Assembly (NCBI RefSeq): GCF_014055005.1
Contig: NZ_CP059570.1
Coordinates: 278,008-310,007, forward strand
Source of the DNA: Neisseria dentiae
GTDB taxonomy: Bacteria; Pseudomonadota; Gammaproteobacteria; Burkholderiales; Neisseriaceae
Length of the DNA: 32,000 bases
Direction: 5' to 3'
The position numbers and the translations under genes were made by a program. Below, piece after piece: positions 1-32,000 of this stretch. Under the pieces are notes generated by a model. That model saw only the letters and a program-made list of their open reading frames with translations. It did no database searches and was not told the DNA's origin. Positions within the stretch are counted from its first letter, which is position 1; each line of letters starts with the position of its first letter.

Positions 1-6
1 AACTAA

Positions 7-32
7 AAATGCCGTCTTTTCAGACGGCATTT
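7..32 (-). terminator. Rho-independent terminator of the fimV/tspA-like gene, built on a DUS hairpin
   Basis: 11-bp stem AAATGCCGTCT / AGACGGCATTT with a 4-nt loop. A T-run follows on the minus strand. Contains TTCAGACGGC at 19-28. Confidence 0.7.
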
Positions 33-48
33 ATTGTAGAAATCGGAA

Positions 49-2436
49 TTATTTATCCAACTCGGCAAGCATAGTTTTGGTTTTTTCCAAAATCGTGCCG
101 CTGGATTCTTCCAACAACTCTTGCAGGGTTTCTCTTGCTGCTTCGGGATCACCGATTTCAACATACATTTGCGCCAGTTCGTATTTGGCCTCCAGCGGAG
201 CGGTCATACCCACGGATTCGGAGATAAAGCCGCCGTCGTCGCTGCGTGAATCGCCTTCAACGTTGATGCTTTCCCATTCGATGGTTTCCGCATCATCGGT
301 AGAGAGATTAACCGTGGTGCCGAAATCTTCACCGTCTTGGAAGGCAAAACCGTCGTCTTGCGGGGTGGCCGCAGTCCAAGCGGATTCGGTTGTTGCTTCG
401 GTTACGGCAGGCTCTTCTGCCGGTGCGGTTTCGATGGCGCCAACAGTCGATTCAGAGACATGATCCGCTGTTTCGGGTTCGGCATCTTCTGCAATTTCAA
501 TGGTAATAGGGGGCTGCTCGGTAATGGTTTCGGCTGCGGGTGCTGCCGCATCGGCTTCGTCGGTAAACGACAACGTGTCGATTTCAACCGTTTCCGCTAC
601 GGATTCCGGAGCAGTTGTGGTTTCGATTTGCACCAAAGAGAGTTCTTCAACCTGCTCTTCGCCATCAGGGGCAGCTTGGCCGGTAACGGCATCCTCAGCC
701 TGCCCGGTGTAAAACTCAAGCGAGGCATCGTCGTCGGCTTTAGCGGAATCGCTCGGTTCGGATTCTGCTATTACGGTTGTTTCTTGGTTTGAATCCGCAT
801 CTTCACCTGCATTGAATTCAACGGCTACATGTTGGAATTCGCTTTCGGTTTCAGGCTCGTAAACGCTTTCGGTCGATTCGATGTTATCCCAGTCGGCATA
901 TTCGCGCTTCTGGGTTTCTTCGTCTTGAGTCAGTGCGCCGGATACGATGCCGCCTTGTTCGCGGTCAATCGAACCCAAATCCAAGTTGAAGTTGCTTTCG
1001 GTTTTTTCTACGGGAGCGGCTTCGGCTTCGCTGAAGAAAATATCGTCGAAGTCGTCTTCCACATCCAAACCGTCGTCTTCGGTTTTGGTTGCGGCCGCTG
1101 TTGCAGCGGCTGCCGCGGCTGTAACCGTAGCGGCTGCCGCAGTTGTGCCTGCGGATGATTTGGCTTCGCCGCTCGGATAGGCTGCGGGCTGATGTGTGCG
1201 GATTTCTGTTTCGGGTGCGGATTCAAGCGTTTCGTATTCGTCGTCTGAATCGGTGTCTTTGGCAATAATTTCTTTGCCGCCCTCGGTTGTGCTTTCGACG
1301 GCGGCTTTTTTCTTACCTGCCAATTTCAACAGCAGCCATAAGGCGATGGTGCCTAAGCCTGCAAACAGCAACCAACGCCATAAACCGCTGCTTTCTTCAG
1401 AAGCGGGTTGGGCAGGTTGCGGCGTTGCTGCCGGAGAGGAAGTGGCGGCGGGTTCCGAAGCTGTGCTGCTGGCAGCGGCGGTTGCCGGCTCCGATGCTTG
1501 GGGAGCGGCGGATGCTGCGGCCGTGGTTGTGTCCGCTGCGGGAGCGGAAGCCGGGGCAGAGGCAGTGGCGGCGGTTCCGGCGGGTGCGGAAGCGGCGGTG
1601 TCAGGCTGCGATGCTTGTGCGGCTTGCTCTTGTGCGGCAGGAGCGGGTTGTTTGGCCAGGCGTTTCAATTCTTCGGAAGAAGGAATGTTCAACACGCGGC
1701 CAGCAAGAATCTGGTTGGCGTTACGGGTCGGGAAGATTTCCGGGTTGGCCGTCATGATGGCGGCTATGGTTTCGTGTACGCTCAAACCAGAGGGGCGGAT
1801 TTGGTTGGCGATAGAGGTGAGCGTTTCGCCGCGGCTGACTTTATAGTTGCCGCGGGGCGGCTCGGATTTGCGCTCGGCTGCGGCTTGTTCGCGCAATTTT
1901 TCGCGAGCGGCCGCGGCAGCTTTCTGCTGCTCTTTGCGTGCCTGCTGTTCTTGTGTTTTTTTGGCTTTCAGTTTGGCACGGGCGGCGGCGGATTGTTGTG
2001 TTTCTGCGCGGGTGCCGGTTTCATCGGTTTGGGCCGGTGCCGTTTGGGTGCGGCTTTCCGGCTGTGTGCCGGCGGAGCCGCTGCTTTCGGCAGGGTAGTC
2101 GGCAGGGTCGATAATGGCGGTGTATTGGCGCGATTGCGAACCTACGCCTACTTGGAATACTAAAACGGGGTCGTTTACCGGTGCGTTGGAGCGGATGTTG
2201 ATAACGGCGTTATTGCCGGATTTTCTAACACTGGCGCGCAGGCTGCCGTCTGAAAGCGAGGCGTTGCCGCCGTTCAGCAGAATCCGGGCTTCTTCCCCAG
2301 TTACCGTTACCGTGCCGGAAAACGGCTCGCCGAGATTGGATTGAACGTTCAAGCCGCCTAGGCCGCCAACTGCCGAAAATGACGTCGTCAGCGCGAGGGA
2401 GGCAGCAATCAGTTTGATTTTGTGATTGTTTTTCAA
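49..2436 (-). CDS. fimV: FimV/HubP-family (TspA-like) LysM peptidoglycan-binding polar landmark protein
   Basis: 795-aa ORF with an N-terminal signal-like segment and a LysM-like block (YKVSRGETLTSIANQI...LAGRVLNIP). It has one TM segment (LWRWLLFAGLGTIALWLLLKLAG) and a long acidic, Ala/Thr/Glu-rich low-complexity region. The C-terminus carries the FimV motif (ELAQMYVEIGDPEAARETLQELLEE). The fimV-yciB-yciI-bolA order matches what I recall for the meningococcal tspA locus. Confidence 0.85.
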   Translation of the reverse strand: MKNNHKIKLIAASLALTTSFSAVGGLGGLNVQSNLGEPFSGTVTVTGEEARILLNGGNASLSDGSLRASVRKSGNNAVINIRSNAPVNDPVLVFQVGVGSQSRQYTAIIDPADYPAESSGSAGTQPESRTQTAPAQTDETGTRAETQQSAAARAKLKAKKTQEQQARKEQQKAAAAAREKLREQAAAERKSEPPRGNYKVSRGETLTSIANQIRPSGLSVHETIAAIMTANPEIFPTRNANQILAGRVLNIPSSEELKRLAKQPAPAAQEQAAQASQPDTAASAPAGTAATASAPASAPAADTTTAAASAAPQASEPATAAASSTASEPAATSSPAATPQPAQPASEESSGLWRWLLFAGLGTIALWLLLKLAGKKKAAVESTTEGGKEIIAKDTDSDDEYETLESAPETEIRTHQPAAYPSGEAKSSAGTTAAAATVTAAAAAATAAATKTEDDGLDVEDDFDDIFFSEAEAAPVEKTESNFNLDLGSIDREQGGIVSGALTQDEETQKREYADWDNIESTESVYEPETESEFQHVAVEFNAGEDADSNQETTVIAESEPSDSAKADDDASLEFYTGQAEDAVTGQAAPDGEEQVEELSLVQIETTTAPESVAETVEIDTLSFTDEADAAAPAAETITEQPPITIEIAEDAEPETADHVSESTVGAIETAPAEEPAVTEATTESAWTAATPQDDGFAFQDGEDFGTTVNLSTDDAETIEWESINVEGDSRSDDGGFISESVGMTAPLEAKYELAQMYVEIGDPEAARETLQELLEESSGTILEKTKTMLAELDK

Positions 2437-2724
2437 ATTATGTCCCCTGTTCGAGTTTGCAGCTAGGCTGCCTGTAATATATAGACAGCATGATATATGC
2501 TAACCGCCTACTCTGCCAAGTAAAATTGCTAATTTATGTAAACAATAAACCAGAGTTTGCAACTTTATAACCACTTTCTGTTGCGCACGGGGGAAAATCC
2601 GATAATCGGCCTGTTTTTCAGACGGCCTGTCGGTTTATTGTTACCATTGACATAAGTAATGCAAAAGAGTTCATCTGCCTGTATCATTGCACATTGTTTT
2701 TAGCTTGGATTTGTTCGGCAAGAT

Positions 2725-3258
2725 ATGAAAATTTTAAGCGACTTAATCGCTGTGATTCTGTTTTTCGCCACCTACACGCTCACCAAAAACATCGTGTGGG
2801 CGACGGCGGTTGCCTTGGTGGTGGGCGTGTTGCAGGCCGGGTTTGCCTGGTTGAAGCATAAAAAGCTCGATACGATGCAATGGGTGGGCCTGGTTTTGAT
2901 AGTGGTGTTCGGCGGGGCGACGATTCTGCTGCGTGATCCGCGTTTCATTATGTGGAAACCCACTTTGCTGTTTTGGGCGGGGGCGTTGGCCTTGGGCTTG
3001 GGGCAGTTTTTGGGTAAAAACGGCTTGAAAGCCGTGATGGGCAAGGAATTGGAGCTTGACGATCAGGTTTGGCGCCGGCTGACTTGGATTTGGGTGGCTT
3101 TTTTGGTGTTTATGGGTATTGCCAATATTGCGGTTGCCTATATGTTTACCGAAGCGCAATGGGTTAATTACAAACTGTTCGGCTCAACCGGGCTGATGGT
3201 TGTTTTCGTTATCGGGCAGGGTATGTATTTGGGCCGTTACCTGCCTCAGGAGGATTGA
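2725..3258 (+). CDS. yciB: Intracellular septation protein A (YciB/IspZ family), inner-membrane protein
   Basis: 177 aa with about five hydrophobic segments. The N-terminus (MKILSDLIAVILFFATY) and size are typical of YciB. A yciI-like gene follows, as in many proteobacteria. Confidence 0.85.
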   Translation: MKILSDLIAVILFFATYTLTKNIVWATAVALVVGVLQAGFAWLKHKKLDTMQWVGLVLIVVFGGATILLRDPRFIMWKPTLLFWAGALALGLGQFLGKNGLKAVMGKELELDDQVWRRLTWIWVAFLVFMGIANIAVAYMFTEAQWVNYKLFGSTGLMVVFVIGQGMYLGRYLPQED

Positions 3259-3261
3259 TTT

Positions 3262-3552
3262 ATGGAATATTATATGTTGCTGGCCACCGACGGCGAAGGG
3301 GTGCACGATGCACGTATGGCTGCGCGCCCCGAGCATTTGAAACGCTTGGAAGCCTTGCAGGCCGAAGGCCGTTTGCTCACGGCAGGCCCCAACCCCCTGC
3401 CGGAGAACCCCGATCGGGTGTCGGGCAGTTTGATTATCGCCCAGTTTGCGTCGCTGGACGATGCCCAGGCATGGGCGGAGCAGGATCCCTATGTGGGAGC
3501 GGGCGTGTATGAAGAAATTCTGATCAAACCGTTTAAGGCCGTGTTTAAATAA
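3262..3552 (+). CDS. YciI-family protein
   Basis: 96 aa. The size, position after yciB and C-terminal DPY..AGVYE...KPF pattern fit YCII-related domain proteins. Confidence 0.75.
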   Translation: MEYYMLLATDGEGVHDARMAARPEHLKRLEALQAEGRLLTAGPNPLPENPDRVSGSLIIAQFASLDDAQAWAEQDPYVGAGVYEEILIKPFKAVFK

Positions 3553-3821
3553 TGGATATGCAGGCGATTATCGAAGGCCGTCTGAAACCGTTGGGCTTGC
3601 AATTGTGCGAGTTCCGCGACGACAGCCATCTGCACGCCGGCCATGCAGGCAACAGGGGCGGCGGTCATTATGCTGTTGTAGTGGTAGGCGAAGTGTTTGC
3701 CGGCGTGGGCAGGGTCAACCGTCAGCGCATGGTTAAAGATTCGTTGCAGGATTTGTTTTCAGACGGCCTGATACATGCCTTAAGCATCAAAGCGGTTACG
3801 CCCGAAGAATATTTCCGTTAA
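3552..3821 (+). CDS. BolA-family transcriptional regulator / Fe-S cluster-associated protein
   Basis: 89 aa containing DDSHLHAGH and a C-terminal HALSIKAVTPEE, which is BolA-like. The start overlaps the yciI stop (TAATG). Confidence 0.8.
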   Translation: MDMQAIIEGRLKPLGLQLCEFRDDSHLHAGHAGNRGGGHYAVVVVGEVFAGVGRVNRQRMVKDSLQDLFSDGLIHALSIKAVTPEEYFR

Positions 3822-3882
3822 GCCGGTTCGGCTGATACGGATTAACGTTTAATTTTGATTTCCGATAAATCAGAGAGCAACC

Positions 3883-4758
3883 ATGAAAAAATCTTATATT
3901 GCATCTGCCGCAGCGTTGTTGTTGGTGTCCGGCAGCTTGATGGCGCAAACCATCGTAACGGTGAACGGTGCGAAAATCGACAGTAAAGATATCGACTACC
4001 AAGTGAAGCTGCTGCAAAGCCAAAACCCGCAGGTTCAAGACAGCGCGATGCTGCGCCGCAACCTGACCGAACGCCAAGTAACCATGACTTTGGTGGCGCA
4101 GGAGGCGAAGCGGTTGAAGCTGGAGCAGTCTGCCGAATACAAACAGGCGCTGGAGCAGGCGCGTGCGGCGGCGAAGCAGAGCGGGGATGACAAGAAACCC
4201 GGTTTTCCGCAGCAGTGGTCGGCATTTGAAACCGCCCTGCAAAACCAAGCCTACATCGCCCATGTGTTGCGCGGCAACCCCGTTACAGAAAACGACGTGA
4301 AAAAAGCCTACGGTGATTTCAGCAAGTTTTACCGGGGCAGCCACGAAGTGCAGTTGGGTGAAATCTTAACCCGCAATGCGGCGGACGCCCAAAAAGCCAT
4401 TGCCGATTTAAAAGCCAAAAAAGACTTCAAAGCCGTTGCCAAGCAATATACGGCCGACCCGCGCGGCAAGCAGACCGGCGGCCTGAATGCCGCTTATGTG
4501 AACTTGAAAGATTTGGAACAGGGCGCGCCCGCCGTTTATGCTGCCGTGAAAAACCTGAATAAGGGCGGATACACCACCACTCCGCTGGAAGACGGCAACG
4601 GTTTGTATGGCGTGTTTTATATTAACGACAAACGTGCCGCCAAAGTGCCGGATTACGAAACCGCGAAAAACGGCATTGCACAAGAATTGCAGGCGGCCCG
4701 GGTGGACGGCGCGATTGAGTCGCTTTACCGCAAAGCCAAAATACAAAACGCCAGATAA
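3883..4758 (+). CDS. Secreted parvulin-type peptidyl-prolyl isomerase (PEB4 / cell-binding-factor-like chaperone)
   Basis: 291 aa with a signal peptide (MKKSYIASAAALLLVSGSLMAQ). It has a SurA-N-like helical region and then a PpiC-type rotamase block (HEVQLGEIL...GGLNAAYVNLKDL). Confidence 0.75.
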   Translation: MKKSYIASAAALLLVSGSLMAQTIVTVNGAKIDSKDIDYQVKLLQSQNPQVQDSAMLRRNLTERQVTMTLVAQEAKRLKLEQSAEYKQALEQARAAAKQSGDDKKPGFPQQWSAFETALQNQAYIAHVLRGNPVTENDVKKAYGDFSKFYRGSHEVQLGEILTRNAADAQKAIADLKAKKDFKAVAKQYTADPRGKQTGGLNAAYVNLKDLEQGAPAVYAAVKNLNKGGYTTTPLEDGNGLYGVFYINDKRAAKVPDYETAKNGIAQELQAARVDGAIESLYRKAKIQNAR

Positions 4759-4776
4759 GCAGTTGGAGAGAATGCC

Positions 4777-5538
4777 ATGATAAAACACAAATACACTACT
4801 TTGGCGGCTGCGGCCGTGTTGGCGGCTGCCGGTTTGGCAGTTGCCAAAGCCCCTGAAATCGACCGCGGGCGCATCGACAGCATGGTTGCCCAAGTATTGC
4901 AACAGGCGGACAACACGCCCGGTACGCCGCGCCCCGACGGCGCGGCGATACGCAAAAACGTGATTTTGCAGCTGCAAACCGCAGAGGTGCTGAAAAACGA
5001 AGCATTCAAGGCGGGTTTGAACAAAGATGCCGAAGTGCAGAACCAGTTTAAAAACGTAGAAGCGCAGTTTTACGCCATGCAGTATGCGCTTTATTTGGAG
5101 CGGAACACCGAAGTTAGCGAAGCGGAATTGCGTGCGGGTTACGACCGGCAGACCCGTGTGGTGAAGTTGCAGCAGGTGTATTTCCCCACTGCCGAAGAGG
5201 CGCGCAAGGCTCAGGATCTGCTGCTGAAAGGTTTGTCGTTCGACGAATTGATGAAACGCTATCCCAACCCCGAACAAGCGTTTGCCGACTTTGTCTCGCC
5301 CCAGCAGCTGCCGCCCGCAATGGCACAGCTGGTTGACGGCATGACGCGCGGCCAAGTTACCCGCGAACCGGTGAATATGGACGGAAAATTCTATCTGTTT
5401 AAACTGGCCGCCTCCGAGCGCAACCCGGAAGCGCCGCCGTTCGAGCAGGTGAAACCTTTCCTGACGCAGCAGGTTAAGCAGCAGAAAGTTCAGGAACAAA
5501 TCGAAAAAATCTTGAAAGACAACGGAGTAGGCGGTTAA
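4777..5538 (+). CDS. Second secreted SurA-N/parvulin-like PPIase-family protein
   Basis: 253 aa with a signal peptide (TLAAAAVLAAAGLAVA). Its architecture parallels the preceding gene. RBS GGAGAG lies upstream. Confidence 0.65.
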   Translation: MIKHKYTTLAAAAVLAAAGLAVAKAPEIDRGRIDSMVAQVLQQADNTPGTPRPDGAAIRKNVILQLQTAEVLKNEAFKAGLNKDAEVQNQFKNVEAQFYAMQYALYLERNTEVSEAELRAGYDRQTRVVKLQQVYFPTAEEARKAQDLLLKGLSFDELMKRYPNPEQAFADFVSPQQLPPAMAQLVDGMTRGQVTREPVNMDGKFYLFKLAASERNPEAPPFEQVKPFLTQQVKQQKVQEQIEKILKDNGVGG

Positions 5539-5557
5539 ATACCGTGGCTGTTGTTCG

Positions 5558-5589
5558 AGGCCGTCTGAAACTTTGTTTTCAGACGGCCT
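5558..5589 (+). terminator. DUS-pair hairpin terminator of the PPIase operon; its 3' edge is the prophage insertion point
   Basis: AGGCCGTCTGAAA (5558-5570) pairs with TTTCAGACGGCCT (5577-5589) across a 6-nt loop. Confidence 0.75.
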
Positions 5590-5597
5590 TATATATT
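5590..5597 (+). promoter_or_regulatory. -10-like half (TATATA/TATATT) of a promoter that is completed only in the circularised phage
   Basis: Joining the right end (TTGACA at 13974-13979 plus 16 nt ending in CT) to this left end gives TTGACA-N16-TATATA, or N18-TATATT. The promoter would read into the 5672 ORF and rep. Confidence 0.55.
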
Positions 5598-5671
5598 GCG
5601 CCCCATGTAAGGGGCATATCTTACAAACGTAAAGCCCCTTTAACTTAAACGCCAAGTGAAGGGGCTTAATC

Positions 5672-5878
5672 ATGTTCATCGCATTCTATACCGTCAATCC
5701 CGACGATTATACTTCTCCCAAATCCTACGTTGTCCGCATTTTCAGGGATGACATTCTGATCCGCACCGTCTCTTTTCCTATTTGCAATCCGCATAATCGC
5801 GTCAAAACCTTGAACCAAGCTTACGAATTTGGTCGTTTGGCCGTGCGCGAAATCATGGATAAGGAACTTGCCAAATGA
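5672..5878 (+). CDS. Small phage protein of unknown function (first ORF of the prophage)
   Basis: 68-aa ORF with an AGGGG RBS-like sequence 8 nt upstream. Its stop overlaps the rep start (ATGA), suggesting coupling. Confidence 0.5.
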   Translation: MFIAFYTVNPDDYTSPKSYVVRIFRDDILIRTVSFPICNPHNRVKTLNQAYEFGRLAVREIMDKELAK

Positions 5879-7200
5879 TTAGTCAAGACAAAGCAAAGAA
5901 AGCGCATGAAGCCGTATTTGGTGGCGGCGGCTTCGACGACGCGCCAAAGGCGGCTTCATGCGCCGGTATGGCGCCCCCCTTATCTAATAGGGGGGGAGCA
6001 GAAACGGAAGCGGTCGTAAGCGTGGAGCAGGAAGCGTTTGAAAAATACACCCACTTTTTGACCGATTCCAAAGGCCGTTTGCTGGAAATTCCGTTAAGAC
6101 GCGGTAAGGCAAATTCCGCCTTTATTGACCAAATCAGTTTTTCCATTCATGAAGATACCTTGTCGCTGCTCGCCGGTTATCCGCTCGTTGCAGATGATGA
6201 ATACATTATCCGTGCATCAATGGCACTTAACGATATTTTCGGCTTTGGCATTACAGAAAAAGCCAAACATTCGGGCGGCCGTTTCTATGATTCCTGCTGG
6301 TTGATGGGAACCGATAACGCCCAATACGGGCGTGTTCACTTCGGCGGCCAAAACAACACAATGTTGGTCGAAATTACCGCCACCGGCTGCAATGCCGCTT
6401 CAGACGGCTGGGAATCCCGTCTTTACCAATTCATCACCAAAGCCGTCCGCCCGAAAATTACCCGTATCGATATTGCCAAAGACTTTTTCAACGGCGAATA
6501 CACGCCCGAACAAGCCAAAGCTGACCGACTGGCGGGCAAATTCACCAATCACCACATGATGCCTGATGGCGAATCTGTCGGAACAGACTGGGAATCAAAC
6601 AATGGTAAGGGCAAAACCTATTATGTCGGCTCGCGCGAATCGTCCAAATACGTCCGTGTGTACGAAAAAGGCAAACAGTTGGGCGACAAAGAAAGCCCTT
6701 GGGTGCGTTTTGAAATCGAATTCAAGGCCAAAGATATTGTGATTCCTTTTGAGGTGCTGACCGTGCCGGGCGAATACTTCGGCGGTGCATATCCCATTTG
6801 CTCGCAGTTCCAAGAGAAAGCCAAACGGATTGAAGCCGTACAAAAGAATCTTGAATTGACTTTTGAACGCTGTATCGAAGTAGCCAGAAACCAAGTTGGC
6901 CGCGCCATCAATGCCGCCAAATCCATGTTCCCGAACAAACAGCCTGCCGAAATACTGGCCATGTTTGAACCCGAACACGACTTATTGCCTAAGCGTTTGA
7001 GTATGGAAGCCTATTCAGCCGAACATAATCACGCACCTGCTGTTCATGAAGATGAAGGCCGTCTGAAACTGGGCGAATCCGCCCAAATGCTGATTGAAAT
7101 GGTATTGGAACAGAAACAAAAAATGACCAAGCTGATTTCAGACAAGCACGAAGAAGATTATTTGGCTTGGGCGTATCACCAATATTCTAGCAAGTTTTAA
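5875..7200 (+). CDS. Rolling-circle replication initiation protein (Rep_trans / phage gene II-like)
   Basis: 441 aa with motifs typical of the Rep_trans family: ITRIDIAKDF, YYVGSRESSKYVRVYEKG and VRFEIEFK. It occupies the first large position in the inovirus module. Confidence 0.8.
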   Translation: MISQDKAKKAHEAVFGGGGFDDAPKAASCAGMAPPLSNRGGAETEAVVSVEQEAFEKYTHFLTDSKGRLLEIPLRRGKANSAFIDQISFSIHEDTLSLLAGYPLVADDEYIIRASMALNDIFGFGITEKAKHSGGRFYDSCWLMGTDNAQYGRVHFGGQNNTMLVEITATGCNAASDGWESRLYQFITKAVRPKITRIDIAKDFFNGEYTPEQAKADRLAGKFTNHHMMPDGESVGTDWESNNGKGKTYYVGSRESSKYVRVYEKGKQLGDKESPWVRFEIEFKAKDIVIPFEVLTVPGEYFGGAYPICSQFQEKAKRIEAVQKNLELTFERCIEVARNQVGRAINAAKSMFPNKQPAEILAMFEPEHDLLPKRLSMEAYSAEHNHAPAVHEDEGRLKLGESAQMLIEMVLEQKQKMTKLISDKHEEDYLAWAYHQYSSKF

Positions 7201-7254
7201 AAGGCAGAACGCTGCCGCCTGAAAGTGCAGCGTATTTATGAAAGGAAAACCATC

Positions 7255-7551
7255 ATGCAAATGCAGATTCAAGGCCAAATCATGGGCGTAAAACGTTTTA
7301 ACGGCCAAATCGACGGCAAAACATTCGACTACTGCCGCGTTATCGTCGCAACCCCGTTAGATGCCAGCCAAGGCAACGCCTTGGGCAGCTCGGCTACGGA
7401 ATACGATTTCGGCGGTTCCGTTAATTTTGAACAATTCAAAGGCGCATCATTCCCTTTTGAAGCCAATTTAACCGTTGAGCTGGTAACTAACGGCAAAAGC
7501 CAAAAACTGAAAATCATCGGTTTCCAGCCCAAAACACAAAGCAAAGGTTAA
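7255..7551 (+). CDS. Putative ssDNA-binding protein (gene V analogue)
   Basis: 98 aa counted from the ATG with an AAAGGA RBS; the track start at 7225 is a GTG upstream. The call rests on size and position directly after rep. Confidence 0.45.
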   Translation: MQMQIQGQIMGVKRFNGQIDGKTFDYCRVIVATPLDASQGNALGSSATEYDFGGSVNFEQFKGASFPFEANLTVELVTNGKSQKLKIIGFQPKTQSKG

Positions 7552-7554
7552 GCC

Positions 7555-7752
7555 ATGACGATAACCCATGTTTATGTAGTGCAGTCACGGGAAACAGGGG
7601 ATTTCCTATACCCGTCTGATACGGGTGATGTGGGTCATACGCCGTTTATAAACCAAGCCGGTTTTTTCTTCGATAGGAACGAAGCCATAGAAACCGCGCT
7701 GGAAGAGATAGGTGACAACTTTATCGTCTTTGGTTTCCTGACTGAAATGTAA
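7555..7752 (+). CDS. Small acidic phage protein of unknown function
   Basis: 65-aa ORF, tightly packed 3 nt after the previous stop. Confidence 0.45.
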   Translation: MTITHVYVVQSRETGDFLYPSDTGDVGHTPFINQAGFFFDRNEAIETALEEIGDNFIVFGFLTEM

Positions 7753-7837
7753 AAGATTCAGGCTCGGCGGGCGGTCTGATTACCTTCACAAAGCCCGTAC
7801 CTAAATTTTTCTTAACTCACTTTTGAAAGGAAATATC

Positions 7838-8056
7838 ATGAAAGCAATGAATATTGCCCGTAAATACGGCGCAAAAGCCGCCTTTTTTGTAGCCGCTCCG
7901 CTGGCTCTCGCTACTCAAGCCTATGCTGCTTTGCCTGAAGCGGCAAAAACAGGTATTGAAACTGCCAAATCAGACGGCCTTGAAGCTGGTTGGCTGGTAG
8001 TGGGCGTATTTGCGGCGCTGTTTGTTATCTCCATCGTAAAACGCTTGTTGCGATAA
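7838..8056 (+). CDS. Major coat protein (pVIII-like)
   Basis: 72 aa with signal peptide ...ALATQAYA|ALPE. The mature part is acidic and amphipathic, followed by a hydrophobic helix (GWLVVGVFAALFVISIV) and a basic tail (KRLLR). RBS GAAAGGA lies upstream. Confidence 0.8.
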   Translation: MKAMNIARKYGAKAAFFVAAPLALATQAYAALPEAAKTGIETAKSDGLEAGWLVVGVFAALFVISIVKRLLR

Positions 8057-8068
8057 TAGGTAAACAGA

Positions 8069-8344
8069 ATGTACTACCAAGTTGGAAATAAATGTCTTGA
8101 GCAAAGCCAGGCTGAAAACGTCTATTTCAGTTTGGTAGTACCTCAAATTAGTCAAGACGGCCAAATTATCAAGCCAGAATACAACGGTTCCGCATGGGTT
8201 TTAAACGGCCAAACTATTAAGGCAAATCTGCCGCAATGCAATCCCGTTGATAATCTGAAATCAGGTCTTGAAACAGGCTGGCTGCTTTTCGGTGTCATGG
8301 CTGCCGTGTATTTCGTTTCAATTACAAAAAGGCTGTTTCAATGA
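8069..8344 (+). CDS. Coat-protein paralog / minor virion protein with a pVIII-like C-terminal anchor
   Basis: 91 aa. The C-terminus GLETGWLLFGVMAAVYFVSITKRLFQ parallels the major coat's GLEAGWLVVGVFAALFVISIVKRLLR. Confidence 0.55.
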   Translation: MYYQVGNKCLEQSQAENVYFSLVVPQISQDGQIIKPEYNGSAWVLNGQTIKANLPQCNPVDNLKSGLETGWLLFGVMAAVYFVSITKRLFQ

Positions 8345-8415
8345 TGATGGATTATTACTTTTATCTTGGATTGGCCGTTCCGGTTGCGATTGGCTTTATT
8401 CTTTTTAAGGACTGA
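8341..8415 (+). CDS. Possible 24-aa hydrophobic minor coat protein (pVII/pIX analogue)
   Basis: Encodes MMMDYYFYLGLAVPVAIGFILFKD. The ATG overlaps the previous stop (CAATGA). It is below the size cutoff of the ORF track. Size, hydrophobicity and position resemble the small Ff cap proteins. Confidence 0.3.
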   Translation: MMMDYYFYLGLAVPVAIGFILFKD

Positions 8416-8488
8416 TACCGTCATTTATGAAAACGTGTTAAATTCGCACTTTCAAAACTGTAACGATGGTTAGAAAGTGGGGTTTGAG

Positions 8489-8812
8489 ATGTTTTATATT
8501 TCGGAAGATGAATTAAAGTTTAAGCAAGATACTGTTTTTGAATATCGTGATTTAAAACTTAATCAGATATGTGTTAGGGAACTTGTTTTATTGAATGAAC
8601 GTTATCCTATTGATGATTTTGTTTCTTTTGCAAGGCGATATTTCCAGTATTTCCTTAATAGAACTTATTTGAATGATATTGTTGTATTTTTTGAAGATAG
8701 TTCTATTTTGAAAGTTCATTTTTCCGATTCGGGCTTTGAATGTTCGGAATATTATGATAATGAAATTTCAACAGCTTTTTATTACGGGCGTTATTCTATT
8801 CGTTTGCTCTAA
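8489..8812 (+). CDS. AT-rich accessory ORF of unknown function (possible moron)
   Basis: 107 aa from the ATG (111 aa from the GTG at 8477) in a stretch of visibly low GC. An open frame this long in AT-rich DNA is unlikely by chance. There is no signal peptide. The 3' end overlaps the adsorption gene start. Confidence 0.45.
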   Translation: MFYISEDELKFKQDTVFEYRDLKLNQICVRELVLLNERYPIDDFVSFARRYFQYFLNRTYLNDIVVFFEDSSILKVHFSDSGFECSEYYDNEISTAFYYGRYSIRLL

Positions 8813-14926: not shown

Positions 14927-15076
14927 GGCGGATTATTTTACTATGCCTGTATTGCGTGATGCAGGTGGGTTTTGCCGGTTTTGCCGGCGGCCGAAAATAA
15001 ATCTGCATGGTTTGCAAATGGTTTGGGCCGTGTAAGATATGTAAGGAAATTACATTTTCATAGAAAGATTGAGATC

Positions 15077-16348
15077 ATGACATATTGCTCTTCTAAAACA
15101 TTGCGCTTGGCGGCCGTAGCCGCTGCTACGCTGCTGGCATTGTCTGCCTGCGGCAAAAGTGAAGAATCGGCCCAGCAGGGCAAAGGGGGCGCGGCAGGCC
15201 AGCAGGCGCCCGCGCCCGTAGTGGGCGTGGTTACCGTGCAGCCGCAGTCGGTAACCATCAGCACCGAACTGCCCGGCCGTTTGGAGTCGCGCCGCTCGGC
15301 CGATATCCTGCCGCAAGTGAGCGGCATTATCAAAAAGCGTTTGTTTCAAGAGGGCAGTTATGTGAAGGCCGGTCAGGCGCTGTATCAGTTGGATGATGCA
15401 ACCTATACCGCTTCTTTGGAAAGCGCCCGCGCCGAGCTGGCTTCCGCACAGGCAACGTTGGCTAAGGCCAATGCCGATTTGGCGCGCTACAAGCCTTTGG
15501 TGGCCGCCGATGCCATCAGCAAGCAGGATTACGATGCCGCCGTGCAGTCTAAGCGCTCCGGCGAAGCCGGTGTGAAAGCTGCCCAAGCAGCAATCAGATC
15601 GGCCCAAATCAATGTGGACCGCTCGCGCATCAGCGCACCGATTTCCGGTTATATCGGCCAATCTTATGTTTCGGAAGGTGCGTTGGTTAGTTCCGGCAGC
15701 ACCACCAAGCTTGCCGTTATCCAGCAGACCAACCCCATGTATGTGAACCTTACCCAATCCGCAACCGATGCCATGAAGCTGCGCCAAGATATCGCCGACG
15801 GCAAAATGAAGGCGGTAAACGGCGCGGTGGAAGTGGACATCAAACTTGAAAACGGCCAAACCTACGCCCACAAAGGCCGCCTTCTGTTTGCAGACCCAAC
15901 GGTGGATGAAACCACCGGCCAAGTAACCCTGCGCGCCGAAGTGCCCAATCCCGATAACATTCTGCTGCCCAATTTATATGTGCGTGTGAGCCTGCCGCAG
16001 GCCGATATGGATGATGTGTTCGTGGTGCCGCAGCAGGCGGTAACGCGCGGCAAGCAAGATACGGTGATGATTGTGAACGCCCAAGGCGGTATGGAACCGC
16101 GCGTGGTAACGGTGGCGCAGCAATACGGCAGTAATTGGATTATTTCAGACGGCCTCAAGGCGGGCGACAAAGTGATTGTGGACGGTACATCTATCGCCGG
16201 TATGATGCAGGCGAAAAAAGTAACGCCTAAAGAATGGACGCCGCCTTCGGAGCAGGCATCGCAAGCCGCCCCCGCCGCCCAAGGCGCATCTGCCGTTCAG
16301 ACGGCCTCTGAAGCCAAACCCGCCGCCGCTTCCGGCGAGAAAAAATAA
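15077..16348 (+). CDS. mtrC: RND efflux periplasmic adaptor lipoprotein MtrC
   Basis: 423 aa from the ATG at 15077; the track start at 14972 is TTG. It has a lipobox (LLALSAC). Long blocks match MtrC as I recall it (APAPVVGVVTV, KRLFQEGSYV, LAKA.ADLARYKPLV, NPMYVN.TQSA, GRLLFADPTV). Confidence 0.9.
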   Translation: MTYCSSKTLRLAAVAAATLLALSACGKSEESAQQGKGGAAGQQAPAPVVGVVTVQPQSVTISTELPGRLESRRSADILPQVSGIIKKRLFQEGSYVKAGQALYQLDDATYTASLESARAELASAQATLAKANADLARYKPLVAADAISKQDYDAAVQSKRSGEAGVKAAQAAIRSAQINVDRSRISAPISGYIGQSYVSEGALVSSGSTTKLAVIQQTNPMYVNLTQSATDAMKLRQDIADGKMKAVNGAVEVDIKLENGQTYAHKGRLLFADPTVDETTGQVTLRAEVPNPDNILLPNLYVRVSLPQADMDDVFVVPQQAVTRGKQDTVMIVNAQGGMEPRVVTVAQQYGSNWIISDGLKAGDKVIVDGTSIAGMMQAKKVTPKEWTPPSEQASQAAPAAQGASAVQTASEAKPAAASGEKK

Positions 16349-16359
16349 GGAAGCGACAC

Positions 16360-19300
16360 ATGGCTAAATTTTTTATCGACCGCCCGATTTTTGCCTGGGT
16401 AATCGCGATTTTCGTGATTATCGCAGGTGTTGTGGGCATCAGAAGTCTGCCGGTTTCCCAATATCCTTCCGTGGGCGCACCTACCATCACGCTGACGGCC
16501 ACCTATCCGGGTGCATCGGCACAGGTAATGGAAGACAGCGTGCTGGCCGTTATCGAGCGCAATATGAACGGTGTGGAAGGCTTGGACTATATGACCACCA
16601 ATGCAACGTCCAGCGGCGGCGGCACGGTCAGCCTGACCTTTACCCCCGAAACCGACGAGGATATGGCGCAGGTTGAAGTGCAGAACAAACTTTCCGAAGT
16701 AACGGCGCTGCTGCCCGCAACCGTGCAGCAAAACGGTGTAACCGTATCCAAATCGCGATCCAACTTCCTGATGGTGTTGATGATGTCGTCCGACACCATG
16801 GACACAGAAGAAATCGCCGACTATGTGGAGCGCAACATCAAGCCGGAAATCCAGCGTGTGGAAGGTGTAGGCGAAGCCCGCCTGTTCGGCTCGCAACGTG
16901 CCATGCGCGTGTGGGTTGATCCGAAAAAACTGCAAAACTACAACCTTTCTTTTGCCGACGTATCTTCTGCCATCAGTGCCCAAAACGCCCAGCTTTCCGT
17001 AGGCACGATGGGCGATCTGCCTGCCGTACAGGGGCAGACCATTGCCGCCACCATTGTGGCGCAAGGCCAGATGAGCAAGCCCGAAGAGTTCGGCAACATC
17101 GTTTTGCGTTCCAGCACCGACGGTGCCAACGTTTATCTGAAAGACGTGGCCAAAATCGCTTTGGGCAGCCAGGATTATGCAACCGGCACGCGCTTGAACG
17201 GCAAGCCTTCGGTGGGTATGGCGGTGATGCTGTCCAACAGCGGTAACGCCGTGGCGACGGCTACCGCCGTGCGTGAAAAAATGGATCAGTTGCAGCGTTA
17301 TTTCCCCAACGATATGAAATGGTCGGCGCCTTACGATACGTCTAAGTTCGTGAACATTTCGATTGAGAAAGTGGTGCACACGCTGATCGAAGCCATTGTG
17401 TTGGTGTTTATTGTGATGTTCCTGTTTTTGCAGAATATCCGCTATACGCTGATTCCCACCATCGTGGTGCCGATTTCGCTGTTGGGTGCGTTTGCCTCGA
17501 TTTGGTATTTGGGCATGTCGATTAACGTGCTGACCATGTTTGCGATGGTGCTGGTAATCGGTATCGTGGTGGACGATGCGATTGTGGTGGTGGAAAACGT
17601 CGAGCGGATTATGGCCGAAGAAGGGCTGCCTCCGGTTGAAGCCACTAAAAAGGCCATGAGCCAGATTTCCGGTGCGGTAGTCGGTATTACAGCCGTGTTG
17701 ATTTCGGTGTTTGTGCCGCTGGCGATGTTCAGCGGCGCCACCGGTAATATTTACCGCCAGTTTGCCGTAACCATGGCGATTGCGATTGCTTTCTCGGCAT
17801 TTTTCGCCCTCACGCTCACGCCCGCTTTGTGCGCTTCCATGCTCAAAGCCATTCCCAAAGGCCATCACGAAGAGAAAAAAGGCTTTTTCGGCTGGTTCAA
17901 CCGCAAGTTTTCAGACGGCACACACCGCTACGAAGGCTGGGTGGCCAAGCTGTTGCGCAAATCCGCCCGCATGATGGTGGTGTATGTGGCGCTGGCCGCC
18001 GTGGCCGGTTTGCTGTTTGTGCGCATTCCCACATCCTTCCTGCCGACTGAAGACCAAGGCAGTCTGATGATGATGGTGCAGCTGCCTTCAGGCGCCACCA
18101 AAGAGCGTACCGATGCCACTTTGGCCGTTGCCAACCAAGTGATTACCTCCATGCCCGAAGTGGAAAACTTTATCGGCGTGTCTGGTTTCAGCTTTGCCGG
18201 TTCCGGCCAGAATATGGGTTTTGGTTTCGTGACCCTGAAAGATTGGAACGAGCGCAAAGCCGCAGGCAGTGATGCTGCTTCGGTGGCCGGTAAGATTACC
18301 GGTGCGCTGATGGGCAGCGTGCGCGACGGTTTTGCGATCGTGATGAACCCGCCCGCCATTATGGAATTGGGCACCAGCTCCGGTTTTGAAATGTATCTGC
18401 AAGACCGCAACAACAGCGGCCACGAAGCGTTGTTAGCCAAACGTAACGAGCTGATCGGCAAAATGCGCCAAAACCCGATGTTTGATGCCAGCAATGTGCG
18501 TGCTTCGGGTTTGGAAGATGCGCCACAGTTGAAGATTGAAATCGACCGTCAGGCCGCCGCCGCGCAGGGCATTGATTTTTCCAGCATCAAAACCGTTTTG
18601 GGTACGGCGTTGGGTTCTTCTTATATAAACGACTTCCCCAATAACGGCCGCTTGCAGCGGGTGATTGTTCAGGCCGATGCCGCCGCGCGTATGCAGCCTG
18701 CCGATATTCTTGCATTGCCCGTGCCCAACAGTAACGGCGTAGCGGTGCCGCTTTCCACCGTTGCCACCGTATCTTGGCAAAACGGTATGGAGCAGAGCGT
18801 GCGCTTCAACGGCTATCCCGCCATGCAGATTTCAGGCGCGGCGGCTACAGGTTATTCTTCGGGCGAAGTGATGGCCGAAGTGCAGAAAATGGTAGACCAA
18901 ATGCCCGGCTACAGCTTGGAATGGGGCGGCCAGTCGCGCGAAGAAGCCAAGGGCAGCTCGCAAACTTATGTTTTGTATGGTTTTGCCATTTTGGCCGTAT
19001 TCCTCGTGCTGGCCGCATTGTATGAAAGCTGGTCGATTCCGCTGGCCGTGATTTTGGTGGTGCCGCTGGGCTTCTTGGGTGTGGTGTTGGGTGTAACCGG
19101 CCGCAACCTTACCGGTAATCTGTTCGGTATGCCTGCCCAATACCTCAACGATATCTACTTCCAAGTCGGCCTGATTACCGTAATCGGTTTGAGTGCGAAG
19201 AACGCCATTCTGATTATCGAGTTTGCCAAAGACTTGCAAGAGCAGGGCAAAACGGCCATTGCCGCAGCACTGGAAGCCGCACACCTGCGTTTCCGTCCGA

Positions 19301-19560
19301 TTATTATGACCTCGTTTGCCTTTATCTTGGGCGTGGTGCCGCTGTATATCGCTTCGGGTGCCAGCTCGGCCAGTCAACGCGCCATTGGTACGACTGTGTT
19401 GTGGGGGATGTTGGTCGGTACGGTTTTGGCCGTGTTCCTTGTGCCGATTTTCTATGTTGTGGTGCGTAAAATCTTTAAAGGAGGCCACGGTACACCTGAG
19501 CAAGAACAGGTTGCAGACAATGCCGCCTTAACCGATAATGCCCACCCTGGCAAGGATTAA
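16360..19560 (+). CDS. mtrD: RND multidrug efflux permease MtrD
   Basis: 1066 aa. It begins MAKFFIDRPIFAWVI and has the 12-TM HAE1 architecture. It is highly similar to gonococcal MtrD as I recall it. Confidence 0.95.
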   Translation: MAKFFIDRPIFAWVIAIFVIIAGVVGIRSLPVSQYPSVGAPTITLTATYPGASAQVMEDSVLAVIERNMNGVEGLDYMTTNATSSGGGTVSLTFTPETDEDMAQVEVQNKLSEVTALLPATVQQNGVTVSKSRSNFLMVLMMSSDTMDTEEIADYVERNIKPEIQRVEGVGEARLFGSQRAMRVWVDPKKLQNYNLSFADVSSAISAQNAQLSVGTMGDLPAVQGQTIAATIVAQGQMSKPEEFGNIVLRSSTDGANVYLKDVAKIALGSQDYATGTRLNGKPSVGMAVMLSNSGNAVATATAVREKMDQLQRYFPNDMKWSAPYDTSKFVNISIEKVVHTLIEAIVLVFIVMFLFLQNIRYTLIPTIVVPISLLGAFASIWYLGMSINVLTMFAMVLVIGIVVDDAIVVVENVERIMAEEGLPPVEATKKAMSQISGAVVGITAVLISVFVPLAMFSGATGNIYRQFAVTMAIAIAFSAFFALTLTPALCASMLKAIPKGHHEEKKGFFGWFNRKFSDGTHRYEGWVAKLLRKSARMMVVYVALAAVAGLLFVRIPTSFLPTEDQGSLMMMVQLPSGATKERTDATLAVANQVITSMPEVENFIGVSGFSFAGSGQNMGFGFVTLKDWNERKAAGSDAASVAGKITGALMGSVRDGFAIVMNPPAIMELGTSSGFEMYLQDRNNSGHEALLAKRNELIGKMRQNPMFDASNVRASGLEDAPQLKIEIDRQAAAAQGIDFSSIKTVLGTALGSSYINDFPNNGRLQRVIVQADAAARMQPADILALPVPNSNGVAVPLSTVATVSWQNGMEQSVRFNGYPAMQISGAAATGYSSGEVMAEVQKMVDQMPGYSLEWGGQSREEAKGSSQTYVLYGFAILAVFLVLAALYESWSIPLAVILVVPLGFLGVVLGVTGRNLTGNLFGMPAQYLNDIYFQVGLITVIGLSAKNAILIIEFAKDLQEQGKTAIAAALEAAHLRFRPIIMTSFAFILGVVPLYIASGASSASQRAIGTTVLWGMLVGTVLAVFLVPIFYVVVRKIFKGGHGTPEQEQVADNAALTDNAHPGKD

Positions 19561-19562
19561 GT

Positions 19563-21002
19563 ATGAAACACATGAACTTCAAGCCCCTTATTAGTGCCGT
19601 GGCCGTGAGTATTGCCCTGTCGGCCTGCGCCATGATTCCGAAATACGAGCAGCCGCAGGTAAGCGTGCCCGAGAATTTCAAATACGACACTTATCCAGGC
19701 ACCGGCATTCAGGCGGCCTCTTTGGGCTGGCAGGATTATTTCGCCGACCCGCGCCTGCACCGCCTGATTGAAATCGCGTTGGCGCGCAACACCGATTTGC
19801 GCAGCGCCGCGCTCAATGCCGAAGCCCTGCGCAAGCAGTATATGATTCAGCGTGCCGACCTGCTGCCCGGCATCAATGCCACCGGCAGCGGTTCGCGCGG
19901 CAGAACGGCGGCCGATTTGAGCAACACGGGCCGGTCGTATGTGTCGTCGGCTTACAGCGTCGGCTTGGGCGTAACTTCTTACGAAATCGACCTGTTCGGC
20001 AAAGTGCGCAGCAACACCGAAGCCGCCTTGCAAAGCTATTTCAACAGCGCCGCCACCCGCGATGCCACCCATCTTTCTCTGGTGGCTTCGGTGGCGAAAG
20101 CCTATTTCAACGAACTTTATGCCGCAGAAAGCATGAAGCTGGCGCAAAACGTGTTGAAAACCCGCGAGCAAACCTACAAACTCACCCAGCTGAAACACAA
20201 AGCGGGCGTGGTTTCCGCCGTTGATTTGCGCCAGCAGGAAGCCCTGATCGAATCGGCCAAAGCCGATTATGCTAATGCCGTGAAATCCAAAGAGCAGGCG
20301 GCAAACGCGTTGGCCGTGCTGATCAACCAGCCGCTTCCGGCCGATTTGCCGGCCGGATTGCCGTTGAACAAACAGTTCAAAATCAGCAAATTGCCCGCAG
20401 GCTTAAGCTCCGAAGTGATGCTTAACCGCCCCGACATCCGCGCAGCGGAGCATTCGCTCAAACAGGCCAACGCCAATATCGGTGCGGCGCGTGCGGCGTT
20501 TTTCCCCAGCATCAGCCTCACCAGCACCATCGGCACAGGTTCTACCGAGTTGAGCGGTTTGTTTAAGGGCGGCAACGGCACATGGTCGTTCGCACCCAGC
20601 ATCAATCTGCCGATTTTCAACTGGGGCAGCAACAAAGCCAACCTCGATGCTGCGAAAATCCGCCAGCAGATTCAAGTGGTTAATTATGAGGCCGCCGTAC
20701 AGTCGGCTTTCCAAGACGTAGCCAACGCCTTGGTTGCCCGCGAGCAGCTGGATAAAAGCAATGCCGCTTTAACCAAGCAGAGCAGGGCTTATGCCGATTC
20801 GCTGCGCCTGATTAACCTGCGCTACCGCCACGGCGTATCCAGCGCGCTCGATTTGCTCGATGCCGAGCGCAGCAGCTACAGCGCCGATACCGCGCTGCTG
20901 GCCAACCAGCTCACCCGTTTGGAGAACCTTGCCGACCTGTATAAAGCCCTCGGCGGCGGTTTGAAGCGTTACACCCAAAACGACGATGCCGCCCGGCAAT
21001 AA
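19563..21002 (+). CDS. mtrE: Outer-membrane channel lipoprotein MtrE (NodT/OMF family)
   Basis: 479 aa with a lipobox (IALSAC). It has the two-repeat OMF architecture and lies 2 nt after mtrD. Confidence 0.9.
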   Translation: MKHMNFKPLISAVAVSIALSACAMIPKYEQPQVSVPENFKYDTYPGTGIQAASLGWQDYFADPRLHRLIEIALARNTDLRSAALNAEALRKQYMIQRADLLPGINATGSGSRGRTAADLSNTGRSYVSSAYSVGLGVTSYEIDLFGKVRSNTEAALQSYFNSAATRDATHLSLVASVAKAYFNELYAAESMKLAQNVLKTREQTYKLTQLKHKAGVVSAVDLRQQEALIESAKADYANAVKSKEQAANALAVLINQPLPADLPAGLPLNKQFKISKLPAGLSSEVMLNRPDIRAAEHSLKQANANIGAARAAFFPSISLTSTIGTGSTELSGLFKGGNGTWSFAPSINLPIFNWGSNKANLDAAKIRQQIQVVNYEAAVQSAFQDVANALVAREQLDKSNAALTKQSRAYADSLRLINLRYRHGVSSALDLLDAERSSYSADTALLANQLTRLENLADLYKALGGGLKRYTQNDDAARQ

Positions 21003-21019
21003 TCTTTGATGAAACAGAG

Positions 21020-21074
21020 GCCGTCTGAAAACAACAGCTTATCTCAAGCCTAAAGTTTTCAGACGGCTTTTTTT
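21020..21074 (+). terminator. mtrCDE terminator (DUS pair)
   Basis: GCCGTCTGAAAAC (21020-21032) pairs with GTTTTCAGACGGC (21055-21067), followed by T7. Confidence 0.75.
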
Positions 21075-21085
21075 ATTATATCTTA

Positions 21086-21113
21086 TTTACAAATCTATAA
21101 AACTAGATATAAT
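21086..21113 (+). promoter_or_regulatory. Promoter of the arsR-family gene with an embedded palindromic operator
   Basis: -35 TTTACA (21086-21091), 16-nt spacer, -10 TATAAT (21108-21113). The palindrome ATCTA-N6-TAGAT (21093-21108) sits in the spacer. Confidence 0.55.
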
Positions 21114-21144
21114 CACCGCCATATCCACCCGCCACGCCGCGCAC

Positions 21145-21474
21145 ATGAACACCATCGAAGTTTTAAAAGCCTTATCCAACGAACACCGCTTGCAAATGCT
21201 GCAATGGTTGAAAAACCCTTACGGGCATTTCGCGGCCGAGCGTTTGAACAACCAAGAAATGTTGCAAGCCTCGGGCGAAGCGTTCGACGGCTGGGTGTGC
21301 GTGGGCATGATTACTGAAAAATCGGGCTTGGCGCAGTCGGTGGTGTCGGGCTATCTGAGCACCTTAAAGCAGGCCGGGCTGATCGAAAGCCGGCGGGTGG
21401 GCAAATGGACTTACTACCGCTATCTGCCGCAAGGCGTGGCCGGATTAATCGAAGCCCTGCAAAAAAACTTGTAA
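21145..21474 (+). CDS. ArsR/SmtB-family winged-helix transcriptional regulator
   Basis: 109 aa. It contains LKALSNEHRLQMLQWL plus the recognition helix region GLAQSVVSGYLSTLKQAGLIESRRVGKWTYY. Confidence 0.8.
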   Translation: MNTIEVLKALSNEHRLQMLQWLKNPYGHFAAERLNNQEMLQASGEAFDGWVCVGMITEKSGLAQSVVSGYLSTLKQAGLIESRRVGKWTYYRYLPQGVAGLIEALQKNL

Positions 21475-21561
21475 GGCAGGGATTCAGCGGTTCGCGGCAG
21501 CTGGTTTTGCCGCGTATCGTAAACGTTTTGCGCTGTTCGCAGCGGTTTTTAAACGGATTAA

Positions 21562-21581
21562 ATATCTAAATTTTTAGATAT
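21562..21581. promoter_or_regulatory. 20-bp palindrome ATATCTAAA-TT-TTTAGATAT upstream of the OYE gene (candidate ArsR-family operator)
   Basis: Perfect 9-bp arms. It shares the ATCTA...TAGAT core with the palindrome in the arsR-family promoter. Confidence 0.5.
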
Positions 21582-21768
21582 ATGTAATACAGAAATTTTC
21601 GATTGGTAAACTTAAAGGGGCAGTCAATATGCAAACCAGCCAACTGCCCAATCTTTCCGTGTTAAACCAAAACAACAGCGGCCTGTTTGAACAAGCCGCC
21701 GCACCGCTTTCAGACGGCCTATCGGGCGTATGATTTCAATTGATTCACAGACAAATAAGGAAACCAAA

Positions 21769-22845
21769 ATGGCCAAATTCCGTTTTCTCAACACCCCGTT
21801 TACCATCAAAAACCTCGCGCTGAAAAACCGCTTGGTGATGCCGCCGATGTGCCAATATCAGGCTACTGACGGCGTGCCGAACGATTGGCATTATGTGCAC
21901 TACGTTTCCCGCGCCGTCGGCGGCGCCGGCTTGATTATTGTGGAGATGACCAACGTTGCCCCCAACGGCCGCATCAGCCCGCGCTGTTTGGGCTTGTGGA
22001 ACGACGAACAGCGCGATGGGTTTAAAAAAATCGTCGATGCCGTACACGCGCAGGGCAGCAAGATTGCCATTCAAATCGCCCATGCCGGCCGCAAAGCCTT
22101 GGGCACCGACGATGTGGTGTCCGCTTCGGCCAACGGTGCGTACGGCGGCGGTGTGGAAGCCGACCCGCGCTGGGGCGGCTATCAGGAGCCGCGCGAATTG
22201 TCGCGCGCAGAAATCGCCCAAACCGTGCAGGCGTTTCAGGATGCGGTGCGCCGCGCGGTGGAAGCGGGTTTTGATGCCATCGAGCTGCACGGCGCACACG
22301 GTTATTTGATCCACCAGTTCCACGCACCGAAAACCAATCTGCGCAGCGATGAATACGGCGAAAACAAATTTTTGTTCGGCGAGCAGGTAATTGCCGCCGC
22401 CCGTGCGGTGATGCCGCCGGAAATGCCGCTGTTGGTGCGCATTTCTGCGCAGGAATACGGCGCAAACGGTTATGACCTGGCCTATGGCTGCGAAATCGCC
22501 AAGCATTATGCCGCGGCAGGCGCCGATGTGATTGATGTGAGCGGCGGCGGCGACGATACGCCCGATGCTGCGCATATGCCGCAGATTGCCGCCGGTTATC
22601 AGGTATATTTGGCCGATGCGGTGAAAAAGGCCACCGGCCTGCCGGTGATTGCCGTCGGCCTGCTGGACGATCCCGCCGTCGCCGATTATGTGTTGGGCAG
22701 TGGTGCCGCCGATCTGGTGGCCGTCGGCCGCGGCCTGCTGCGCGATCCGTATTGGCTGTTAAACGCGCAATACCGCCAAACCGCCGCCGATGCCGCGCCA
22801 GTGCAGTTCGTGCCTGATTCTTATCGGCGCGCGTTCGGCGTGTAG
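21769..22845 (+). CDS. namA: NADPH dehydrogenase / NADH:flavin oxidoreductase (Old Yellow Enzyme, NamA-type)
   Basis: 358 aa from the ATG at 21769 (RBS AAGGA). The sequence MAKFRFLNTPFTIKNLALKNRLVMPPMCQY ... HGAHGYLIHQF is typical of the YqjM/NamA class. Confidence 0.85.
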   Translation: MAKFRFLNTPFTIKNLALKNRLVMPPMCQYQATDGVPNDWHYVHYVSRAVGGAGLIIVEMTNVAPNGRISPRCLGLWNDEQRDGFKKIVDAVHAQGSKIAIQIAHAGRKALGTDDVVSASANGAYGGGVEADPRWGGYQEPRELSRAEIAQTVQAFQDAVRRAVEAGFDAIELHGAHGYLIHQFHAPKTNLRSDEYGENKFLFGEQVIAAARAVMPPEMPLLVRISAQEYGANGYDLAYGCEIAKHYAAAGADVIDVSGGGDDTPDAAHMPQIAAGYQVYLADAVKKATGLPVIAVGLLDDPAVADYVLGSGAADLVAVGRGLLRDPYWLLNAQYRQTAADAAPVQFVPDSYRRAFGV

Positions 22846-22867
22846 GCTTTTATCAAGGAGCCGCACT

Positions 22868-23776
22868 ATGCCCGCCCCATCGCGTTTGCGCGTCCACCTG
22901 CAACTTATCGGCATGGCGTTGTTTTGGGGTGCGAGCTGGTCGTTTGCGAAAACCATGGTGCAGCATATGCCGCCGATTGCCGGCGCCGGCCTGCGCTTTG
23001 TGTTCAGCACCGCCATTCTCTTGATGTGGCTGTATTACCGGCAAGGCTTTGCACCGCTGCGCGCGCTTGGCCGCCCGCAGTGGGCGGGGCTGATTATTGC
23101 CGGCTTTTTCGGCATTTATCTCTATGCCGTCTTTTTCATGGTTGCCCTGCAATATGTGCCCGCCGGCAAAGGCGCGACCACGGTTGCCCTAAACCCGGTG
23201 CTGCCTTTGTTGCTCGGCGCCTGGCTGTTTCGCGAACCGCTTAACCTGCGTATTTTCTGCGGCATGGCGCTGGCGGTTGCCGGTGCATTAACCGCCATTT
23301 CTCGTGGCGATTGGCTGGCGCTGTTTTCCGGCGGGCTGGGCATGGGCGAATATATGCTTTTCGGTGCCGTGCTGAGTTGGGGCGCCTATACCCTTATCGG
23401 CCGCTTTCTGCTCAAGGGTATCCCGCCGCTCATCAGCACGCTTGTTGCGGCGGGCAGCGGCAGCCTGATGCTGCTGGTAACTTCGTTTTTGGTTGAAGGC
23501 GTGCACGGCTGGCAGCAGCTTGCCCATACGCAGCCGGCGGCATGGATGAGTTTGGCCGGTATCGTTGTGCTGGCTACTGTGCTGGGCTATTTGTGGTATT
23601 TCGACGGCATCAAAGCGTTGGGCGCGGGTAAAGCCGCAATCTATATGGCGCTGGTACCGGTTTTCGGCATCACCGTCTCTACTTTGTGGTTGAACGAACC
23701 TTTGCATGTTTCCCTGCTCGGCGGTGCGGTGATGGTGGTGGGCGGTATGTTGGTTATGAATCTTCGGAAAACATAA
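22868..23776 (+). CDS. DMT-superfamily (EamA-like) transporter
   Basis: 302 aa from the ATG at 22868 (RBS AAGGAG). It has about 10 hydrophobic segments in two EamA-like halves. Confidence 0.8.
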   Translation: MPAPSRLRVHLQLIGMALFWGASWSFAKTMVQHMPPIAGAGLRFVFSTAILLMWLYYRQGFAPLRALGRPQWAGLIIAGFFGIYLYAVFFMVALQYVPAGKGATTVALNPVLPLLLGAWLFREPLNLRIFCGMALAVAGALTAISRGDWLALFSGGLGMGEYMLFGAVLSWGAYTLIGRFLLKGIPPLISTLVAAGSGSLMLLVTSFLVEGVHGWQQLAHTQPAAWMSLAGIVVLATVLGYLWYFDGIKALGAGKAAIYMALVPVFGITVSTLWLNEPLHVSLLGGAVMVVGGMLVMNLRKT

Positions 23777-23837
23777 GGCTGCTTTTGCATAACGCTGATG
23801 TAGTAGATGGCGTTATGGATTTTGCAAAGGGTTGGTT

Positions 23838-23895
23838 GTTATAAAAACACCGCGGCCGTCTGAAATGTTTCAGACGGCCGCGGTGTTTTTATAAC
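23838..23895. terminator. 58-bp perfect palindrome containing a DUS pair (bidirectional terminator or insulator)
   Basis: GTTATAAAAACACCGCGGCCGTCTGAAA (23838-23865) is the exact reverse complement of 23868-23895. Confidence 0.7.
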
Positions 23896-24011
23896 AAAAT
23901 ATTAAATTTTTTCAATCGCTTGAAGATTTATCATAAAAAATCTGTAGCAACGTGTAAGAAGCCGCCGCCTGTGCCGTCTACTCGGGCATGAACGATTTTT
24001 CAGGAACCATC

Positions 24012-24467
24012 ATGAACCGCACAGCTTGTTTGAGCCGCTTTTCAGACACATGGGGCAAAGATGCCGCGATTTTGGGTTTGCGCTTGTTTGCCGCTTATGA
24101 ATTCTGGGAAGCGGGCATTGAAAAATGGAACGGCCAAAACTGGTTTGCCGATATTCAAAGCGCGTTTCCGTTTCCGTTCAATTTGTTTTCCGCTGGATTC
24201 AACTGGACGGCGGCAACGGGCATCGAGTTGGTGGCGCCGCTGTTGCTGCTGTTCGGCCTGTTCGGGCGCGCCGGCGCGCTGATGCTGATGGCACTAACGG
24301 CGGTGGCATGGGCGGCGGTACACAGCGGCAACGGCTATAACGTGTGCGACAACGGCTACAAAATGGCACTGATTTATCTGGTGGCGCTGCTGCCGTTGGT
24401 TTTGCAGGGCATGGGCCGTTTTTCGCTGGACTATCTGCTTTTCGGCCGGCGCAATAAGGCCGTCTGA
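24012..24467 (+). CDS. DoxX-family membrane protein, first gene of the sigmaE / MNIO operon
   Basis: 151 aa from the ATG at 24012 (RBS AGGA); an alternative ATG lies at 23988. It has four hydrophobic segments and a DoxX-like N-terminus (LGLRLFAAYEFWEAGIEKW). Confidence 0.75.
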   Translation: MNRTACLSRFSDTWGKDAAILGLRLFAAYEFWEAGIEKWNGQNWFADIQSAFPFPFNLFSAGFNWTAATGIELVAPLLLLFGLFGRAGALMLMALTAVAWAAVHSGNGYNVCDNGYKMALIYLVALLPLVLQGMGRFSLDYLLFGRRNKAV

Positions 24468-24551
24468 AACGGTTAAGCGCCGTTTTATCCGGCAGAGATT
24501 TTATTCTTTATTGGTTTTATCCCCTCTATATGTTTGAAAGGAAAAAGAAAT

Positions 24552-24746
24552 ATGAAAACCACTTCTACTTTGATGGCATTGGCCGGCGCGCTGGTTTTGG
24601 CGGGCTGCCAGGTCGAGCCTGCGCAATCTTCTTCGCCGGAAGTGTCGGTGCAGCAGAAAGCGGGCGAGGGCAAGTGCGGCGCGGCTTCCCAAGCGGGCAA
24701 GGCTGCCGAAGGCAAGTGCGGCGAGGGTAAATGCGGCAGCAAATAA
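24552..24746 (+). CDS. hvfA: EGKCG-repeat precursor peptide 1 (HvfA/oxazolin-like), lipoprotein-type signal
   Basis: 64 aa: MKTTSTLMALAGALVLAGC|QVEP... with three EGKCG motifs, ending EGKCGEGKCGSK. RBS AAGGA lies upstream. The lipobox is LAGC. Confidence 0.75.
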   Translation: MKTTSTLMALAGALVLAGCQVEPAQSSSPEVSVQQKAGEGKCGAASQAGKAAEGKCGEGKCGSK

Positions 24747-24852
24747 TGTGATACCGGTTTGAAAAGGCTGCCAGGCATTTTCAGACGGCCTCATGTGTTC
24801 AACTTCATTTTCAATACTTGTTAATTTTCAATACTTTTTAAAAGGAAACATC

Positions 24853-25083
24853 ATGAAAAAATCTTCTTCTCTGATTGCATTGGCCGGTGCGCTGGCATTG
24901 TTGGGCGGACAGGCAATGGCGGAAACCAAACAGCCCGCTGCAGCCAAAACCGTGAAAACCGCCGTTAAAAAAGCGCAGGAAGGCGCTTGCGGCGAGGGCA
25001 AATGCGGCGCGTCGGCCGGCAAGAAATCTGCCGGTAAAGCGGGCGAAGGCAAGTGCGGCGAAGGCAAGTGCGGCAGCAAATAA
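24853..25083 (+). CDS. hvfA: EGKCG-repeat precursor peptide 2 (HvfA/oxazolin-like), Sec/SPase I-type signal
   Basis: 76 aa: MKKSSSLIALAGALALLGGQAMA|ETK... with one EGACG and three EGKCG motifs and the same C-terminus EGKCGEGKCGSK. RBS AAAGGA lies upstream. Confidence 0.75.
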   Translation: MKKSSSLIALAGALALLGGQAMAETKQPAAAKTVKTAVKKAQEGACGEGKCGASAGKKSAGKAGEGKCGEGKCGSK

Positions 25084-25090
25084 ATAATTG

Positions 25091-25130
25091 AGGCCGTCTG
25101 AAAAGGTTTGCCGTTTTCAGACGGCCTTTT
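25091..25130 (+). terminator. DUS-pair hairpin between the precursor genes and the modification genes (partial terminator or attenuator)
   Basis: AGGCCGTCTGAAAA (25091-25104) pairs with TTTTCAGACGGCCT (25114-25127), followed by TTT. Confidence 0.6.
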
Positions 25131-25169
25131 CGCCCCGTATGGCTGGAACAGTATGAAAAAGGAGATGGA

Positions 25170-26021
25170 ATGAATACCTTGCACGGCGCCGGTTTGGGCT
25201 ACAAACGCAGCATGGCTGCCGATTTCTTGCAGCTTGACCGCAACAACAGCCCGATCCGTTTCATTGAAATCGCCCCCGAAAACTGGTTGAGAATGGGCGG
25301 CGCGGCACGCAAGCAGTTTGATGAAGTGGCCGAACGCTTTCCCGTCGCCTGCCACGGCCTGTCGCTGTCGCTGGGCGGGCAAGACCCGTTGCAGCTTGAT
25401 TTTCTCAAACAAATCAAAGCATTTTTGCGGCAATACCGCATCGGCTTTTTTTCGGAGCATTTGAGCTATTGCAGCCACCACGGCCATATTTACGACCTGC
25501 TGCCGCTGCCGTTTACCGAAGAGTCGGTGCGCCACACCGCCGCGCGCATCCGGGCGGTGCAGGATATTCTCGAAATGCGCATCGCCGTGGAAAACACTTC
25601 ATATTACGCCCACAACCCGATTGCCGAGATGGACGAAGCCGAGTTTCTCAACGCCGTGGTGCGCGAGGCCGACTGCGACATCCATCTGGACATCAACAAT
25701 ATCTACGTTAACGCCGTCAACCACGGCATTGTCGCCCCGCGCGACTACATCGACCGCACCGATTTGGCGCGCGTCAGCTATATGCACATGGCCGGCCACG
25801 ACGAAAAAACCGAAAACCTGCTCATCGACACCCACGGCCAGCCCGTGTGCGACGACGTGTGGGATTTGTTTGCCTATGCCTGCCGCCGCCTGCCGCACAG
25901 CGTGCCCACCCTGCTGGAGCGCGACAGCAACTTCCCGCCGTTTGCCGAGCTGGAAGCCGAAGTCGCCCGCATCGCCGCCATCCAACAACAAGCAGAAAAG
26001 GAACGCCATGCAGCCGCATAA
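25170..26021 (+). CDS. hvfB: DUF692-family multinuclear non-heme iron oxidase (MNIO; MbnB/HvfB/BufB-like)
   Basis: 283 aa with UPF0276/DUF692 hallmarks: GLGYKR near the N-terminus, [25 protein letters not shown] and HMAGHD...LIDTHG. RBS AGGAG lies upstream. Confidence 0.85.
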
Positions 26022-26730
26022 CCCCAGCCCCTCCGCCCGCGCGCAGGCCGAGCTGGCCGACCATGTGCGCAACCCCGCGCTGCCCGCGCCCGCCGGCATC
26101 GCCCCCGAGCGTCTGGCCGTGTACACCCGCCTGGTGCGCAACAATTTGAAAAGCTTTCTCGACCTCTGCTTCAGCGACAGCAGCCTTATGCTCGACCCCG
26201 CGCAATGGCAGGGCTGGCAGAACCGCTTTTTGATCGAAGCGCGCCCCGAATCGCCGTTTTTCAACGATATTCCCGCGCAGTTTCTCGCCTACCTCAACCG
26301 CCTGCCCGAACACGACAGGCCGTCTGAAAACATTCTGGCGATGATGGATTTCGAAACCGCGCTGCTGCACGCAGAAACCGCCCGACAACCCGATTCAGAC
26401 GGCCGCTGGAGCGAACACAGCGTGTTATCATGGGCGCCCGCCGCCCGCCTGCAACAATATCCCTGCGATTTCGTCAGCAGCGGTTTGGCGCAGATAAACG
26501 CCGGCGCGTGCCACGTTTTAAGCTGGCGCAACCGCCGCAACGAAGTGTATTACCGCATTGTGGAAGATACCGATTTGTTTTTACTGCAACATTTTCAAAG
26601 CCAAAACGACACCTTCGCCCGCCTGCTCGAAAGCCTGCAAAGCCTGCTGCCGGGGCAGGACATCGAAGGCCGCCTGAAAACGGCCGTCGGCGGTTGGGTG
26701 GAAGCAGGCGTTTTACTCACGGCGGAATAA
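26008..26730 (+). CDS. hvfC: DUF2063-family partner protein (MbnC/HvfC/BufC-like, RRE-containing)
   Basis: 240 aa from the ATG at 26008 (RBS AAGGA). It overlaps hvfB by 14 nt. The N-terminal [22 protein letters not shown] pattern is typical of DUF2063. The 369-aa track ORF is an upstream out-of-context extension. Confidence 0.8.
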
Positions 26731-26733
26731 ATC

Positions 26734-27327
26734 ATGGAAGCATTCACGCAAAAACTGGCCGCCATTCGCCAAGATGTGCTGCGCTTTGCCAAAATCCAAC
26801 TGCGCGACGAATATCTGGCCGAAGACATCGTGCAAGACACGCTGGCCGCCGCCATCGCCAAACACAGCCAGTTCCGCGGCGACGCCGGGCTGAAAACCTG
26901 GGTGTTGAGCATACTCAAAAACAAAATCGCCGATTACTTCCGCAGCCACAAATACACCGTCAGCCTTGAGAGCCTGCAAGAAGAAAACGACGCCATCGAA
27001 CGCCACTACGACCACTGTTTCGACGAAAACGGCCACTGGCAGCTTGCCGACAGCCCGCAAAACTGGCAGCCCGCCCCCGAAGAAGCCGTTGCCCGGCAGG
27101 ATTTTTTCCGCGCGCTCGAAAACTGCATGCAGGGCCTGCCGCAGGATACCGCCCGCATTTTCTATTTGCGCGAAGTGATGGGTTGGGACGTGGAAGAAAT
27201 CTGCCGCGAATTTGCCATCAGCAAAGATAACTGCTACGTTATTTTGCACCGCGCCCGCAACGGCCTGCGCCGGTGCCTGCAACACCGCTGGTTCGACTTG
27301 GCCGAAGAAGAAGGCGCAGGGAAATAA
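26734..27327 (+). CDS. rpoE: ECF-type sigma-70 family sigma factor (neisserial sigmaE/Ecf)
   Basis: 197 aa. Region 2 is EDIVQDTLAAAIAKHSQFRGDAGLKTWVLSILKNKIADYFR. Region 4 is EICREFAISKDNCYVILHRARNGLRRCL. The start lies 3 nt after the hvfC stop. Confidence 0.85.
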   Translation: MEAFTQKLAAIRQDVLRFAKIQLRDEYLAEDIVQDTLAAAIAKHSQFRGDAGLKTWVLSILKNKIADYFRSHKYTVSLESLQEENDAIERHYDHCFDENGHWQLADSPQNWQPAPEEAVARQDFFRALENCMQGLPQDTARIFYLREVMGWDVEEICREFAISKDNCYVILHRARNGLRRCLQHRWFDLAEEEGAGK

Positions 27328-27336
27328 GGAGGAAAT

Positions 27337-27513
27337 ATGTTGAAATGCAAAGAAGCCTGCGTATTGCTTTCGCAAAGCCAGGACCGCACACTCACCCCGC
27401 GCGAACGCCTTTCGGTGTGGGTGCATCTGGCAATTTGCCCGCATTGCCGACGATACCGCAAACAGTTGAAGTTTATCAGAAAAAATATTAAAAATTGGCA
27501 GGAGCGGGAATAG
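27337..27513 (+). CDS. mseR: Small cytoplasmic zinc-binding (ZAS, HxxxCxxC) anti-sigma factor (MseR-like)
   Basis: 58 aa, below the track cutoff: MLKCKEACVLLSQSQDRTLTPRERLSVWVHLAICPHCRRYRKQLKFIRKNIKNWQERE. A strong RBS (AGGAGG) is present. The motif is H30-x3-C34-x2-C37. There is no TM segment. Confidence 0.75.
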   Translation: MLKCKEACVLLSQSQDRTLTPRERLSVWVHLAICPHCRRYRKQLKFIRKNIKNWQERE

Positions 27514-27562
27514 GGCGGGGCGGCCGGCTGGAAATTTTCGTGTTTGCCGGCAGGCCATCCGG

Positions 27563-27600
27563 GCAGCGGTTTTTAAACGATAAAACCGCTGCTTTATTTT
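27563..27600 (+). terminator. Rho-independent terminator ending the sigmaE operon
   Basis: GCAGCGGTTTT (27563-27573) pairs with AAAACCGCTGC (27582-27592), followed by TTTATTTTT. Confidence 0.75.
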
Positions 27601-27660
27601 TGCTATCGTGAATCAATTTAAGAAAAGTATGCGCGCCATAATCGGATTAAGTCCAATCAG

Positions 27661-27674
27661 GATAAATAATTATC
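27661..27674. promoter_or_regulatory. Fur-box-like AT-rich palindrome upstream of the TonB-dependent receptor
   Basis: GATAA-ATAA-TTATC, containing ATTATCA. A second (nATwAT)x3-like run, AATAATACTAATTCTTAA, lies at 27810-27827 and matches about 15 of 18 positions. Confidence 0.3.
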
Positions 27675-27861
27675 ATGAAAATAGTTTCAGAGTGTATTTT
27701 ATTTTAAGTAACTGTATTTGAATATAAAAAACAAAATTCGGTTTGGCGAAAGCCGAGCCGAAATTTTTATTGACGTAAAATTATTCCTGTAATACCATGC
27801 AAAAATGTAAATAATACTAATTCTTAATTAATTTGTTTTAAGTGTGTAAACGAGGTGAAAA

Positions 27862-29937
27862 ATGAAGAAAACGATTTTGGCCGTATTGATCGGCAACGCA
27901 TTTATCCTGCCTGCTTGGGCAGAAACGGAAGCACAAACACAAAGCGTTACATTGGATAATGTAGTGGTGAAAGGCGACCGGCAAGGCAGTAAAATCAAAA
28001 CCAATATCGTTACCCTGCAGGAAAAAGACGAAAGCACGGCAACCGATTTGCGTGGTCTGTTAAAAGAAGAGCCTGCGATCGATTTCAGCGGCGGCAACGG
28101 CACTTCTCAGTTTCTCACCATTCGCGGCATGGGTCAGAACTCGGTTGATCTTAAGATAGACAACGCCTATTCCGACAGCCAGATTCTGTATCACCAAGGC
28201 CGCTTCATTATCGACCCGGCGTTGGTGAAAATCGTATCGGTGCAAAAAGGCGCGGGTTCGGCCAGCGCGGGCATCGGTGCCACCAACGGCGCGATTGTCG
28301 CCAAAACCGTTGATGCCGCAGATTTGCTCAAGGGCTTGGATAAAGATTGGGGCGTGCGCGTCAATGCCGGTTATTCGAGCAATGAAGGCCACAATTACGG
28401 CACCAGCGTATTCGGCCGCGCAGGCAATTTTGACGGCCTGCTCTCTTATAGCCGGACAGATGAAGACGATTACAAGGCGGGCAAAGGTTACGCCAACCAA
28501 TATGGCGGCCAAACCGTTTTGAAAAGCGGTTTGGACAAGCGCAGCTATTTGGCCAAAATCGGTGCGAATTTCGACAACCACCGCATTGCCTTGAGCCATA
28601 TGCAGGACCAACATCGCGGCGAGCGTTTTGTGCGCGAAGAATTCGGCTGGGAAACCCTCCCGCGCGGCAACCGGATTGCCGATAATGCCCCGGTTTACCG
28701 TGAAACCACCCTTTCCAACACCAATTTGGAGTGGACGGCACAAGACTTGGGTTTCATCGAAAAACTGGAAGCAAACGCCTATCTGATGAAAAACAAGCGT
28801 TATTCAGTTGACGACACCAGCAACGGTTATGCCGGCAATGTGCCCGGCCCGACCACCACCGTAATCGACACCAAAGGTGCCAATTTGGGTTTGGACAGCC
28901 GCTTGGGCGAAAAAACGCTGCTCAAATACGGCGTGAACTACCGCCATCAGGAAATTAAGCCGCACGCTTTTTTAAATTCGCAATACACCAACAGAGATGA
29001 TGCGCAACTGCAAAGCCTGGTGAGAAGCTACAATCTGGTTAACCCGACCAAGACCGACGCGGGCGTGTATGCGGAAGCCATTCACGATATCGGCGATTTC
29101 ACCTTAACCGGCGGCCTGCGCTACGACCACTTCGACATCAAAACCCACGACGGCAAAAAAGTGTCTGCCGGCCGTCTGAACCCGAGCTTCGGCGTGATTT
29201 GGCAGCCGCTCGACACGCTCAGCTTCAGCGCCGTCCACAACTACGCCAGCCGCAGCCCGCGCCTGTATGATGCCTTGATGATCCACGGCCGCCGCGGCAT
29301 CGTTTCCATTGCCGACGGTACCAAAGCCGAGCGCGCGCGCAACACGGAAATCGGCTTCAACTACAACAACGGCACTTTTGCGGCAAACGGCAGTTACTTC
29401 TGGCAGAAAATCAGCGATGCTATCGCCAACCCGCAAGACCGCCACGGTTCGGCTTTTAGAGAAGCCGCCAATGCGGGCTACATCAAAAACCGCGGCTACG
29501 AATTGGGCGCGTCTTACCGTACCGGCGGCCTGATTGCCAAAGTGGGCGTTGCACACAGCAAACCGCGCCTTTACGACACACACCCCGAGAAGTTGTTAAG
29601 CGACAACCCCGAATTTGCCGTTCGGGTAGGCCGCACGTGGACCGCATCGCTGGCCTACCGCTTCAACAAGCCCGATTTGGAAATCGGCTGGCAGAACCGT
29701 ACCGTGCAGAAAGCCTCGGGTTCCGTTTTGGTGCGCGACGGTTCGCAGGTTGAACGCAAGAGCTATAACGTTAACGATATCTATGCCAACTGGAAGCCGT
29801 TGGGCAAAGATACTTTGAATGTGAATTTCGCCGTTAACAATGTGTTTAACAAGTTCTATTATCCGCACAGCCAGAAGGGTACAACCCTGCCCGGCATAGG
29901 CCGCGATTTCCGCTTGGCAGTGAACTACAGATTCTAA
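27862..29937 (+). CDS. TonB-dependent outer-membrane receptor (haem/hemophore/metallophore-receptor-like subfamily)
   Basis: 691 aa with signal peptide ...ILPAWA|ETE and a TonB-box-like VTLDNVVVKG. Plug motifs are TIRGMGQNSVDLKIDN...HQGRF.IDPALVK.VSVQKGAGSA. The C-terminus ends ...AVNYRF with a terminal aromatic residue. There is no N-terminal signalling extension. Confidence 0.85.
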   Translation: MKKTILAVLIGNAFILPAWAETEAQTQSVTLDNVVVKGDRQGSKIKTNIVTLQEKDESTATDLRGLLKEEPAIDFSGGNGTSQFLTIRGMGQNSVDLKIDNAYSDSQILYHQGRFIIDPALVKIVSVQKGAGSASAGIGATNGAIVAKTVDAADLLKGLDKDWGVRVNAGYSSNEGHNYGTSVFGRAGNFDGLLSYSRTDEDDYKAGKGYANQYGGQTVLKSGLDKRSYLAKIGANFDNHRIALSHMQDQHRGERFVREEFGWETLPRGNRIADNAPVYRETTLSNTNLEWTAQDLGFIEKLEANAYLMKNKRYSVDDTSNGYAGNVPGPTTTVIDTKGANLGLDSRLGEKTLLKYGVNYRHQEIKPHAFLNSQYTNRDDAQLQSLVRSYNLVNPTKTDAGVYAEAIHDIGDFTLTGGLRYDHFDIKTHDGKKVSAGRLNPSFGVIWQPLDTLSFSAVHNYASRSPRLYDALMIHGRRGIVSIADGTKAERARNTEIGFNYNNGTFAANGSYFWQKISDAIANPQDRHGSAFREAANAGYIKNRGYELGASYRTGGLIAKVGVAHSKPRLYDTHPEKLLSDNPEFAVRVGRTWTASLAYRFNKPDLEIGWQNRTVQKASGSVLVRDGSQVERKSYNVNDIYANWKPLGKDTLNVNFAVNNVFNKFYYPHSQKGTTLPGIGRDFRLAVNYRF

Positions 29938-30026
29938 TCTGCCCTACTGTTTTTCAGGTATGGCGGGTATCGCAACCGGATAACCGCTGTGCTTGGAATT
30001 TTGGCGGAAACAGAAATAGAAACTAT

Positions 30027-30065
30027 AAGGCCGTCTGAAAGCATCAAAATCTTTCAGACGGCCTT
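30027..30065. terminator. Bidirectional DUS-pair terminator between the receptor gene and fpr
   Basis: 15-bp stem AAGGCCGTCTGAAAG / CTTTCAGACGGCCTT with a 9-nt loop. Confidence 0.75.
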
Positions 30066-30113
30066 TTATATTGTGTATTCGATTTGGATAATCTTGCAAA
30101 AATCCTGTCGGCT

Positions 30114-30890
30114 TCAAAACCCGTTTTCCATCATAATCTGCCCCGGTATGCGGTTGCGGTGCATGGCGAAACCCATATCGAGCAGCGCTTGGAAAGTATC
30201 CCTCACCATTGCCGGATTGCCGCAAATCATAAAGCGCGTATCCTGCGGGGTGAACGTTTTGCCTGCGGCGGCGGCCAGCCCGCCGTTTTTCAGCAACTCG
30301 GGCAGGCGTTTGTTTAACGCGCCCGCCGCCTGTTCGCGCGTGAGCACGGGCAGGAAGGTGAGTTTGTGGAAATACTCGCCCACTAGAGGGTGCGCCTGCA
30401 AAGCCGCGATGCGCCCGTTAAAAATCAATTCGCCCGCATAAGAAACGGAATGCGCCAGCGTTAAGCTGTCGAAACGCTGCCAGATTTCGGGCTGCTCCAA
30501 TATCGATAAAAACGGTGCGATGCCCGAGCCGGTGCAGAGCATCACTAAATCGCGGCCGTCGGCAAAGCGTTCGGGCAGCAGAAAGCCGGTGGCGGTTTTG
30601 TCGAGCAACACGGTATCGCCGCTTTGCAGTGCGGCAAGTTTGGCCGACATCGGGCCGTTTTCGATCAATACGGCGAAATATTCGAGCGTGTCGGCATACT
30701 CGGCAGACACCACAGAATAAGCGCGCCAAATAAAACCGCTTCCGTCGCGAAAGCCCAGGCGCGAAAACTGGCCGGCCGAGAAGCGGTAGCTTTCGGGGCG
30801 GGTGATGGCGAACGTCATCAGCTTGGGCGTGTGGCGTTCAACCCATAAAACGGTTTCTTCGGTGTATTTGGCTTCGGGTGCGGCGCTCAT
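30114..30890 (-). CDS. fpr: Ferredoxin-NADP+ reductase
   Basis: 258 aa from the ATG at 30890. It contains the RAYS FAD-binding motif (WRAYSVVS) and the NADP-binding motif MLCTGSGIAPF. The C-terminus ...MENGF is typical of bacterial Fpr. Confidence 0.85.
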   Translation of the reverse strand: MSAAPEAKYTEETVLWVERHTPKLMTFAITRPESYRFSAGQFSRLGFRDGSGFIWRAYSVVSAEYADTLEYFAVLIENGPMSAKLAALQSGDTVLLDKTATGFLLPERFADGRDLVMLCTGSGIAPFLSILEQPEIWQRFDSLTLAHSVSYAGELIFNGRIAALQAHPLVGEYFHKLTFLPVLTREQAAGALNKRLPELLKNGGLAAAAGKTFTPQDTRFMICGNPAMVRDTFQALLDMGFAMHRNRIPGQIMMENGF

Positions 30891-31118
30891 GTTTGCCCCT
30901 AATGTTTTCAGACGGCCTGAATTATACCGAAAGGCCGTCTGAAAATGGGTTAGGGCGGGCAAACTTATTTTGACTGTGGTTTTTGGCGGTTGGTCTGTTT
31001 TGGATGCCGCCCTCCGTTAAGCAAGATGCCCGCTGCGCCGTTTGCGCAATTTAACCCCGCTTGCAGATGATTCGGGTAAAATACCGTTCTTTAAATTTTC
31101 CCTATCCCAACCACACAC

Positions 31119-31631
31119 ATGAGCGCCCCAAAATCTTCCAAAATCAAATATTGGCTTTTGATTGCCGCCGCCATCGTGATCGATCAGATCACCAAAACCC
31201 TTGTTTTGCAGCGTTTCCAATTTGCAGAACGTTTGAATATTATCCCCGATTTTTTCGATTTGACGCTGGTGTTCAACACCGGGGCGGCGTTCAGCTTTCT
31301 GGCCGATGCGGGCGGCTGGCAGAAATATTTCTTTCTCGCCCTGGCGGCCGTTATCAGCTTTTATCTTGCCCGCGCGATTGTGAAAGACGACTTCGGCGCA
31401 TGGGGCAAATGGGGCGCGGCGATGGTGATCGGCGGCGCTTTCGGCAATGTGATCGACCGCCTGATTCACGGCCATGTGGTGGATTTTCTGCTGTTTTACT
31501 GGCAAAGCTGGTTTTACCCCGCGTTTAATGCCGCCGACAGCTTTATCTGCGTCGGCGCCGTGATGCTGGTGATTGACGGCTTTAAACACAAAAAAGAAAA
31601 AGCGGCAGGCAGCGGAGCAGAGGCCGTCTGA
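31119..31631 (+). CDS. lspA: Lipoprotein signal peptidase (signal peptidase II)
   Basis: 170 aa with four TM segments. Conserved blocks are [23 protein letters not shown] and FNAADSFI. Confidence 0.9.
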
Positions 31632-31659
31632 AAACCATTTATTCAACAAAGTACACATC

Positions 31660-32000
31660 ATGACCCAGAAAACCATAATTTTAGCCAACCCGCGCGGTTT
31701 TTGCGCCGGTGTCGACCGCGCCATCAGCATCGTCGAGCGCGCGCTTGAAGAATTCGGCGCGCCGATTTATGTGCGCCATGAAGTGGTGCACAACAAATTC
31801 GTGGTCGATAACCTGCGCGAAAAAGGTGCGGTGTTCATCGAAGATTTGGCCGACGTGCCCGAAGGCGCCACGCTGGTTTATTCCGCCCACGGCGTATCCA
31901 AAGCCGTGCAGCAGGAAGCGGCCGAACGCGGTTTTCAGGTGTTCGACGCCACCTGCCCGCTGGTAACCAAAGTGCACAAAGAAGTCGCCCGCCTCGATGC
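31660..32000 (+). CDS. ispH: 4-hydroxy-3-methylbut-2-enyl diphosphate reductase, 5' part (runs off the window)
   Basis: My own translation from the ATG at 31660 gives [49 protein letters not shown]...[13 protein letters not shown], the canonical IspH/LytB N-terminus. It is absent from the track because no stop lies in the window. Its position after lspA is common. Confidence 0.9.

Follow-up and report, generated by a model that had tools for sequence, protein, structure and literature searches.

The plus strand of the Neisseria dentiae DNA analysed here, a window of 32 kb, very probably carries the 'ned' cluster, a sigmaE-controlled operon for EGKCG-type copper-binding RiPPs of the oxazolin/gonophorin family ('captophorins'). 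The segment 23954-27604 spans a sigmaE-type promoter, seven genes and a terminator. The operon is already known: it is the N. dentiae copy of a published stress operon type, and one of its peptides, NedA, has already been produced and studied experimentally. All seven plus-strand ORFs from hvfX to the anti-sigma gene were confirmed in the window, and each of their proteins exceeded a curated NCBIfam or Pfam cut-off in a profile search. The features, in window coordinates, are as follows.

23836-23897, no strand assigned: palindrome of two inverted DNA uptake sequences, perfect, 30+2+30 = 62 nt; -51.3 kcal/mol, z = -12
23954-23982, plus strand: sigmaE-type promoter, -35 GTAAGAAGC, 12-nt spacer, -10 CGTCTACT
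24012-24467, plus strand: hvfX, DoxX-family membrane protein, 151 aa; Pfam DoxX 66 bits, NCBIfam HvfX 132 against a cut-off of 80
24552-24746, plus strand: precursor A1 = NedA, 64 aa; KCGExKCG_twice 37.3 bits against a cut-off of 19.5
24853-25083, plus strand: precursor A2, putative substrate, 76 aa; KCGExKCG_twice 36.1 bits against a cut-off of 19.5
25091-25127, plus strand: inverted DNA-uptake-sequence hairpin followed by UUUU; -30.3 kcal/mol, z = -5.6
25170-26021, plus strand: MNIO enzyme (DUF692), HvfB family = NedB, 283 aa; PF05114 338.7 bits (cut-off 25), NCBIfam HvfB NF003818 382.9 against 360
26008-26730, plus strand: DUF2063/RRE partner, HvfC family = NedC, 240 aa; PF09836 and PF22106 (NGO1945_C), NCBIfam HvfC 161.5 against 142
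26734-27327, plus strand: ECF sigma factor of sigmaE/Ecf/RpoE2 type, 197 aa; Sigma70_r2 and r4_2, TIGR02943 214 bits against 162
27337-27513, plus strand: cytoplasmic ZAS anti-sigma factor of MseR/HrsE type, 58 aa; zf-HC2 29.7 bits, NF052368 antisigmaE 83.8 against 50
27561-27604, plus strand: intrinsic terminator, 13-bp stem (27561-27594), then the T-run TATTTTTGCT

The seven-gene composition that an earlier note on this DNA had read from the sequence agrees with the ORF coordinates, as does its spacing: the MNIO and DUF2063 genes overlap by 14 nt, and gaps of 3 nt and 9 nt precede the sigma and anti-sigma genes, respectively. Its description of the genes as tightly linked is true from the MNIO gene onward, but the first four genes are looser: 84, 106 and 86 nt separate them, and there is a hairpin in every gap. 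By profile, 25170-26730 falls in DUF692/MNIO and DUF2063, as had been proposed, and the remaining five genes were placed as HvfX, the HvfA-family KCGExKCG domain (both precursors), TIGR02943 and NF052368/zf-HC2. As the note had suggested, the genes are arranged as in the neisserial sigmaE operon NMB2140-2145 (PMC2893595). Its remark that the small ORFs of that operon were treated as hypothetical is outdated.

The promoter was compared with the published neisserial sigmaE consensus, GTMAGBWTT-N12-13-CGTCTAAH (PMC2893595). In GTAAGAAGC-N12-CGTCTACT both core elements, GTAAG and CGTCTA, fit the consensus exactly, and there are three mismatches in the -35 tail and one in the -10 tail. This match is the sole one in the window, where 0.02 would be expected by chance, and transcription is predicted to start at an A near 23988. 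The promoter position is kept in eight further Neisseria loci, Pelistega and Glaesserella; conservation crosses families, with 11 loci and, in addition, Acinetobacter and one Bacteroidota locus. The palindrome upstream does mark the boundary of the operon, as had been suggested, but it is 62 nt long rather than 58 and reads as a bidirectional terminator of the upstream EamA gene, outside the operon. The strong terminator claimed downstream is real.

The two biosynthetic proteins are identical to database entries (NedB to WP_085365102.1, NedC to WP_085365101.1). NedB matched PDB 3BWW with 364 bits, and in an alignment to 7tcr_A all nine iron ligands of MbnB are kept: H54, H90, E133, D163, N166, H192, D208, H210 and E239 correspond to H62, H97, E141, D174, N177, H206, D220, H222 and E250 of NedB. 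NedC matched PDB 3DEE (NGO1945) with 115 bits, and the MNIO gene has this adjacent DUF2063/RRE partner gene (PME type 1). A DUF2063 protein could also be read as a DNA-binding transcription regulator, which would make the cluster a regulatory cascade with no peptide modification. That idea was first proposed from the crystal structure of NGO1945, in which similarity to sigma domains was noted, and PF09836 is still named 'putative DNA-binding domain' in Pfam. However, NgoBC and NgoABC complexes have been seen by native mass spectrometry, the family is now classed as the RRE-containing partner of MNIOs, the 14-nt overlap is typical for genes of subunits of one complex, and NedA is modified by NedBC. 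The published reconstitutions effectively refute the regulator reading, and we give it hardly any credence.

Modification of the precursor cysteines by the MNIO pair is the reading that we follow. The co-expression and mass spectrometry experiment that the earlier note had proposed is already in the literature for A1: NedA co-expressed with NedBC lost 4 Da at each of its three EGKCG cysteines (-12 Da in total) and was triacylated (PMC13056109, PNAS 2026; PMC12636315 supplement). The note was right that this is a RiPP system in which an MNIO acts on Cys residues, but the chemistry of EGKCG motifs has been reassigned: they give 5-thiooxazole rather than oxazolone/thioamide. The ring has been demonstrated in gonophorin (the product of the orthologous cluster of N. 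gonorrhoeae), oxazolin and fontiphorin, and gonophorin and oxazolin, which contain 5-thiooxazoles, bind Cu.

In a six-frame translation of the 32 kb, seven EG[K/A]CG motifs were found, all within A1 (three) and A2 (three EGKCG and one EGACG, which make up its four core cysteines). A1 has exactly the same sequence as both WP_085365104.1 and the NedA of the PMC12636315 supplement; A2 and the hvfX product match WP_085365103.1 and WP_085365105.1 exactly. Both precursors bear signal peptides, as had been noticed, but of different kinds. By inspection of the sequence, A1 has the lipobox LAGC, a lipoprotein (signal peptidase II) signal, and A2 an ordinary Sec signal with an AMA|E cleavage site. The expectation of a secreted free peptide is therefore wrong for A1. 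Within the N. dentiae clade the number of cysteines varies by strain, 3 versus 6 in the first precursor and 4 versus 6 in the second. FonBC, a related enzyme, tolerated Ala at the position corresponding to the EGACG of A2. Against the HvfA equivalog model (NF050188) the precursors scored 41.9 and 39.3 bits, below the cut-off of 95, and they are members of the HvfA family but not HvfA equivalogs. In the searchable text of the NedA paper (PMC13056109) and the PMC12636315 supplement there is no mention of precursor 2.

We propose the following course of events, much of it by analogy. At rest, the 58-aa zinc-binding anti-sigma factor would keep the ECF sigma factor inactive, as its orthologues in N. 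meningitidis and H. influenzae have been shown to do. The sigma factor may then be freed by an envelope signal or an oxidative one; in H. influenzae this is HOCl or H2O2, and in gonococci it is contact with neutrophils. Judging from the anatomy of the locus and RT-PCR in N. meningitidis, free sigma would act at the promoter at 23954-23982 and drive transcription of hvfX-A1-A2, part of which would read through 25091-25127 into nedB-nedC-sigma-anti-sigma. Such read-through would make the operon positively autoregulated, with a brake built in, and more precursor than enzyme would be produced. Acting in the cytoplasm, NedB (a tri-iron MNIO) and NedC (its RRE partner) would carry out a four-electron oxidation (-4 Da) of each EGKCG cysteine to a 5-thiooxazole; the mass change was seen in NedA itself, and the ring assignment is carried over from gonophorin, oxazolin and fontiphorin. 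HvfX (DoxX) is dispensable for modification in relatives. After Sec export, NedA, which is triacylated at Cys19 in E. coli, would become a lipoprotein of the membrane or of outer-membrane vesicles, and precursor 2 is predicted to be cut by signal peptidase I and to be soluble in the periplasm. The thiooxazole thiolates, to go by copper binding in relatives, may bind copper and buffer the envelope under host oxidative and copper stress.

The hairpin at 25091-25127, between A2 and the MNIO gene, is likely a partial terminator (attenuator), and a strong hairpin was present at the post-precursor position in 11 of the 11 related loci examined. At -30 kcal/mol it could be a full stop instead of an attenuator. 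The operon would then consist of two transcription units, with the hvfX-A1-A2 transcript ending at the hairpin and nedB-nedC-sigma-anti-sigma transcribed from a promoter of their own. The stem of about 15-17 bp is GC-rich and followed by UUUU, its position is conserved in all loci examined (with a full T-run in Pelistega), and in uninduced N. meningitidis the sigma/anti-sigma product alone was detected. However, the U-tract is short, induction of sigmaE in N. meningitidis gives RT-PCR products that span NMB2140-NMB2143 and NMB2142-NMB2144, and a search of the plus strand from 25083 to 26734 found no sigma-70-like or sigmaE-like promoter. We regard two separate units as improbable and retain the single operon with an internal attenuator.

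The anti-sigma gene was correctly described as encoding a 58-aa HxxxCxxC protein behind an AGGAGG ribosome-binding site: the residues are C4 and H30-x3-C34-x2-C37, with the cysteines at positions essential in NMB2145, and AGGAGG lies at 27327-32, 4 nt ahead of the ATG. In N. meningitidis the NMB2140-2145 operon is polycistronic and sigmaE-autoregulated, and MseR is the ZAS anti-sigma factor that keeps it off (PMC2893595). In H. influenzae, HOCl induces hvfXABC in an RpoE2-dependent manner, with the ZAS anti-sigma factor HrsE (PMC7907618). Gating of a copper RiPP by a ZAS anti-sigma factor, as proposed for this locus, is supported by analogy, in that it joins results already published for the orthologues of these two species. 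In gonococci, neutrophils induce the ecf operon, and an ecf mutant survives them normally; the operon of N. meningitidis was not induced by H2O2, diamide, singlet oxygen or SDS-EDTA.

A different purpose was also considered, namely that the operon is mainly a defence against oxidants (HOCl) with incidental copper binding, and that thiooxazole thiolates and DoxX are sacrificial or redox-cycling scavengers of the envelope beside MsrAB. The same sigma factor controls msrAB (methionine sulfoxide reductase) in N. meningitidis, N. gonorrhoeae and H. influenzae, the anti-sigma factor is of the thiol-redox-sensing type, 5-thiooxazoles have easily alkylated thiols, and the inducers that have been reported are HOCl/H2O2 (H. 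influenzae) and neutrophils (gonococcus); copper, as far as reported, is not among them. On the other hand, oxazolin and gonophorin bind copper, the sister bufferins guard Caulobacter against copper with DoxX dispensable there, and an H. influenzae rpoE2 mutant has wild-type oxidant resistance in vitro. We consider a primary role in oxidant defence unlikely, and copper buffering under stress is the role that we prefer.

Of 53 EGKCG loci, 30 have the sigma and anti-sigma genes no more than 4 kb from the cluster. Among Neisseriaceae, Alcaligenaceae, Pasteurellaceae, Moraxellaceae, Methylophilaceae and one Bacteroidota genome, a GTAAG/T...CGTCTAA promoter is common to four of the families and to the Bacteroidota genome. 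In the Methylophilaceae loci it gave no match, and another motif is seemingly used there. We tentatively suggest, while thinking it rather doubtful as a whole, that a TIGR02943-type sigma factor with a ZAS anti-sigma factor of about 58 aa is the ancestral dedicated switch of EGKCG thiooxazole clusters across these several families, in two phyla, that its zinc-thiolate site senses HOCl or thiophilic Cu(I) directly, and that the clade of N. dentiae has deliberately split the output into a lipopeptide anchored to the outer membrane or vesicles and a soluble periplasmic peptide.

Among the named systems, methanobactin (MbnABC) shares the MNIO fold, the same iron ligands, four-electron oxidation of cysteine and a copper-binding product. 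However, its precursor is made with a leader peptide and does not use Sec export, and its product is oxazolone/thioamide. We rejected this identity for the locus: NedB scored 48.4 bits with MbnB TIGR04159 against 325, the partner is DUF2063 and not MbnC, and the precursors carry Sec signals. The Caulobacter bufferins (BufABCD, SigF/NrsF) have an MNIO, DUF2063, DoxX, Sec-signal precursors and ECF control as in ned, along with 5-thiooxazoles and copper buffering, but their precursors are DUF2282 or Buf2 rather than EGKCG repeats and their anti-sigma factor NrsF is a membrane protein and not a cytoplasmic ZAS. A bufferin identity was also rejected (BufB NF050167, 274.9 bits against a cut-off of 310; no DUF2282 match).

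All four biosynthetic gene families, and EGKCG repeats, recur in the hvfXABC cluster of H. influenzae (oxazolin), whose regulators, an ECF sigma factor and a short ZAS anti-sigma factor (RpoE2/HrsE), are of the type seen in N. dentiae too. There the pair is encoded elsewhere, adjoining msrAB, whereas in N. dentiae it lies within the operon; HvfA has six repeat cysteines, and the N. dentiae precursors do not reach the cut-off for HvfA equivalogs. The operons NMB2140-2145/MseR of N. meningitidis and ecf NGO1943-1948 (ngoABC/gonophorin) of N. gonorrhoeae share the order DoxX-precursor-MNIO-DUF2063-ECF sigma-ZAS anti-sigma, the promoter motif and the anti-sigma residues C4/H30/C34/C37. They have six genes and one periplasmic precursor, whereas N. 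dentiae has seven genes with an extra lipoprotein-type precursor; its HvfC has diverged from gonococcal NGO1945 (115 bits), and its DNA uptake sequences are of the AG dialect, compared to AT in the other two species. The searchable text of the NedABC paper does not discuss DoxX, the sigma/anti-sigma pair, the promoter or the internal hairpin. NedABC of N. dentiae CCUG 53898 (PMC13056109; preprint PMC12636315) is the same locus as the one described here, with A1, the MNIO and the partner identical.

Seven open reading frames on the + strand, each with a plausible ribosome-binding site, lie within 23988-27513, and all seven proteins scored above the curated thresholds of the Pfam and NCBIfam profiles that we used for family assignment.

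Genes of the operon, with product length, profile and score (cut-off in brackets)
24012-24467, + strand, hvfX, 151 aa; DoxX / HvfX, 132 bits (80)
24552-24746, + strand, precursor A1, 64 aa; HvfA-family KCGExKCG domain, 37 bits (19.5)
24853-25083, + strand, precursor A2, 76 aa; HvfA-family KCGExKCG domain, 36 bits (19.5)
25170-26021, + strand, MNIO enzyme, 283 aa; HvfB, 383 bits (360), and PF05114, 339 bits (25)
26008-26730, + strand, DUF2063 partner, 240 aa; HvfC, with DUF2063 and NGO1945_C, 161.5 bits (142)
26734-27327, + strand, ECF sigma factor, 197 aa; ECF TIGR02943, 214 bits (162)
27337-27513, + strand, anti-sigma factor, 58 aa; 'antisigmaE' NF052368, with zf-HC2, 83.8 bits (50)

The seven-gene operon described in the earlier note is confirmed by both the reading frames and the profile placement, and the 14-nt overlap, the 3-nt gap and the AGGAGG ahead of the anti-sigma gene are all as described there. 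Because the MNIO enzyme falls under the cut-offs of the MbnB, BufB, ApyH and ChrH equivalog models, profile evidence places it in the HvfB branch and outside the methanobactin and bufferin branches. When the nine iron ligands of MbnB (PMC9060507) were transferred to the enzyme via an alignment with 7tcr, all nine were kept (H62, H97, E141, D174, N177, H206, D220, H222 and E250). Its closest PDB entry is 3BWW (364 bits) and that of the partner is 3DEE (NGO1945); the anti-sigma factor had zero matches among PDB sequences, even at E = 1. An old idea, in which DUF2063 is a DNA-binding regulator, conflicts with the NgoBC/NgoABC complexes and with NedBC activity and has been superseded. A1 and A2 reach about 40 bits each with the strict HvfA equivalog (cut-off 95) and are HvfA family members rather than HvfA orthologues. 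In a six-frame translation of the 32-kb window, seven of the seven EG[K/A]CG pentapeptides fell within A1 and A2. Rfam and tRNA scans of the entire window found nothing.

The palindrome upstream of the operon is present, but it is 62 nt long and not 58 as had been claimed. It is perfect (23836-23897, 30+2+30), contains two inverted DNA uptake sequences and folds at -51 kcal/mol. It lies 3' of the EamA stop codon and reads as the terminator of the EamA gene. The downstream terminator is real (27561-27594). An in-frame ATG at 23988, the same position as the predicted sigmaE transcription start, was rejected as the start of hvfX because it is ATA in N. dentiae strain 1292RC1 and the RefSeq protein exactly fits the start at 24012, although a 159-aa form is present in some database entries. 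Directly 5' of the A2 ribosome-binding site, 17 nt are duplicated in tandem (ATTTTCAATACTTGTTA, 2.1 copies, 24807-24841). The duplication, considered as a possible regulatory site, is shared by the two N. dentiae strains, and N. musculi has one copy. The coding region of nedC, the gene of the DUF2063 partner, contains two DNA uptake sequences that form a perfect inverted pair (26318-26328 and 26394-26404, 65 nt apart). This pair may have arisen by chance, because the 10-mer core occurs in 35 copies in the window, 24 of them in the AG dialect (AGGCCGTCTGAA).

The two genes that flank the operon are not conserved beside it, and terminators lie in between. The EamA gene (22898-23776) is situated between the gene for an OYE-type flavin reductase and the operon. 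It was considered as a counterpart of the RpoE2-regulated dmt of H. influenzae and rejected, as it has no sigmaE motif upstream and is cut off from the operon by the 62-nt terminator. It is missing from the operon-flanking position in all other loci and in another N. dentiae strain, with no detectable counterpart in 1064-2707 of L001, the locus of strain 1292RC1, so the left flank of the operon is variable between strains. The TonB-dependent receptor (27862-29937) was likewise rejected as an uptake partner analogous to MbnT, being siderophore-type by NCBIfam and past the terminator; N. dentiae and N. musculi are the only species in which it adjoins the operon. Farther upstream, the block at 5875-13903 looks like a filamentous prophage and resembles the meningococcal Nf/MDA phages, and at 14198-21002 a TetR-family repressor gene (- strand) stands beside a three-part RND efflux pump in an MtrR/MtrCDE-like layout.

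Features of the prophage-like block and the efflux pump
5875-7200, Rep_trans replication initiator
8736-10391, TspB-family protein
10690-11844, Zot-like assembly ATPase
12875-13903, IS110-family transposase
14972-16348, membrane-fusion protein
16360-19560, AcrB-type pump
19563-21002, outer-membrane factor

An exact-sequence look-up identified seven of the seven operon proteins as N. dentiae RefSeq proteins; WP_085365100 to WP_085365105 cover six of them, and the anti-sigma factor is listed under GenBank accessions. A1 is WP_085365104.1, the 'NedA' of a 2026 PNAS paper (PMC13056109). The NedA and NedB sequences in the preprint supplement are identical to the window translations, and the MNIO enzyme is 100% identical to that of strain 1292RC1. 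For one precursor, the published characterisation reaches the exact proteins of the window, and the co-expression of precursor and enzymes asked for in the earlier note is already in the literature, for this very locus and precursor 1. In the searchable text of the NedA paper (PMC13056109) and its supplement, neither the sigma factor nor DoxX nor the second precursor is mentioned. Also already in print are the gene families, the chemistry of the RiPPs and, for orthologues, the sigmaE/ZAS control. The interpretation proposed from the sequence, a modified copper-binding peptide gated by a ZAS anti-sigma factor, was essentially right, and the system had already been characterised.

The precursors differ in their signals: the lipobox LAGC in A1, a signal peptidase I site in A2. 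N. musculi, N. montereyensis and two further Neisseria also have such a pair; only the soluble-type precursor is found in N. elongata, N. iguanae, Pelistega and Glaesserella, and the six-gene operons of pathogenic Neisseria have one periplasmic precursor. We compared the repeats of the two N. dentiae strains (window 24552-25083 against L001 3248-3914). A1 has 64 aa and 3 core cysteines here versus 88 aa and 6 in strain 1292RC1, and A2 has 76 aa and 4 versus 97 aa and 6. This difference in EGKCG repeat number suggests that the copper-binding capacity varies by gain and loss of repeats. Oxazolin, of the EGKCG family, was initially described as carrying oxazolone/thioamide groups (PMC11252979). 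Alkylation-assisted NMR then assigned 5-thiooxazoles in fontiphorin, oxazolin and the gonophorin of N. gonorrhoeae (PMC12668002), selective labelling gave the same assignment for bufferins, and the original oxazolin authors themselves reassigned their product to 5-thiooxazole; the loss of 4 Da from each cysteine and the absorbance at about 305 nm still hold. Since Ala in place of the motif's Lys was accepted by FonBC, it is plausible that the EGACG cysteine of A2 is a substrate as well.

All loci examined have a strong hairpin 3' of their last precursor gene, with its position kept and its sequence not. In the window (25091-25127) it is built from paired DNA uptake sequences, is followed by UUUU and folds at -30 kcal/mol. 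This conservation, together with the read-through past the hairpin position in meningococcal RT-PCR, suggests an attenuator that would leave more transcripts of the precursors and DoxX than of the enzyme and regulators. A two-transcript architecture is possible, but it is contradicted by the same RT-PCR.

The neisserial sigmaE consensus, GTMAGBWTT-N12-13-CGTCTAAH, places the transcription start at an A six bases further 3' (PMC2893595). Its sole match in the window is GTAAGAAGC-N12-CGTCTACT (23954-23982, A at 23988; 0.02 expected by chance). The strict pattern found no further promoter in the rest of the window, and a relaxed one gave a single - strand match (3083-3056, GTCAG...CGTCAA). The motif also lies about 55-90 nt 5' of hvfX in eight more Neisseria loci, Pelistega and Glaesserella, and it is found in a Bacteroidota genome and, as GTAATAAAT-N12-CGTCTAAC, 5' of the precursor gene in Acinetobacter. 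In the Acinetobacter loci (L029, L039-L048, about 3400-3630), hvfX and the precursor gene are divergently transcribed, and the intergenic region holds back-to-back sigmaE-like promoters on opposite strands (GTAAGAAAC...CGACTAAT versus GTAATAAAT...CGTCTAAC). Homologous sigma and anti-sigma genes were present within 4 kb at 30 of the 53 loci with EGKCG-like precursors, a sample biased towards relatives of the MNIO enzyme. In Methylophilaceae and related MAGs (L015, L017, L019, L020, L022, L031, L034 and L074), they are upstream of the precursor, MNIO and partner genes, and at several loci of this type the end of the anti-sigma gene is overlapped by a presumed promoter that looks different (GAATCTAG-N12-CGTATAA).

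EGKCG-type peptides are associated with virulence and stress in H. influenzae. Because of this, and of the neutrophil induction of the operon in gonococci, its trigger and the location of its product matter for host-pathogen copper and oxidant biology. The residual value of our analysis is modest and consists of the second precursor, the apparent attenuator, which would fix the precursor-to-enzyme ratio, the cross-family promoter, and an explicit link between two literatures, that on the chemistry of MNIO enzymes and that on sigmaE regulation in Neisseria. The two barely share key terms in the full-text library that we searched, and 'MNIO' and 'anti-sigma' occur together only in papers of the bufferin group, where the anti-sigma factor was NrsF.

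ZAS-gated control by an ECF sigma factor is established in orthologues. The hvfXABC operon of H. influenzae is HOCl-induced and RpoE2-dependent, and the 67-aa ZAS protein HrsE holds RpoE2 (PMC7907618). The gonococcal ecf operon is up on neutrophil exposure, and survival of the ecf mutant is normal (PMC11257400); in meningococci, none of H2O2, diamide, singlet oxygen and SDS-EDTA gave induction. A rival view, that the operon serves oxidant defence rather than copper, agrees with the known inducers and with msrAB being co-regulated; against it, relatives are documented to bind copper. As for ZAS-gated control, the orthologous NMB2140-2145 of N. meningitidis is polycistronic and sigmaE-dependent, and its repressor is NMB2145 (MseR), a ZAS anti-sigma factor in which Cys4, Cys34 and Cys37 are essential (PMC2893595). 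In the anti-sigma factor of the window, C4, H30, C34 and C37 coincide in position with those of NMB2145.

What the first reader, a model, noticed from the sequence alone, without database searches (positions are those of the whole stretch)
24552..25083. Two tandem precursor paralogs with identical C-termini but different export signals (lipobox versus SPase I site)
Peptide 1 is MKTTSTLMALAGALVLAGC|Q... with 3 EGKCG motifs. Peptide 2 is MKKSSSLIALAGALALLGGQAMA|E... with EGACG plus 3 EGKCG motifs. Both end in EGKCGEGKCGSK.

The signal peptides are clearly homologous (ALAGAL.L). However, LAGC in one corresponds to LLGG in the other. One product should therefore be lipid-anchored and the other soluble or secreted.

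This suggests two pools of the same Cu-binding chemistry, one membrane-tethered and one released. The cytoplasmic MNIO would also have to act before Sec export. I do not know of a description of this dual-localisation arrangement.
Basis: partly seen in the sequence, partly recalled or inferred. Interest (0 to 1): 0.75.

Follow-up and report, generated by a model that had tools for sequence, protein, structure and literature searches.

The report
Lipid-anchored and soluble copper-peptide precursor pair
Two neighbouring small genes in Neisseria dentiae encode the same kind of copper-binding peptide precursor, one with a lipoprotein signal and one with an ordinary secretion signal; the lipidated one is the already published NedA, but the conserved pairing with a soluble twin has not been described.

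Summary
The window is from Neisseria dentiae. Peptide 1 (24552-24746) is identical to NedA (WP_085365104.1). A 2026 PNAS paper showed that NedA becomes a triacylated lipoprotein in E. coli and that NedBC modifies its three EGKCG motifs.

Peptide 2 (24853-25083, WP_085365103.1) is the canonical HvfA/oxazolin-type precursor, with a signal peptidase I signal (AMA|E). I found no mention of it in that paper or its preprint supplement.

Both genes lie in one sigmaE-type operon: hvfX, pep1, pep2, hairpin, hvfB (the MNIO enzyme), hvfC, an ECF sigma factor and a ZAS anti-sigma factor.

The order lipobox gene, then SPI gene, then hairpin, then hvfB recurs in nine Neisseria lineages. The lipobox Cys is invariant and the mature N-termini differ consistently between the two types. 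Indels between strains are all in frame. Neither gene looks like a decaying pseudogene.

Six other Neisseriaceae loci, every non-Neisseriaceae locus, and two non-Neisseria lipobox-type precursors have a single precursor.

The dual-targeting reading is therefore well supported, but the family, the chemistry, modification before export and lipidation of this very peptide are all published. What is new is modest: a conserved SPII plus SPI precursor pair served by one maturase. Physiological function remains inferred.

The parts
23838..23895 (.). Perfect 27-bp inverted repeat built on an inverted pair of Neisseria DNA uptake sequences. It acts as a bidirectional terminator-like insulator between the upstream EamA gene and the operon.
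   Evidence: Fold -47.8 kcal/mol, z = -13; sequence.
23954..23980 (+). SigmaE (ECF)-type promoter, GTAAGAAGC-N12-CGTCTAC. The predicted transcription start is the A at about 23988.
   Evidence: It matches the published neisserial sigmaE consensus (-35 GTMAGBWTT, 12-13 nt spacer, -10 CGTCTAAH, conserved A 6 nt downstream; PMC2893595). It is the only such motif in 23700-27600 and is conserved upstream of hvfX in 12 of 13 Neisseria loci.
24012..24467 (+). hvfX, a DoxX-family membrane protein. The longer ORF from 23988 is probably not the real start.
   Evidence: NF050144 HvfX 132.7 bits (cut-off 80) and Pfam DoxX. The 23988 ATG is ATA in strain 1292RC1 and coincides with the predicted transcription start. 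An AGGAA ribosome-binding site precedes 24012.
24552..24746 (+). Precursor 1 (nedA), an SPII/lipobox-type oxazolin precursor. The lipobox L16-A17-G18-C19 is at 24597-24608. The mature peptide starts at Cys19 with a ~20-residue tether rich in Ser, Pro and Gln, and has 3 EGKCG motifs.
   Evidence: Identical to WP_085365104.1 NedA, which was shown to be triacylated and modified in E. coli (PMC13056109).
24746..24796 (+). Weak hairpin in the pep1-pep2 spacer containing a single DUS. It is followed by an AT-rich stretch with a 13-nt direct repeat (24807-24819 and 24824-24836) and the pep2 ribosome-binding site.
   Evidence: Fold of the spacer -19.1 kcal/mol, z = -0.8, so not significant. No sigma70-like or sigmaE-like promoter was found here.
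24853..25083 (+). Precursor 2, an SPI-type canonical HvfA/oxazolin precursor. The signal is residues 1-23 (24853-24921) with predicted cleavage AMA|ETK. The mature peptide is strongly basic, with EGACG plus 3 EGKCG motifs.
   Evidence: aligns to the HvfA model from residue 1; WP_085365103.1, named 'Periplasmic protein' by UniRef.
25090..25130 (+). Stable hairpin made of an inverted DUS pair followed by TTTT. Read as a partial terminator or mRNA-stabilising element between the precursor genes and the maturase genes.
   Evidence: -30.3 kcal/mol, z = -5.7, 0 of 200 shuffles as stable. An equivalent strong hairpin follows the last precursor gene in all 13 Neisseria loci examined.
25170..26021 (+). 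hvfB/nedB, the MNIO (DUF692) maturase. It has no signal peptide.
   Evidence: PF05114 338.7 bits; NF003818 HvfB 382.9 bits (cut-off 360). Identical to the NedB used in PMC13056109.
26008..26730 (+). hvfC/nedC, the DUF2063 plus RRE-type partner protein. It overlaps hvfB by 14 nt.
   Evidence: NF050145 HvfC 161.5 bits (cut-off 142); PF09836 and PF22106.
26734..27327 (+). ECF sigma factor (homologue of the neisserial sigmaE/Ecf).
   Evidence: TIGR02943 214 bits; Sigma70_r2 and r4_2. Conserved downstream of hvfC in all Neisseria loci that reach that far.
27337..27513 (+). Zinc-binding (ZAS, zf-HC2) anti-sigma factor (MseR-like).
   Evidence: NF052368 83.8 bits; PF13490. Conserved. Role as in N. 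meningitidis NMB2145 (PMC2893595).

Best explanation
This is the hvf/ned oxazolin gene cluster of Neisseria dentiae. It carries two precursor paralogs that one cytoplasmic maturase pair serves and that are then sent to different places.

1. An ECF sigma factor, held in check by a zinc anti-sigma factor, transcribes hvfX-pep1-pep2-hvfB-hvfC-sigma-antisigma from one promoter. This is inferred from the promoter motif and from the N. meningitidis and N. gonorrhoeae operons.
2. A strong hairpin after pep2 probably lets precursor transcripts outnumber maturase transcripts (inferred).
3. In the cytoplasm HvfB/NedB with HvfC/NedC oxidises the Cys of each EGKCG motif (-4 Da each) to a copper-binding heterocycle, now assigned as 5-thiooxazole. 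This is shown for peptide 1 in E. coli and inferred for peptide 2. Recognition lies in the core repeats and not in the signal peptide, as shown for HvfA.
4. Both peptides then cross the inner membrane via Sec.
5. Peptide 1 is diacylglycerylated on Cys19, cleaved by signal peptidase II and N-acylated. It becomes a triacylated lipopeptide on a flexible Ser/Pro/Gln tether. This was shown heterologously. Which membrane or face it occupies in Neisseria is unknown; Gln at +2 argues against inner-membrane retention by the E. coli rule.
6. Peptide 2 is cut by signal peptidase I after AMA23 and released as a small, very basic soluble periplasmic peptide (inferred).

The result is a membrane-tethered pool and a free pool of the same metal-binding chemistry. 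The pair arose by duplication of the canonical SPI-type gene within one Neisseria subclade and has been kept since.
For: Family assignment:
- Both peptides, HvfB, HvfC and HvfX pass the curated NCBIfam cut-offs.
- Peptide 1 and HvfB are identical to the published NedA and NedB.
- NedA was isolated as a triacylated lipopeptide with -12 Da.

Why both peptides can be substrates:
- The HvfA signal peptide and N-terminal region are dispensable for modification.
- The same paper shows SPI cleavage of HvfA.
- Peptide 2 aligns to the HvfA model from residue 1, while peptide 1 matches only its C-terminal repeats.

Conservation:
- The order lipobox gene, SPI gene, hairpin, hvfB occurs in N. dentiae (3 strains), N. 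musculi, N. montereyensis, N. chenwenguii, N. zoodegmatis, three unnamed Neisseria and one metagenomic contig.
- The lipobox is L-A-G-C in all but one, which has L-V-A-C.
- No SPI paralog has a Cys in its signal.
- Tethers vary in sequence but keep a Ser/Thr/Pro/Gln-rich composition. Mature pI is 6.9-9.3 for the lipobox type and 9.4 or above for the SPI type.

Both genes are maintained:
- Between N. dentiae strains the N-terminal parts differ almost only synonymously.
- The three indels (15, 57 and 63 nt) are all in frame.

Operon:
- One conserved sigmaE-type promoter and a conserved hairpin.
- The homologous operons are co-transcribed and sigmaE-dependent in N. meningitidis and induced by neutrophils in N. 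gonorrhoeae.
Against: - There are no expression, localisation or modification data for peptide 2, and none for either peptide in N. dentiae itself.
- Lipidation was shown only in E. coli.
- Signal types were judged by sequence rules, because SignalP was not available.
- Six Neisseriaceae loci have only the SPI gene: N. elongata, N. iguanae, WLZKY-1, N. bacilliformis, oral taxon 020 and Kingella potus. The lipidated form is therefore dispensable in relatives.
- The physiological role of EGKCG peptides in copper handling is not settled. Only weak protection, and no expression under copper, was seen for the Microbulbifer homologue.
- The hairpin's T-run is short (4 T), and the generic terminator scan did not list it.
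Confidence: 0.78

Rival explanations
1. This is a redundant duplication. The two genes mainly raise precursor dosage or the number of repeats, and the lipobox difference has no physiological consequence.
For: - The core motifs and C-termini are the same.
- In N. chenwenguii the last 19 codons of the two paralogs are 93% identical at the DNA level, which suggests sequence exchange between them.
- Repeat number drifts between strains.
- Many relatives manage with one SPI gene.
Against: - The lipobox Cys and the Ser/Pro/Gln tether are retained in every one of nine lineages.
- The SPI paralog always keeps its Cys-free signal and a lysine-rich N-terminus.
- Gene order is fixed.
- A neutral difference would be expected to be lost or homogenised, especially if the paralogs exchange sequence.
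Confidence: 0.12
2. Only one gene is functional, and the other is an unexpressed or decaying copy.
For: - In the type strain both genes are shorter than in other N. dentiae strains (3 against 6 motifs, and 4 against 6).
- In Neisseria sp. Z2-81 the SPI copy has only one double motif.
- In MAG S18M_Sa_17 the lipobox copy has GEANCG instead of EGKCG.
Against: - There are no frameshifts or stop codons in any of 20 genes from 10 loci.
- All indels are in frame.
- Both genes have ribosome-binding sites and lie between the single promoter and the hairpin.
- Peptide 1 is a proven substrate, and peptide 2 is the copy most like the characterised HvfA.
Confidence: 0.04
3. The lipidated copy is not a second working pool. 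It is a membrane-bound sensor or decoy that reports metal or oxidant status to HvfX or to the anti-sigma factor, or that titrates the maturase.
For: - The operon is autoregulated through a ZAS anti-sigma factor.
- It also encodes a membrane DoxX protein of unknown role.
Against: - Nothing in the sequence links peptide 1 to the cytoplasmic anti-sigma factor, which is 58 aa with no membrane segment.
- Species with only the SPI gene keep the same sigma/anti-sigma pair.
Confidence: 0.05

Closest known systems
NedABC of Neisseria dentiae CCUG 53898, a 'DAG-RiPP' (PMC13056109, PNAS 2026)
   Same: It is the same locus. Peptide 1 is NedA, and the MNIO and partner here are NedB and NedC. Lipobox-directed triacylation and -4 Da per EGKCG motif were shown in E. 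coli.
   Different: That work treats NedA as the sole precursor. The adjacent SPI-type paralog WP_085365103.1 is absent from the main text and from the preprint supplement. The sigmaE promoter, the hairpin and the conservation of the pair across species are also not covered there.
HvfA/oxazolin of nontypeable Haemophilus influenzae, hvfXABC (PMC11252979; revised chemistry in bioRxiv 10.64898/2026.06.05.730506)
   Same: Same gene set (DoxX, precursor, MNIO, DUF2063-RRE partner), same AEGKCGEGKCG repeats, and a Sec/SPI signal as in peptide 2. Cu(I) binding by the modified Cys residues was demonstrated.
   Different: There is a single precursor with 6 motifs plus an N-terminal disulfide pair, and no lipobox paralog. 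Both peptides here score below the HvfA equivalog cut-off (about 40 bits against 95), so they are family members rather than equivalogs.
Bufferins (Buf1/DUF2282 and Buf2) and the MNIO landscape survey (PMC12452194)
   Same: These are Sec-exported, MNIO plus DUF2063-modified copper-binding peptides. About 16% of Buf2 precursors are predicted lipoproteins, and some clusters have tandem precursor genes.
   Different: It is a different precursor family (no DUF2282 hit). That survey notes lipoprotein signals and tandem precursors separately. It does not report a lipoprotein plus soluble pair in one cluster, and it does not mention lipoprotein signals for EGKCG precursors.
SigmaE/Ecf operon of N. 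meningitidis (NMB2140-NMB2145) and N. gonorrhoeae (NGO1948-NGO1943)
   Same: Same operon architecture and promoter motif, the same ZAS anti-sigma factor, and autoregulation. The gonococcal operon is induced on contact with neutrophils.
   Different: Those operons are described with six genes, which implies one precursor (NMB2141/NGO1947). I could not retrieve their sequences to check.
Lipid-modified periplasmic metalloproteins of Neisseria, such as Laz (lipid-modified azurin) with its Ala/Pro-rich H.8 tether (from my own knowledge, not tested here)
   Same: The theme is the same: a normally soluble periplasmic copper protein is anchored through a lipobox and a flexible low-complexity tether.
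   Different: These are unrelated proteins and are not RiPPs. The resemblance is by analogy only.

Membership tests
HvfA/oxazolin (Buf_EGKCG) RiPP precursors | Repeated E-G-K-C-G motifs that match the NCBIfam NF050137 'KCGExKCG_twice' domain above its cut-off | tested here: met
   Peptide 1 scores 37.3 bits and peptide 2 scores 36.1 bits, against a cut-off of 19.5.
HvfA/oxazolin (Buf_EGKCG) RiPP precursors | Equivalog-level match to H. influenzae HvfA (NF050188, cut-off 95 bits) | tested here: not met
   The scores are 41.9 and 39.3 bits. Both are family members but not HvfA equivalogs. Peptide 2 aligns over model positions 1-76, and peptide 1 only over 64-96.
HvfA/oxazolin (Buf_EGKCG) RiPP precursors | Encoded next to an HvfB-type MNIO, an HvfC (DUF2063 plus RRE) partner and an HvfX (DoxX) protein | tested here: met
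   HvfB 382.9 bits (cut-off 360), HvfC 161.5 (cut-off 142) and HvfX 132.7 (cut-off 80).
HvfA/oxazolin (Buf_EGKCG) RiPP precursors | N-terminal Sec signal peptide | tested here: met
   Both peptides have MK(K/T), a hydrophobic LxALAGALxL core, and then either a lipobox or an A-x-A site. This was judged by rules because SignalP was not available.
HvfA/oxazolin (Buf_EGKCG) RiPP precursors | Motif Cys converted by the MNIO to a Cu(I)-binding heterocycle (-4 Da each) | not testable with these tools
   This is published for peptide 1 (NedA): -12 Da over three motifs. It is untested for peptide 2.
Bacterial lipoproteins / DAG-RiPPs (SPII pathway) | Lipobox [LVI][ASTVI][GAS]C at the end of a signal peptide (peptide 1) | tested here: met
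   L16-A17-G18-C19. The lipobox is conserved as LAGC or LVAC in all nine lineages. Triacylation was shown in E. coli.
Bacterial lipoproteins / DAG-RiPPs (SPII pathway) | Lipobox [LVI][ASTVI][GAS]C at the end of a signal peptide (peptide 2) | tested here: not met
   There is no Cys before residue 46. The sequence LLGGQAMA|E gives an A-x-A signal peptidase I site, and the same holds in all SPI-type orthologs.
Bufferins (Buf1, DUF2282) | DUF2282 domain with four conserved Cys | tested here: not met
   Neither peptide hits any Pfam family. HvfB scores 274.9 bits against the BufB model, below its cut-off of 310.
Methanobactin (MbnA/MbnB/MbnC) | MbnB-type MNIO and a leader-core MbnA precursor without a Sec signal | tested here: not met
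   The MbnB model scores 48.4 bits against a cut-off of 325. Both precursors carry Sec signals.
Neisserial sigmaE (Ecf/RpoE-MseR) operon | Promoter with -35 GTMAGBWTT and -10 CGTCTAAH spaced 12-13 nt apart, with the ECF sigma and ZAS anti-sigma genes at the 3' end of the operon | tested here: met
   GTAAGAAGC-N12-CGTCTACT lies at 23954-23982. It has 3 mismatches in the -35 tail and 1 in the -10, and is conserved in 12 of 13 Neisseria loci. The sigma and anti-sigma models hit. Sigma-dependence itself was not tested.

The most novel reading that the evidence does not exclude
The two differently targeted peptides are not parallel pools. They are steps of a copper relay: the basic soluble peptide captures Cu(I) in the periplasm and hands it to the lipid-anchored one. 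That one sits in the outer membrane or on the surface and is shed with outer-membrane vesicles. A stress-induced ECF operon would thereby become a Cu export and disposal route. Run the other way, it would be a tethered chalkophore whose copper is taken up through the TonB-dependent receptor that follows the operon in N. dentiae and N. musculi.
Probability: 0.1. Interest if true: 0.7.

Novelty: new variant of a known kind. Interest (0 to 1): 0.38.

Why it matters
The physiological role of oxazolins and bufferins is still unclear, although the H. influenzae member is a virulence factor and the homologous gonococcal operon responds to neutrophils.

A natural system in which one maturase feeds both a tethered and a free version of the same metallophore offers a clean genetic handle. 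Single deletions and signal swaps can ask where the chemistry is needed: the membrane surface or the bulk periplasm.

The pairing also matters for genome mining. Pipelines that stop at the first precursor, or that filter for one signal type, will miss the twin. That is apparently what happened for this very cluster.

The gain is incremental. It refines a published system and does not reveal a new one.

Tried and rejected
- **Pseudogene or chance ORF: rejected.** The ORFs are intact, indels are in frame, and the pair is conserved.
- **Longer start codons (TTG 24534, ATG 24793, ATG 23988 for hvfX): rejected.** The grounds are the deposited protein records for the two peptides, ribosome-binding-site position, and loss of the 23988 ATG in another strain.
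- **An independent promoter for pep2: not found.** The sigma70 scan found none on the + strand in 23700-25300, and the sigmaE motif occurs only once, upstream of hvfX.
- **TonB-dependent receptor (27862-29937) as part of the system: rejected as core.** It follows the operon only in N. dentiae and N. musculi.
- **Concerted evolution of the C-termini against divergence of the N-termini: inconclusive.** Ungapped identity comparisons were clear only for N. chenwenguii and N. dentiae.
- **A single origin of the pair: not resolved.** An NJ tree of HvfB without bootstrap places the SPI-only N. elongata and WLZKY-1 inside the pair-bearing group, which suggests one gain and at least one loss.
- **Retrieving the N. 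meningitidis and N. gonorrhoeae loci: failed.** The genome scan patterns and the three protein searches did not return them, so their single-precursor state rests on the literature.
- **Looking for the pair outside Neisseriaceae: none found.** Single precursors occur in all non-Neisseriaceae hvfB loci. The two non-Neisseria lipobox-type precursors I could place in context are also single.
- **Supplement of the published PNAS version:** not held in the library. The preprint supplement was searched instead.

Full report
**What is in the window**

The two ORFs exist exactly as described: peptide 1 at 24552-24746 (64 aa) and peptide 2 at 24853-25083 (76 aa), both on the + strand.

Around them lie:
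- a DoxX gene (best start 24012, end 24467);
- an MNIO gene (25170-26021);
- a DUF2063/RRE gene (26008-26730);
- an ECF sigma factor (26734-27327);
- a zf-HC2 anti-sigma factor (27337-27513);
- a TonB-dependent receptor (27862-29937).

Curated NCBIfam models name these HvfX, HvfB and HvfC. They place both peptides in the 'HvfA family oxazolone/thioamide-modified RiPP metallophore' domain family above its cut-off, but below the cut-off for H. influenzae HvfA equivalogs. Peptide 2 aligns to the HvfA model from its first residue. Peptide 1 aligns only over the C-terminal repeats. Peptide 2 is therefore the canonical copy and peptide 1 the derived one.

**Identity of the locus**

An exact-sequence look-up shows the window is Neisseria dentiae. 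Peptide 1 is WP_085365104.1 (UniRef name 'Lipoprotein'). Peptide 2 is WP_085365103.1 (UniRef name 'Periplasmic protein'). The MNIO is WP_085365102.1.

WP_085365104.1 is NedA of a 2026 PNAS paper (PMC13056109). There, C-terminally tagged NedA was co-expressed with NedB and NedC in E. coli. It was recovered from the membrane fraction as a triacylated [16:1, 16:0, 16:0] lipopeptide with -12 Da across its three EGKCG motifs. The preprint's supplement lists exactly the sequences found here for NedA and NedB.

The same paper states that modification happens in the cytoplasm before export. I found no mention of WP_085365103.1 or of a second precursor in the main text or in the preprint supplement.

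**Signals**

- Peptide 1 has MK-, a hydrophobic core and L-A-G-C, a textbook lipobox, with Gln at +2.
- Peptide 2 has MKK-, a homologous hydrophobic core, no Cys, and QAMA|E, an A-x-A signal peptidase I site.
- At the DNA level the two signal regions are clearly homologous. TGC (Cys) in one lies opposite GGA (Gly) in the other.
- I could not run SignalP, so these are rule-based calls. They are backed by the NedA experiment and by the demonstrated SPI cleavage of H. influenzae HvfA.

**Can both be substrates?**

For HvfA, removing the signal peptide, and even the whole N-terminal region, does not prevent modification of the repeats by HvfBC. Two precursors with different N-termini but the same repeats can therefore plausibly share one maturase. 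For peptide 2 this step is inferred.

**Conservation**

I fetched 74 hvfB loci from species-representative genomes, scanned them for EGKCG-type ORFs, and added loci through protein look-ups.

| Arrangement | Where found |
|---|---|
| Lipobox gene, SPI gene, hairpin, hvfB | N. dentiae (three strains), N. musculi, N. montereyensis, N. chenwenguii, N. zoodegmatis, Neisseria sp. MVDL19-042950, MAGs S18M_Sa_17 and Z2-81, and one metagenomic contig |
| One SPI-type gene, with no room for a relic between hvfX and it | N. elongata, N. iguanae, Neisseria sp. WLZKY-1, N. bacilliformis, Neisseria oral taxon 020, Kingella potus |
| One precursor | All non-Neisseriaceae loci |

Features of the pair:
- The lipobox is LAGC in every case but one, which has LVAC.
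- The residue after Cys is Gln in most and never Asp.
- The next ~20 residues vary in sequence but are always rich in Ser, Thr, Pro, Ala and Gln.
- The mature lipobox-type peptides have pI 6.9-9.3.
- The SPI-type peptides are always at pI 9.4 or above. Most keep a V-K-T-A-x-K-K-A-Q-E-G-A-C-G-E-G-K-C-G start of the core.

A profile search of 1.84 billion representative proteins found lipobox-type EGKCG peptides outside Neisseria too, in line with the PNAS paper. The two I could place in context are single precursors. Within what I could sample, the pair is therefore a feature of one Neisseria subclade. An unsupported NJ tree of HvfB suggests one gain after the split from N. iguanae and at least one loss.

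**Are both genes alive?**

- Among three N. dentiae strains the signal-plus-tether part of peptide 1 differs only synonymously. That of peptide 2 shows 2-3 synonymous and 0-2 conservative differences.
- The type strain differs from strain 1292RC1 by deletions of 15 and 57 nt in peptide 1 and 63 nt in peptide 2. All are in frame and bounded by repeats.
- Other strains carry 4- or 6-motif versions.
- None of the 20 genes in the ten pair-bearing loci I tabulated has a frameshift or premature stop.
- Both genes have AGGA-type ribosome-binding sites.

**Expression signals**

Upstream of hvfX lies GTAAGAAGC-N12-CGTCTACT (23954-23982). It matches the neisserial sigmaE consensus defined in N. meningitidis, including the conserved A six bases downstream. 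It is conserved in 12 of 13 Neisseria loci and is the only such motif in the operon.
- That A is the first base of the annotated hvfX ATG at 23988, which is ATA in another strain. The real start is therefore probably 24012.
- No promoter-like site precedes peptide 2.

Directly after peptide 2, an inverted pair of DNA uptake sequences forms a -30 kcal/mol hairpin (z = -5.7) followed by TTTT. A comparable hairpin follows the last precursor gene in all 13 Neisseria loci. I read this as an attenuator or a 3'-stabiliser that raises precursor transcripts over maturase transcripts. Read-through must occur, because the sigma factor gene lies downstream and the meningococcal operon is co-transcribed.

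The homologous gonococcal operon is induced on exposure to neutrophils.

**Chemistry and function**

The modification in oxazolin was first assigned as oxazolone/thioamide and has since been reassigned to 5-thiooxazole by the same laboratory. Modified HvfA binds several Cu(I) ions. For a Microbulbifer homologue, copper protection was weak and the genes were silent under copper stress. 'Two pools of copper-binding chemistry' is therefore a reasonable inference and not a demonstrated role.

**Comparison with what is known**

The following are all published:
- the family, the maturase pair and modification before export;
- lipoprotein-type oxazolins, and NedA itself;
- tandem precursors in bufferin clusters, and lipoprotein signals on about 16% of Buf2 precursors, noted separately.

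What I could not find in the searchable literature is a cluster described as encoding both an SPII-type and an SPI-type copy of the same precursor.

**Verdict**

The finding is a conserved new variant of a known system rather than a new kind of system, and I score its interest as moderate to low.

Noticed in passing
window 24552-25083 compared with L001 3248-3914: Repeat number is polymorphic within N. dentiae. Relative to strain 1292RC1, the type strain lacks 15 and 57 nt in peptide 1 (3 motifs against 6) and 63 nt in peptide 2 (4 motifs against 6). All indels are in frame and bounded by repeats. A 4-motif variant also exists (P0038).
   Followed up: yes
L003 3120-3467 (Neisseria sp. MAG S18M_Sa_17): The lipobox paralog here carries six perfect A-G-E-A-N-C-G units instead of EGKCG, plus a different C-terminal tail. 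The neighbouring SPI paralog keeps EGKCG. Whether the MNIO accepts the EANCG variant is unknown.
   Followed up: partly
window 23988-24012: The annotated hvfX start (ATG 23988) coincides with the predicted sigmaE transcription start and is ATA in strain 1292RC1. ATG 24012, which has an AGGAA ribosome-binding site, is the likelier start.
   Followed up: partly
window 25090-25130 and 23838-23895; all 13 Neisseria loci: Inverted pairs of the Neisseria DNA uptake sequence (GCCGTCTGAA) form the hairpins that insulate the operon upstream and that separate the precursor genes from the maturase genes. The position after the last precursor gene is conserved even where the hairpin sequence is not.
   Followed up: yes
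window 24807-24819 and 24824-24836: The 13-nt sequence ATTTTCAATACTT occurs twice, 17 nt apart, just upstream of the peptide 2 ribosome-binding site. N. musculi has one copy. Its function is unknown.
   Followed up: no
L077 3001-3342 (metagenomic contig SRR12148938): This precursor's signal ends ...ALMTGCSAMA|HD. It has both a lipobox-like M-T-G-C and an A-x-A site, so it may be an ambiguous or intermediate signal type. The contig ends at its stop codon, so its context is incomplete.
   Followed up: partly
P0104, P0106, P0125, P0137 (such as Hydrogenovibrio crunogenus): Some EGKCG-family precursors carry twin-arginine (Tat) signals (SRRDFLK...). Many others are fused to EF-hand domains. The family therefore uses at least Sec/SPI, Sec/SPII and Tat export signals.
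   Followed up: no
window 27862-29937: A TonB-dependent receptor follows the operon only in N. dentiae and N. musculi. It is only 86% identical between two N. dentiae strains, whereas the neighbouring genes are 96-100% identical.
   Followed up: partly
window 8736-13903: A filamentous-prophage-like segment (TspB-family protein 8736-10391, Zot-like protein 10690-11844) is followed by an IS110-family transposase (12875-13903).
   Followed up: no
window 14198-21002: A TetR-family repressor on the - strand lies next to a divergent three-gene RND efflux system (membrane fusion protein, AcrB-type pump, outer membrane factor). An RND/OEP pair also lies just upstream of hvfX in N. zoodegmatis.
   Followed up: no
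L075 3001-3635 (N. chenwenguii): The last 19 codons of the two paralogs are 93% identical at the DNA level, including the non-motif residues SKNAKSA. This suggests recent sequence exchange between the paralogs' 3' ends while their 5' ends stay distinct.
   Followed up: partly
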